Positions 1 to 64,000 of a stretch of 64,000 bases of DNA are shown one piece after another. A program made the translations under genes and the position numbers. The notes below the pieces were generated by a model. The model worked only from the letters and a program-made list of their open reading frames with translations. It was not told where the DNA came from and ran no database searches. The DNA comes from Eukaryota sp. GEM-RC1. Lineage: Eukaryota. Location of the stretch: the NCBI GenBank assembly GCA_040285855.1, contig JAUFOQ010000016.1, forward strand, positions 1,488,001-1,552,000. Direction: 5' to 3'. How positions within the stretch are numbered: the stretch's first letter is position 1; each line of letters starts with the position of its first letter.

Positions 1-116
1 TAGAGCAATAATTCGAATCAGTCAATCTATCAAGTAACATCCAGTCAAAGAGTGATACCAGGAACTTGCGGAAAATAGTTTCAGGAGGATCCTACAACAG
101 TAATGAAGGATATGCC

Positions 117-269
117 TCAACAACTTTCAGCCAGACTATTGTAGAGAGTATCAAGCAAAGCATAAGTCTTTTCATCAAGTCCATTCTGTTCATTGTCCAT
201 GAACAATGAGATTGCCTCTTGAACCTCCTTGGTAGAGATAGGAGTTTCAGAAACGATGGTTTCAATCAT
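117..269 (-). CDS. 50-aa small protein, weakly similar to RNA polymerase I subunit A14
   Basis: Hand-translated MIETIVSETPISTKEVQEAISLFMDNEQNGLDEKTYALLDTLYNSLAESC*; below the ORF-track cutoff; intact in both duplicate copies. Confidence 0.4.
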   Translation of the reverse strand: MIETIVSETPISTKEVQEAISLFMDNEQNGLDEKTYALLDTLYNSLAESC

Positions 270-306
270 TGAATAAAGAAGATTGTGTTATGGCTTCTCC
301 AAGTGT

Positions 307-789
307 TTACATGTAAGCATTCCTAACACTCATGTTTTGATATTGCAAACATGTGTTCTGTACAGATCTTTTATTGAAATAGTCATAAATCTCACTTATT
401 TCTCGTGATCGAATACACAACAACAACCATAGAAGAGAACACACAACAGTGCTAGACAAAGAGAATGGCCCACATTGACAAAAACAGTCGCCAATGCTGT
501 ACGCTTTCCTGACGCACGACATCTCAGAGCTGTGATCTTCCTCTAGTCCAGAGCTATGGGTGATGACTGCTCCATCAATCTGGCCTCGTCCATACCCCAC
601 AATCATCACACTGACCGACACGCTTTCCAGCTCACTAGTCAATGTGGCTCCGTCTAGTGGAAGACAGCTCATCGTCGATAACTGACACGTCATTCCAACA
701 TACATACAAAGGCTCCCGCAAAGAGTGTCCATTACAGACAACTTTATTGGATCCGTGAGCGGCATTTCTGATGAAAATGAAAAGGCCAT
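307..789 (-). CDS. Hypothetical Cys-containing protein or gene fragment
   Basis: 160-aa ORF; the duplicate copy (16897-17259) stops earlier. Confidence 0.25.
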   Translation of the reverse strand: MAFSFSSEMPLTDPIKLSVMDTLCGSLCMYVGMTCQLSTMSCLPLDGATLTSELESVSVSVMIVGYGRGQIDGAVITHSSGLEEDHSSEMSCVRKAYSIGDCFCQCGPFSLSSTVVCSLLWLLLCIRSREISEIYDYFNKRSVQNTCLQYQNMSVRNAYM

Positions 790-1654
790 TTCTGCGTGTC
801 AGATTTCGGGTTTTTCTATTGTAAATCCTCCAGAACGATGACTTGTGGACAGTTTTTTAGTGTATAAGTGTACTTCGACTATGTGCATGTGTTCGTTGTA
901 TTGGAAAACGTAAATGTTGTTTGCTTGGTTAGATAGAGATTTTGACCATTCGACCAGCTTTTCACTAAATGTGTGGTTCTTCGGATGCTATGACAAATTC
1001 AATATCCAAAATGTACACATTTCTCATTAACCGGTAGGATCTAGAAGTTGTCCAAAGAACAGTTCATGTTGCAATCAATTCCCTCAAATGACTGGACAAC
1101 AAATCTAGGAACACATAAACACACTTTTTCTTTTAAGTACTAGTAAGTCGTAGGTATTTCGGTACTTTTGGTTTAAAAATCCAATTTAGAAAAAGTTTAT
1201 AGATGAAGAGGACAAAAAGCTTGGATTTTAAAAATCGTATTAGCTTGGCTAAAATTGATCGTCCCGCTTTTTGTGCTTTCTTGATGGATGTTTCTAGTGA
1301 TTCGGCTTCAGCACTGTTTTCTCGTCATTTTCAGCAATTTTGTTTCAATCTAAAAAATCATGAATGGCTGGTAAACATGCGACTAAGATTGGGCTCCATT
1401 GGTATATTACAAAAGTGTTATCGCATTTGTTCAAAATCTGTGAATGCCACGCTCAATCATCTTGTTAAATTGTAGCAAATTTATTTCATATGAGATCTCT
1501 AATCCACAAGTGTTCGTGATCAGTGTTTATCTATGTTCAGATCTAATGGTTTCCACAGCAAAGTTGAACCTCTTTTATTTGCTTTTTCTGATTCTCTTAT
1601 TCGGAACAATAGTCGTGGTGAATTAATTGGACCTTAAAGAAAATCTCAAGCAAT

Positions 1655-2095
1655 TGTACTGGACTTTACTACAGTTGATCCTTGTAATTCTACTTCTACC
1701 GAAAAGTACTTAATGATGAATTTCCGGTTATTCACCATGCTGAAGACAAGAAAGTTCTTCGATACAGGGATTGTTTTGAAAAGTTAAACTCTCAAAGACA
1801 CAATGCTTTTGTTTTTCAACCTTTTGCAATTTCTTTTATATTGAAATTTAGGTTCTGCGGCTAATACTAGTAACTTCTTTTTTCCTTTAAGGATTTGGGT
1901 AATGATTTCGGTAAAAAGTTCAACGGTGGCTTTTGGAGAGATCGTCTAGTGTTTGCTCTAGTTCGTTCAATGAACAATTACTTTGATGATATCTTCAAGA
2001 GTTTGTTTGGTGGTGGTGAAGGGTGTGTGATGGGGTAGGTTTGTCTGTCTATTGTATTTTCTTTAGTGTAAGTTTATAGAATAAAGCACTTTTTT
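1655..2095 (+). mobile_element. 5'-truncated non-LTR retrotransposon relic (restriction-like endonuclease C-terminus)
   Basis: Broken frames give LDFTTVDPC...HAEDKKVLRY...FQPFAIS...FWRDRLVFAL, the RLE-domain pattern of CRE-like LINEs; followed by AATAAA. Confidence 0.6.
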
Positions 2096-4929
2096 TATCT
2101 ATCGTTACCATTATATTGTCTTAAAGGGCTATCAACATTGAGTATTTGCGTCTAAATTATCCCATTTTACAGTCGAAATACTAAACCAAAATTTTCAACT
2201 TGTGTTTCATATTATTGAGAGGGATTTCCATATGCATATGGTTTGTTTTGTCGCTTTGCAGAAATCGTGTGAATAAAAATCAGAATTGAAAGTTCGTTCT
2301 TTCGTAGAAAATCTCTGGTAACTGTACGAATTCCAGAAGTAATCGTAACTCCTAGAATTCCAGGAATTACTGTAGCAATCGAAATTGTATGATTTCTAAG
2401 AATTCCTGATCCAAAAACCCTGTAATTGAAAAGTATTGTTTAAAACCTTGTGAAGTCTTGCTGCTAAAGTAGGTGCTAATACATAACACGGCGTAACACG
2501 TGTTAAGTAAGAAGATATAGTTTTCCCACATCAACACGTCACAAAGGATGTTGTCTTTAAAGCCCAAACACAAATCCATTAACCCGTACAGTACAAAATC
2601 ACTAGTTTTAACCTACTCGACCAATATTTCCACAAATTGAAATTGTAAATTGAACAAATCGAAACATAGAACACAACTTTCATACAGTTGTTTCCAAAAT
2701 ATCAGCATAATTTCAACACTTACGATGTTCGGCCCTTTTAAAAGACCAGTAAAATATAAAATATCAATTTTAATAAGGTGTCTACTTGTTGAAACAACAA
2801 CTGAAATATTAGAGGACTGTTAAATCAAACTTCTAAACGATCTACCCAATTTTCACAAGTAATTGCATTAGTCAAAATCATACCTGGAAAATACAGCCAC
2901 TCACTGAAAAAAATTACAGAATTACAGAAATACAGAAAAATACACTTAACACACATAAATACAACAGAACTCCACCTAAGACAACTTTCACAAAAGTCAT
3001 GGTGAACTTATTCTGTTTTAAAGTAACAATGACTAAAATAATATGAGTTTCACAACCAAGCTAAACATAACATAACAACAAAATACCCGAACAAATATCA
3101 GGAAGCCATTATTTAGTTTGCCGTCTTTTTTGAGCAGCTGCCTTTCCAAAACAGCTTTTCAACCATTCCAAAGATTGAGATTCCCCAAAGACCTCAAGAG
3201 AATTGGGTTATTTTTCATCGTCAGACGAGTTTGTGACAACAATATCTAATATATTCATCAAGAAGAACTACTGTACTTGCATTTTATCTTCCAATAAAAC
3301 ACAGTTGCATATGCTACCGTCGTTGTCATCATCAAAAACTGCTTTGTTTTCGAGGAGAAGTACATCATAATGAGTTCTTTGACCACCCTATATGTGTACA
3401 TTTTCATCCAAAAATTGTTCTGGTACCGTTTTATCCATAAAACTACAGAAAATACAGTATTTACCGAGACTGAGAAAATACAAATAATACAAAAAAAATA
3501 CAGTATCTGTATTTTCCAAGTATGTTCAAAATGGCAACAACAAGTCTATTCGTCGACTTACAAACCTAAGTTAGTAAGTACATGTAGTAAGTTGCTCTTT
3601 TATCAAGACCTGTTGAAACTGTTACGATTTTCCAAGCAGAAGTATTTCAAATGAATTCGAAAGTGCCTTACCAAAATTTGAAAAGTTGTGATTCAATGAT
3701 ACTATTAAACCGATTATTTAGAATGTTGGTGGACTCAGTCTGTTGTACTCCAATTATTTAGTTAAAGAACTCTCATCTTTCTTTCTTGTTATCCGTTCTA
3801 AAAGAAATTGTGATTTGAAGCTGAATGGATAATTGATTTTATTCAAAATGTACAAAGTTTAAAAAAGATAAACACAAAAAAGTCTTTAAGGTTTCAAGCG
3901 AAGACTCCATTAATAGCTGATAGTCCTCTACCACTTACGATTACAACCATCCCTTGTTGGAATTGGTAGTAGTTGGCAATTGGATCCCCCACTTTGTTGA
4001 CCCCCACGTTTCAGAGTTACTAAGTGAAAATGAAATACCTTCCATGGCTCGATCTCTTCGTGACAAAGGTTTTGTTCTTCTAAATTAAATTAAATTTCTT
4101 TTCTTTTTTCTTGGAGACAGAAGCGATGCACTTCCGCTCGGAGTCCAGATCCTAGTTTCTGACCAAAACCTTCGAATTGCTCCATCCACAGATCAATCTT
4201 GAAGTTGAGCATCTGGGACAAACTTCTTGAATCCTTAGAATGGGATAGCAACATCGACTTCCAGTAGTTCAAACCTTGACTTTTCCTTGACTTTTCCGTG
4301 AATGATAATACTGACTAAAAGACCAATCTGTCCTTTATCAATGATTGGCTTTAAAGTTCCACAGCACATACAGTTCCAAATGGGCTTACCTGCAACGGGT
4401 GGTAAGACTCTAAAACCTTAATTACCCTTTCAAAATTGATTGATTGACTCTCAAAGTTCAGGTACAGAAAATAAGAAGAAGATTACATGGTGCTGATCCT
4501 GGTATTTACTGTATTCAAGGAGCTCCAGTAAAACTCGTACCATTGTCAAATTAATAGTCTCTTTAATAAACAATGGTTTTTTGGTATTAAAGTTTGGGTT
4601 GGTGCACCTTCTTATAAATGCTGTCGAAGTGATATCGTTGAAACTGATTGATGTACGTGATGTTCGTAGGAATCGACTACTGCGAATATCAGCACATATC
4701 AAACCAACAACGAAGTCCAGAAGTGATGATGAGGAACAACTGTTGATTAAGAATGATAAAGTGTAATCAATTATGACTCATTACAAAGAAAATCTAACCT
4801 AAGACAATGTCTTTGTTTTTGATGGAATAGGTCAAAACAACTTTATTCAAGAAATAAGCCTATTCGAAACGCGAAAGAAAAAGCACAAGTCAAGAGAATT
4901 ACTCTCTTAACATGAAAGAAAGAAGTGTA

Positions 4930-5053
4930 GATATCCGAAAGGGGAACCCGGCGATGGTACTGCATCGTCATCCGTAATAACGGAGGGGAGGGGCACCCGG
5001 GAACTGAAACATCCAAGTCTTTTTTTTCCGGAGGAAAAGTAATCAACTGAGAT
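4930..5053 (+). pseudogene. Degenerate fragment of bacterial-type 23S rRNA domain I
   Basis: GATATCCGAAAGGGGAACCC...GGGAACTGAAACATCCAAGT...CCGGAGGAAAAGTAATCAACTGAGAT follows the order of conserved 23S blocks; hairpins GGCGATG/CATCGTC and TCCGT/ACGGA lie between them. Confidence 0.7.
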
Positions 5054-5220
5054 AGAATGAGAAACTTAAAAAACAGGATTTCATGGTGGATGTGTGGGAG
5101 AGGAGAAACTTCTTTAAGAGAAAAGGTTTTAAATACTGTAGACAGTAGGTAGATGAGAGGTACACGTCTTCAAAGCGTCGTTCGAAACCCTTCAACTTGA
5201 ACACGTGTTTAAAGAAAAGT

Positions 5221-5277
5221 AGTGATCCAAAGCCATGGTAGTGATCCAAAGCCATGGAAGTGATCCAAAGCCATGGA
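5221..5277. repeat. 19-bp tandem triplication AGTGATCCAAAGCCATGG(T/A)
   Basis: Three adjacent units read directly from the sequence. Confidence 0.95.
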
Positions 5278-5441
5278 AAAGAGAAAAGAAGATTGTAAGG
5301 GTAACGCCAAGGCTTGGAATCGATACAAGTTAGCATGAATCAACATCAAGACCATTGAGGAGGAGGGAAGTCATTCCTTAAAACATTCTCTCAGTCTAGT
5401 TGAATCTCGGTCGATCCTTCTACTTGATATACACCCGCTTT

Positions 5442-5885
5442 ATGACCATTCTTGGTGTTGGAACAGGACTGTTCCTGGCTCTATTGGTCATGACGGTTTC
5501 TCTGGTCGTTGTTGTGTTTGCTTCTATTTCTTCTTCAAAGGGCATCAAGTTTCTATCTCTACTTCTGTCTTCTTCCTTTTTCCTCTTCTTGTGGTTTCGT
5601 ACAGAATATGTTGATTTTCAACCTTCTGGAGATCCTCTTTCTGACACAAGACTCTATCGTTTACTCTTCCACATTGTTTTCTTCATTGTCTTCATGGTAG
5701 CTGCCATCGCCGTCTTCCTCAACGTCTGTACCCAGTCTACTTACTCTGTTGGATCTTCCGTAGCAACTCTCCCTCCTTATGAACCTCTTAAATTCCCTGC
5801 TGCTGAGGATGAGGACTGGGAGGATGTGTTTGAAGATGATGACGTGCGTCAGGACTCAACAGCGGCTGTTAAAAAGAAGTCATAG
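5442..5885 (+). CDS. Small multi-pass membrane protein with an acidic C-terminal tail
   Basis: ATG at 5442 within ORF 5400-5885; about three hydrophobic segments; EDEDWEDVFEDD tail. Confidence 0.6.
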   Translation: MTILGVGTGLFLALLVMTVSLVVVVFASISSSKGIKFLSLLLSSSFFLFLWFRTEYVDFQPSGDPLSDTRLYRLLFHIVFFIVFMVAAIAVFLNVCTQSTYSVGSSVATLPPYEPLKFPAAEDEDWEDVFEDDDVRQDSTAAVKKKS

Positions 5886-6665
5886 TCCAGACTGATCACA
5901 GACACTTCTTTTGCTGATTACTTCTCACCCTAGGTAATCTACCTCTCACTAGTTTATAGCCAATCTGTTGTCCTTGGATAGCAGAATTTCATCTCTTATT
6001 TGTTTTATTGAATGTAATGTGTTTTCTATTTATTTGAATTTTTGTCCATGTACTAGTACATCTAGAATGAGTTGTCTGCGATATCCATCTATTTTTGATC
6101 ATTAATTGATGATTACAAGAGATGATCGTTTTGTAGGTTTAATGTTGTATAAATCTGTTTGAATTATGTTTGGAGTGACTCATAATGACTGGTGCAGCTA
6201 CTAGATTACTTGATTGAAGTAAGATCAATCTTACTGAGGACTGGACTTTGAGGTACCAAGTACTGGATGAACGTTCACTTCCGTCTTTATCAACAGTGTT
6301 TTTCTATCATGCAGATTTACATAGTCTCGTGGAAATTAAGACATGAATATTGTAAATGTTTTTGAAACCCTTAAGTCTACTATTTTAATTGTATAATATT
6401 TAAAAACAAAAGGCTTTGTGATGTATTGATGTTCAGTACCTTAACTGTTCACAAGTACTGTACATAGGTACCAGAGGGCTAAACTCCATGACTGAAACAA
6501 ATAGATCAGAGAAAAAATGAGGATAATCAAGAGATTTACTGCAGCTCAAAAACTAATGTAAAACAAATTGATTGTACCAAATTCCAATGAATCTAACCTG
6601 ACCAGTTTAAACTCCAGTCAAATTTGAAACAAACAAACAAAGAAAGTCTGACCAAATCAAACAAT

Positions 6666-8609
6666 CTAATCTTTCAACTTTTCAAAAGCAACAAGACTCA
6701 TTTGAGATAAAGTTCTGAGATACTTTGAGCCATCCTTTAAACTAGAAACTTTCTTCAGTACGGAAACGACACTCTCTCGCACGCAGGAATCAGAATGAAA
6801 CATTCCCAGTGCAAAACAGGAAAGTCCGCCTCTGACTGGTGTAGCAACTGACAAGAACTCAATCAAAGAGTCGGAATCAGTGATTGCAGCAGAAATAGAA
6901 AGAAACGCGTCTACGAGCTCAGTATTGCGTTTCGTGAGTAGCTCAACCTCGGGAAACCGACTCAACCTCGAAACTTTACAGTGAGTTCTAATCAGTGTCA
7001 AAAGTGGATCAAAATCAACAGACGCTGATCGTGATTGATTGTAATAATAGAGATCACGATGATACAAACAATACTGCCACGTTGCCTTCATTCCCACGCA
7101 CCTCTTCTCGTTTCGTTGGAATCCCTGGCTATCATCTATAGATGTAGGTTTAGCTTGGCAGAACAAAAGAAGACGAGTTGTGTAGACGTGGAAGCACTGT
7201 CTGATCCACTCATTGGTGGCGTTTCCAGAAAGTATTTTCTTAAGAATTCTGTCAATAAAATCATTGTCTTCAGAATCCCAAGTATTAGTTTGAGATAATT
7301 TTAATATTTTAGATGACTGATGGTTTCCATAATGGATCTCCCCAGTGTTAACGTTTCCCAGCACATCATACCAATCTTTTTGAGCTAAATACATTGGATT
7401 ATTAGTAGACGTGATACTTCCTGGAAAGTCAAGATACGATTGATTAATCAGTGTTGAAAAAGGAAAGACTTTGCTTTGAATAAAACCCCTGAGAGGAAAG
7501 AACAACTGAACTAATGATAAAACTAAGCAACAACAAGAAGTAGCAGGATGATTTGGACATATTAGGACAACTGTTTGACCAGAGATTATGGCATTGTAAA
7601 GTTTCATGAAAGAGTGTTTAAAGGACAAGAGAAGAGTTGACAAATCACCGTCAATCACTTCGTCTGGATATCGAAGTTGTGGAAACGATAGGTCAAAACT
7701 GACGTCATTCCACGTCATTGAACATGACTTTGCAAGACTTCTTCCCGTCATCTTCTTCACAATCATTTTCTGATGGAAACAAGAAGATCCAACGTGTAAG
7801 TTCTCCATTAAAAACACTGGAGGTATTAAAGAAAAGGGCGGCAGTTCTGGAGAACAGGCAAAACCCGCGTCAACTAAAGAAGCATAGAAAGACTTTACCA
7901 CTGATCGTTCATGCTCTACACTAGTTAGATCTTCAAACACCTTCGTAAGAGCTTCTCTAAGAGGGGCCTTGAAAGCTAACAGGTTGTAGTAACAGCCAGT
8001 AACAGCCAACCCTTTGACCCTACATCCTCTGGGGGCTAGGGGATCTCTTCTAGACCAGGTGAGGGAATAGCCATAGATTGTAGGAAAGGAGGGATCGCCA
8101 ACAAGAGAACCAGGAGATCTGTCAGCATGCGGTTGGGCAGAGGGAGTTCTGGGTAGGTAGGGGAGATGAGATTGAAGAGAGAGAACAGTGTCGAGGAAGT
8201 CCTTCTGAGCAAGGGAGCTATCAAATCGAAGAGCAATGAAGGAGTGTGGAAGTAGGTGGAGGAAAGGGAGTGAGGGGGAATACAGAAGGAGATGTCCACA
8301 GTCAAAGAAGGACAGCAAAAGCTCCAAATCAATTGGAACAGAGAAAACTAAACGTGATCTATTGGAAAAGTAGATGAAATGACGATCATCTTTATAAGTG
8401 ATGGTGGCAGACAAAGTAGTGGGTAGTGTTGGGTCAAGATCTTGAAGTAGTTTCCAATGTGAAGAGTCTAATTTATGAGTATAAACCATTAGAGTAAGTG
8501 GAATGTCTGTTTGTTGGAAAGAAGAATCAGATATGTCAGTGTCAGGTTTGTTACATGGTATGTGTGCCCCCAAAACGAAGGAAGAAAGGGGCGGAGGTTG
8601 AGCTTTCAT
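6666..8609 (-). CDS. AFI1/MesA-like DENN-related polarity protein (Afi1 + SPA domains)
   Basis: 647 aa; RGCRVKGLAV...FKAPLREAL and LYNAIISGQTVV...VFPFS...ITSTNNPM...WYDVL motifs. Confidence 0.7.
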   Translation of the reverse strand: MKAQPPPLSSFVLGAHIPCNKPDTDISDSSFQQTDIPLTLMVYTHKLDSSHWKLLQDLDPTLPTTLSATITYKDDRHFIYFSNRSRLVFSVPIDLELLLSFFDCGHLLLYSPSLPFLHLLPHSFIALRFDSSLAQKDFLDTVLSLQSHLPYLPRTPSAQPHADRSPGSLVGDPSFPTIYGYSLTWSRRDPLAPRGCRVKGLAVTGCYYNLLAFKAPLREALTKVFEDLTSVEHERSVVKSFYASLVDAGFACSPELPPFSLIPPVFLMENLHVGSSCFHQKMIVKKMTGRSLAKSCSMTWNDVSFDLSFPQLRYPDEVIDGDLSTLLLSFKHSFMKLYNAIISGQTVVLICPNHPATSCCCLVLSLVQLFFPLRGFIQSKVFPFSTLINQSYLDFPGSITSTNNPMYLAQKDWYDVLGNVNTGEIHYGNHQSSKILKLSQTNTWDSEDNDFIDRILKKILSGNATNEWIRQCFHVYTTRLLLFCQAKPTSIDDSQGFQRNEKRCVGMKATWQYCLYHRDLYYYNQSRSASVDFDPLLTLIRTHCKVSRLSRFPEVELLTKRNTELVDAFLSISAAITDSDSLIEFLSVATPVRGGLSCFALGMFHSDSCVRESVVSVLKKVSSLKDGSKYLRTLSQMSLVAFEKLKD

Positions 8610-8650
8610 ATTTGTTATAAAAAGGTAGAGTCTTCACCCTGCTCAAGAGA

Positions 8651-10401
8651 ATGAATACCATCAGGTATACATTGATCAGCTAAGAGAAGTTTTTGCAAGG
8701 AAGTTCAAATGGATATTGATACGTGACGGTAGAGCCTTTGTCAATGTCGAACTCCACAACAACAATGTTATGGATGAAGGGCAAAGATGATGAACACATA
8801 TAGTTTCCTCTTTTAAGAGTTTCAGACTGTCCAAAAATTCTGAATTAATTCCCTTTACAAATGCACAAGTCCTTTGAAACCTTCATCAGAGAACTATACA
8901 AAGCCTCTAAGAAGACCAATGATGAGGTCATGAAGTTGTTACCTCAAGACGAACTTGAGTTCCCCAGAGAAATCAGTCTTCGTTTGATGTATCTTGTTGC
9001 TCCTGAAACCCCCACTCCGCCGAAAACTTCAATTTTATACTTGCCATTGCTCAAAAAACGGACACAGTCTCTTTTGAAGTTCCACTCCGCTTCTTCGCTG
9101 CTTCCATTACTTTGTCGCCTGAAGTTGATCATCAGTATTTGAACAACTTTGCAACAGAAATCACCTCACTGCCCACTGTCAACCATCAAACTCTAACCAT
9201 GGCTTTTCAACAGCACTTCCAACGTACAGTTTTTCAAATTCTCTTCTCATGGGTTCTCTCGGTCTATCGCTCTAGAATCCTATCCAACTGTCCCCGTATT
9301 TTCCCCTCTCCCTATATGCTCAACAAGTCTCGTCCCTTCGTCCACCACCACTCCATAGACCACTACTTCAACAACTCTGTCAAGAAGTACTACAACGACA
9401 TCCAGTGTGTATGCGAACACATCTCCCAACTTCCAGAGATCACTCCTGAAGTTGTTTTCACTGCTGACTCCTTCTCAGAACACTGGAAGTGGTTACAGGA
9501 AGTGTTAAAAGCTGATCTTAACATGACCACCTTTATCCCTGTTAGTTCTGGTACTGATGATGACGTGTTCCTTCCCCAAGGACCTGTTCTACTCTCTGCT
9601 TACGATCCTCTTGACGCCATTCTTGCTCACATTGCAGCTGATGTAGGACTTATGGTACCATGGTCAGATTCTGAGTGGAATTTTAGTTTTGCCGGCAAGA
9701 CCTGGGTTGTGTCGGTGTGGGAACCCCGGGTGATCCCACCGTTGTTAGACAGGGTTCCTAATTTCTTTGTATTGGATATAAGCGACCTTTTGAATTGTAA
9801 AGGTACCGTGCTAGAGTTACTCTACAATGAAGAAGAGCTGTTTGTTTTCGAACAGTTTATTGCTTTCCTCTCCAACTACAAAAAGTCACTTCTTCGCTAC
9901 TTTTGCACCCTTTTAAACGCCTGTTTGGCTGAGAAATACGTGTTTGATATGGTTGAATTAGTTCCCTGCCTCTTTGTTTCTCCAGTTCTCATCTCTCAAT
10001 TCCTCAACCAAGTGCATCAGGCATTAACTGTGTATTCCTCTCCTCTTGCTCTCGTTTTGAATAGATTCTTTTTAAAATGTAGAGCAGCAATGCTGGAACA
10101 GCTTTTCTCCTCTCAGTTTGCCTTCCATCTTTCTTATTGGTTGGCTAGCTGCAAGGAGTTTAAGTGTAAGGTTCAGTGGGCTCGTGATCCTTCTACTGCT
10201 GTTACGAGTATCTTGAAGATGGTTAAGAACGTGGAGATTCCTATAACCGCAGAAACTAGTACTGTGAATGGTGGCTGTTTGTGGGTTCCACTTGAGAGCT
10301 TTCTCTCTTGTTACCACTCTTCTGTTGATGAGAAATGGTCAGTTTGTCCTTCCCCTTCGTTAGTTTTTGAGGTAGGTCAGCCTTTGATGGAAAAAGATTA
10401 G
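8651..10401 (+). CDS. Hypothetical protein split by frameshifts; start uncertain
   Basis: Overlapping ORFs 8861-9142 and 9112-10401 (429 aa); an upstream ATG near 8651. Confidence 0.5.
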
Positions 10402-10823
10402 GAAATGACAGTGTTTGTACTGGTTTTTGTTTGTATTATGTTAAGTTTTTAGAAGTTGTGGCTTTAGTTGTCCTGATGTTTAGGTCTTAAAGTTTTAGTG
10501 TGAACGTCTTATAAATATTTAATTTTAATAAAAATATTCTTAGACATTTAGTTGTTGATTAATAATCGGATTTTGATGTTATGAACATCATAACTGAAGG
10601 TTCAAATGATCTACATGGCTGTTAGAAATACTGATTGACTTGTACAGTAATGGAATTAAAACTTGGTTTGAGAAATGATTTACTCAAAAAAACTACACGT
10701 AGACATTCACTAAAACTATGTCATTTGTAGCTCAAGACTATACAAAATAAATAAAAAATAAATAAAAAGAACAAGATCAGAGTTCTCCGAGAATTTTAAA
10801 TAAGAGAAATAATCCAGCGTTAG

Positions 10824-12206
10824 TTAAGACTTGAGAGCTTTTAACAACACTAAATTATGTTTTAAATCACTAGCCATATGTTCTTTAACTTTACATTCCA
10901 AGTCTGTATATGGATTAATCTTAAAAGAATGGTATGGATTCAAATGAGCTTCAGCAATACTGGTACTCCAAAAAGCAGTTTCAACGATAATAATAGTCGC
11001 ATTAAGAACAGTATAAGTAAATAAACTAATAAAAACATAGAAGAACAACCGTGAAATGACTGGTGAAACAGCATAAATCTCATCATAAAAGTCTGCAACT
11101 TGATCACCATTAAGAGCGGCAAATAAAGTCACTGCACTTTGACCAATGGAACCAAAAAGCCACTTAGATCCGGAACTAAAGTAGCAATAGCCAAAGAAAG
11201 TGAATGCAAAGTAAACAGGAGAAACAGAGAATAAGAACTTGCAGACATTAGGAAAAGCTGATTTTAAGGCAGTTATTAATAGATACAAATACTTGGAAAA
11301 TTCAAAATAAATTGGTAACAACATCCAACGCAGCAAAGTTCCTGATCCAATCAAAAATGATTGATAAGGTTCGAGCAGAGTGACCCCCACAAAAGAAGGA
11401 AAGAGGATCACGAGTGATGACAGAATGTTCAAGAGATCTGACACACAACTTCCAATTAGCCACAATTTATAGGACAATTCTATACTGGCAGTGTCAGATA
11501 AAACAACTTCAAAAACAAGAGTTAAAACAATTGAAAGTAAAGCACACATGCAGATCAACCAGGCAATGACCACGTCAAGCACAGTCTTTTGTAGATTTAA
11601 GTTGGATCCAAAACTAGAGTCATTATAAAATTCAATGTTATAAACCACAGTTCCACCACCTCTTGTTAACTTAAATCTCTCAACAACCTTCCACGAGATT
11701 TCTATGCTAGGTTGAATGCTTTTACTGGTGATTAAAGACTCGACGTCGATGCTCTTAGCAGCATGTAAAGCACAAAGAACATCAGAGTTAGATGAAAGAG
11801 GTCCAAGAGGAGAGTCTAGTGAAAGATTGTGAGAGGAAGAAAGGACTTCGATAGGAAGAGAGCATTGGCTTGGGAGGGTCCATAGAGTAGCAGAGTTGTG
11901 AGGGGAAAAAGACATTGATGATATTCTAACAGAGGTAATTACGGGGATAAACATTGAAAGACAATTGGAGTGTAGTTCAGGTAGGATGGTGATGGTGTGA
12001 TTGATTTTATCAACAACCTCGTTCATAGAGTAGAGCAAGAGTTCACGTTCTTTGTTAGTATCCTCAAAGAGATCATCAGCATCAGGAACAAGGAATTGAG
12101 TAAGTGTGTCTGAGGTTGCTTTGATGTGATGTGATGACCGGGTGACTAGAGACACAACTTGAATCAGTAGAATAACTGTTAAAGAAAGGTGTAAGAGGAG
12201 TACCAT
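10824..12206 (-). CDS. MCOLN: Mucolipin (TRPML)/polycystin-family cation channel; N-terminus probably extends upstream
   Basis: Pore motif TLFAALNGD and S6 SRLFFYVFISLFTYTVLNATIIIVE; large luminal loop after the first TM segment. Confidence 0.85.
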   Translation of the reverse strand: MVLLLHLSLTVILLIQVVSLVTRSSHHIKATSDTLTQFLVPDADDLFEDTNKERELLLYSMNEVVDKINHTITILPELHSNCLSMFIPVITSVRISSMSFSPHNSATLWTLPSQCSLPIEVLSSSHNLSLDSPLGPLSSNSDVLCALHAAKSIDVESLITSKSIQPSIEISWKVVERFKLTRGGGTVVYNIEFYNDSSFGSNLNLQKTVLDVVIAWLICMCALLSIVLTLVFEVVLSDTASIELSYKLWLIGSCVSDLLNILSSLVILFPSFVGVTLLEPYQSFLIGSGTLLRWMLLPIYFEFSKYLYLLITALKSAFPNVCKFLFSVSPVYFAFTFFGYCYFSSGSKWLFGSIGQSAVTLFAALNGDQVADFYDEIYAVSPVISRLFFYVFISLFTYTVLNATIIIVETAFWSTSIAEAHLNPYHSFKINPYTDLECKVKEHMASDLKHNLVLLKALKS

Positions 12207-13689
12207 CTGAGTTTAGGAATGGCTGTTCAGAAGATGGAACAACTCAAAAGGTTCCCAAAAAAGTATGCGTCCAGACAAAATATGAATTTGTAACTTACAA
12301 ATTTAAGACTAAATCCAAACGACTTCATCCCTATCCAGTACAAGATTGCGTTTTAATTAATTACGTTTTTCCACATTAACCTTCACACCAATCTTGCACA
12401 ATTTCTCAACTAAAGGAGAGAAATGGAAAGGCATATTTCCATAAAGGAAAAACACAATACGGTTTTTTCCTTTCAGACATAAAGAAGATGTTAAACAAAA
12501 CTTCTTAAGAAATCTCCATAATTTTTTGATTCATCAATCTTCTGTACATGCCATATTTCTGATATTAACTTGAACTTCTGGGAAACAATGTTCTAGGAAC
12601 AAGGCTAGGTTTAATTTGTTGATACTTCGGGAAAGTGTTAAACGGGGTTCCATATCTACATCACTAGTCCTCCTTAGGAAGACAAAGCTTTAACAAGGTT
12701 CGATTCTAAGGAATCTTGTTTTGATGACATTGAGTTTTAGACTATTTATTGCATTATATCTGCCATAAAAACTGACAGCTTTTTATAAAAACCAGGACAA
12801 TGAACTTATACTTATAACAATAATTCTTGTTGTTGTAAACACGAAGTATTTCACTGTTTTAACAATGTGTTCCACCATATTTGCTTTGGGCCGTTGGTCA
12901 TCTCTGAACCCTCTATTTGGTGACTGAAAATCAAATAATGACGAATTCCTTTCGTTTTTATAGGCTGATTCAGTATGACCTGTGATACTGTGAGCTATAT
13001 GTAATTTGTTAGCCAAAGTAATTCCCATTATTAGTATAGTTACAAAGTCTGTTTAATTCATTTGTATGAACATCTTTTTTTATACCAGAATGTATCAATT
13101 TGATTCAACTGCGAATAAAGATCTTTACCAACGGAAGATCATTGATATGGACAGACAAAGCAAAAATTTCAGAAGCAATAAGTTTTGTGCACCGAATCAG
13201 TAAGAAGTGGTTCAAACCCTACAAAACTTGTAAAGAGATCGAGATCAGTCACACTTTGGTAAATTGGAATTCTTGTGCAAATTCAATTTTAAGATTCTTA
13301 AGTATAAAGCATTCAAAAATCTCCCAGTAGCTGTACAACTGTTGGTAGTACAGTCCATTCTTTATTTAAACTGGTCGTGGAACACATATTTAAGTGATGG
13401 CATTGTCGAAAGTCAAATGGGGCTTTCTAACAGCAATTAGTCTACTAACGAACATCTAAAACTGGTCTAGAGTTATCATATACACGTATTATACAGATTA
13501 TTTCACTTATATCACAATCACAACTGAATCACAAGTATGCTATCAAGTGTTTGGTTTGGGAACTTCTATTGGTAATGGCAAACAAATTCTTAGTAAACAT
13601 ATTTCATTTTCCTTTTGAATATTTGCTTTGCTTCAAAATTCAACCACTTTTTGTGCTAAATCTATACTATACTTTCTTTTTCTTTTCGA

Positions 13690-14065
13690 ATGGTCATCTG
13701 GAAAAGGCTGAACAGCGAAAGTGTTCAAATTATGTGGATGCTTTGCAGAAGCTTAATGAAAATCTATATGCTAAATTTTCATTTGTTCCATTTGCCATTT
13801 CAATTTTTGGTAATATTGGTCCAGCTGGTTTAAAGTTTTTCAGTGATTTTAGTCTTTTATGTCGTTCTAATGGAAAGGTGACTACAATGTAATAGCGCTG
13901 TATGGATTAATCGAATTATGTTCGCTCTTTATAGAAGCATTCCCAAATATTTATGTTCCATTTATTCGAAGTTGTAGAGGGACAATTTCCGTGTTGATGT
14001 GGAGAATTTAACTTCTTTCATTTTCTGAATTAGTATGTATTAATTTATTGTTGCAAATAAACTCT
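13690..14065 (+). mobile_element. Non-LTR retrotransposon 3' relic (RLE domain)
   Basis: LEKAEQRKCSNY...FVPFAISIFGNIG...WINRIMFALYR followed by AATAAA; same pattern as 1655-2095. Confidence 0.6.
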
Positions 14066-15133
14066 TATATTGCTTTAGCTAAAAAATTGAATTCTTTGAG
14101 AACTATGTTCTTAAGTGGTCTTGTAGGGGATAACGAGACAAAATTAACTGACACCGTTATTTCATTTGCTAACTTTGGTGGTGTAGATATTTCAAGAGCT
14201 TCATTCTAAAAAAAATGGTGTCTATTGATGGAATGAAAAATTCTGTTTTTAGAATTATATTAAGATACGTTCTTTTGTTCAATGAACAAATCTCGTTCAT
14301 TCTACCCCGTTGCTCAATTCGTTAGTCTCGGTTATTGACAATTTGGATTAGGATATTAACATATGGAACAGCTGTTCTCCTTCTCATTTTGCCAATTACT
14401 CCTTTTGAATCAGTATTGTCTCCCGTTATATGTAGTTAATCTTCAAAACATGCCTTTAAAAGCAATTGAAAACATCCATTAAAATAGGAGGTTCAACTTA
14501 TCAGTTTGGCAAAACTGTGATGCCCCTATTTATAAAATCTATTATTTACCAATAAGTTGTACAGTCAGGTCCTATAATTTCAACCCTACTCGGACCTTGT
14601 TATTATCGGATCTTGACTGCATAAGAACTGTGGTACTGTTGATCAGGAATTGTTCTGTGTCTAGGGTTTCATAGATTGTACTTTTGTCATCTTACCGATG
14701 TCATTTGATTTTATTAAATGCCCTGTTTACGAATGGTCTAAATGTATTTACAAATTCCATTTTTGGAGTGGAGGTTCATTGCCTCGACAAACACTGTACT
14801 ATTACAATTTGCTTCTGCATCTTATAATCCTTTAAAAATACACTCTTTGGGTTTTAGGGTCCTTCATCCTTGTTACATCTCGTAACAGTCACTCATTACA
14901 TGAGCTGTGAGTCGGAGACGCTACCATTGTTGATTTCATGCGATTACTGAGATTTGTATATACCATTGTCATTTTGGGACAGTTGTGGTCAGCAAATAAG
15001 TGTGACAATCGTGATCTTGATATCATGAGCTTTGTTTAACGGCACAATAAATGACGATGGTAACTCTTAGAATCTCACATTGGATTATCACGTTCAAATT
15101 AGTAATAATATATATTAGTCGGCCAAAAGTACA

Positions 15134-15163
15134 GTACCGGTACATGTACCGTACGTACGGTAC
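15134..15163. repeat. Cluster of overlapping GTAC palindromes
   Basis: GTACCGGTAC, GGTACATGTACC and the perfect 18-mer GTACCGTACGTACGGTAC (15146-15163). Confidence 0.85.
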
Positions 15164-15342
15164 GCCTAAAATCGCTACGGTACGGAACATTTGCGTTCCA
15201 TGATTAAAACTCATGAATGCATACTAAAATAACTGGGTTTATTCTTTAAACAGAGCTACCAAATTCTCCTACAAAAGTACAGTACATTACTTGTTCTATA
15301 TTTTAAGAATAAAACCAATTGTTATGTTATGTACACAGATAT

Positions 15343-15780
15343 CTAAAAATCATTCCGTATCCGCATCGCCAGAGCCATGTCCTTGGGCATAATAGTGACT
15401 CTTTTGCGTGAATTGCACATAGATTAGTATCCTCGAATACACCAACTAGATATGCTTCAGCAGCTTCTTGGAGAGCGCCAATGGCAACGGCTTGAAACCG
15501 TAACTGGGGTGAATACATCAAACAGCAATCATACTTCATTACCAAACTCTTGGGCAATCTCACGAACTAGACGTTGGAAGGGAAGCTTTCTTATCAGTAG
15601 TTCAGTACTCTTTTGGAACTTTCTGATTTCGCGGAGGGCAACAGTTCCTGGACGATAACGATGAGGCTTCTTAATACCACCAGTAGTTGGTGCAGCTTTA
15701 CGAGCAGCCTTGTGAGCCAAGTGTTTTCTTGGTGTTTTTGTGGAGGTCGTCTTTCTTGAAGTTTGCTTGGTACGTGCCAT
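15343..15780 (-). CDS. H3: Histone H3 with a divergent tail; 31-nt intron at 15504-15534; one missing A near 15403
   Basis: MARTKQ...[43 protein letters not shown], intron GTATG..CAG, then LRFQ...[11 protein letters not shown](R)VTIMPKD. Confidence 0.95.
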
Positions 15781-16581
15781 GTGTAGAGAATAAGCAAAAG
15801 AGAAAATGAATTTAGTAACAGATCTCCAGTTTCACGAAGTTTGAATTCAAAACTCATTATCTTAATGGTAGTTTTTGCCACATGTTCTGTTTTGTTTCAT
15901 AAAAGTTATGGTACCATTATGTTAGCTTACGATTTATCAGAAATCAATGTGTTCTAGAAAATTCTGTAGGAGACAGAATCCGTGAAAAACAGGATTGATT
16001 GGACAATCAAAAAATTGTCGTGTCTCCACAAATTCCCGTTTCAGCACTCAAACCACCAATAACATAAACTGCTTCTTTGATCTAGCTTAACTGGTCCATG
16101 TTTTCTTTCTGTTTCGTTGTTGTCATCCAGTAATCGCGTAATTTATCGGTTTACTTCGTCTCTTCTGACGTGTATGAGTTTCAATTCCGTATTCTACCCG
16201 TTTGAGTAGCTGAGATTGATCTCCGGTGTGTAAATCTTCTAGGTCGGACTGTATTCGTATCACCAGTCCCACAACACATATGATGTTCTTTCATGTGTTT
16301 TGAATGCTTCGCATCTTACATTGAACATCATCCCTTCCCTTCCAGACTTGTATTTAACTTCGTCTATGTTATTCATATGTATAGATGCCATACAATCTTG
16401 TTTCTTCTGCATTTTCCTCCAATAAATCTGTACAAGAGTCTATGATTTATCAACTTAAAAGGATATAGAGCAATAATTCGAATCAGTCAATCTATCAAGT
16501 AACATCCAGTCAAAGAGTGATACCAGGAACTTGCGGAAAATAGTTTCAGGAGGATCCTACAACAGTAATGAAGGATATGCC

Positions 16582-16734
16582 TCAACAACTTTCAGCCAGA
16601 CTATTGTAGAGAGTATCAAGCAAAGCATAAGTCTTTTCATCAAGTCCATTCTGTTCATTGTCCATGAACAATGAGATTGCCTCTTGAACCTCCTTGGTAG
16701 AGATAGCAGTTTCAGAAACGATGGTTTCAATCAT
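16582..16734 (-). CDS. Duplicate of the 50-aa small ORF (P10A change)
   Basis: Same frame and stop as 117-269. Confidence 0.4.
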   Translation of the reverse strand: MIETIVSETAISTKEVQEAISLFMDNEQNGLDEKTYALLDTLYNSLAESC

Positions 16735-18124
16735 TGAATAAAGAAGATTGTGTTATGGCTTCTCCAAGTGTCATGTAAGCATTCCTAACACTCATGTTTT
16801 GATATTGCAAACATGTGTTCTGTACAGTTCCTTTATTGGGTTAGTCATAAATCTCATCTATTTCTCGTGATCGAATACACACAACAACAACAACAATCAT
16901 GGAAGAGAACACAGAAGAGTACTAGAGAAAGAGAATGGTCCACATAGACAAAAACAGTCGCCAATGCTGTACGATTTCCTGACGCACGACATCTCAGAGC
17001 TGCGATCTTCCTCTAGTCCAGAGCTGTGGGTGATGACTGCTCCATCAATCTGGCCTCGTCCATACCCCACAATCATCACACTGACCGACACGCTTTCCAG
17101 CTCACTAGTCAATGTGGCTCCGTCTAGTGGAAGACAGCTCATCGTCGATAACTGACACGTCATTCCAGCATACATACACAGGCTCCCGCAAAGGGTGTCC
17201 ATTACAGACAACTCTATTGGATCCGTGAGCGGCATTTCTGATGAAAATGAAAAGTCCATTTCTGCGTGTCAGATTTCGGGTTTTTCTATTGTAAATCCTC
17301 CAGAACGATGACTTGTGGACAGTTTTTTAGTGTATAAGTGTACTTCGACTATGTGCATGTGTTCGTTGTATTGGAAAACGTAAATGTTGTTTGCTTGCTT
17401 AGATAGAGATTTTGACCATTCGACCAGCTTTTCACTAAATGTGTGGTTCTTCGGATGCTATGACAAATTCAATATCCAAAATGTACACATTTCTCATTAA
17501 CCGGTAGGATCTAGAAGTTGTCCAAAGAACAGTTCATGTTGCAATCAATTCCCTCAAATGACTGGACAACAAATCTAGGAACACATAAACACACTTTTTC
17601 TTTTAAGTACTAGTAAGTCGTAGGTATTTCGGTACTTTTGGTTTAAAAATCCAATTTAGAAAAAGTTTATAGATGAAGAGGACAAAAAGCTTGGATTTTA
17701 AAAATCGTATTAGCTTGGCTAAAATTGATCGTCCCGCTTTTTGTGCTTTCTTGATGGATGTTTCTAGTGATTCGGCTTCAGCACTGTTTTCTCGTCATTT
17801 TCAGCAATTTTGTTTCAATCTAAAAAATCATGAATGGCTGGTAAACATGCGACTAAGATTGGGCTCCATTGGTATATTACAAAAGTGTTATCGCATTTGT
17901 TCAAAATCTGTGAATGCCACGCTCAATCATCTTGTTAAATTGTAGCAAATTTATTTCATATGAGATCTGTAATCCACAAGTGTTCGTGATCAGTGTTTAT
18001 CTATGTTCAGATCTAATGGTTTCCACAGCAAAGTTGAACCTCTTTTATTTGCTTTTTCTGATTCTCTTATTCGGAACAATAGTCGTGGTGAATTAATTGG
18101 ACCTTAGAGAAAATCTCAAGCAAT

Positions 18125-18565
18125 TGTACTGGACTTTACTACAGTTGATCCTTGTAATTCTACTTCTACCGAAAAGTACTTAATGATGAATTTCCGGTTA
18201 TTCACCATGCTGAAGACAAGAAAGTTCTTCGATACAGGGATTGTTTTGAAAAGTTAAACTCTCAAAGACACAATGCTTTTGTTTTTCAACCTTTGCAATT
18301 TCTTTTATATTGAAATTTAGGTTCTGCGGCTAATACTAGTAACTTCTTTTTTCCTTTAAGGATTTGGGTAATGATTTCGGTAAAAAGTTCAACGGTGGCT
18401 TTTGGAGAGATCGTCTAGTGTTTGCTCTAGTTCGTTCAATGAACAATTACTTTGATGATATCTTCAAGAGTTTGTTTGGTGGTGGTGAAGGGTGTGTGAT
18501 GGGGTAGGTTTGTCTGTCTATTGTATTTTCTTTAGTGTAAGTTTATAGAATAAAGCACTTTTTTT
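18125..18565 (+). mobile_element. Duplicated copy of the non-LTR RLE relic
   Basis: Part of duplication copy 2. Confidence 0.6.
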
Positions 18566-21495
18566 ATCTATCGTTACCATTATATTGTCTTAAAGGGCTA
18601 TCAACATTGAGTATTTGCGTCTAAATTATCCCATTTTACAGTCGAAATACTAAACCAAAATTTTCAACTTGTGTTTCATATTATTGAGAGGGATTTCCAT
18701 ATGCATATGGTTTGTTTTGTCGCTTTGCAGAAATCGTGTGAATAAAAATCAGAATTGAAAGTTCGTTCTTTCGTAGAAAATCTCTGGTAACTGTACGAAT
18801 TCCAGAAGTAATCGTAACTCCTAGAATTCCAGGAATTACTGTAGCAATCGAAATTGTATGATTTCTAAGAATTCCTGATCCAAAAACCCTGTAATTGAAA
18901 AGTATTGTTTAAAACCTTGTGAAGTCTTGCTGCTAAAGTAGGTGCTAATACATAACACGGCGTAACACGTGTTAAGTAAGAAGATATAGTTTTCCCACAT
19001 CAACACGTCACAAAGGATGTTGTCTGTAAAGCCCAAACACAAATCCATTAACCCGTACAGTACAAAATCACTAGTTTTAACCTACTCGACCAATATTTCC
19101 ACAAATTGAAATTGTAAATTGAACAAATCGAAACATAGAACACAACTTTCATACAGTTGTTTCAAAATATCAGCATAATTTCAACACTTACGATGTTCGG
19201 CCCTTTTAAAAGACCAGTAAAATATAAAATATCAATTTTAATAAGGTGTCTACTTGTTGAAACAACAACTGAAATATTAGAGGACTGTTAAATCAAACTT
19301 CTAAACGATCTACCCAATTTTCACAAGTAATTGCATTAGTCAAAATCATACCCGGAAAATACAGCCACTCACTGAAAAAAATTACAGAATTACAGAAATA
19401 CAGAAAAATACACTTAACACACATAAATACAAAAGAACTCCACCTAAGACAACTTTCACAAAAGTCATGGTGAACTTATTCTGTTTTAAAGTAACAATGA
19501 CTAAAATAATATGAGTTTCACAACCAAGCTAAACATAACATAACAACAAAATACCCGAACAAATATCAGAAAGCCATTATTTAGTTTGCCGTCTTTTTGA
19601 GCAGCTGCCTTTCCAAAACACCTTTTCAACCATTCCAAAGATTGAGATTCCCCAAAGACCTCAAGAGAATTGGGTTATTTTTCATCGTCAGACGAGTTTG
19701 TGACAACAATATCTAATATATTCATCAAGAAGAACTACTGTACTTGCATTTTATCTTCCAATAAAACACAGTTGCATATGCTACCGTCGTTGCCATCATC
19801 AAAAACTGCTTTGTTTTCGAGGAGAAGTACATCAACATGAGTTCTTTGAGCACCCTATATGTGTACATTTTCATCCAAAAATTGTTCTGGTACCGTTTTA
19901 TCCATAAAACTACAGAAAATACAGTATTTACCGAGACTGAGAAAATACAAATAATACAAAAAAATACAGTATCTGTATTTTCCAAGTATGTTCAAAATGG
20001 CAACAACAAGTCTATTCGTCGACTTACAAACCTAAGTTAGTAAGTACATGTAGTAAGTTGCTCTTTTATCAAGACCTGTTGAAACTGTTACGATTTTCCA
20101 AGCAGAAGTATTTCAAATGAATTCGAAAGTGCCTTACCAAAATTTGAAAAGTTGTGATTCAATGATACTATTAAACCGATTATTTAGAATGTTGGTGGAC
20201 TCAGTCTGTTGTACTCCAATTATTTAGTTAAAGAACTCTCATCTTTCTTTCTTGTTATCCGTTCTAAAAGCAATTGTGATTTGAAGCTGAATGGATAATT
20301 GATTTTATTCAAAATGTACAAAGTTTAAAAAAGATAAACACAAAAAAGTCTTTAAGTTTTCAAGCGAAGACTCCATTAATAGCTGATAGTCCTCTACCAC
20401 TTACGATTACAACCATCCCTTGTTGGAATTGGTAGTAGTTGGCAATTGGATCCCCCACTTTGTTGACCCCCACGTTTCAGAGTTACTAAGTGAAAATGAA
20501 ATACCTTCCATGGCTCGATCTCTTCGTGACAAAGGTTTTGTTCTTCTAAATTAAATTAAATTTCTTTTCTTTTTTCTTGGAGACAGAAGCGATGCACTTC
20601 CGCTCGGAGTCCAGATCCTAGTTTCTGACCTAAACCTTCGAATTGCTCCATCCACAGATCAATCTTGAAGTTGAGCATCTGGGACAAACTTCTTGAATCC
20701 TTAGAATGGGATAGCAACATCGACTTCCAGTAGTTCAAACCTTGACTTTTCCTTGACTTTTCCGTGAATGATAATACTGACTAAAAGACCAATCTGTCCT
20801 TTATCAATGATTGGCTTTAAAGTTCCACAGCACATACAGTTCCAAATGGGCTTACCTGCAACGGGTGGTAAGAGTGTCGTATGTTATCTGGAAAATAAGT
20901 GAATGAACCAAACTGCGATCGAATTTCCACAAGTAGTTGACAATTGGACGGAATGGAATCAACGCATTTCTTCATTGAATTGAGAGAGAAACATCAAAAT
21001 GTTCGAAAGACCACCATGAAATATTAGAAAAGCAATTTGTTTTAATAATTAATTCTTATCACCTTCTTTTAATTTGAAGCATTCACCAGGCCCTTGTTCT
21101 TTTTGAAGTGGAGACTCATGTTTTTTGAAATCAACATGTAGTTCACTCATAATACACTCACTTCAGTGTACTTACTCAGAAACTTCAGTCCAGAGTTATG
21201 AATACTGATGTTAATTTTTGTATTTATTACAAATGTAATAGATCAAACAACTAAAATTTGATATCATTAAAACAACATCCAAAAAAAGAGTTATGAATAA
21301 GGTAAATGACTAAATTTCTTGCTCCGAAATAGCCGTTTCTATTCTGTTGCGTATTATAAATAACCAACGGTTAAATACCAATAGCTGTAGACTTCAAAAA
21401 AGAACAATCATAAACCAACCTATTTATCGTTGTTGAATTGAAGCTCTAAGAAACAACGATTAATCACAAACACATAATCAAAAAAACACTAAAAA

Positions 21496-22965
21496 CTAAA
21501 CTTGAATGGGAACAAACTTCTTCTTCTTCTTCCTTCCATCTCTTGGTGCATTCTCTAGTGCCAACTTCTGCAACGCAACCTCCACAGGATCCATTCTCCT
21601 CATGGGCCTACTTGGAGTGGGGGAAGGAAGGGGAGGACTAGCAGCAGTTCTGGTTCTTGTTGGAGCTGGCAACGAAGGGAAATGGTTGGGATTGGAAACT
21701 CTAGTACCAACTCGTCCTGCAAGGCCATTCAAAGCAGGGGCTGAAGGTGCTGAACGTGGAGGTGCTGGAGCTTGTGAAACTAACATTGGGAACTTCTTAG
21801 TTTCTTCTTCCCAGACAAGGTATACTTCAGCCAAGTTTTTCCTCTTTTCAGAGTCTGGGAGAAGTGATAAAAGGTTGCAAAAAGACAATCTGCTTCGGAG
21901 TTAGGACGCATTTCAAAAGAGCAACAAAATAATCAAAGTATTCCTTAGCAGCAATTGATCCGTCCCTGAAAAAGAGGATAAATTTAGGAAATTTTCAAAT
22001 TTCTGATCATTATTAAAAAACGACCGTACTCTTTCCACAGCCATCCTAGATCGCTCCTCTTTCAAATGCTCAGGAAGTTTCCCATAAACCTCTGCCCTCG
22101 ACAACACTTCACTCATGACGTGTTTCTCTCCAGTTTTCCCTCCATTCTTATCTCCTCCCCCAACACTGAACATACCTAACAGGATAGGGGAATTCTTTCC
22201 ATGGTCAGCCTGGGTATGTCTGGCTAAGTCTAATTCATTGTCAAAAACAGCTAGATTGTTTTCTAAACAAGTGGGGATATGACAAACAAAATGCTTAGCA
22301 CAAAAGTGCTCAAGTCGAGATTGCTGACTCTTAAAGCAACAATTTACTACATCTCCCCAATTACACGTTCTCTCAATGCTGTGCTGGCACAAGTGACAGA
22401 TGATGTGACTCTTGACGACGTGATAGAAGAGCGCCTCGTCGTTGTAGACACGTTTTTGACAGACAGGACATTTAGGATGACCAACAAAGGGATGTTCATG
22501 GGAAAGTTCTCCATTGAGATGCTTGGTGAGGTTCTTCTTGGAGTAAGAGGTATGCTCTCCAGGAAGTTTGGGGTTTTCATTGAGACAGATACGGCAGAAG
22601 GGGAGACTATGGAAGGATTCAGAGTGTTTAGCCAGTTGATCTCCGTGTTTGAAGACAGGGGTGTCAGGGCATTGAGAGCAGTGGAAGCTGAGAAGTTTGT
22701 GGGTCTCTTCCTTGAGGAGAGGAGAGGTGAAGAAGAAGTTACGAGTTTTAGGGAGAGTGTGAGTGGCGAGAGGCAGAACTTCGGAATAAGGAAGAAGTTT
22801 ATCCGAAATCACAACAGAAGATACTTCTGCCTTGCAATAAGGACATATGGTGTCTTTGTAAACCAAGCGGAGTTTAAGAGCACAAGTAGCACAAGTATGA
22901 TGATCACAATCGAAAACTGCAACGGAAGAAGGGAGTTTCCCACAGACAAAACAGGCGAGATTCAT
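21496..22965 (-). CDS. ZNF598: E3 ubiquitin ligase ZNF598/Hel2 (ribosome quality control); frameshifts near 21890-21970
   Basis: RING (CFVC...CDHHTCATCALKLR...CPYCK), C2H2 fingers (GHPKCPVC...ALFYH), LLPDSEKR segment and a C-terminal GRKKKKK. Confidence 0.9.
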
Positions 22966-23029
22966 GGAAAAACGAAACCCGCCAAAAGTGATGTCGAAAC
23001 AAAAGGACCTCTCTCAAAAATCTCTAACA

Positions 23030-23317
23030 ATGTCTGAATCTCCAACCCCCATTCTTGACGAGTCTCAAAAGCTTCCTGAGCGCTTCCAGCAGCCCTCTTG
23101 CTTCCAAGGTTATGGTGAGCAGAAACAGCCACATCCTCTTTATCGCACTGCAAACTCTTCATATGGGTCATGTAAGCCCACTGTCCATTCGATGCCTTTG
23201 TGCTGGTCTGGTCGTAAAGGTGATTTTACCCAAACATTCAATGGTTGTACGTTTTTCAACAACTCCCTCAACACATCTGTCAAAGCACATCCCGTCAATG
23301 ACTTAGTTCAAAATTAA
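23030..23317 (+). CDS. PIERCE1/PIERCE2-like (C9orf116/C15orf65) ciliary microtubule inner protein
   Basis: LPERFQQPSCFQGY...HPLYRTANSSYG..PTVHSMP...FNNSLNTS signature. Confidence 0.8.
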   Translation: MSESPTPILDESQKLPERFQQPSCFQGYGEQKQPHPLYRTANSSYGSCKPTVHSMPLCWSGRKGDFTQTFNGCTFFNNSLNTSVKAHPVNDLVQN

Positions 23318-23423
23318 ACCTGCACTTCTTTTTATCATGTATATTGTTTCATTTGTTTGCCGAACTACGGCACAAAATAAATCTGTATCTTAGAACATTT
23401 AATATACTGTACCATTGAAAATC

Positions 23424-24008
23424 CTATCTAATTCCAGCACCTTCTTGTTTCATTGCCTTTAATTGGGCAATCTCCACACGTAAATGCTCTGCCTTTTCAG
23501 AATCGGCTTGTGCAGTTCTGAGTAGAGATTCCTTTTCCTTCACCTCAAATACTTCTTCTTGAAGTGATTGAGCAGCAGTTGCTAGACTACGAATGCGATC
23601 CTCGAACTCCTGATTAGACATTCGCTTTTGTTTCATTTGATTTTCAAGTCGTTGATATTCCTCAGACAAAAACCAAGCCGAGGTTGCTTCAGCCTGCAAG
23701 TCTTCAGACAGTCTTTCCATAGATGCATTGGTTGCTAGAACAGCTTCCTGCAGAGCTCGATATTCTCTATCTAACAAGTTCAATTCCCCATCTTCATACT
23801 CCCGTAAATATCGAAGATACTGTTCCTGCTTAAGCCTCGACTGTAGTGCAGCTATGAAAGCAAGTTGAGTAGGAATTAAGTAGGGATCTTCTGATTCGCT
23901 TAATCCGGCTTCTCTACAAAGTCTCTTGTGAATTACATCAGGTTGAACTCTTCTAGGAAGCCATTGAGCTAATACAGTAGCGATTCGGGCTCGTTCAGTT
24001 TTCTTCAT
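23424..24008 (-). CDS. Coiled-coil protein, possibly Nnf1/PMF1 (Mis12 complex)
   Basis: FIAALQSRLKQE...ELNLLD followed by a C-terminal coiled coil (LENQM...NQEFEDRI), resembling the Nnf1 layout. Confidence 0.45.
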   Translation of the reverse strand: MKKTERARIATVLAQWLPRRVQPDVIHKRLCREAGLSESEDPYLIPTQLAFIAALQSRLKQEQYLRYLREYEDGELNLLDREYRALQEAVLATNASMERLSEDLQAEATSAWFLSEEYQRLENQMKQKRMSNQEFEDRIRSLATAAQSLQEEVFEVKEKESLLRTAQADSEKAEHLRVEIAQLKAMKQEGAGIR

Positions 24009-24079
24009 AATGATGATGAATACTAACCTGGTACTGGAAATAACCGGTCTCTGTAGCAATCGGATATCTATACTTAGGA

Positions 24080-24589
24080 TTAGGTAGTTTTGTTCTTTTC
24101 AAAGTATTTGGAAATAAGGAAGTCACACAACAGTTCTGGATGAGATTCAGGTAGAGGTTTGAAATCATAAACCAAAGCAGTTCTTAGAAGTGATCGTACT
24201 TCACAGGGATTTGACGCTGTGAGCAGACATGACAGGCTTTGGAACTTGGATGCAAGTTCAACTTGGTGGTTATGAAGAAGACTGTTGTTGATTACGACAA
24301 TCAATGGCTTGCGTAATTTCAAAGTTTCTGACATTGTACCTGCACCACCTGCCGAGATAACAAGAGAAGCAGAAGCGATATATTCATGAATTGATGTACG
24401 GTAACGAAACCACTCAACAATACCCTTAAAGTAAGTATGTTTACAGGGAATGTAGTCGCCTTTGCCGATTTGAAAGACAATCCGAGAAAATCCAGTCTTA
24501 TTGCATTCATCGTAAAAAGATTCAGTGTCAAGAACTGAGATAAGTTCATCAAATGACGTTGATCCAACAGTAACAAAAAGTATCATCAT
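24080..24589 (-). CDS. ALG13: UDP-N-acetylglucosamine transferase subunit ALG13
   Basis: LFVTVGSTSFDEL...QIGKG...LVISAGGAGT...KPLIVVINNSLLHNHQVELA. Confidence 0.95.
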   Translation of the reverse strand: MMILFVTVGSTSFDELISVLDTESFYDECNKTGFSRIVFQIGKGDYIPCKHTYFKGIVEWFRYRTSIHEYIASASLVISAGGAGTMSETLKLRKPLIVVINNSLLHNHQVELASKFQSLSCLLTASNPCEVRSLLRTALVYDFKPLPESHPELLCDFLISKYFEKNKTT

Positions 24590-25009
24590 TAAGTGTTGAG
24601 AAAAGTGTTTAGAGTCTAAACTTTACTAAGGATTTCAGTTCGGATGCATAAACCTCCCAATTGTCTTTTCCCCAACATTTCTTTTCCCCGTTCTGTTTTT
24701 CAGTTTTTCCTCTCTCTTATGGGTTTGCTGTTATATCTGTATCATACACGGAACATTCATCTAGAACCTGACGATCTCAATCCTTCTCGTAGAACATACT
24801 CTGCTGTTCATCTCAATAAAGGCGTATCTGATCCGGTGAAGTTCTTATCATACTTTCACGTCTGAACTTTTCGTGAATCTCTGATTCTTCTTTTCATAGT
24901 TTTGCAAAAGAAAGCGAGAAACTGGACTCAACAGAGTTTTATTCGCCATGACCACTTCTGGCGTTCAGTTCGGCATCCCTCGGCTCCATCAGTGGTTCCA
25001 TTAGTGACT

Positions 25010-25300
25010 GAACAATCTATAAGGACTCCGTCTTTGCCAAAATGCTCTCAGACTCAGGACTCATGGAATAACATGGCTACGAAACCTATCTCCGCTTGTT
25101 TAACAACATGGCTAATTTTATGAGAAAGAGAAACAGCATTATATTCCTTGATGTGACTCCACAGGAATCTCTTGACAGAATTAATTAAACAAGAGAATTA
25201 AACGAGATTTTGAGTCCAGTGTTTCTCTAGAGTATTTCCAGAGCCTCTATGATGTATATCATGTGTTTGTCGAGTTATTCCAGTTATTTTTGAAGATATT
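25010..25300 (+). pseudogene. Deoxynucleoside kinase C-terminal pseudogene fragment
   Basis: KDSVFAKMLSDSGLME*HGYETYLRLFNNMANFMRKRNSIIFLDVTPQESLDRIN*...ESSVSLEYFQSLY; in-frame stops and no P-loop seen. Confidence 0.7.
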
Positions 25301-25329
25301 GCTTGAATATAATCTTAATTTTAACAGCA

Positions 25330-26060
25330 GACGACAGCTTTTTATGATAAATAAACCAACAAACTATTGCTAAACACTAAATCATCAGCAAATAGCAATA
25401 ATCTCTCACATATCTGCCAAATGGATGGATGAGAGAAGGAGAGAACTAGTGTTAACGGAGAGGGCGATATAAGAGCGAGAAAGGTCAAGGACGGACCTGA
25501 AAGTACCAATATAGGAAAGGGGAAAGGCTGCAACTTCAAAACCAGCAGTTAGTTACAGACATCATCAGGGGAGATGTTCATAAGAATCAGATGGTCATTT
25601 CAAGCCCATCAACAAGGGACAACTTTAGAACACTGTCAAGGAGCTCCAGGGGTTTGTTCCATACAATGTAAACAGATCTTTATTGTTTTGTGAAATAAAA
25701 GCTATGACTGACGTGCATCTACTGATGAGACTAGTGGGTTATCATTGTTTATCAAGCAGGAGAGAAAGGGATTCAAGTACACAATGAGAAATCTGACATC
25801 ATTCATGATGTTTTAGTGAACAAATAAGAGCTGGGAATGAAGTTTACAAGACAGAAAGTACATCTGTGATGACTGAAGGAGCATCATCCCAAAGGAAGAA
25901 TTTCAAAACACTACTGAAGTCGTCGTCCGTTTTATCACTGTTAGTGATGTCAGGAATTTCAGGATGTTGAGAAAGAGATTCATGAATGTAAAGTAGGAGA
26001 GAAACACCACGATGGAATCATCCCACAGTCAAGGGGAGAAAGTCAGTCAGTCCCAAATTC
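25330..26060 (-). pseudogene. Decayed gene, possibly BTB/POZ-domain
   Basis: TDFSPLTVG*FHRGVSLLLYIHESL...FSSVLKFFL with stops and frame changes. Confidence 0.3.
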
Positions 26061-26334
26061 CACTAGCAGGGATTGTATACTGTAGCTACCATATACAAAG
26101 ACGTTGCCACTAAGTCAAAGTTTGAATTAAGATGATTAAGATGACCCATCGTAAATCTTATTCATTCTTCTAGCGAGACCATTGGGATCATTCAAACAAT
26201 TCTGAGAACAACAACCTCTAGTCTACTGTACCTATTTACCAAAAGATTCTAATCATTGATGTAAAATATTTTTCTGAAAGTAACCTGTAGTTGAAATACA
26301 AGAAAATCCACAATATTTCATAAATTTCTTGAAC

Positions 26335-28132
26335 ATGACTACCACGACCTCCACGGTCACGTGTTCACTTGCCAAGTTTTTTGACCCGCCAGCTCGGGCA
26401 GTGATGAACAGGCAATTTCGGTACCTTCGAGACGTTGCTGTTCACTCAACTTTACTGGCCCGGGTGTTTGTGCTCCAGCACCCCCACTTAGCACGCTGGT
26501 TGACTGACCAGCGTTTCTGGTACCAGTGCTTTGGGTTCGTTGCTCACTCTGAGCCGAAAGTAAACCGCCCCTTTGAGAACGACAATGGAGTGTACACTGC
26601 ACTGCATCTGTCGTCGAGTCTTCCGCCAGTATCCATTTGGCCGTTCCCCCCTCTTGGCCGACACAAAACGACACGCTGGTGTCACTCACAACTCTTGAGT
26701 GATAGGTCACGCCAGTTGTCTGAAGCTTTTCAACAACTGATGGCCGATGGTCCAGTCAGTTGGAAGCTGAACTTCTTCCGGACCGCTGCTGTATTCCTCG
26801 ACTGCCCGACCCCTAAGGGATACGCTTCTGCTGTCGTACGTGGTGCTCAACCTGGAGCATCACTGCAGCAATGGTGGAATGCTCATCACCAACAAACTCT
26901 GGCCACCTTTAATCACTTAGTCGGGGATGTTGTCCTGTTCAATAATCTATTGACAGAACGGTCTGTTGCCCTGAATGAAACGAACGCCTCATTTCTATTC
27001 GCAGCTGGATTGAACCTGTTGTCTGCTCTCGAGGATGCTGCGCCAGATTGTATGCGCCGCCATGCTCTAGTTCCAATGGCCAGCTATGCTCCAGTGTTTG
27101 TATCATTCTCTCAGGAAGTGGAGAAACACTTCAGAGAGTTCAACTTCTCAAGGACTCTCAAAAGTAACCCACTGAAAACGTTTAGAAAACGCCCCCGTTT
27201 CCAGACTTACACCCTGGCCTCTGATGGTGTAAGTTTGAGGATAATTTTTCCACAAAGCCGAAAAAACAAGGAACCGTACTACCAAGGAGCAGTTTGAGTC
27301 AAGGAGGGCAAGTGGCTCCGAAGACTTCAAGGTTAAGTCCCGAAAGAGAAAGTGTAACCTACAGAAGAAAGTGGCTCCGTTACGACGACGTGCGAGAACA
27401 GCTGATTTCGAACCTCCTCCTGATGAAGATTGGTTATGGTGTGCAATTGATCCCAACCACAGTAACCTATGTGGTTGGTCTATTGGAACCAACACTGACT
27501 ATTTATTGGACTCTGGGATTACACTGGCACCAAAAGCCAAGGCTATCAATACTGTTATGTTTGGTGCTTTGAGCAACTCTACGTCAAACACCTATTCCGT
27601 TCAGAACATGTACCTGTATCTGCTCGAGATATCGACCACTATTGTTGATCAAAATATGAGTAAGAACAGTCTAGAACGGTGTTTATTAAATGGGAACAGA
27701 CCCAACCTACGGAGAAACAAGTTCGATTTCTTCATAAGAAAACAGAAACGATTTGATTTATTTGCTCAAAATTTGAAAAATATGGCACAAGGAAGCCAAA
27801 TCAGAGTTTGGTTTGGGACAGGAGGTGCTAGCCCATCTAGGCAGCAAGTGAAGTCTCCAAGAAAGGGATTCCTTGAATATCTCAAAAGATTCTTTCCCGT
27901 TATTATGGGCGATGAATACTTCACTTCCGCAAAAACTAACTGCTGTAAAGTGAGGCATCAGTTGATATATCATGAAGTTGATGGAGTAAGAAGAGTGAAT
28001 CACGCCATATTTCGATGTCCAACATGTGCTCAGGTTTGGTCAAGAGATATTTCTGCCTCCAGAAATCAACTTGAGATCGCTATAGAGGGTTACTTATTTG
28101 GAACTAGGCCTGAAGCTTTCCAACGTACTTAA
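26335..28132 (+). CDS. Fanzor (eukaryotic TnpB-like RNA-guided RuvC endonuclease), Fanzor1-like, ~600 aa; one +1 frameshift at ~27245-27297
   Basis: N-terminal TVTCSL, SDGVSL strand, RuvC-I WCAIDPNHSN, RuvC-II GDEYFTSAK, zinc finger NCC...RCPTC, RuvC-III WSRDISASRN, terminal RPEAF; 5' half visibly more GC-rich than its flanks. Confidence 0.88.
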
Positions 28133-28236
28133 TTATCTATGTATTGGCCGATGAAGTTCAAGTTACCTTGAATGGAGGCCGTAATGTGGTGCTTCAGCAG
28201 AAAAGGGATGTATATGAAGAAGCTTTCTTTGAAAGT
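28110..28236 (+). ncRNA. Candidate Fanzor omegaRNA scaffold
   Basis: Nested stems CTGAAGC(28110-16)/GCTTCAG(28191-97), GGCC/GGCC and TTCAAG-TTAC-CTTGAA, plus a CTTTC-TTT-GAAAG hairpin; overlaps the ORF 3' end as in TnpB/Fanzor loci. Confidence 0.5.
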
Positions 28237-28292
28237 GTAAAGTATGCATTTCTTGGAAAATCCACAGTAGACAGCTCCTCTATTGAAACTTG

Positions 28293-29685
28293 ATGAACTC
28301 GGACGATGCTTCTTTAATTCATACTGTTGCTACTCTCTCAATTGATTCTTCTCCTGATTTTGCAACTATTTTTGAGTCATTTTCTTTACTCAATTCCGAA
28401 AGCTCCAACAGTGATATTCTCAAGGCTATAGTTACTGTTCGACACATTTTGGCCTCTGAAGACAGTACTCATCTTGAAACAAATATATCTATTTGTATCA
28501 ATCTTGGACTCATTCCCAAACTCATTGATTATCTAAAGAGTGATGATTCACTAATTCTTTTGAATCAGCCTGGGTATTAACCAATATTGCATGTTCATCA
28601 GAACCAGATCATATCCAAGCATTAATAGATTCCGGAATTCTGGCTGCACTCGCTAGTTGTATGGTGCACTCAACCGATGCGAATGTTAAAGACCAATGTT
28701 GCTGGGGACTAGGTAACATTGCTGGTGAGGATGCCCAGTGTGCAGGTCTGTTCCTTGAATCTGACTATATTAAAGCCATTGCTTTCACTGTTAACTGCTT
28801 TATCGAGGTTGGTGATTGGGAAGCTCTTTCTAATGCTGTATGGACTGTAATGAATATCTTTCGATGGAAGTTGTTTGATGACTTAGAGGTCTACATTCCT
28901 GTGGTATCTGCTTGTCATAACATTCTTCCTCTGCTTGACTCATTGCTTCGTAATGATTACATTTCGTTAGTAGAGTCATTTCTTTGGATCTTTGCTTTCT
29001 TAGCAGAACAGTTTGAAACGGTTTATGATTTGTTCATCACCAAAGAGATGGCCTTTTGTTTCGCTACATTGATACACCATTCTAACAACACTATTAGTTA
29101 TGTAGCATTTAGATTTCTTGGAAATCTCTTTACTGGATGGTGTCCCTTTGTAGTTGAAATTCTTGACAAGCTAGGCCTCGTGAGGTCTTTATTTAGCATG
29201 TTAGAGAACTCAACTAACATTTTCCACAAGAAGGAGGTGCTTTGGTTTTTCAATAATGTTATTTCAGACTCTCAGGAATCACTTCAGTTTTGTTTTGATA
29301 AGGACATCATTCCAGTGGTTATTAAATATCTTACTCATGGGGAACATTCTTTGTTCATGGAAAGTGGATTTTGTATATTGAATACGATTAATGACTGTTC
29401 TTATGAACAACTCATTTTTTGGCTCAAAAAAGTGTGTTTGCTGCTGTTATTCAAGGGTTGTCAAGACCTGATAAAAGAGCTGTTGGTCATTCTATCAGTA
29501 TTTTAACAATATTTGCTCGTCGATTGATTGAAGTACCAGAACCAGTTCCAAAAGAATTTCCTATTTTGAAAGCTCTCTTTAAAACAGCAAAGGTAATGGA
29601 GAATGTTAAAGAATTAGCAAATGACAGCAAATCAAATTGTACACTAGCACATGAGTTTCTTAAAGAGTTTTCGGCATTAGTTTAA
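28293..29685 (+). CDS. Importin-alpha-like ARM-repeat protein, paralog 1 (no IBB domain; frameshifts at ~28560 and ~29418)
   Basis: ESAWVLTNIA, DQCCWGLGNIAGE, LSNAVW, FRFLGNL and KKEVLWFFNN ARM motifs. Confidence 0.85.
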
Positions 29686-30498
29686 ATAAAGCAACATAAA
29701 AACAACAGCATCAACCACCTTTTGATCATCACAGGTTTGTGAATCGCAAAGTTATGATGTTTTTAAAATAATTCCCCTTAACATCTCTTTACTAGCAGTG
29801 AGTTCCTTATAAACTGAACAGTTTAGGAATCTAGTGAGTCAAAATGGTACCTAGATTTATTTTTGAGGAATGTATGTTTTTGTGTATTAATTTACAGTAT
29901 AAAATGGGAATTTCCCAACTAAAGTCAAAAATTCGACTTCAAAGGATTCTCATTTCACTTACTAGTAGTTATAAGGCGATATACCAAATTGTTCTGTGAC
30001 AACTACTGAACTGCTCATACTTGGGTAGTTTGTTTGATAGATTGTTTTAATAGTATTTAATTAAATTTTCATACATTTCTCGTTGTGTGTTTATCTTAGC
30101 ACATCAATCTCTCTCAATACTATAAACATGATGAGTGTCAAATCAGACTGAGAATTCATTCAAAATCGAATGATCAAAAACCAAATCTGATTGAATTCCG
30201 TGAACAATATCAGCGAATTCAAACAATCTTTGACAAAATGAGATTCAGTTTATCCTTTCTGATCTAACAGATGAACAGTGTTTCAAATCAATTAAGACCA
30301 AAGCTGTAAAAGAACTATGGTACCGTTGCTGAGGTGTAATGACCGTTTATGGAGATTGTAATTTCCATACAATTGAACTGGTTATCCACATACAAATTCG
30401 TAAACTCTCAAATAGTTTTTATCAATTTCTAGAACTGAACACTTAACTAATATTTAACCCAGTATTTGTACAACTATGCTCGGTACCCAGGATGGATA

Positions 30499-31390
30499 CA
30501 GGGATCGAAAAAATCAATTGTATTGCAATATATTGAAATAAATAATATTGCAATTAATATTGCACGTCTTTTGATGCGCAATATATTTATTGCAACACAG
30601 GGTTTATTGCAATATGTCACAACGAGATTTATGCAGAGTAACTCTAACAAGTCTTGTTCATAAGAACACTTTCTATTACTGCATATCCACTCCAAGTCCA
30701 AAAAAAGTTAAAAGGGGACCTACAGTTGGTTTCTACATCTCTATTGTCATCACTCAACACATACTTCAAGCATTGAGATTTGTGGAAACTGGTACATGTG
30801 TTTATTTAGGTATCAATAAAGACACGTTCCAAACATAGTGGCACCCAGCAATACAATTTATTTTTTTCGATCCCTGCCCAGAGTCTGTACCAGGAAGCGG
30901 GAAGTCTTATCTTGTAGTAGGTGGGACTGTAATGAACGTGGTATACGTACGTGACGAATCGCTAAAAAGTTCAAACACGTGTGTACATCACATCATAGGA
31001 ACTATTGAAGTAAATAAGTATTGATACCAACAGAAGAGCAAAGTAGAAAGATGGGTTGTGAAGTGTGAGCGTACATTATGATCAGAAGCGGTGTCAAGAT
31101 TTACAGTACGTTAAGAAGTATAATTAATGTTCTTATGCATGTATCTGAAAGGGTAACCGACTAAAAGCGCTGACGTTCTAGTAGTGGTTGATTTTCAGTC
31201 AGCAGGACGTCTCAATTTCTTACATTTTCACGAACCAAATTTTACCCAAAATATTGCAATATATTGCAATTATTTATTGCAATCATCTCAGTTTCCAATA
31301 TATTTATTGCAATGATCACATTTTCCAACACATTTTTTGTACATTTTTTATGCTAGAAATATATTGCAATATATTTTTTTTCGATCCCTG
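30499..31390. mobile_element. Non-autonomous hAT element
   Basis: TIR CAGGGATCGAAAAAA / TTTTTTCGATCCCTG; perfect 8-bp TSD GATGGATA (30491-98, 31391-98); ATTGCAAT subterminal repeats; extra internal TIR ending at 30876. Confidence 0.92.
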
Positions 31391-31562
31391 GATGGATAAC
31401 TTTCCCATGAGACTTCGAATTTGTAAAAACATATTACTAGTAATATGACATGCGTATTCTGATAAATGGAAGACTCAATGCGGTTTTTATGCAACGAAAT
31501 CAAAATGATTTAAGTCTAATTTCATACATTTCACGTTAGAGCATTCTTTGTTGACTTTATTA

Positions 31563-31855
31563 CACTGGATTGTCTTTTTAGTCTCATTGAGACTAATTCC
31601 AAAAAATGCCTGTATATTTTTCCAGTGAGACTGTAATATAACAAAACGCTCTTAATCCATCTAAACGGATCACAATATTTAGTCTCAGTTCAAAATTAGT
31701 CTCACTGAGACTAATTTATGTTTTGCGTCCTTTTGACATTTTAAAGGCAAATTTCGTTAGATAAAAATTATTCTGAGTGAGACTAATTTATGAATAGACC
31801 GTTTTGAAACTAGGTTATGAATTAGTTTCAGTGAGACTAATTGTTGTGACCAGTG
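31563..31855. mobile_element. MITE with CACTGG/CCAGTG ends, TA flanks and palindromic subterminal repeats
   Basis: TA|CACTGG...CCAGTG|TA; repeated AATTAGTCTCAnTGAGACTAATT-type palindromes at ~31578, 31694 and 31820. Confidence 0.75.
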
Positions 31856-32400
31856 TACTTCTCTATTTTTGTCTATTTCAGATGCCCTAGCTTCATGGAC
31901 CACTCTCATGTATCCCCATAACAAACCGATGCAGCATTTTGGTTTGGTTTAAGCCCGCATCGCTCGACCTGAGGACTCTGTTGATATTGCCTCCAACGAA
32001 GACAATGGGAATTCTGGTGGTATTGCCGACAGTGATCAGCTATAATTAGAAGTGGAATCTCTTTCAACAATTAAACATCACTCAGATGAACCTTGTTTTT
32101 GAATAATATAATGGAAAATATTCTGAGTGTTTTTATGGGACTAACATTTCCAATGATCAATGTTTTTCGCAATGAATAGTGGATTTGGTTTTAATAGTGT
32201 TTATTTATTTGTTATTTTCTTGTTGTGGGTTTTTCTCCGTACATAAATCCGTTTTTAACTAATAGTAAAGTAGTCTTCTAATTGATCTCATCAGATATAT
32301 ATTCTCCGTGAGACTAATTCTAAAATTGATGATGACAACATAGTCTCAGTGAGTCAACTAACTGGTGTCAAAACTGTTGTACTAAAATTCGCCTACATTC

Positions 32401-33858
32401 ATGGCTGCAGCTGGAGACGATACACACTTTGATGAAGTACTTGAGGAACTCAATGGTGTAACAATCCAATCCACGTCTCATTCTCAAGATGCTAATAGTC
32501 TTTCCACTCATGTATATATCCTAAAATCATCAACCATTGAATCACAGGTGCTTTCGGCTGTCAAAACAATCCGCCAAACGGTATCAACTATCAATGATTC
32601 TGACTTGGAAACCAACATCGCCTATTGTATCAACCAGTATGAAATCTACTCTTAATCTTATCTCAGGGGGGTCATTCCTTTCCTCACTTCACTTCTTGAA
32701 TCCTCTAATACAGAGCTGTGTTTTGAATCTGCCTGGGTCTTGACCAATTTTGCTAGTACTTCAAATTCTGCCCACACCCATTCTTTGATCAATGCTGGAG
32801 GTTTAGAAGCTCTCTTTAAATGCATGATCAACACTACACACACCAATATCAAAGATCAATGTTGCTGGGGATTAGGTAACATTGCTGGTGAGAATGCACA
32901 GTGTGCAGAACTTTTCTTAACTCATGATTACATTAAAGCCATTGCTTCTACTGCTCATCTCTTTATTGAATTAGATGATTGTATTCCTCTTTCTAATGCC
33001 ACGTGGGTTATGGCCAATATCTTCAGGTGGAAGTTGTTCGATGATCTGGACATCTACGCACCACTAGTAGAAGTGTGCAAAAAGATCTTTTCAATGATGT
33101 CTAAGTATATGGAAGGAGGATTCCACAGTTTAGTAGAATCTTTACTTTGGGTTTTTTGTTATCTTGGAGATGTCTTTGAACAATCATACCCCTATTATCT
33201 CACAAAGGAATTGACCTTTGCAATTGGAGCTTTAATTCATGATTCCAATGCAATCATAAGTAATGTTGCCTTGAGATTTATTGGCAATGTGTTCTCAGAT
33301 TGTTGTCCTTTTATAACAGAAATGGTGGATGACTTAGATCTAATTACTCCTCTTTGTAAAATTCTAGATCCTTCAGGTCCTTTAAAAAAGCGGAAAGAAG
33401 TTCTCTGGATTTTTAGTAATATATTGGCGGAGTCTGCAGAATGTGTAAACTTTTGTTTCAACAAGGGTCTCATTCCAATTATTATTAAATACCTTACCCA
33501 CGATGACCATTCTTTGTTCATGGAAAGTGGATGGTGTGTCTTAAATACTGTTGACCTTTGTTCTTATGAACAACTCATGATCTTGGCTCAAAAGAGCGTG
33601 TTTGGTGCTATTATTAAAGGATTGTCCAGGCCCAATATTAGAGCTGTAGAACATTCAATTAAAATTTTGTCAATATTTGCCCGTCGATTGGTTGAAGTCC
33701 GAGAACCAGTTCCAAAAGAACTTCCTATTTTGAAAGCTCTCTTTAAAACAGCAAAGGTTATGGAGAATGTTAAGGAAATAGCTGATGGTGACGATATCTA
33801 TTACAACATTCGCAATGCTGCTGATGAATTTCTTGTTGAATTTGCTTCATTGGCTTAA
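32401..33858 (+). CDS. Importin-alpha-like ARM-repeat protein, paralog 2; 30-nt intron at 32637-32666
   Basis: Removing GTATGAAATCTACTCTTAATCTTATCTCAG joins CINQ|GVIP...ESAWVLTNFAS...DQCCWGLGNIAGE in frame. Confidence 0.9.
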
Positions 33859-34009
33859 TTATTTGTAGACTATGATGTACTATTTATAGCAAACAGCACC
33901 TAGACTCTACAATAAATTTGTTACTGTTGCCATAATGTATTGTGAATCTTCTAACATCTTGGTGACGTAAGCCTTTGCATTGTTCAGCTATTAGCAATGA
34001 TTGAGTATT

Positions 34010-34425
34010 TCATCATAACAATACCGAACAGGCAGATCTCAGACGTTGAGACCGCCAAAGTGTCTAAGTATGGACATCAAGTTGCTGCATTGAATTCACA
34101 AAAACACAATAATATATAATATCGTCTTTCAGCCTTTTGCGGTTTCTTTGTACGGAAATTTCGGTTCTTCTGCCAAGGAGTTTTTAAATTTATTTGAAAA
34201 TTTGTGTTCAGAATTTGTAACAGATCGTACTGGAAGAGTGGATTTGCTTTTTCGATTTTTAGGTCTATGTACAGATATGTTGATTCCATTTTGTCCAAGT
34301 TGTTTGGAGGCAACTACATGTACTTTTCGGAATTAGGTAGTTCGTTTGATAATTTGTTTTAATAGTGTTTATTTCTTTGTTGTTTTCTTGATGTGCGTCT
34401 TTCTCCACACATAAATCCTTTTTTT
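34010..34425 (+). mobile_element. Non-LTR retrotransposon 3' relic
   Basis: FQPFAVSLYGNFGSSAKEFL motif; its 3' tail (34356-34425) is repeated at ~32189-32256. Confidence 0.55.
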
Positions 34426-34577
34426 GCTACAGTAGTTGTTGGGATCCAACTTAAATCTATTTATTTACAATCTTGATTAGTTCGTTGCTGTTTACTAGTA
34501 CGTTTGTTCAATCATTTATTTAAGCCATGACTGCATGGTTCTCAGTTACATTGAAATTCAAATGCTTCACTCAGAAT

Positions 34578-36072
34578 TAGTGTTGCACCTGGGCTAAGCC
34601 CTTTTGTTTCAGCCCACCCAATCAAATCACTAGCCAGCTCAGCTCAGCCCACAATTTCATCAGCCCAGCCCCCAGCCCAAACAAGTATACATTGATATAG
34701 TACAGTGGTGTGTAACTTTTTAGCTTATGGTTGTTCAGTTCTTTACATTTGCTATCAGAATAAACAATATATCCATATTGTCTGGTTGCAATATCAACTG
34801 AAAATACATGTAAATGTATAAACTAAATTAATCTACTTCACTTTCTTCATCATCATCAGGTTCTATTTTTTAAAGACTTCCTTTCTCGTAAACCTTGTTC
34901 AAACTCCACTTTCATCCAGTATCTCAAGCTCAATAAAGCTCTCAAAGACTCAGTGGAGAACTTATTTTGACTTTGGTGAAGTAACAGCAAACATGAGGTG
35001 GTGTGTCATCTATTATTGTTACGATGTCTTGGCGAGAGGGCATTACAACGAAAGCAAGATTGGGAATTTACTGAAAGAAATGAATTAGAGTTCATACAGT
35101 CTACACTGAAGTACAGTACATCACAACAAACAAATTGATTCATGTAATTAGTAGTTTATTCACAATAGTATCTTTTAACTATTGTAATGACTGTTGGTCA
35201 ATGGCATAACGATACTTACAAAGTTGATACATCTATGTACTGTTGATAAATGTTGCAATAAAAATAAAGAGTTGTATGCAGGGGCTGTCAAAATTGAATT
35301 GGACTTCCAATTATTGCCAAATAAATTATTGCAATAATTGATTGATGCCACTTACAGAATTGCCAATTAATTGCCAATTAATAAAGTCCACAAGAACATT
35401 AATGACTAGACTCGTTTTTATTGTAAAACAGAATAAATATTGTACAGAACATCAAGAATGACAAATCAGCCTTTCTTTACAATCATCAAACCCCATAACG
35501 CAAAACTTGGCATCTGTGACTTCTTCTATAACCCCTAATTTGACAATAGGCGATGTCAGAAAACATCTCTGTTTAACATTGTTCCCACTGCTCGGACTGT
35601 AATAATCTTCTGTCGGAAGGGTAGTCTGTATAAATGCAAGAGCATAAATTCTTGAAATGTAACATGTATCTTTGGGATATACTAGTAGTTGCATTTTGCA
35701 GTATTTACGATAAACACTAGAGTCTGTGGAAGACGAGGTGATTCATAATTAGTTTCTGTAAAATGTGGTCAGCCACATTCTCATTTCCTCAAATTTAGTA
35801 GTTTTTGGTGAGTTTCTACTATATTTATAAAAATTGGTTAATTGGCTTCAATTAATTGCAATTATTGCAATTATTGATTGGTACGGCTTTTGATGACCAA
35901 TTAATTGCCAATTCAATTTTGACAGCCCCTGGTTGTATGGGCTGAAGGGCTGAGCCCAGTGAATTGTCAAGCCGCCCGGGCTTAAGCCACAAACTCGCAA
36001 GACCAGTCCAATTGTACTGTAGACCGCCAGGCTGGGCGGCTGGGCTGGGGCTGAAATTGGTGCACAACACTA
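34578..36072 (-). mobile_element. hAT element (deletion derivative) with a transposase dimerisation-domain remnant
   Basis: Ends TAGTGTTG/CAACACTA; perfect TSD CTCAGAAT (34570-77, 36073-80); AGCCC/GGGCT subterminal repeats; minus-strand QNKFSTESLRALLSLRYWM at ~34915-34970. Confidence 0.9.
35279..35931. mobile_element. hAT-type MITE nested inside 34578-36072
   Basis: 24-bp perfect TIR CAGGGGCTGTCAAAATTGAATTGG; TSD GTTGTATG (35271-78, 35932-39). Confidence 0.95.
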
Positions 36073-36161
36073 CTCAGAATCTGTCCAACACTCAACACGT
36101 GTTAAATTTTTCCAACACCAAACTGAACCAATCATGGCTTTCAACATTCACACTCTTTCTA

Positions 36162-36818
36162 ATGATACTCATTCAAATTCTTCTCGTCACTTCGGTGTTC
36201 AGTTACAACGGATTTCCTCATTGTACATTGTCTTCTTCAGGATCTCTTCCTCCAAATGGGTTTTGTGCTGGTCCCATACATAGATCCATTCTTTTACGGC
36301 AAAATACTTCTCTTACAAACGACAACTGTCCTCTTGACAAAATTCCCTATCATCTAGAGTCTGATCCCTCAATAATCCATTGTGTTGAATGCAAACCAGG
36401 AACTCTTGGTCTTGAGAGTCGAACCTGTGCCATCGATGAGTACTGCTCTGATGAAGGTAAGTGCTCTCATGTAACAGATCACCCTTTGTGGAATCAAGAT
36501 TGTCCCTATGATACTGGTTCATCATCCCGATCCTTCTGCGGTGGCCTCTCTTGTATTCAACATCAATGCTTAACTTGTCGTAGTGGAGATCGAACTACTT
36601 CGGGTAGAGTCTGCATTAAGGGTGTATGGAAAGTAGAAGGTTGGTCTACATTCTACTCAAATCCTAGTTTGATTCTATTGGGGTTCATTACTCTTTGTTG
36701 TTACGGTGTTTTGTTGGTGATGGTCTCGTTGAAGAACAAGTTTAGTACAATGTCATCACTTTTGATTGGAGATTTAGACCATGAACCCCCGTTTTTAGTT
36801 TCAAAGAAGTTTGATTAA
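36162..36818 (+). CDS. Cys-rich type I membrane protein
   Basis: Signal peptide MILIQILLVTSVFS, many Cys residues, C-terminal TM segment. Confidence 0.75.
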   Translation: MILIQILLVTSVFSYNGFPHCTLSSSGSLPPNGFCAGPIHRSILLRQNTSLTNDNCPLDKIPYHLESDPSIIHCVECKPGTLGLESRTCAIDEYCSDEGKCSHVTDHPLWNQDCPYDTGSSSRSFCGGLSCIQHQCLTCRSGDRTTSGRVCIKGVWKVEGWSTFYSNPSLILLGFITLCCYGVLLVMVSLKNKFSTMSSLLIGDLDHEPPFLVSKKFD

Positions 36819-36923
36819 GTTCATTGTTTCGACTTATTACACCTACTGATGTTGGAAGTTTTGACATTCACAAATTTATTTACAAATAGACAGGTTTGTT
36901 CGAAAAACACAAACTTTTAAAAA

Positions 36924-39098
36924 CTAAACATTTGAAGGACTTTCAGGAGAATCATCAATCACAATGTCAGGACAAGAAGCTTCCGGAGTCACTTTGAAGA
37001 ACAAAAAGGCCGCAAAAAAGAAAATAATTCCAGAAACAAAAGATGAAATAATTCGAGGCCCTGAATCCAAATTTGCGAAATCTGATAGCAATACTTTCCC
37101 AAACACCAACATAAAGATAACTAAACCTGCAACTCTCGCCTGAGCCAGGGCTTTAACAAAGCCAAACACAACAAACATTAAACCAATAACTCCAGCAATT
37201 ATAGAAACAGCGAGTGAGGCTTGCATATCTGTCTTGTAATGTGCAAACCAAGAGTACCCATCAAGGGAGAGAGAGAAAACAGAAAAGGCTGCTACTGTTA
37301 AAAGAAGAAACTTGCCAAGATTGTAATTGTTAAAGTTTCTTGCATGAGGATCTCCACCAAGGTTGATAATACTTTTGTAGAACATGGCAATGTTGAGGGC
37401 GATGATAGCGAAACTACGACTATTTAAGAGATAAATTTTAAAATGTTTGGCAGGTTCTGCTGCAAGAGCAATATAACAAATTATCATGATGATAAAGATA
37501 ACAAAATTTGGAATGAATAAATACTCAAAAACACGAGATTTCTTTTCCAACTTTGAAAAAATAGCAGAAAGTGCAGCTAAAATGATAACAACCATGGATA
37601 CAAAGATATAAGCCCTTCCAGAATCCTCAAAAGTATTAGCAAACCTTGTCAAGAAGGAGATTAGAACAAGGAAAGGGATAGTTGTAAGTGAAGAGAACAG
37701 CCCCCAATTGTCAAGATCTTTCTTGTTGATGGCAGAGCTAGGTGTACAAAAGTAGACTAAGCAAATAGATGCGATAACAAAGTAAACAGTGGAAAATTCT
37801 TCAAATGTTGAATAGTATGATGAGATTATCAGCAAAACTCCAGATACAAATGATAGCAATCTACAAGTCAAGTCGATAGTCAACCTCATCTCCTGCCTAT
37901 CTTTAATGAAATCAAAGTGATTGAAAATGATGGCCACGAGGACCACCACCAGACCACTAGAGTGGATAGACAGGAATCCAAAGGCAGTAGCAGAGTAAAT
38001 GATCATTAGGAAAGTAAGAGAATGACGGAAATAAGAAAGGTTCTTGTTCAAGAAGAAAAGAACGACATGTAGTAGAGCCATTACAATCACCCAAGCACAA
38101 GCAATCAAATTTGATTGATGAATGAAGGCCAATACGTAAGTGAAGAAGGTGGATCCAAGAATTAAGAACAAAGAAGAAGGAATCGAGTAAGAATGTTGGA
38201 AGAAGAATGGGATGATGGTGAAAGAGATAGCAGGGATCAATAGACCTACAACACTAATGACAGAGAAAGGATCATCGTAACGGAAGAGAAACATGAATCT
38301 GAGAGCGATTGAGGCAAGAACGACTGATCCAAAGGTCCAATCCCAGTTGTTGATTGAAGCCATGATGATACCAATAACAATAATGATTGCTTGATAGAAC
38401 TCAAGGAAGTCGGCGATGGTGTGGAAGGCCTCACTTGTAGGGAGAAGAGGAACAAGAAGAGAGAGAGCAATGGCAAGGGAACCAAGGAAGGTGGTCTTTT
38501 GAAAGGTGGCTGAAACACAAGTAGCAGACATTAGCACTGCAAGTAGAGCTAGAGCCAGTACTGGAGAGAACATTTGATCAAAGACGTCAGTTTGAGACAT
38601 GAAGAGGATGGTGGCGATAGAAGTGATACCTAAGCATTGAACAGCTTCACCGAGTTTCAAGTATCCTCGGAGAACCAGATAGTGTCCATACAAGAACACA
38701 GCAAGGGAAATGATGGTAAATACAGAGAACTGGAGGACTACGGAGGTGCGAAGAACATATTGGAAAACAAAGACAAGAGACGAAAGGAGGAGGAAGGCAC
38801 CAAACACCAAGAGCAGTTTGCGACCAATCAATTGCTCTACCCACTCAGTTGTGGGATCTGATGAGGGAGATTGTACAAGAGCGGTAGTCTCAGAGGAAGC
38901 GTCAAGAGATGGGTCTACATTTGCAACAGTAACCGGCTGTTCGGATAGGTCTGTATTAAGAGGGTGGTAATGCTGAGATTGACGTTGAGAAGGCAACAGT
39001 AATCCTTCGAGCCTAGCCAAACGTTGTCTTTGGTCATAGACCAATCCAAGGGCCAGTAACGCAACCAGCCCAGGAACGAATACCAGAAGGGACTCCAT
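36924..39098 (-). CDS. DUF2339-like polytopic membrane protein (bacterial-type family)
   Basis: N-terminal TM + RLARLE, WVEQLIGRKLL..G, and C-terminal RVAGLVIF..GKVLLSDFANLDSGPRIISSFVSG. Confidence 0.75.
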   Translation of the reverse strand: MESLLVFVPGLVALLALGLVYDQRQRLARLEGLLLPSQRQSQHYHPLNTDLSEQPVTVANVDPSLDASSETTALVQSPSSDPTTEWVEQLIGRKLLLVFGAFLLLSSLVFVFQYVLRTSVVLQFSVFTIISLAVFLYGHYLVLRGYLKLGEAVQCLGITSIATILFMSQTDVFDQMFSPVLALALLAVLMSATCVSATFQKTTFLGSLAIALSLLVPLLPTSEAFHTIADFLEFYQAIIIVIGIIMASINNWDWTFGSVVLASIALRFMFLFRYDDPFSVISVVGLLIPAISFTIIPFFFQHSYSIPSSLFLILGSTFFTYVLAFIHQSNLIACAWVIVMALLHVVLFFLNKNLSYFRHSLTFLMIIYSATAFGFLSIHSSGLVVVLVAIIFNHFDFIKDRQEMRLTIDLTCRLLSFVSGVLLIISSYYSTFEEFSTVYFVIASICLVYFCTPSSAINKKDLDNWGLFSSLTTIPFLVLISFLTRFANTFEDSGRAYIFVSMVVIILAALSAIFSKLEKKSRVFEYLFIPNFVIFIIMIICYIALAAEPAKHFKIYLLNSRSFAIIALNIAMFYKSIINLGGDPHARNFNNYNLGKFLLLTVAAFSVFSLSLDGYSWFAHYKTDMQASLAVSIIAGVIGLMFVVFGFVKALAQARVAGLVIFMLVFGKVLLSDFANLDSGPRIISSFVSGIIFFFAAFLFFKVTPEASCPDIVIDDSPESPSNV

Positions 39099-39504
39099 TT
39101 ATTGGTATAACGTAGAAACGTTTGTTTCAAGTGACTTGGAAACGAATTCCAATGACAACACCTGATGTGTTGACGATCGATTGAATTCACCATGTCTCTT
39201 GGTGAGTTTCTGCACAGTAATACTCCCTGGAATAGCGTGATTTGTTGTTGCCTGAAATATTCTAAATCCACTTATCCGAATATTGTTCTACAGTACTATT
39301 TTCACGCTCTCTCAAACCAAGAAATCCTTTCATTGGAAATAGAAGAAGTATTTGAATGGTGTTGTGTGCAAAAGATTCTTGAAACTAAAGATATAAAATG
39401 ACATTTAATCATCTAAAGTCAAAGTTTTTTGTAAAAATGAAAAACTAATCTCACTACATATTACAAACTCTAATCAAAGATACCGTGGATAATTAATTTC
39501 TGAT

Positions 39505-41230
39505 TTACAACACTTCAGCTTCAAGTATACGCGAATCCCGCTGTAACTTCCCTAATACCTTCCTGCTTTCTTCATCCACAACCTCGCCAAATATGAAGTG
39601 TTTCCCATTCAAATGAGCACCTGCCCCTATTGTAATGAAGAACTCTTCAATCAAATCATCCACGTCACTGTTGGCAAGTGATAGTTTGAAAGGCTCAGAA
39701 AAGTCTAACCCTAAACTCTTAGCCATATCAACATTCGGCCTACCTCGTTCTCTCACTGCAGCTCTAACTTCTTCATTCTGCTCAATCTTTGCCTGCAGAA
39801 GGAATCCATTCACTACCCTAGAAAACACAGTTCCATTCAACAACTTCCTAGCAACCATCAGTCCAAAATGATTACTTGCCATTGAAGGATACAGAACACA
39901 CTTAACATCACCTTCCCCAGTTCGAAGAAGGATCGAGAAGAGCTCACTAGTCACGTCATCAACCTTTGATTGTTCAGTAACAGTCTCTCCAGGCTTCTTA
40001 ATCTCTTCCAGCACGTCCCCTACTTGACCACTAATGTCCACTTTCTTATCTCTCAATGTCTTTTGGATCACGAGGGTTAGGCTCAGCTGGTTCGTTGTTA
40101 GTGAAGAGATATACTCTATTGGAGTTGACTGCTGCTGCAGCAATCACTGGAGCGTCTCCTCTTTGAAGTAGAGCCATTGTAGCTATACGCAGACCTTTCT
40201 CAGGTTTACCTAATACAGAGACTAATCGTGCTGGGTCTAGCTGACAAATGTGGATTCCAACACACGTGCTAAAGATCACCAACTCAGTTGAATAATCAAA
40301 ACAGACTCTAAAGGAAGGTCGAGGAACATGTTCTACAAGGGAAGGCTCTTTGTTTAGTCGAGTTGTCCACTCATCAGCAGAGAGGAACAGCAGGCTTTCC
40401 TCTTGAGCTGTCTTTTGAGCAAGAGATTGGAGGGTTACACTGAAACTAGCGATCATAGAGAAGGAAGGGAAGGAGAAGACAAAGACTCCTACAGACGTCA
40501 TTACAGCGAACTTCGAGGCATCTCTGCTTAGAGTTATCCATTCACAAACATAGCGGCGGTAGGCGAGTTTAACAAGGTCAGTTGTGTTGATGTCTACCCA
40601 ACCAGTGAGGGAGGATGGTGCAGGAGAAAGAGTATCAACATCGAACACTGTAAAGAGAGAGAATTCGTCACAAAAGACAAGGAGCGGAGAAGATGGGGAT
40701 GAGCACAGTGCAAACACAGGAGAGGCTAAAGGGGTGAAGGTTGACACTGGTTCAGGATTGGAAGTGAAAGGTGTATCGTAAACGTGAACATTGGGGGAAT
40801 TGATGTCAGTAATGAGGACTTTATGAACAGGACCAGGTAGAAAGACTGCACGTGATGGTTGATATGGAAGACTATTGCAACGTGATATCAGTTCTAGTGT
40901 ACCAACATCGAATAGGCACATTGATGAATCGCCATCAGCAATCGAAACGCAATAGGCTTCATCGTGTGAGAGAGCGAGATCAGATATGGCTGCAGCATGA
41001 CATCGGTAGTGACGTACAAGTTCCAAACCATCATCAACTACATGGCGCCAGAAAGAGACATGGCCTAGAGCATCGGCGATGATAAGAAAGCCAGAGGAAG
41101 TCCAGTCAAGATGAAGGACACTGCCTAAACTAGGATATGAGAATTCATAGAGAGAAGAGTCAGGCAAAGAGGAAAGCATCGACCGCAGCCTGGAGCTCTT
41201 CTTCTTCTTCAAAGGAGGCTCAAAGGACAT
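39505..41230 (-). CDS. PPWD1: PPWD1-like WD40 + cyclophilin protein; frameshift at ~40050
   Basis: LPDSSLYEFSY...GHVSFW...LELVRHYRCH...NRVYLFTNNEP, then a cyclophilin domain (FSRVVNGFLLQ, HLNGKHFIFGEV). Confidence 0.85.
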
Positions 41231-41598
41231 AAGAAGTTTGCAGGGTTTCTCCTACAAGTAGAAACAAGATGTGTACATCTTTAAAAAAAGAAATCGAAAT
41301 CATTCTCATCACCCAATCATGACCTTGTCTTAGGGCTACCATTTGCACTTACACCATAACCTTATTCTTGTTTTAAAACCAGTGGAACACCCTCCAGATC
41401 TATGTTGTGATCATCGGAAAAATCAGAATATGATTGTAATATCAATGAACCCCATACAACTTGGTTATACTCGGATAACTGTTTCTCTCCTGTGGAAATA
41501 TAAATGTATTAACTCAAAACGTATTTATTAATCTGAAATCTAACTGATCCCTGCGAACTTGCTAGCTACAGTGAAGATTCTCCAACACGACATCTTTC

Positions 41599-41930
41599 CT
41601 AATTTCTTGTACTATAGAATGGGTCAAAAGACTTCCAGGCTTGACAGCGAATACTCACTGTGTGTTCATGAAGCAGCCACTGACAACAGAATAGACGCTG
41701 ACCAAAGTTCAGACAATTCCCTTATTCGGGATATGAACTTCAAAGGTTTTCAACTTCAGGATCCGAAACTAGGTTCAGCAAATCTGTGGCAAACCTTTGC
41801 TTTTAAGGGGATTTGGGATTTCAGAAGAAGCCGTCTTCGTCGCAAAAGACCAAAGTATTCACCTTTAGATTCCCCTGGTATTGAGAGTATTTCTCCAGTA
41901 AACTGGCCAAGTCCAACTAACAGTGATTGA
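41599..41930 (+). CDS. Hypothetical protein
   Basis: ATG-start portion (MGQKTSRL...) of ORF 41559-41930; no recognised motif. Confidence 0.3.
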
Positions 41931-42278
41931 GTACAGATTTAATTTTCAGTGTATCATAAATGAATCGACATTCAGTGTAATTTAATGTAATGAATATTTG
42001 TATTGCACGAACGATTGGTGGGTTTGCCTCCACTTTGAAAGCGACTAAAATTTCTTGTTATTTGTAACAGTTCTAATTGATTTCGCCATGTTGATTTAAA
42101 TTAATAGTGATCAACATCAGATCCAGATAAGTATAGAAAAGTGTTACAAATCGTAAAATCGGGGTGGTAGCAATGTCTTACCACAGTTTGAAGCTGTGGT
42201 TGATAACAACAATTAAGACGGTGCCTGTAGAGTTTGCTTTATTCACATCGACTTCATCAAATCACGACTAACTCACAT

Positions 42279-42431
42279 CTATCCATCAGCCTTGTGTTTG
42301 GCTTCCTCGGCTTGCTCTTGAGTTCTGTGCTTGCCACTGAGACTGCTTTCTTCAGCTTTGTGTTGGGATTTATGAGTAGCTTCTTGAACTCTGTGAGCTG
42401 CTTTCTTTCCAGTTTGCTTAGCTTTGTCCAT
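42279..42431 (-). CDS. Short hydrophilic LEA-like peptide
   Basis: MDKAKQTGKKAAHRVQEATHKSQHKAEE...QEQAEEAKHKADG; rich in K, E and A. Confidence 0.4.
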   Translation of the reverse strand: MDKAKQTGKKAAHRVQEATHKSQHKAEESSLSGKHRTQEQAEEAKHKADG

Positions 42432-42875
42432 TTTGAAGAGAATTGTGTTCTTCCGAAGCCTTATCAAATTTGAAGGGCACCAGATATCTGTTCTGCTGTA
42501 GATTACCTACAGTAATTCTCCAGTTGTAAGTTCTTAAGTAGGAAAATGCTATTCATATTGGGGACTTGACTGGACAGGGACCGGTGTAACCCTACCATCA
42601 CAGTGAATCCATACGAGGTCTACTTCAATTTGTCATCGAAGGTACTGCATGTACGATTTTTCTCTCGTCCTTAAAGCCAGCGCAATTGGAGTGCAAGTGC
42701 ATCAATCAAATATTGCTCGTTTTTACAAATTCATAATTTTGTAGAAAAGTTACCTTTTGGGTACGGAATATAACTGCCATTCTTTTCATCAAATCATCAT
42801 ACATACAGAACAAATGTTTACCCCCTTGTTATTCCAAATAGTCAACACATCATATTTGCCATGAGTGCTTCATAC

Positions 42876-43551
42876 CAGGGGATGTGACAACAATGTTGTT
42901 TTTCCGATATGTAATCATTATTGCTCCAATATATATTTCTGCTCTTTGAGGTGGAGCAATATTTATTGTTACACCTGTAAATTATTGAAATATTGCAATA
43001 TTGCCAATAAACTTTGAGTTGTTCATTTCGTTGTTTTGCTACCATTTGGACTTCCAAAACCCGTTTTGTTGTCTTATGTGTTTAAATATAGTGCGAGTTG
43101 CTTTATGGGTAATGATTTCTAGTTGTTGTATTATCATGATGTCTGTCATGTGAGCTCAATTCGACTGTTTACTGAAGTACCATGTAAATTCTTTCCTCTT
43201 TAGTGATTTTCTCTGAAGCCCTCCCGTCTTGGAAAGCAAATAATGATGAAAGAAAACAGTGATTTTCGGGATGAAACTACTGTAAGACATATCATGAGCA
43301 GTAAAAAATTCGAAGATGTAGACAATGGTATTGAGATTATTTCGGATACTTGTGAAGATGATGGACGGACAATAGAATCTGTGGGTTTTTTTGTGATAAA
43401 TACATAATAGGATTCATATTGTTGCAATATGGGAATATTGCAATATTTGTTGAAGAATTGCAATACTTATTGGCTCTATTTCGGAATTGTAATATATATT
43501 TTGTGGCTGAAATAAGTGCATATTTATTGCAATATTGTTTTCGCAGCCCTG
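42876..43551. mobile_element. Older non-autonomous hAT element
   Basis: Imperfect TIR CAGGGGATGTGACAACAATGTTG / CAATATTGTTTTCGCAGCCCTG; TTCATAC on both flanks; ATTGCAAT repeats. Confidence 0.7.
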
Positions 43552-44015
43552 AATTCATACTTACTAGAACTTATTCCATCAATCAAACGATTTTCCAAAA
43601 GCTCTACTCTTTTTTTAGTTTAAACTTTAAAGTGTGTGTATGAGTGAAATGACAAACATTATGGAATTTATATGCGAATGTGATATTTTTTCAGATAATT
43701 GCACTACTTTATTATAAACAATTAAGGCCCTACAATATCTCTTTGAGATGCACCGGTATTTGACAATTTCAAAATATGAAATTCATCTTACCAATTTGGT
43801 AGAATCCTCCAATTTTGTTTCTGGTCCGATTGATGTCCAAATTTAACAACCAAATCATATTCAGTAGGCTGATTAAACCGATTGGTACAGTTTCGCATTT
43901 GACTTATGTAAAAAAAAAGAAACAGTTCCGTTGATTGGGGATCTTTGGTATAATCATTTTTGACCTTTTCAATCTATACACATTTTTGATGAACAAATGT
44001 TATTATACAAAGAAT

Positions 44016-47000
44016 TTATTTACGTACAATACTTGTTAAATATTCCAAAATTGCAAAATGTTTGTAATATTTGGCAGTATCCAAAGAAGTATAACCCCAC
44101 CGATCTCTTACTAATGGATCAGCTCCATTCTCCACCAATACCTTTACAATACTCAAATGACCTCCCTTAGTCGCACAATGAAGTGGTGTAGTAGAATCGT
44201 AATTACCATAGTTAAGATTTACTCTGCTTCGAATTAACTGACGAACTTCAGACAATTCTCCATTGAAAGCAGCCTGGCAAAGACGGGATACTTCCTTATA
44301 AAGACTGGTATTTCTCCACAACCTCATATTTTTCTTAATGTTAGAAGTAAAGCTCTCCAAAGGATGTAGCAAATACTTCTGCTGCAATCGTCGGGCAAAG
44401 TCAATTCCTCTGGCGGTGATCTTAGAGTCATTAAGAGGGGGCGAATAGATAGCGATACCTAGAACATCAGGTACAACAATCAAAAGGGCTCCACTGCTTC
44501 CCGCAACTGCAGGTAAATTGATCACAAACTGCCACTCTCCAGAATAATCATACAAAGAACAACTATTCATTAGAGATAAACATGCTCTGACTGTTTGTTG
44601 CTTGAAGATACGTTCTCCAGTCAAAGGACAGACACCTCCTTTAGCTAGAGTAGCTGCGAGTATGGATAGAGAGCAAACGTTATACTCGACACTCATCAAC
44701 ATACAGTACAGCTTTAATACCTCTTGTAGATCAGTTGTGGATGAGAAGACTCCTTTCTCTCTCATTAAGTAGAGTAGTGAGTAGTTTCGATCACTGGCTT
44801 CCATTTCAGAAAGGTAGGTAGTTAAGGAATAGCCAACGTGATCGAATTTGAGCTGACCCTTAGAAGGGCAACCAGCAATCAAGTGAGCTGTATTCTTAAT
44901 GTAATCAAATCTATCAGACAGAAACTCTCCCTTTTGATTACTGGAAGCAGAGAACAAGGCACCAGTGTTACAGAAAGGGTTATGAGGTATCCAAGAACCA
45001 ATATCCAACAAAGACAAGTGATCAGAGGGCAGCCCTGAAGCTTCTCTTCCCACTTTAGAATGGTACTCCTGCTCACCTATTTCTTCCAGTGCAAGACAGT
45101 AACTAAGAACATTGGAGCAATGCTGGAGGCTAAATGAATGAGTATAGTCACCAAAGAAAGCTCTCTGACCGTCTGTAGAGCAAATCCCAACTCCAAAGTG
45201 GGAAGGATCGACTTCTGCCAGTTCTTGAATGTAGTCAGCGTTGTGACCAGTAATTGGAGTCTCAGCTACTGATTCAAATATTGCCTTGATGTTAGACATA
45301 GTATAAGGCCAATCTGGGATGACAAGGGTTCCCAACAGAGCCTTCTTAAGAATAGGAATCTCAGAACAAGCTTCCTCAAGAACTTTGTAAGGAACTTGTG
45401 AACTCAATGACTTAGCAAAGGCAGAGAGACGGTGGTCAAACTTGGCATGAAGTCCTGATCTTTCAAGAGCCTTGAGAACGTCAGACTTGGAGACTAGACA
45501 ATCGTCACTGCATTTGCAATCAAGAGAGTATGAGATGAAAGTCACGTCATAGGGATCAAACTCAGAGGACAATTGACCATCACTTTCATCAGCGGAGGAA
45601 GGTTCCGATGACGTGACCTCATTGATACTGATTGGTGACGATCTTTCAGACTCGTGATCACTATCAAACTGAAACACTCCAACCTCAGCCTCATCAATCA
45701 ACTCATGCTCATAATCCAATCGAGCCAACAGATCTTCCGGTTCCTTCTGTTCATGGACTTCTGAGTCATTTCCAGTGGTAACTGGAGACGGAGGACAAGC
45801 ACAACCACTAAAGACACGTGATTCAGTAATCTTCTCCAACAACTTCACAATCTCATCATGTCCTAAACCTTCAGCGTCCTTTAAGGCAGTGTTACCATGG
45901 ACATCCTCGGCATTAACATCAGCATCATGAGAAACAAGGAAAGCAACAACATCAACTTGACCATGACAAGCAGCTAAATGAAGCGCAGTTCGATTGTTGA
46001 TATCAGTAAAGTTAACATTAATACCTCTCGCTACTAGCCTTTGTACTCTATCTAAATCCCCAATGGCTGAAGCAAACAACAACATGGTCTGAGAAGTTTC
46101 CAATGACGTGGACTCCTTCCTCCTTGGATCAAGTTTCTGTCTGTTATCCAAAGAGTCAAACACATGGAAGTTGAACTTAGAGGCAAGTTCCATTGCGAAC
46201 TGAATTCCCTTAACGCTGTTACCGTAGTTGTCCAAAGGAGGTGAGAAGATGCAAATACCAGCAAGACCAGGGATAACTAAAAAGATACAACCACTGACAG
46301 CAGATTTACAAGGTAAACCAACAAAGAAGGAGAATTGTCCAGAGTAATCGTAAAGACCACAAGAGCTCATCAATGAGAGACAATCACGGACAGTTTCCTC
46401 TTCGAAAACTCGTTTACGTGTCAAAGGACACACTCCAGAGTTCGCTAGAGTAGCTGCAACTATACCCATTTGAGAACAAGTTAATTGAATTCCACAGAAA
46501 GAGAAGTATAAAGACAAAGTGTCTTGAATGTTAGTACCCTCAGGAAAAGCCCCCGCCTCTTTCATCATGTAGGCTAAGCAGGAGTTACGATCAGCAGTTT
46601 GACTCTCAGAGAGGAAGGTAACGTTATCAAAGCCTGCATGAGAGTCAGCTGCCAAAGAAGACCACGTTTTGATGATGTGACGAAATCGATCAAAAGAGGT
46701 TTCTTTTGTTTAATCAATGACGTGACCATGATTGCACCAGAATTGATTAAGCTAGAATGAGTTCTCCTAGATCAACACACGGATTATGTGGGAGGTTATC
46801 TTTATTCAATTGAAGCTCATTAAATTTGACTCCACTGGGTTCTCTACCAACATATCTATGGACAGTCTCTTCTGATAACTCCTCCAATGCACAACAGTAA
46901 GTGATTGGTTTGGAGCAGGACTGGATGGAGAAGGGAACTTGAGCATCACCAAGTTCAAATCGTTGACCATCAACTGAGCAGATGCTGAATCCGAAGAGAT

Positions 47001-47424
47001 TGGGATCGACATTAGCAAGTTGAGGAATATAACTGGCGACATTTCCGTCTGATATGTGAGAAACTGTCTCAAAAATATCAGTCAAAACAGAAGTGAAGCT
47101 TTTCCAATCTGGAACAATGAGTTGTTGGTCGAGAGCTCGATGTACAAGGCAAGAGTTAGATAAGAGAGTGGAAAAATCAGGATATGAGAGAACGGTGTCT
47201 TCTTCAGGGAAAAGTTCAACCAATCTAGGATCATCTGGCAGAATACCAGATTGCTCCATGAGTTCAAGGAGAAAATCAGAAGTTACAACTCCATCGTTTT
47301 CCAAAGCGAGTTTTTCATAAATACAAGTTGTTTGTGCCTCCTGCAGAGTTGAAAAGCTGTCTACATGAATGTACGACACAGAGTCATGACGTGTGGATGT
47401 AGAAGGTGAACGATTAGGAGACAT
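44016..47424 (-). CDS. GLS: Tandem double glutaminase-ankyrin protein; 29-nt intron at 46752-46780; frameshift at ~46705
   Basis: Domain 1: ASYIPQLA, SIQSCSKP, GREPSG, PHNP|LINSGAI, SCGLYDYSG, PCKSAVSG, then ankyrin repeats. Domain 2: NADYIQEL, SLQHCSNV, PHNPFCNTGA, then ankyrin repeats. Confidence 0.92.
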
Positions 47425-48158
47425 TTGCTCGAAATTTGCTCTCATCTTCAAATGACTTTTCTTACTTCAGCACTTGAACAAGAGCTTCAAAGAGTAGAAA
47501 ATGGACTTCCTCTGACTTATCATCAACTCGATACACAATCTCCGCAAATAAAGTCTGAGGTTGAATTGAACGAGTACATCAATCTTGCATTGGCTCACCA
47601 ACACGGAGTCACCCAATGGAATAATTATGCGGCCGCAGTATCATCGTCTCTGAATCTTAGAAAGAAATAATACTTGTCATCCCTAATTTTTTGGGACGAA
47701 GACCTGTACTACATTTTCCTACGCATTGCGCAACCTACGCTTTCCACAATAGTACCACTCCTTACTCCGAATGGTCTTCGCCATCTAGAGAGAACTATTG
47801 AGGATCCTATACTAAGTCTTTGTTTTGGTCTCTTCATTAATCGACTCCTCCTTTTTTTCCTTGTTCATAGACTAATCCTTATGTATTGCTCACTGTCCAT
47901 TGTTTGCTTTTGCAATATTTAGTTCTTTTTGGGTCTTCATTTTGCTATTTTGGATACATATCGCAGTTGCATTTTGTATTGGTGTAGCTCCTCTTGTTAT
48001 AAAAGGGTTGATATTTTTGCTTAATTCAACATAAACTTGTATATTACTCGTCTACAATCCTGCAGTTCGGTTAGTAACTGCTTTCTTGTGACCATGACAA
48101 TGTCCAGTGCAGAGGGAATTCGACCAGATTATAACATAAATAGAACCATCAAATCCCA

Positions 48159-49814
48159 ATGCTGGACACTTATTGTCTCATCACTCTTCTCGTTGTTCTG
48201 GTAGTTGCACAACCTAGGCCTTCACGACCAACTTACAGCAACGCCGATGTCTTTGTGATACTCTCCCCTGTTAAGTCTGATGTACTTCTACCATCTTTCC
48301 CCTTTAACATTACTTGGACAACAACGGGCCAACATAACACTATTTCCATCAGCTATGCTTGTGGGTTTTCTGATTGGATTGTTGTTGCCAATGCCATTCC
48401 TAACACCAATTTCTTTCTCTGGACTCCATCAGGAGAAGAACTAGGAGATAGCTGTCGAATTCAGCTATCAGCAGACTCTAAAGAATCTACCTCAGACGTT
48501 TTCACCATCACCAACTCTCCTCTAAAAGTTCTATATCCTGCATTCAACGACATTTTTTCCTATATAGACAGTGTTAACGTACAATGGTCCAATGTTGGTC
48601 AGAAGTATTTTGACCGTGTTGATGTTATTTTCAGATCAGAGGTATTGGAAAATGACGTCATGTTGGCCTCGAACTTAAAAGACGAGCTACACTTCGTCTT
48701 TAGTCTGAATGAAACCTTTAAATATGGTCAAGGACAAATCTTAGTTAGGGCGTCTCAACATTTAGAATTACAGGCAAAATCTGAAAAGTTCTATTATTTC
48801 GCAAAAGTGTTAACAATTACTAATCCAACGAGTTACTCTATGTGGTTCTCCTATCAAAATTACACAGTTGCTTGGAGCAACGCTTTTGATCCCAATCTAG
48901 CTGAAATTGCCTTAATCGATGAGTATGGGGTTACAATCAATGTCGATATTGTTGATCGTCAATCAAATTCCATCACAGTCAACTGTCCAAATATCCCTGA
49001 TGGTCGGTATTATGTGATCGTGTCTAGTAAAGAAGCTCCGTCTACGGCAGGAGTTTCCACCCGTTTTGATGTCAGGCAATCTAGAATTTCTATCGATACT
49101 AAGTTGTCACAGAATTATTTGTTTCCAAAGTCGTCGTTGAAATTGAATTATCTTTATTCAGGGAATATTGACTTTATCACTGTAAAGCTGAACTGTAAAT
49201 CAAAAACGATTGATTTAGCGGAAAAGTTTCCTGTTTCTAGTTCTTTCTTGTTGACTGTACCGGAAAACGCACCAGTTAATGAAGACTGTGCAATTAAGTT
49301 CTTTGATACTTATGTTCCAAAAATTGAGACTGAAACAGAATATTTTAAAATATTCTCTTCTCCTAGATTTGTTTCTCCTTTTGCCAATCAAATCTTTCAA
49401 CCTGATGACAAAGTTCTTCTTAAATGGGAGTCGAAGAGTGACGTTTCTGCGTGTTCTGTGGACCTCTACGTTAAAAACACTGTTACTGGACATATTGGTC
49501 TTCTTTCTCCCAACCAACCTCTGACAAGTTCTTATCTTGGCTATTTGTCTTGTTACAATAATACTAATGGAATTTTCAATGCTTTCTTAAATTCTTCAAA
49601 TCCTCACTGTCTTGTGAGCGTGTCTTCTAAGCAGTTTATAGTTGAAGATCAGGATTTACTACCATTATGGATGTATCCACTTGTGATTTTTTCTTTTATT
49701 GTTATACTGTTCTGTTGTTGTTTCCGTCGTGCTCCGAAGATTGGGTATTCAATTATTCCTGATAATCAGGTTCTGTATTATGATATTGCATATGAGTGCT
49801 TTACACCACGATAA
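48159..49814 (+). CDS. Type I surface protein with repeated beta-rich (Kre9/KNH-like) domains
   Basis: Signal peptide, four repeats of SP...I/VxW, and a TM segment with a CCC motif near the C-terminus. Confidence 0.75.
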   Translation: MLDTYCLITLLVVLVVAQPRPSRPTYSNADVFVILSPVKSDVLLPSFPFNITWTTTGQHNTISISYACGFSDWIVVANAIPNTNFFLWTPSGEELGDSCRIQLSADSKESTSDVFTITNSPLKVLYPAFNDIFSYIDSVNVQWSNVGQKYFDRVDVIFRSEVLENDVMLASNLKDELHFVFSLNETFKYGQGQILVRASQHLELQAKSEKFYYFAKVLTITNPTSYSMWFSYQNYTVAWSNAFDPNLAEIALIDEYGVTINVDIVDRQSNSITVNCPNIPDGRYYVIVSSKEAPSTAGVSTRFDVRQSRISIDTKLSQNYLFPKSSLKLNYLYSGNIDFITVKLNCKSKTIDLAEKFPVSSSFLLTVPENAPVNEDCAIKFFDTYVPKIETETEYFKIFSSPRFVSPFANQIFQPDDKVLLKWESKSDVSACSVDLYVKNTVTGHIGLLSPNQPLTSSYLGYLSCYNNTNGIFNAFLNSSNPHCLVSVSSKQFIVEDQDLLPLWMYPLVIFSFIVILFCCCFRRAPKIGYSIIPDNQVLYYDIAYECFTPR

Positions 49815-50084
49815 TCTCTTAACACTCTGATGTTTTTATCCATCCTAATGCTAAATATTTACGAAAGTTCTCTGACTTTTCTTATTTGGTTGTTCTTTGT
49901 GTACATGTGTAAATTGTGTTTCATGTATTAAGTGGCGAGGCGTTTGTACCCATCTCTTTAATATCATTCTAGTTCTAGTTGATAAAATTCTTCTACACTA
50001 ATCATCTACAAATATTTCGAAAAATTCTACATCATCATTATAGAAGCAATTTATTAACAAAAAATATAAACATCAAAAAAAAAT

Positions 50085-53000
50085 CTACTGCACACAATAG
50101 AGTTCGGCTAGGAAACAATGGAATTCATTACTTCCAATATTAGCGCCATACAAATTATCCCCTTGAACAAAATCCAAAAGAATTGACTTATCAATAGCCC
50201 TATAATCAGGTCTTCGTTCAACTGAACACTCAAGAGAAGCATGTCTTGTCAAAGCTGGTACAATGCTAGCTAGAGCTGCAGCAGCGTCTCCTTCATCAGA
50301 GAGAACAGGAGAGGAGATTAAAGGAGCTCTCATTGGAAGAACAGCAGGTTCCAGATGGAAGACGTCAGTTGTGGAAAACTTGGTAGCAATTTGAGAAACA
50401 AAAGGAATATGCATTTCAGTACAATATTGAATCTTTTCCAACAACAAATCCTTGAAGAATATCCAGTGAGAGAAGTGGAGATCTTCAGGAGAAACAACTA
50501 ACAAGATATCCAACAGCTTACAAACAGAGAGCAAGAGAGTGGGTGGAACTTCATTCTGACTTAAAATCCTAATCAGTTCTGGAATGATTGTTCCCCAATG
50601 AGATCTCAAATGTTGATGGGAAACACGACAGATCAAGCAGCGAAGAGCAAGTAAACCAGCGGTAGTGATGGAAACAGAAGTCTTACCATGTTTGTTGAGT
50701 AATTCCATGATTCTCTCCAACAAAACACCCACTTTACTTGAAAAGGCATTGTACTCTGCCGCTAGAATAATGAATGCAAGTCTGTAGAGGAAACCGACTC
50801 GATTCTTACACTCAGAATTATTAGACAAATACATCATTTTTGGCGGGAAGATGGTGTTCAGGGCGGCAACAAACTGGGAGACAGCAGTATCACCAGAGAT
50901 ATTCGAGAAGGGCTCAGAGACGGTGTGATTGATCATCAATAACCAATCAGACAGACAACTGAAGTTTTTGAAGAAGAAATGGTCATCATTGAAACTGTCA
51001 AGAACTTTCTGTCGAAGGAAAGAAGAAACTCGTCCATCAAATTTGATTGCCAACAAAAACTTGATTGCATAAGGTGAGTGACTTCGTGCTTCCTGTAATA
51101 ATTTGGAGAGGAACTTATCCAACAAAGAGTTAATATGAGGAGAAGCAACATCAGATAGAAGAGTGCATCTCAAAACCAGTGGAAAAACTTTACACATTTT
51201 TTGAATTGCAGCTACCTGAAAGTGGGTTTTGACTACATTCGCAGTACAATTTTTAAAATTTGTAACTAATTGATCAGGATTCAGAGGGAAACTCTTCGTA
51301 CACAGACTGGTCAATGATACTACAAGTTTGTTATAATATTCAAAAAAAGTCCTTTGGTTTTAACAATGCTGAAAACAATGACGTGGAATTAAACTTAGTT
51401 CCAAAGAAGTTAGCTGCATAAAGTAACAAAGACAGAGTATCAAAGAATACAAAGACAGAAGATCCTGAAACAGCTCCATTGGGAAAAGAGCAACAAGAGA
51501 AAGATATTCTGAAGCAATAGAAGCAAAAGTGGTTGAAGCAAAGTTAACGTCATTTAGGTTAAGTGACACGTCATCTGAGATGTAGAGATCAATCAAATCA
51601 ACAATATTCAAGGCTGTTGTCTCTGACTTCTCAATAAAGGGTTTAAAACCATTCTTATCAAGAGTATGCAATAGAACGAATACCAAACAAGAACTGAACT
51701 GTACAAATCCCAGCTCAATTGCTCGGAGTGACAACGAGCTACGTTCTAAATCATGGGCCAAAAGAGTTGAAGAAACTGATCGTGAGTGACTGGCAACTTC
51801 CTCGTCATTGTGATCAGATGATTCATTATCTGATTTGGTTTCTTCAATGTCTAATCGATCAACAAGTTCATCTAGAGACTGGGTGCCTTCAGAAAAGAAG
51901 TGGTACCGGGGATGCTGTAAGAAAAGGCAGACGATCCGTGTTTTCTGAAAGAAATCAGAGTTTCACTTAGAGAAGAGATCAACGAACTGAACGTGATATG
52001 ATTAGCGGATTTTGATTGGTATGACAGGATTACTTCATGTGCAATTAGATATAAAAGGGCTCGTTGATGACTCATCAATAATGAAACGTCACTTTCCGAA
52101 AAAGTCTTGATTGACTGAGAAACCTTGGAGGACATAAACATAAACCAAAGTCTAACCAAGCAATGACAGTAATCAGTGGACAAATATTTGAAAAATATTC
52201 TACTGATAAATTCAATTTCCATTTTCAACTGCAAGAATAGATACTCGGTAGTGTCCATTATAGCACGTTCATAGATACCAATCAAACTCTCAGAAATAAT
52301 AGGAAGGTATTGAATCAAAACATTCTTTGCCTGTTCAAACACAATATTACTTTCTCTAGTATTAGCTGGAGTTGTTTCAGTAAAGATATTACCAACAAAT
52401 CCTCCAATTAATCTAAATGGAGCAGTCACAACATCAGTAACAACTTCAAAAACATTATTCCCATCATCTGTAACCACAGTATTAGAAGCAAAAGACAGAA
52501 TTACTTCGGAAAGATTTCGTAGAGAGTTTCCTAGAAGTAGAAGTCTGTTACCCTCAAGACTGCCCGGATCTTCTTTCAAGTGTTTAACAGTGGTTCTAAG
52601 AGCTCTATTGATTCCAATAAAAGAAGCTGCAGCAAAGTAGTTGATGAACTTACCAGATGAAGGGAGGAGAGACTGAGAGAAGAGGCAAACTGATCTGAGA
52701 GCAGCACAATCAGAGATAGTTCCCAATGCAAATGCAAGAGTTTTAGATAACTCTCTTGCCTGACGAACAACATCAGAGGATTGTTCTAACATGACTGTCT
52801 CATCGTGGTTTCTAGTGGGTGATGAATGACTAAAACTAGGAGTAGAAAAAGAAGGAGTGACAGAAGATGATCGTCTAGACACTGGGGAAGGAACTGATAA
52901 GGACTGTTTGGTAGTTAAATCCATGAGAGACTCCTCCAAGAACTCAATCACTTCCTCGTTATCAAGTTGGTTCTCAGCTCCTTCTTGTTGTGAAGAGAAT

Positions 53001-55998
53001 CCTTCTGTAATCTCAAGAAGCTTGCTCAGAGTTCTAATGGAAGAGATGATTGAATCAAATAACTGGTTGTTGGTGGCAAAGAAGAAGAAGTTGATAACTC
53101 TTGAACGAAGGTTTCTAAATACTGAGATAAGGTCATTGATGGCTTTGAGAGTGACAGTATCAACTTTGCTTTTAGCTCGGTCAGATTTGATTGATACAAA
53201 AATGGAACAGAGATCAGAGAAGAGCTCAACAGCCATGTTTTCGATTTTAAGTACCGAGACTTTCTCAGAGTTGCTGAATGATTCAGCTGGAACAGCGTCA
53301 ATGAATTTAAAAGACAATAAAACTAGTAATTCATAATAATTGACTGGGAATACATCAACAACATCTAGTAGTTGATAGCTACGACTTACACCATCCTTTA
53401 AGAAATGTAATTTAAAAATACTTTCAATTTTGGATGAAAGAGGACTAGTCAGGCAGAGCTTCATTAAAGGCCAAATTTGCTTAACCAAGTGCAATAGATT
53501 GTTTAAAACATACAACACCCGCTCAAAATCAAAAACAGAACGAAACGTGTTGTCCTGGTCAGTAATTGTCTGATCGTCAAGCAAAATAATACACAGAGGA
53601 TCCAGAACAGAAGCAATAGACCCAGACTCACAACAAAAAGTACAAAAAGAAACAGCTGATGATCGAATTGCAGGATAATCTGAAAGAAGATACTCTAAGA
53701 CAATGAACAATGGCTTTGTGAAGAGAGAGTTGTGGTTCATATAGGTAATTGAATAAGTCCAAAGAATATTGAACTTATCCAGAGCCAAGAGTCGATCGGG
53801 AAAGTTCTCAACGGTTAAGGCTTGGATAATAACTTTTGAAGTTTCAGTCGAGTACAAGCGATCAAGGGAAGCCAACAAAGAGGAGGTGGTTTGATGGAAA
53901 GTTGTATGCACGGGATCTAGATAGGTCCAAAGCTTTCCAATGATTTGTTCAGACTTTGATGAAATTAATAGGGAAATATTTGGGAAGACTAAATGAAGAT
54001 GAACAACAGTATAGAAAGCAATAAGAGAAATCTCATCATCAGCCTTCACTTCAGACTTCAAACCCAAAGAGACCAAAAGCTCAATAAACTGACTAAACTC
54101 AGAGGTCTCAGTGAACTTATTACCTTCATTTAAGGAGAGAACGTTGAAGACAAAGAGGGCGGAGGAACAGCAAGTTTCCATCAACTCTTTAGTTAGAGAC
54201 TGTTGGAGAACAAAACACAATAACTTTACGTAATTATGGTACAAATCTCCGAAATATTGACCCTTGGAGTACTGAGTTGAACCAGATAAATCATATAATT
54301 GAGACTTCTTTTCTTTAAACCATTGAGGTAAAAGACTCGGGAAACTTGCTTTGGAACAAACATCATTGTTGGAGGAGAAACAGGACAAAGAACCCAACTT
54401 TTCTGGAGCAGAATCATTAACGGGAGCAAGAATTGCACCGTTATAGAAGGAAATTAAATATGTTAAGATCTTTTCAAAACTGAGAGGGTATTGGCCTGAG
54501 TCTGGTGTTGGAAATGACGTAGCAGAGGTCAAAAATCCACTAATTGTACTTGAAACTTTGTTAATGAAATTAAAATATTCAGTAAAAGAACTAGAATCAT
54601 TACAATAAGTGGGAAGCATTGGTAGTATATCAAAAATAATACATGCCAATTCAAATCCCTTAAACTTGATAGTATCACTTATAGAATGTAAAAGAGATGA
54701 TACAATCTGATTCAACTTATTCCACAAAAGAGAAACATTCAAATTAGAAAGCAGGGATACGCAGCTGTCAATAACAGCAATTCGAGACCCATATCCTGTA
54801 TCTTTGTCAACATAAATCTTTTCTGGATGTTCAGTAAAACCAAAGTGATGCACATGATAAAGCACTTCAGGAATCAATTCAACCAGAATGTTACTTCCAA
54901 CCTCGGCCTTTGACAGGAGGTACTCAACAACTTGATAAGGAAGAGTCAGTGACCCAACGTCTTCAATTGGAGAAGAAGAGCGACTGAAGATTTGTTTAAT
55001 TGTCTGGATAACCAGCTTCTTAGAATGTTCTAAAAAGAACTCCACAGAATCATCTCTACCCAGCATCCACTTCCAAATTCTTCTGGTTAAGGAAAGTTCA
55101 CGTTTACACAGGCAGAAACAAACTGCAGTGAACAAAGAGCCAAGGATCAATGGATCAAAGAACTCAAGAGAAAGGGGAAAGAACGTGACCAGAAGATCAA
55201 GTGCTGCTCTCTGGACTAAAGTGTTCTCAGATTTAAGACAGTTCTCAATAGCATGGCCAATGAGTATGGTTTCGTTAGCACTCTGATTGGCTATGACTTC
55301 TTTAAAGTGGATCTTGAGAAGGTCAGAGACGTAGCTGAGAGCAGGGTATCTGGAGGGAGGTGACGAAGCAATGGTTCGCCACGTGGCAGTTGTGAATACA
55401 GGGACAGAAACAAGAGTTTTAACAGAAGTGATGAGTTCAAGGGTTTCATCGTAGTTCTCGCTTCCTTCTTCTTCGAGGCCTGGGAAGAGAGCACCTAGTA
55501 ATGAAGGGAGGCAAGCAAGAAGAGCGGGACCAAGGTTGAGCAGATGTTTGTCGAAGAGTTTGAGTAGTACGGGCTTCACAGGCGTCGCACAGTATAATGA
55601 AAGAGGAAACAAACCAACTGAATAGAGTGGCAAGTCAAACGCGAGTTGCGGACCAATGCGAGTAAAAATGATGTCGAGAAGTGTTAAAGCATGTAGATGG
55701 ACACCAGATGGAAGTGCGGGTGAAAGAGATTGTGCTAAACGTTTCGCAAGAAGATGTTTGTGCGGAATGAACAAAAGATGAGCGTAACGAGAAGATTCAA
55801 GGACAGACTGGACCCTTTTAATGGATTTGATCAAATCGGTCCAATCTTTGGCCTTGAGAAAGTAAGTTAAAGCAGAAGAAATTGCATCTACGTAAGGAGG
55901 ATATTTCTTTACAGATGACCAGACTGACTCTAGAGTAAAAATAAAGAACTGAAAGGCATACCATCATCTGTTGGAGAAGGCAGAGTTTCTGGAGGCAT
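50085..55998 (-). CDS. DOP1: Dopey/DOP1 family protein; 32-nt intron at 55930-55961; frameshifts at ~51320-51900
   Basis: KKYPPYVDAI...DWTDLIK...LAKRLAQSLSPALPSGVHLHAL; C-terminal RLAFIIL, LRSHWGTIIPEL, SVCKLLD. Confidence 0.93.
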
Positions 55999-56083
55999 AT
56001 GTAGGAATGGCAAGATTGAAATTTCTACTGGAGAAACCTTCAACAAACCTTTTGAAGTTCTACATCACCAGTTCCACTACAAC

Positions 56084-57067
56084 ATGAACACCGAACCTCT
56101 AATTGATTCTGAACGAAATCTCTTTGGACCCTTTTCATTCAGTGAAAAAAAAGTGTGCTGGTTGCTTAGACCTATACGTCTTCTTCTACTATTGACTTTG
56201 GCTCCATTGCGTTTATTAATTTTCATTACTGGTACTTCTCTCATCGGTATATGGGTTTTTTTGCTGAATATTGGGAGTGGATTCCGTCGAACTGGAAGGT
56301 TGTCCTCATGGAGAAGAACACTGATCAAATGGCCTGTTCGGTTTGGAGCACGTCTAGCACTCTTTGCGCAGGGTTCAACTGGATTCAGCGTACACCATTC
56401 CCTAAAATTCCTGCTGACCAACCCTTCATTCTTCTCTCCAACCATTTGACTTATCTTGACATTCTCGTTCACTTACATTTGTCTTTCTGTTCTTTTGTCG
56501 CTCGAAAAGAAACCCGTAATCTCCCCTGTAGTTGGGTTAGTTTCAGAAGTTATTCAATCTGTTTATGTTGATCGATTTGATGTAAATAGTCGACAAAAGA
56601 CTCTAGATGCCATCAGTGATAGAGTGAAATCCCACCAAAACTATGACCACCCACTTCTAATATTCTGTGAGGGTACCATTACCAACGGTACTGCTGTTCC
56701 TAAGTTCAAGGTAGGGGCTTTTACCCCTGGCTGTGCCTTTGTTATAGCTCTGCTTAGATACAACAATCCCTTCTATAATGTTCCATGGGTTGCCAAGTCT
56801 GGTCTGATGAACATGTTAAAGATGGGAGCTTCGCCACACAACTCCGTTTCCATTACTTATCACACGTATTTTCCCTCGTCACAGGAAACGTCAGATCCTG
56901 TTCTTTACATGAATGGTGTTCGAAAGTTCTTTGCTAGTGAATTGGGCTTACCAATGAGTAGTTATGGGTATCATGAACATGTTGTTGGAATACGCTATTA
57001 TCGGGGAGATATAAACTTTGAGGAAGCAGAAAAGGAAATTCAAAGTTTACAAGAACAAAATTTGTAA
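56084..57067 (+). CDS. Lysophospholipid acyltransferase (LPCAT/PlsC family); two frameshifts
   Basis: NHLTYLD (HX4D), YVDR and LIFCEGTITNG...FKVGAF motifs. Confidence 0.88.
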
Positions 57068-57203
57068 TTAATTAATTAAGTTGATGTTTCCTAGTAGTAT
57101 TAATCAGTGTATTTGAATTAATGTAGCCCAATCAAATAGTATATTATAGTTTGGTTTTTTTAAACCCTTCAACTTTACCTAAAAAGCTGAATTGTTCATG
57201 TTT

Positions 57204-58133
57204 CTAATTATTTAATGAATATAACGTTTCATCACCATCACTCAGAACATTAACTCTACCAAGTTTCATTAAAGCCAAAGCCATTGGTTTCCCTGCGATC
57301 TCAGCTTCAGATCTTGACATCTTACCAATTTGAAGCAACTCAGAAAGAGTCATTTTTGATGGAAGAAATGAATTATCTGGTTGAAACAAGGCTTCACTAA
57401 TTGTATCATTAATTTCCCCAATGAAATCATTGATTCTCGATAAAGATATACTGGATCGGATAAACAATTGAAGTTGAGAATGTTCGGTTTCTGTGATGGA
57501 TTCCAATAGTCGAAGCTGTGATGTTGGCTCTTCTTTGATATCAAAAGTAAGAGATTCTGATAAATAAGGGGTTTGAATTTCTTCTTGGTTGGATAAACTC
57601 AACGATGATTTGTCTTCTGACAGAGCCCCAAGGGCCAAGTCTGATAGACCTAGGCCATCGAGTGTGGGAGTTTTGATATCAGCGACAACAGGCTGAACAG
57701 CAGCTGCAGGTGTCTTTGGAAGATAAGGTGTATGTGAGGTGTGAGGTGTTGGTGACTCCGATCCTTCCAAAGAAGAATCAGACATGGAGTCTGCTTCATT
57801 GGAGGGTAAAGTCAGTTGAGGAGGATCTGGTAACGAAATTCCCCTTTCATTAAGGTGACCAGTAATGTAAGCAAGGGATTGTTGTGTGGAAGTGCATACT
57901 TCAAGGATAGCATCGAATAATTCAGAAAGAGGGTCTTTGAATACAGTGTTTGATATACCTATTACAGTATCAGATACATCACAGATCTGATGTTTTAGTT
58001 GTGATAAGGGTGATGTTGATGAAGGAAGAAACATTGAGCCATCGTGTACCAGTTTGAGTTCATCAGATCTTGCACTGGTTTTGTTTAAAATATCACCCAG
58101 TGACTTAAAGTATCCAGTCAAAGGAGAAGTCAT
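57204..58133 (-). CDS. Ska complex subunit-like (Ska3/Ska1) kinetochore protein
   Basis: N-terminal coiled coil, TP-rich linker with KTPTLDGLGLS, C-terminal ITETEHSQL..FIRSSISLSRINDFIGEIN. Confidence 0.6.
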   Translation of the reverse strand: MTSPLTGYFKSLGDILNKTSARSDELKLVHDGSMFLPSSTSPLSQLKHQICDVSDTVIGISNTVFKDPLSELFDAILEVCTSTQQSLAYITGHLNERGISLPDPPQLTLPSNEADSMSDSSLEGSESPTPHTSHTPYLPKTPAAAVQPVVADIKTPTLDGLGLSDLALGALSEDKSSLSLSNQEEIQTPYLSESLTFDIKEEPTSQLRLLESITETEHSQLQLFIRSSISLSRINDFIGEINDTISEALFQPDNSFLPSKMTLSELLQIGKMSRSEAEIAGKPMALALMKLGRVNVLSDGDETLYSLNN

Positions 58134-59546
58134 TAATGTGTTTCTAAAGTACACCAAAGTTAAGTTAATCACAACAATTTTCTTGATCCACGTGGATAAT
58201 AGAGCACACCTATAATAACAATAACAAAATGAACAGGTGCTTTTCGATACAACACCTGCAATAATTGAATGAAGTGCTACATGTAGTTGATTTACAAAGT
58301 GGCTTTTTGTTCACATTTAGAAAAGAGTGCTCTATTAGACAGGGTACAGAAGAAGAGTCAGTATACAGTTGTTCAGTTGTAACGATACTAGTAAATAGGA
58401 ATGTGGATAGTTCATTACTTGTTTACAAATTGTGTTCTTGAGTTGGTCTTTGTACAGGAGACATACTCTTTTATATTGGAGATCCGTTATAAGCAAAATA
58501 TTCTCTCGGACAGTGTTAGAGGTTACAGGCTGTAACTTACAGTTCATCGACTAAAAATAGAAATACACAATTATTACAATTCTTTGTATGTAAACGAGTC
58601 ATAACAATCAGGCTTCAGGTCAAGAACTTTCATACAGAATTCCCTAATAATACTGGTACATCTAGTATTTTCATAGTTTTTATTATGATAAGTTTTTTTG
58701 TACCCTCCATCAATAAACCGTTCATACTAGTACATTTTTCTTCTTAAATCTGATGAGATTTTACATTGCACACCATTTGTACAGATTGTTGTGGCTCATC
58801 GACTCACATTGTATGTATTGAAGGTTGCCTTAATTCAATTCGTTTGGGACTCTGATACACTCATTCATTGCAAGACTCTACCAAGTTCAGATACTTATTA
58901 TGAATGTATTGATAACATCACCACAGACTGGTGCGGCTGTTCACAGGAACCCAAAACTTTCTGTTGCATAATTCGAATTTGTACTACTCAAATTCATTTC
59001 ACACAGTGCTAACGAAACTGTTGTTGATCCACATGAATCTGTTCTTTTGAATATTTGTTCTTACTCTTAAATAGGAAGATTCTGATACAATGTGGTGCTT
59101 ACCATTTGATCAACATAAATATTATGTGGTATGATTTATGTGTTCAGAAAAACACACAACAACAGAAACAACAAATTCATAACGACTATTACAACAAACC
59201 ATCAAACGTAAGTTACCAAAAGTAAGTTACCACCAAACAACTTGGCCAATTTGGAATCAACATACCTATACTTTGACTTAAAAATTGAAAGAACAAATTT
59301 TCACTTCCAGCACTATCTGTTAAACTTCGTGCCAAATGCTGACCAAAATAGAACATATGATTGTATCTGAATTAAAAGTTTCCTTCACAGATTGAATTAT
59401 AGACTGTCATTGCTACATAACTGCCTTGCTTTGTACAAACGAATATTAATCTAGAATTACAAGTTCTACTGAAGTACTACGAAACAAGTGACACAACTTG
59501 TTGTTTATTCTACACAGAAACGTTCTAAGAAACAGTTAAACAACTT

Positions 59547-62483
59547 TTATTGACTATAAAACCCTCGAAGAACTAAACGAAACAGAACTTGCAGTAAATA
59601 AAGGACTTTCAATTCGGGAAGAAACTCTATCCTTCTGAATTTTCCTAATAACCTTTGGTGTTTGAGCAAAGTTTCCTCTGAATGAATGGGGACTAGAAGG
59701 TAGCTCCTCAGCAAGACGAGATTGGGTTTGTTTCTTTACCCCTGTACGTAAACTACGAAGTGAAATAGGTGTGAGAGGATCAGCTACAGGAATTAGAGAT
59801 TTGATCTCTGGTCTTCGTTGGATAACTTCAGATTTGGCAACTTCCTCTTTTTCAAAATATTAAATATTTCGAGACGTTGAGGTGGAGCTAGACCGTTAGC
59901 TACAGATTGAACCAATTGTTCCAAGCGGCGTTTGGTTTCGTGATCACAGTTATCAATGGAGGAAATAAGTTCAGCAGCCTCAACGTAAAACCCACGAGAT
60001 ATCAAAAGAGAACAGGCTTTTACTGGATTCGAGGTAGAAAGAGCAGAAGTTAAAGCAAACAGTTGCTCTAAATTCCAAGGGAATACTAACAGCTTATGTA
60101 ACAATTTCCTATTCTTAAATAGTGGCTTTTCAGAGAACTCAACAACTGTTTGGACAATTACTAAGAAGATGTCGTTTAAATTAAAACGATTCTCTTTAAT
60201 GCTGGACACCTGATTTAGCAAAGTTTGTAAGTTGGAAAAGTTTCCTGAAATGGAGAGAAATCTCACGAGACTGTCAATAGTTTCGAATAACGTCAATAAA
60301 CTCTTTTTACCCATTGTCAGAATTGGAACAAATTTTAAATTGTCAGGTTTTAAAAGCTGTTCTGTTAATACTCCTACAGAATTATGAATGCTACTCAGAG
60401 GTTGAAGAACCCTACTATCAACACACGAAGTGTCAATTGCCCAAAAACAAGCAATAGTATGGTAAATATCAGCAGGTACACTGAAAACATCACAAAATTT
60501 CAAAATTTCTGTTTCCAGATCCATACCTCCTTTGAATGTGTCATGTAATGTATAGATTAACAAAGAAAAACAAACCAATCTGTGGTCATTCACCGCACTC
60601 AAAATCTCTCCAAAAGCCATCTTTGAACATGATTCAAAGAAAGAGTCACTCAAAAGACAAGCTGTAATAGTGTCAAGAACATTGAGGAAAGGGTAAGAGT
60701 TGACTACACTGCTTACATACGAGACTAACAAGTCAACAAAGGTATTGTCTAGTTTCGTTATAGATCCTAATTTTGAGGTAGATACGTCGAAATAGTCATC
60801 GAAACGAATGTTTTCAAACCACGTTTGCAGATTGACAACAGTCAAATACATTGCCAATTTTGACCTAATTAAAACAACTTGAACCTTGATCACGTCATCA
60901 GTTTGATCCCTACTAGTGAGAGCATCACAAAGGGACACCAAACCTCCCAAATAACTCGCACATCGAGAATCTGAATGAGGGTTTAAAAAGAACGACAACT
61001 TGTCTTCCAAATCCTGAACAAATGTTTCAATAAAACTCCACACATAATCTGGTGTTAACTTAGGAGGAAACACCTCAGAATCAGCTAACATGGAAGAAAC
61101 AGTAGGAGCCAGGCCTAACTCAATAAGGACACATAGTACTTCAAAGCCAGATAGACTCATGAGAGGGTGATAACCCTTGTTTGAAATGAAACATGCTGCA
61201 TCAATAAGGGAATCGTCACTATCAAAGATCAGTTCTAGTGGTTGCCGAAGTAATTCTCGTTTGAGTACATTGATTTTAGACTCAATAACACAAGAAGAAA
61301 AGACCAGTAGAGGAGACAACAATGACAGAAGCATTGGAGAATGACGAAATATGGAGAACTTTGGAGTGCTGGACAGGGGAGAAGCAAATGATACTCCCTG
61401 ACAACTCGAATAGAGGAAAGATGTCATATCCAGTTTCTGATACTGAGCATGCACACAGACCTTCAGCTCCAGTTTCATCAGACCCTTTACCACAAAAATA
61501 GAGCTCATAATCATGATCAGAAGAGGAAACTATCAATGGTGACGTCATCAAGGAGATCGATGGTAGGTCAAAACGAGTGACATCACCAGATATATTACAT
61601 ACACGATCCAACGAGTAACGAGATATCACACTAGGAAGCTGGGCTTCAGAATTCCAATGAGTTCCTCCAGTGACATACAGACAATTTCTGAGAGGAAGGT
61701 AAGTAAAAGAGAGTACAGCAGGGATTATAGGGGCCAGCATGACCTCCTCGCATCTTAACTCTGCTTCTTCAGAGACGAAACTGTAATGAAGGACTCCAAA
61801 GTTAAACTCACCCAGGTTATAAGAAAGTTTGACAGTCTGAAAGAAGCCAAAGGAGTAGCCAACGACCATGTAATAATTCGATGACTCATCAGCAAAAAGA
61901 AACTGAATCGACGATACAAACACAAAATTTGGATTGCGGTCTTTTCCATCAGCAAAAACAAACTTCGACGAAGCAGAAGACGTTGGGCAGGAGAGAGTGA
62001 CGGGAGAGGAGTAGGAGATTTTGGTAGGTAAAAGAGAGACAGTGATTGCGGATATACTTCCTCCTTCTGTACCATATAGAATTAAAGTATCGTTAGCACA
62101 AATGGAAGAGATTGTAGTGACCATGGGAGATCTAGAAAAGGTGGTGACTATCGAGAGAGATAAGGATTGTGTAGAGAGTAGAAGAAGCGCTTGCCCAGCA
62201 TTTGATGAAATTAGTACCAAGATACCGTCGGGATTTGAGATTGTACACGTGTCTTGAACTGAAGTGACATCGCGAAGAAGTGGTATTTTAGCTAAGAGAG
62301 AGTTGTCTTTAAGGGAAAAAACATAAACGTTATGTTTACAGAAAGCCCAAAAGCCGATTAAATGCAACAATAGAGCGTTCAGGTAATTCATGGAAAGGTT
62401 TAGGTGAATAACATTGGGTGAGGGATGTTGACATCAGCTAATAGCTTCTTGTTGTCAAATAGTGATCGAAGGAGGAAGTTCAT
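59547..62483 (-). CDS. ELYS/AHCTF1-like nucleoporin (beta-propeller + ELYS helical domain); several frameshifts
   Basis: Beta-rich ORF 61282-62391; ORF 59793-61514 with FCDVFSVP..YHTIACFWAID; S/T/P-rich basic tail. Confidence 0.6.
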
Positions 62484-63202
62484 TTTCAAAACTTGTCTAA
62501 ATGTATGAGGTGCCGTGTATATAGGCCACCATTTCCTCTAATATACTCATCTACAATATGTGTAGAACACATTGGTTAATGTTCCTTCTCCCAAGACATC
62601 TCCATTTTTTGTTAGTGAATAATCCACGTCTTAAAACCGTTGGCGTTTTTGCTCTTCGGTGAGGTCTAGGATTTTGAACACGAAGTTTCCATTTTCCAGT
62701 ACACATTTTATGATCAAAAAACCATTGGTAGGTCGTAGGACCTACCTGATACTCTAGGTGATATCTGTTTATAGATAACAATCCAACATAAAAGAATGTC
62801 AACAATATCAATAAGAGAGATATCATATTTTCTGTGTCACCTCATATTCATGTGACAATTCACAGAGATGGTTTAACATTTAATCATAATAACTAAACAA
62901 TGTTTTAAAAGGGCAAATGATATCCTTCATCAGATTCTTGATCAGTTGACATCATATCTTTGAGAATATCGTACAATCAAAGCGGAAGCCTTGTCTCTAT
63001 ATCACAATTATGTTCGCAGATGAAGCTGTACATGAATAGCTGTTGATGTTAGACAATGGTATTGTTGAGATTGTATGGTACGACTATTTTAATACAACTG
63101 TGTAGAGTATTACTCCATGTATCATAAACACAATGTAGGATAGAAGAGAATGTGAGATGGTGTATTTACTGTATGTGGTGTATTTACGTGGTGTATTTAC
63201 AT

Positions 63203-64000
63203 CAGGGCTGTGAAAAAATATAAACATTTAAATAACGGCAATAAATTAATGCAAAAATAATTTATTTTTCTCAGGTAACATACGGCAATCATTTACTGCT
63301 GATCTAGAAATTATTTATATTATTGGTACTAATCTGTGTGTATTTTGTTTTAACCATTGGTTAAATTACTGATTTACCATAAGTATAGATGCCGCAACTT
63401 TATTAGTGGATAAAATCAAGTTAACAGCAAAATCACCGGATCAGATTCATCTCCTCCTCTTCATGAATAAAAGAAGTTGCCTTGTTTTACTTCCGGAAAA
63501 CTGAACAACAACCTTCTGATCTTCCTGAGGATAAAGTCTCTTACACTTGTCAGAGATGCCCCAATTTAAGTGTGTCTATTCTTAAGAACAAAGGATATGC
63601 TAACTTAATGTCCCACATCAATAAACACCACAAAAACTATGTCTCTGAGATGGCTGCTGTAAACAGTATATTATAATGTATAATATAGAATATTATTAGA
63701 GAACTATTACGCATGTCCCCTCCCAATTTTAGGCATGTCCCATAATTTCTTTTTGCACCTTAACTTTCATTGATCTCTTACAAAGATGCTCATATGGAAT
63801 AAAATTGTCGTTTAGGGACCGTACTGCTCTCGATGTCAAAGCAGAGATCATGGGAGACACGAAGCAGAGAAGCAGTCACAAACCGACAGTCTTTGGCCTT
63901 GTTGAAGAAGATCACTGGTTCTGGAAGATATCACTCACTTCTGTCACAAACGACATGACAAGAAGTATCAGGTCTGCGAGTCTTGATCACTGAGGGTCAG
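63203..64000 (+). mobile_element. Left end of a hAT element with a BED-finger transposase remnant
   Basis: CAGGGCTGTGAAAA end resembles the 43551 TIR; ORF 63482-63676 has YTCQRC...GYANLMSHINKHH. Confidence 0.65.

Follow-up and report, generated by a model that had tools for sequence, protein, structure and literature searches.

Sequence alignment and predicted structure confirm that the gene at positions 26335 to 28132 (+) of the 64-kb stretch of DNA analyzed here (the window) encodes a Fanzor1 protein in which the RuvC D/E/D triad is present. The gene belongs to a multicopy family, and in our judgment it likely sits in a small nonautonomous transposon, with a guide RNA predicted downstream and a protein that would cut DNA matching the right flank. 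The family is a distinct, recently expanded lineage of Fanzor1 that is predicted to depart in structure at one point; it does not constitute a new type of system. Apart from Fanzors, we know of no Cas12-type enzymes in eukaryotes that cut DNA under RNA guidance. As a young, multicopy, 600-aa family with unbroken members and a predicted guide RNA and TAM, it is ready for assay; it would add to Fanzor1 a lineage of metamonads on which no report was found, and it tests whether the RNA-binding surface thought to be common to Fanzor1 can be rebuilt.

Fanzor1 motifs and predicted fold

The gene lies in two overlapping open reading frames, ORF1 at 26335 to 27297 (+), with an ATG at 26335, and ORF2 at 27245 to 28132. 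The initial annotation had joined them into a protein of ~600 aa; both frames are present and the whole frame would be 599 aa, but three-frame scoring shows that about six codons between ORF1 and ORF2 are read in the third frame, so that there are two breaks and not one. The features of the gene are as follows.

26335 to 27249 (+): Fanzor1 5' part, with the WED and REC domains, to the conserved WED strand after SDG (sequence, alignment, and model)
27245 to 27266 (+): junction with two one-base frame breaks, in T5 (27245 to 27249) and A6 (27261 to 27266) (three-frame scoring)
27260 to 28132 (+): Fanzor1 3' part, with the basic linker, RuvC-I, the remodeled post-RuvC-I segment, REC2 and a long helix, RuvC-II, the zinc finger (TNB), RuvC-III, and the stop
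27449 to 27451 (+): RuvC-I Asp, in AIDP, of the DPN motif; aligns with SpuFz1 D383 (alignment)
27914 to 27916 (+): RuvC-II Glu, in DEYFTS, shifted beside the zinc finger; aligns with SpuFz1 E541 (alignment)
27941 to 28027 (+): zinc finger xNCC ... CPTC, the usual CxxC minus its first Cys, then two adjacent Cys (Pfam match and alignment)
28046 to 28048 (+): RuvC-III Asp, in RDISASRN; aligns with SpuFz1 D606 (alignment)

Rereading of the letters found in place all the motifs on which the initial annotation had relied, including CC at 27941 to 27946, CPTC at 28016 to 28027, and SDGVS at 27220 to 27234, as well as the three that carry the acidic residues. The 5' half is also richer in GC than host DNA, as had been claimed, at 51% (26335 to 27244) against 38% for the window and 37 to 46% for 16 host ORFs; ORF2 stands at 42%.

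The assignment to Fanzor1 was borne out by a profile of outgroup sequences, by alignment of the triad to SpuFz1, and by the predicted fold. A profile built from 26 non-Skoliomonas relatives alone matched P0014, a protein identical to the two frames of the window except at the junction, at an E value of 1.3e-46. In a mixed-profile alignment, the three acidic columns fell on positions 777, 935, and 1000 of the SpuFz1 fusion chain, which correspond at a single offset of 394 to D383, E541, and D606 in the residue numbering given in the accessible text of Xu 2024 (PMC11423790). The mixed profile ranked three Fanzor1 proteins far above Fanzor2. The predicted fold of P0014 (pLDDT, 87.6; pTM, 0.83) was computed with 49 aligned rows, 26 of them from distant Fanzor-like proteins, which may pull models toward the Fanzor fold. 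Compared with solved structures by Foldseek, it matched SpuFz1, PpFz1, and GtFz1 at ranks 1 to 7 (E, 1e-14 to 2e-10; TM, 0.48 to 0.61), followed by Cas12f at an E value of 5e-5 and by Fanzor2 at rank 30 (E, 1.8e-3; TM, 0.24). The model of an unbroken relative, P0070 (pLDDT, 90.1), aligned structurally with the same seven Fanzor1 chains at Z scores of 18.3 to 20.9 over 458 to 516 residues, the next best score being 13.6. In the profile and structure comparisons that had been proposed initially, the best structural matches were thus Fanzor1, far ahead of Fanzor2, TnpB, and Cas12.

Family-model searches gave a match of ORF2 to the Pfam TNB zinc ribbon (E, 1.2e-5) at 25.8 bits, slightly under the cutoff of 26.3, and weak matches of ORF2 to TnpB models; no family was matched by ORF1. 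Single-sequence and family-only profile searches retrieved no Fanzor among the solved structures, and because the family-only profiles miss every solved Fanzor, the family appears to have drifted far. The nearest neighbors by language-model features (0.98) were giant-virus clusters carrying PF26935 and PF07282, and viral predicted structures were likewise nearest, at TM values of 0.6 to 0.7. Some of these giant-virus and environmental Fanzor1-like proteins also have a zinc pair of adjacent cysteines, but identity to them is 25 to 37% and confined to the RuvC-II/III part.

Several motifs can be compared with those of Fanzors. The stretch EYFTSAKTNCC aligns column for column with the outgroup EYxTSxxCxxC, so that the RuvC-II Glu is shifted to just before the zinc finger, a shift that is a Fanzor hallmark in the accessible text of Yoon 2023, as is a DPG motif at RuvC-I. 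In the latter motif the DP is kept and G is replaced by N across the whole family; SpuFz1, which is active, also has DPN, and the literal DPG motif is therefore not strict. Bao and Jurka (2013, PMC3627910), in the part available, describe the Fanzor/TnpB motif as D-X(125-275)-[TS][TS]-XX-C4 zinc finger-X(5-50)-RD. Its spacing, TS, CxxC, and RD are present here with four cysteines in total; the first zinc pair is xNCC and not CxxC, a form also found in some outgroup rows of the alignment. The predicted fold of ~600 aa is bilobed, with an enlarged REC, and is nearest to solved Fanzor1, as befits that class. Helices are predicted at residues 414 to 425, 437 to 445, and 448 to 476 in the REC2 region, but 390 to 413 is coil in both models; a pair of kinked REC2 helices is among the Fanzor1 features described by Yoon 2023.

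Overall, the protein resembles the Fanzor1 proteins SpuFz1, PpFz1, and GtFz1, as far as these are described in the available text of Saito 2023 (PMC10432273) and Xu 2024, in its length of ~600 aa, predicted domain order, and fold, and it has in common with them the aligned D/E/D positions, the shifted RuvC-II Glu, and a C-terminal RP motif, but identity in structure alignments is only 11 to 14%. With Fanzor2 and bacterial TnpB it has in common the TNB zinc ribbon and the RuvC core, but their fold matches are far weaker (ApmFz2, TM of 0.24 and Z of 11.0; TnpB, TM of 0.24). The IS607 type of Fanzor2, of about 500 aa with a compact TnpB-like fold and a serine-recombinase TnpA beside it, does not fit, the protein here being longer, and no IS607 or IS200 TnpA was found among the frames scanned nearby.

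Distribution of the family

A search for longer proteins found 11 full-length relatives at E values of 1e-50 or better among 1,257 candidates. All 11 are labeled Eukaryota sp. GEM-RC1, TZLM1-RC, or TZLM3-RCL, which we take to be the three isolates Skoliomonas sp. GEMRC, S. litria, and S. sp. RCL, whose genomes are reported in Williams et al. 2024 (PMC11316075). A profile search gave 18 matches among 7,994 candidates scored, all with the labels of these isolates, and an exhaustive search of 1.84 billion representatives gave 19 proteins at an E value of 1e-10 or better; the labels of 15 of the 19 were looked up, and all 15 were of these isolates. The first match labeled outside the Skoliomonas isolates appeared at an E value of 1.4e-8 with 25% identity. 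Since the labeled close relatives are all from Skoliomonas isolates, the window is likely from a Skoliomonas-type metamonad.

The closest cluster contained seven gene models on five contigs and one unrelated 56-aa peptide, and five other clusters, from the sister isolates, had 10 to 41 members each, many of them fragments. Several subfamilies were distinguished, and full-length copies were 94 to 99% identical within a subfamily, which points to a recent spread of the family. Near-identical models on several contigs make the gene multicopy, as is expected of a transposable element; within the 64-kb window, no second or ghost copy of the gene was found.

In a tree of the RuvC region, built from 47 rows without characterized Fanzor1, Fanzor2, or TnpB and without the rows that lacked a recognizable DP or RD (P0007 among them), nine Skoliomonas rows fell on one branch with 100/100 support and a length of 1.52. 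The phylogeny that had been suggested initially therefore resolved the family as one long-branch clade, but left its sister group, the giant-virus and environmental Fanzor1-like proteins, weakly supported (83/87). Pattern scans found no relative in metagenome contigs and none in viral contigs, and by the latter scan a viral donor is unsupported. The long branch, together with the origin of every labeled close match in Skoliomonas isolates, agrees with the initial proposal of a probably uncharacterized family from a poorly sampled lineage.

No paper pairing Fanzor with Skoliomonas or metamonads was found in a literature search whose scope mostly excluded subscription papers, and the supplementary tables of Fanzor surveys could list these proteins. 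One literature match of Fanzor with Fornicata concerned the snail Crepidula fornicata and was irrelevant. For transposable elements of Skoliomonas, the search returned nothing beyond the genome paper (PMC11316075), in the supplements of which, one scanned file aside, Fanzor, TnpB, and four locus numbers are absent.

In a sister isolate, one gene model (P0011) contains a Fanzor fragment fused to the glutaminase ortholog. The glutaminase gene of the window (44016 to 47466, -) has no adjoining Fanzor, and the two species thus present an occupied and an empty site.

The two frame breaks

In three-frame scoring against ten unbroken relatives, frame 1 fits the relatives as far as the Phe at 27247, only the frame one base back fits over the following six codons, and the remainder fits two bases back. 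The scores of the three frames along the junction (14.8/-0.3/-5.8, then 0.4/10.5/-0.8, then -6.1/-6.1/6.9) place both shifts in base runs, and both breaks are one-base losses, in T5 and A6. The codons between the runs read STKPK here and SKKPK or STAPK in relatives. The strand at the junction is unbroken in the ten relatives and corresponds to strand 298 to 304 of the P0070 model, a WED strand. A lone programmed frameshift in the A run is ruled out, since the six codons between the runs fit the relatives only in the middle frame.

Genes for a ZNF598-like protein, glutaminase, Dopey, a cyclophilin-WD40 protein, an acyltransferase, and armadillo-repeat proteins are likewise split at base runs, at eight places in the window, and such splitting of housekeeping genes suggests uncorrected long-read errors across the contig. 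The eight breaks, which were picked by eye with three checked against a homolog and with two further breaks (LPCAT, Dopey) left out, lie in T4 to T6, C4, or (GA)3 runs; because runs of four are common, this placement is supporting and no proof. Eight breaks from a coding span of ~31 kb would give about half a break in 1.8 kb, and two were seen; six of the eight runs of at least five bases in the Fanzor gene are unbroken. Among the closest models that span the junction, six of six are without the same 9 to 10 residues, a pattern that a shared real lesion or a genuine intron would explain as readily as a repeated error would. The genomes of the named relatives were built from early nanopore reads, according to the part of Williams et al. 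2024 (PMC11316075) that was available. Because the host genes in the window break alike, an error in the assembly is more probable than either decay or an intron of 29 nt. We consider an error of assembly or sequencing the probable cause of both breaks, and long-read errors in a true frame of 599 aa a reasonably probable account of them.

A true frameshift in this copy, and perhaps throughout its subfamily, is unlikely; it would make the gene a dead or hitchhiking Fanzor1 derivative copied in trans. Such a lesion would agree with the bridging of six of six closest models at an identical spot, with the fragments that make up many of the database members, and with the decayed left neighborhood, where a deoxynucleoside kinase gene with several in-frame stops (24620 to 25300, +) adjoins on the left a decayed stretch that precedes the Fanzor gene. 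Over 1.8 kb, however, the Fanzor frames keep the triad and the cysteines intact and contain no stop or further break beyond the junction. The one-base losses in runs also resemble those in the housekeeping genes of the window, and a sister copy, P0012, appears shifted at a different run, C6 at 26646.

More improbable still is a real short intron, the GT..AG stretch of 29 to 30 nt at 27229 to 27257 that the gene models treat as one; the spliced protein would be in frame without the WED strand, and its nuclease would be damped or changed. The stretch opens with GTAAGT and at 29 nt has the size of two likely host introns in the window (32637 to 32666, +, 30 nt; 46780 to 46752, -, 29 nt; both GT..AG and inferred from a paralog and an ortholog), but it ends in AAG, whereas these end in TAG and CAG. 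Exactly this stretch is dropped by five of six models, from an annotation pipeline that used RNA-seq hints (Williams et al. 2024, PMC11316075, in the part available), but its 29-nt removal fails to restore the frame in the present copy, the model of which uses another cut, of 25 nt, and in other subfamilies the models are bridged elsewhere, and in some copies only. Fanzor genes are known to gain introns, as the accessible text of Jiang 2023 reports, and the shortened protein still folds in silico. Against this, the stretch encodes a strand conserved in 10 of 10 relatives scored, with their residues kept in two frames, and it is strand 298 to 304 of the unbroken model.

Candidate element, guide RNA, and RNA-binding segment

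The gene is flanked by an 11-bp direct repeat, 22 bases before its ATG and 123 bases after its stop, which may bound an element; the candidate features are the following.

26302 to 26312 (+): left copy of the exact 11-bp direct repeat (GAAAATCCACA), a candidate target-site duplication, with only two copies in the window
26313 to 28255 (+): candidate element of 1,943 bp, without terminal inverted repeats and with the Fanzor gene as its only gene (delimited from one locus)
28156 to 28173 (+): predicted stem-loop 1 of the candidate omegaRNA, with a 7-bp stem and a loop of 4 nt (folding prediction)
28203 to 28254 (+): predicted stem-loop 2 of the candidate omegaRNA, a long stem that ends one base before the right repeat (folding prediction)
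28256 to 28270 (+): right repeat copy (28256 to 28266) and four flank bases, together the predicted 15-nt guide (length by analogy with SpuFz1)

By itself the repeat is weak evidence. A repeat this long occurred in 1.1% of 1590 control placements at limits of 100 upstream and 200 downstream, in 6.6 and 9.6% at intermediate limits, and in 17.6% at 1,000 upstream and 300 downstream, and the limits were chosen after the repeat was seen. Comparison of 24600 to 26340 with 28100 to 28320 gave no terminal inverted repeat (0 matches at four settings), and a search for host sequence resuming after the right repeat, by its likeness to the neighboring paralog, was negative, with 70 of 300 shuffles as good. 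That the element spans 26313 to 28255 between 11-bp target duplications is, in our estimate, somewhat likely. The bases just 5' of the left repeat (..ATACAA) would hold the TAM.

Folding scores for the downstream region are modest, with z values of -1.0 to -3.5. Stem-loop 1 alone is within chance, as 30 of 200 shuffles of 28140 to 28200 fold as well; for 28195 to 28292, z was -2.42 and 3 of 200 shuffles were as good, and of 52 windows scanned 28200 to 28299 had the lowest z, -3.49, with other cuts at -1.0 to -2.4. The candidate RNA lies downstream of the stop and has a 7-bp first stem, as do the solved Fanzor1 RNAs (Xu 2024, PMC11423790, in the text available), and in SpuFz1 the guide comes directly after the second stem (Saito 2023, PMC10432273, likewise). 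The candidate omegaRNA had no Rfam match above chance, and a 59-aa frame over the hairpins (28114 to 28290) had no Pfam or Atlas match. On balance we lean slightly toward an omegaRNA scaffold at ~28145 to 28255 with the next ~15 bases as the guide.

The predicted structural departure of the family concerns the segment that follows RuvC-I. SpuFz1 has, after its RuvC-I strands, a basic stretch that we take to be a helix. The mixed-profile alignment places in this stretch the residues R387, R414, R415, and R419, which contact RNA according to the accessible text of Saito 2023 (PMC10432273). In the family, by contrast, the same stretch is shorter, not conserved, and predicted as coil in both models (P0014, 390 to 413, pLDDT of about 69; P0070, 400 to 421, pLDDT of 82 to 87), with no helix in either. 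Between 22 and 50 residues past the RuvC-I Asp, at least two Pro are present in 17 of 21 family rows against 1 of 25 outgroup rows, and mean Lys+Arg is 3.1 versus 6.8, the family rows being near-copies and not independent in both counts. The window's own protein has one Pro there. The models thus predict a family-wide replacement of the basic RNA-gripping segment by a shorter, mostly proline-rich coil, and with it the RNA would be held differently from that in the solved Fanzor1 proteins. It is very improbable that the protein has kept its RuvC triad but, with the RNA-linker-binding segment gone, is no longer a reprogrammable RNA-guided cutter and acts on a fixed site or structure instead: the Pro-rich, Lys+Arg-poor segment of the family rows relative to the outgroup and the lack of a helix at the segment in either model would suit this, but the WED, REC, RuvC, and TNB parts each align with Fanzor1, the lost contacts could be made up for by a long basic linker that precedes RuvC-I, and the predicted hairpins sit where Fanzor1 guide RNAs sit.

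As an RNA-guided Fanzor1, the protein would, by analogy, bind RNA made from the right end of the element and be guided by the flank. A copy of the site that lacks the element would be cut next to a TAM that ends near ..ACAA and then repaired from the occupied copy, which would keep or spread the element; movement would be supplied by a transposase in trans. We hold it evenly balanced whether the element would behave in this way, with cutting of the element-free site, repair from the occupied copy, and transposition in trans, as other TnpB/Fanzor elements do. The left junction matches the predicted guide at 13 of 15 positions, with mismatches at 12 and 15, and if the 11-bp repeat is a duplication, this near match raises a self-targeting problem. 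The most specific proposal is tentative and, taken whole, doubtful: a recently active metamonad Fanzor1 that is an RNA-guided cutter despite its proline-rich strap, in an element of 1.9 kb that lacks terminal inverted repeats, whose 11-bp duplication makes up most of the guide, and whose own left end would be spared only by guide positions 12 and 15.

The initial statement that no transposase adjoins the gene held, in that the 215 frames scanned in the window yielded no transposase family. These comprised a set of 96 (one short frame and, the Fanzor frames excluded, 95 of the 98 that are at least 85 aa long) and 119 shorter frames in four intergenic stretches. Spu-1 has 30-nt terminal inverted repeats in its available description, whereas none were found in the element here. 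The Fanzor1 elements MCi-2A/2D and CRe-1/2/3, as described in the accessible text of Bao and Jurka (2013, PMC3627910), have duplications of 11 to 12 bp or 7 to 19 bp and no ordinary terminal inverted repeats, like the candidate element; the likeness is one of description at one locus, where no Crypton or Helitron remnant was detected.

Other repeats and genes in the window are recorded here in their own right. A miniature inverted-repeat element at 35279 to 35931 has perfect 24-bp ends starting CAGGGG and an exact 8-bp flanking duplication (GTTGTATG), and we presume it to be hAT-like. A 4.4-kb segment occurs twice (1 to 4407 and 16466 to 20873) with 98.8% identity and no Pfam family in its frames, and it is possibly a mobile element or a segmental duplication. 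The frame at 13449 to 13892 (+) has no Pfam match, and its end, to our eye, resembles the endonuclease end of a non-LTR retrotransposon. Two tandem armadillo-repeat paralogs, presumably importin-alpha-like, lie at 28293 to 29685 and 32401 to 33858 (+) and are 69 to 85% alike in DNA. A 724-aa membrane protein at 36924 to 39098 (-) matches DUF2339 (E, 4.6e-22), which we take to be a bacterial family, so that lateral transfer is possible. A core histone gene at 15330 to 15831 (-) is split over two frames.

Follow-up and report, generated by a model that had tools for sequence, protein, structure and literature searches.

A likely omegaRNA scaffold behind a multi-copy Fanzor1-like gene, with an 11-bp direct repeat as the candidate boundary of its element

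Introduction

Does the short stretch between a Fanzor gene and the gene behind it carry the scaffold and guide of an omegaRNA, and where would the element end and the guide begin? This question is raised by a locus in the window, the whole 64,000-nucleotide stretch of DNA analysed here, from an assembly labelled Eukaryota sp. GEM-RC1. An earlier note on this DNA had proposed an omegaRNA that overlaps the end of the Fanzor open reading frame (ORF), a right end of the element at 28200-28240, and a guide taken from the DNA just ahead of an importin-alpha gene. Characterised RNAs extend 14-15 nt past the conserved end of the element, the flank serves as the guide, and the target-adjacent motif (TAM) lies 5' of the target (PMC10432273, PMC10530073).

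Results

A multi-copy Fanzor1-like gene

The upstream gene occupied 26335-28132 on the plus strand in two frames. The 5' frame (26335-27249) covered a helical region up to an SDG motif and the next strand, and the 3' frame (27260-28132) covered RuvC-I, RuvC-II, a Cys cluster, RuvC-III and the stop codon at 28130-28132. The RuvC D-E-D triad was present in the form in which the Glu has moved beside the zinc finger: the RuvC-I Asp lay at 27449 within DPN, the RuvC-II Glu at 27914, an alternative site nine residues ahead of the first Cys, and the RuvC-III Asp at 28046. The Cys cluster (27938-28027), at the place between RuvC-II and RuvC-III where Fanzor1 has a C4 zinc finger, reads CC...CxxC with altered spacing. 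Among the 41 stored proteins of at least 500 aa, the D, E and D motifs were found in 37, 37 and 38, respectively, and, as read from the translation, the catalytic residues of the window copy are intact. DPN replaces DPG here and in most close relatives, with DPG in distant matches such as P0112 and P0117. The SDG at 27220 is a form of the TDG motif, a Fanzor1 feature (PMC10711439) of the WED domain, and homologs carry [ST][DN]G at this place.

Against Pfam Cas12f1-like_TNB, the window copy scored just under the cut-off (E 1e-5; 26.0 bits against 26.3), and all 15 of 15 aligned members gave a TNB match (best E 2e-6). The AlphaFold model of the protein was weak (mean pLDDT 57, TM about 0.3 to its matches); a Foldseek search of the PDB with this low-confidence model placed the Fanzor1 proteins SpuFz, PpFz and GtFz at ranks 1-7 (E 4e-7 to 2e-3), TnpB at rank 14 and Fanzor2 at rank 15. 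An Atlas search agreed, its matches being large proteins with a TNB domain from giant viruses and from eukaryotes, and sequence searches of the PDB with the same protein found no Fanzor. By its triad, its TDG-like motif and its predicted fold, the gene is classed as Fanzor1-like.

Nine NCBI gene models on several contigs were 94-100% identical to the window's gene. The stored protein P0013 was letter-identical to the window's frames and may be the window locus itself; all stored copies start at one common ATG. Other gene models of the family are KAL0231362.1, KAL0231775.1, KAL0232729.1, KAL0244414.1, KAL0235890.1, KAL0249514.1, KAL0247978.1 and KAL0235193.1. Related multi-copy families of 10-41 members carried the labels Eukaryota sp. 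GEM-RC1, TZLM1-RC and TZLM3-RCL; GEM-RC and TZLM3-RCL have been named skoliomonads, free-living metamonads (10.1101/2023.05.03.539051). A eukaryotic host and a multi-copy mobile gene were thus borne out by the eukaryotic neighbour genes and the nine near-identical models. The 64-kb window held no second Fanzor copy or ghost scaffold. Searches of JGI metagenomes and IMG/VR for related loci returned 95 and 47 pattern matches, with none confirmed, and DNA patterns gave 0 matches in the same collections.

Among the relatives, the cluster of 9 with P0241 and P0239 (TZLM3-RCL) had one 1,323-aa model in which an XPG/Exo1-like nuclease domain was joined to a distant Fanzor; the XPG part was found again in a second member, and nuclease and Fanzor may travel together. 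P0002, P0033 and P0037 (TZLM1-RC) belonged to a Fanzor family with an N-terminal CCHC zinc-knuckle-like extension. In the gene model P0010, a glutaminase-ankyrin protein was fused with part of a Fanzor, which is probably a prediction artefact; a glutaminase-ankyrin gene lies at 44016-47466 in the window, 16 kb from the Fanzor.

A shared frame break

The two frames meet at a break (27245-27266, plus strand) that contains a T5 run and an A6 run and is two bases short of the spacing in homologs. All seven of the seven stored same-family copies that span this site were broken there; six were bridged by predicted introns and P0217 continued out of frame. The bridging introns varied among models and deleted a strand conserved in homologs, and no intron in the gene was supported. 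Ribosomal frameshifting by -1 within the A run was considered and set aside as unsupported, the nearest stimulatory stem beginning about 19 bases on.

Such a pattern could mean that the family is a dead or protein-less passenger, with a real frame break and a relic scaffold that is unexpressed or serves other Fanzor families in trans only. The consistency of the break argues for this, as six other runs of at least five identical bases in the gene keep the frame in nearly all copies, and so do the differing introns that remove a conserved strand. However, the A run differs in length between copies (6 in the window copy, 7 inferred from the other proteins), as homopolymer noise would. Relative to its paralog, the host ARM-repeat gene downstream likewise shows two gaps of one base, both in T runs. 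The assemblies labelled GEM-RC and TZLM3-RCL were made with R9 nanopore reads, which were corrected by short reads (10.1101/2023.05.03.539051). With catalytic residues and fold intact, we consider a dead passenger quite unlikely, and this reading bears on activity more than on the identity of the scaffold. For the break itself, we rate an inherited frameshift about as likely as the systematic under-calling of one long run. Under the same organism label there is also a relative with no interruption, P0232 (596 aa).

A strand-specific fold behind the stop codon

The fold check that the earlier note had asked of 28110-28290 was run, and the interval outdid every shuffle on the plus strand only: it folded at -49.7 kcal/mol (z -3.2), with 0 of 300 dinucleotide shuffles as good, and its minus strand gave z -1.0, with 51 of 300 shuffles as good. 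A motif check on the sequence found all the stems that had been named for this interval. The slightly wider 28100-28290 scored far worse (z -1.8; 8 of 200 shuffles as good), so the fold score is sensitive to the limits picked. Both 28108-28255 (z -3.7) and 28133-28255 (z -3.8) were matched by none of 300 shuffles, again on the plus strand only. When 120-nt windows were slid over 26100-28780, the lowest z (-3.7) fell at 28140-28259 on the plus strand, against a background in which 3 of 153 tiles reached z -3.5.

The 5' domain of the candidate scaffold (28110-28197, plus strand) comprised an uncertain outer 7-bp stem, a GGCC stem (28146-28149/28177-28180) and an inner hairpin, TTCAAG/CTTGAA at 28157-28172, which has 7 bp when counted as 28156-28173; the domain closes at 28197-28198. 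The GGCC stem and inner hairpin together gave z -3.4. The arms of the outer stem, CTGAAGC at 28110 (inside the Pro-Glu-Ala codons) and GCTTCAG at 28191, formed a type of stem present in 28 of 639 tiles, and their pair probability was 0.97-1.0 if the RNA begins at about 28100 or later and 0.06 from 28060. The outer stem is thus less certain, as it depends on where the RNA starts. The proposed overlap of the omegaRNA with the end of the ORF is possible but not required: GtFz1 RNA overlaps 17 codons and SpuFz1 RNA lies behind the stop (PMC10432273). Fanzor1 scaffolds are described as 75-150 nt long with a 7-pair first stem and as having no pseudoknot (PMC11423790, PMC10711439); by analogy, that first stem could be the outer stem here or else the inner hairpin, of 7 pairs each.

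The 5' domain was followed by a terminal stem-loop (28203-28254, plus strand) whose arms (28203-28215/28242-28254) formed 13 pairs, four of them G-U, with no mismatch, enclosing an internal loop and a 6-pair apical hairpin at 28222-28236. It gave z -5.5 on the plus and -0.6 on the minus strand, and its mean pair probability was 0.95-0.97 across all 11 RNA boundaries tried. Equally good folds were found in 163 of 42,630 windows of 55 nt, and in 9 of 13,769 when these were GC-matched, a count that includes the stem's own overlapping windows. Its G-U pairs give the stem much greater stability as RNA (-18.2) than it has as DNA (-3.6), which points to RNA. The apical hairpin had been singled out before; it is present but weak alone (17 of 300 shuffles as good), being the tip of the larger stem-loop, and the enclosing 13-pair stem had been missed.

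A long-range pairing of 28080-28102 with 28261-28285 was dropped, as 580 of 21,308 windows pair equally well. An Rfam search gave five weak matches, all far under their gathering scores, and assigned no family; a tRNA search found none. A search found no gene model that runs on through the non-coding end, and no stored protein contained a 6-residue word from either of the two non-coding ends. By the fold tests, the stretch between the ORF end and the candidate right end is structured, non-coding and on the sense strand.

We conclude with good confidence that the folded stretch 3' of the Fanzor stop is the likely scaffold of a candidate omegaRNA. The scaffold reading of the earlier note stands in its core, with the multi-copy Fanzor1-like gene, the strand-specific fold after the stop and the terminal stem with a candidate flank behind it all in its favour, and falls short in the placement of the right end.

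An 11-bp direct repeat at the candidate ends

The 11-bp direct repeat GAAAATCCACA occurred twice in the 64 kb, at 26302-26312 and 28256-28266, both on the plus strand. The left copy, a candidate 5' target-site duplication (TSD), lies 22 bases ahead of the Fanzor ATG; the right copy, the candidate 3' TSD and first part of the guide, starts two bases past the foot of the terminal stem. The match extends to 13 of 14 bases. A repeat anchored in this way at the stem foot was found in 13 of 12,200 controls, the anchor having been picked after seeing the data, and one without the anchor in 73 of 2,440 control segment pairs. On these sequence features we lean towards an element without terminal inverted repeats (TIRs) at 26313-28255, with an 11-bp TSD, a scaffold that would end at about 28255 and a guide that would start within 28256-28260.

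All serious models place the right end at or beyond 28255. An end at 28200-28240, with the guide from within or just past the small hairpin, would agree with the closure of the 5' domain at 28197-28198, but it would fall inside the strongest stem, with a 3' arm extending to 28254, and short of the candidate TSD at 28256. The 28203-28254 stem would then have come about by chance where element meets host DNA (the 9 of 13,769 windows above), and no repeat marks the position; we regard this boundary as highly improbable.

The best inverted-repeat matches (10/12, 11/15 and 13/20) did not join the two candidate termini, and by sequence the element does not belong to the TIR DNA transposons (Mariner, MuDR, hAT). 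A 9-bp inverted repeat at 26221/28264 was discarded as a TIR, having no extension and no TSD. No transposase was found among 23 ORFs or pieces of the window (about half of its 45 long ORFs); no HUH Rep was found in the element or among the same 23, and the element is thus not placed with the Replitrons.

An 8-mer at 26324-26331 (plus strand), 11 bases inside the left repeat copy, was the same as the 8-mer that closes the candidate right end (28248-28255). Its controls gave 29 of 20,617 overall and 13 of 1,623 when AT-matched, and its region can pair with 26299-26305 as a weak hairpin.

The 8-mer bears on a reading that keeps the same omegaRNA and takes the 11-mer as the element's own terminal direct repeat, in a Replitron-, Crypton- or IS607-like manner; the element would then span 26302-28266 with no TSD and take its guide from 28267. 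Here the 8-mer also ties the two ends together, neither junction is self-targeted, and Replitrons are described as ending in short direct repeats, with a hairpin at the right end (PMC10288648). The right repeat was mostly unpaired in long forms of the RNA and partly paired in short ones, where TGTGG (28185-28189) pairs with the last five bases of the repeat (probability 0.30-0.95), which favours this reading and counts against the TSD reading. However, a 5-bp helix of this kind is expected by chance and is lost once the outer stem forms, no recombinase or Rep gene was seen among the 23 ORFs or pieces scanned, and PMC10711439 found no Fanzor1 in IS607 elements. We hold an own terminal repeat to be unlikely.

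Alternatively, the 11-mer may be a chance match and the element may have Helitron2-like ends, closing near 28286-28290. The segment 26299-26305 is complementary to 26325-26331 and to 28249-28255, a 7-bp asymmetric inverted repeat, and a 7-pair hairpin folds at 28265-28285; this layout matches the description of Helitron2, which carries Fanzor1 in Chlamydomonas (PMC3627910). Yet as DNA both hairpins fold weakly (the left 61-mer as a whole at -3.6, the 3' hairpin at -0.9), the inverted repeat is shorter than the described 8-15 bp, the anchored 11-bp repeat goes unexplained, and the host gene would be left with almost no upstream DNA of its own, so that Helitron2-like ends appear improbable.

Predicted guide and TAM

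Under the favoured TSD reading, the TAM would lie in the bases just 5' of the left repeat (26297-26301, plus strand), a position reasoned from PMC10432273 and PMC13565253, and a 15-nt guide is predicted at 28256-28270 (plus strand), its length taken by analogy with SpuFz1. The guide is predicted to start within 28256-28260, or at 28267 if the 11-mer is the element's own terminus, in which case the puzzle of self-targeting is gone. With a TAM of 4-5 nt lying wholly within the duplication, the right junction would be a perfect self-target, so the guide should start only a few bases into the duplication at most. The guide would thus come, as earlier proposed, from the host DNA before the ARM-repeat gene, from 28256 onward in the 37 bases that precede the ATG at 28293, further right than had been claimed. 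Apart from the guide sequence itself, a single site in the 64 kb, the left junction, came within 2 mismatches of the predicted 15-mer (0.27 expected).

Neighbouring genes and repeats

The host gene downstream (28293-29685, plus strand) was read in three frames via two one-base gaps in T runs. We take it to be importin-alpha-like; the importin-alpha label given to it before holds as far as an ARM-repeat gene, and Pfam shows Arm/HEAT only. A paralog at 32401-33858 is 69% identical in DNA and has an apparent short intron near 32635-32667 that is not seen in the first gene. A near-palindromic motif of 18-20 bp is present at least four times upstream of the second gene (31569-31846 and about 32305-32350); the copies are possibly protein-binding sites or the ends of another element.

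A non-autonomous element, presumably hAT-like, lies at 30499-31390, with terminal inverted repeats starting CAGGG, an 8-bp duplication on each side and a second, inner right-hand repeat that ends at 30876. A short dispersed repeat has members 75-88% identical at 29984-30109, 32185-32256, 34218-34424 and 59133-59322, and a 4.4-kb segment is duplicated at 98.8% identity (1-4407 and 16466-20873). To the left of the Fanzor, a deoxynucleoside kinase gene lies at 24950-25330 (Pfam dNK, E 2e-11); it is degenerate, interrupted by stops and changes of frame. Directly left of the Fanzor, a degenerate coding-like stretch covers about 25400-26300; Pfam and a homolog search gave no match for it, and by eye its part at 25420-26250 resembles what we take to be the end of a non-LTR retroelement.

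Discussion

A proposed cycle and the problem of self-targeting

The favoured reading suggests a unit without a transposase, about 1.94 kb long (26313-28255), that would duplicate 11 bp of its target on insertion. Its omegaRNA would begin at about 28108-28144, and the scaffold, about 110-150 nt in length, would reach 28255 and be followed by a guide of about 15 nt from the flank. A transcript across the right end would be processed to scaffold and guide and loaded by Fanzor, either that of its own family or that of an intact relative in trans. The complex would then cut the empty allele, where the guide match comes after the TAM in the left flank, and the element would be restored by repair templated on the filled allele. 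Restorative homing of this kind has been shown for TnpB and inferred for Fanzor (PMC13565253).

In this cycle the left junction would retain the TAM and 11 matched bases (13 of the first 14). SpuFz1 activity is minimal with a 10-nt guide and reaches a plateau near 13 (PMC10432273), which puts 11 matched bases at the edge; by analogy they are probably too few for efficient cutting and perhaps enough for binding. GtFz1 tolerated most single mismatches (PMC11423790), which makes the 13-of-14 match harder to square with an active nuclease. In characterised Fanzors, the 5' TSD forms part of the TAM (PMC13565253) and the 3' TSD belongs to the scaffold and not to the guide (PMC10711439, PMC13565253), which counts against a guide that starts in the TSD here. 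These systems fold a short TSD into the scaffold, a rule that cannot hold unchanged at 11 bp.

It is conceivable, if doubtful, that a guide starts inside the long TSD in such a way that each insertion leaves a TAM and an 11-base seed match 22 bases before its own ATG, giving binding without cutting and self-repression. If so, the length of the duplication might be capped, or even produced, by the Fanzor cut, and a conserved A-run frameshift might be a second brake on protein output.

The locus adds a divergent Fanzor1 clade that has spread into several multi-copy families under three protist labels; our literature search on Fanzor in metamonads found no paper. The 11-base repeat flanking the element suggests that the guide would partly match the DNA just before the Fanzor's own start codon. 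The locus would offer a compact test case of how an RNA-guided nuclease avoids cutting itself when its element carries a long target duplication. A literature search for papers on how self-targeting is avoided with a long TSD also found none, and supplements may list long-TSD cases.

Comparison with known systems

The best structural matches, obtained with the predicted model, were SpuFz1, PpFz1 and GtFz1 (PMC10432273, PMC11423790), which share a length of about 600 aa, the D-Ealt-D triad and a TDG-like motif (SDG here). A structured RNA behind or overlapping the stop, with a final stem beside flank-derived DNA, is likewise shared, as a prediction in the present case. The layout of the scaffold (7-pair stem, short linker, long stem, guide) resembles that of the three RNAs, compared by description only (PMC11423790, PMC10432273). 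The proteins differ in that identity is about 10-13%, DPN stands in place of DPG, and four residues, not two, separate the TS motif from the first Cys; the present system is also known from sequence alone. Spu-1 has 30-nt terminal inverted repeats and a TA duplication, which are absent here and seem to be absent from GtFz1 loci too.

TIR-less Fanzor1 elements with TSDs of 11-12 bp or 7-19 bp have already been published (PMC3627910). MCi-2 of Mucor circinelloides is one of them, unclassified and with 11-12 bp TSDs (PMC3627910); by its description it is 7-9 kb long, with variable 5' parts and a fixed ATAATT at the start of the TSD, whereas the present element is about 1.9 kb, examined in one copy, and has another repeat. 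CRe-1/2/3, the Helitron2-type Fanzor1 elements of Chlamydomonas, are also non-autonomous and without TIRs, and they share intact 3' ends and, with the candidate TSD here, the feature of TSDs (7-19 bp in theirs) that immediately follow a short, fixed motif (PMC3627910). Unlike them, the present element has shown no Helitron ends, no TTTT ahead of the repeat and no supported introns. The MuDR-associated Fanzor1 elements ROr-4, PBl-3 as well as MCi-4 resemble it in having a long TSD (9 bp in theirs) and no transposase of their own (PMC3627910), but they carry MuDR-like TIRs, of which none was found here.

Replitron-1 has short direct repeats near its ends, a right-end hairpin, a variable TSD and, on one side, additional bases that separate the terminal repeat from the TSD, an arrangement similar to the one here (PMC10288648). 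It differs in encoding an HUH Rep and not a Fanzor, and no Rep gene was seen among the 23 ORFs or pieces of this window that were scanned; its author speculated that such TSDs arise by Fanzor cutting (PMC10288648). In architecture, the nearest to the present element are MCi-2 and CRe-1/2/3, Fanzor1 elements with a long TSD and no TIRs (as described in PMC3627910), and by analogy the candidate system likely works like Fanzor1-omegaRNA, a known kind.
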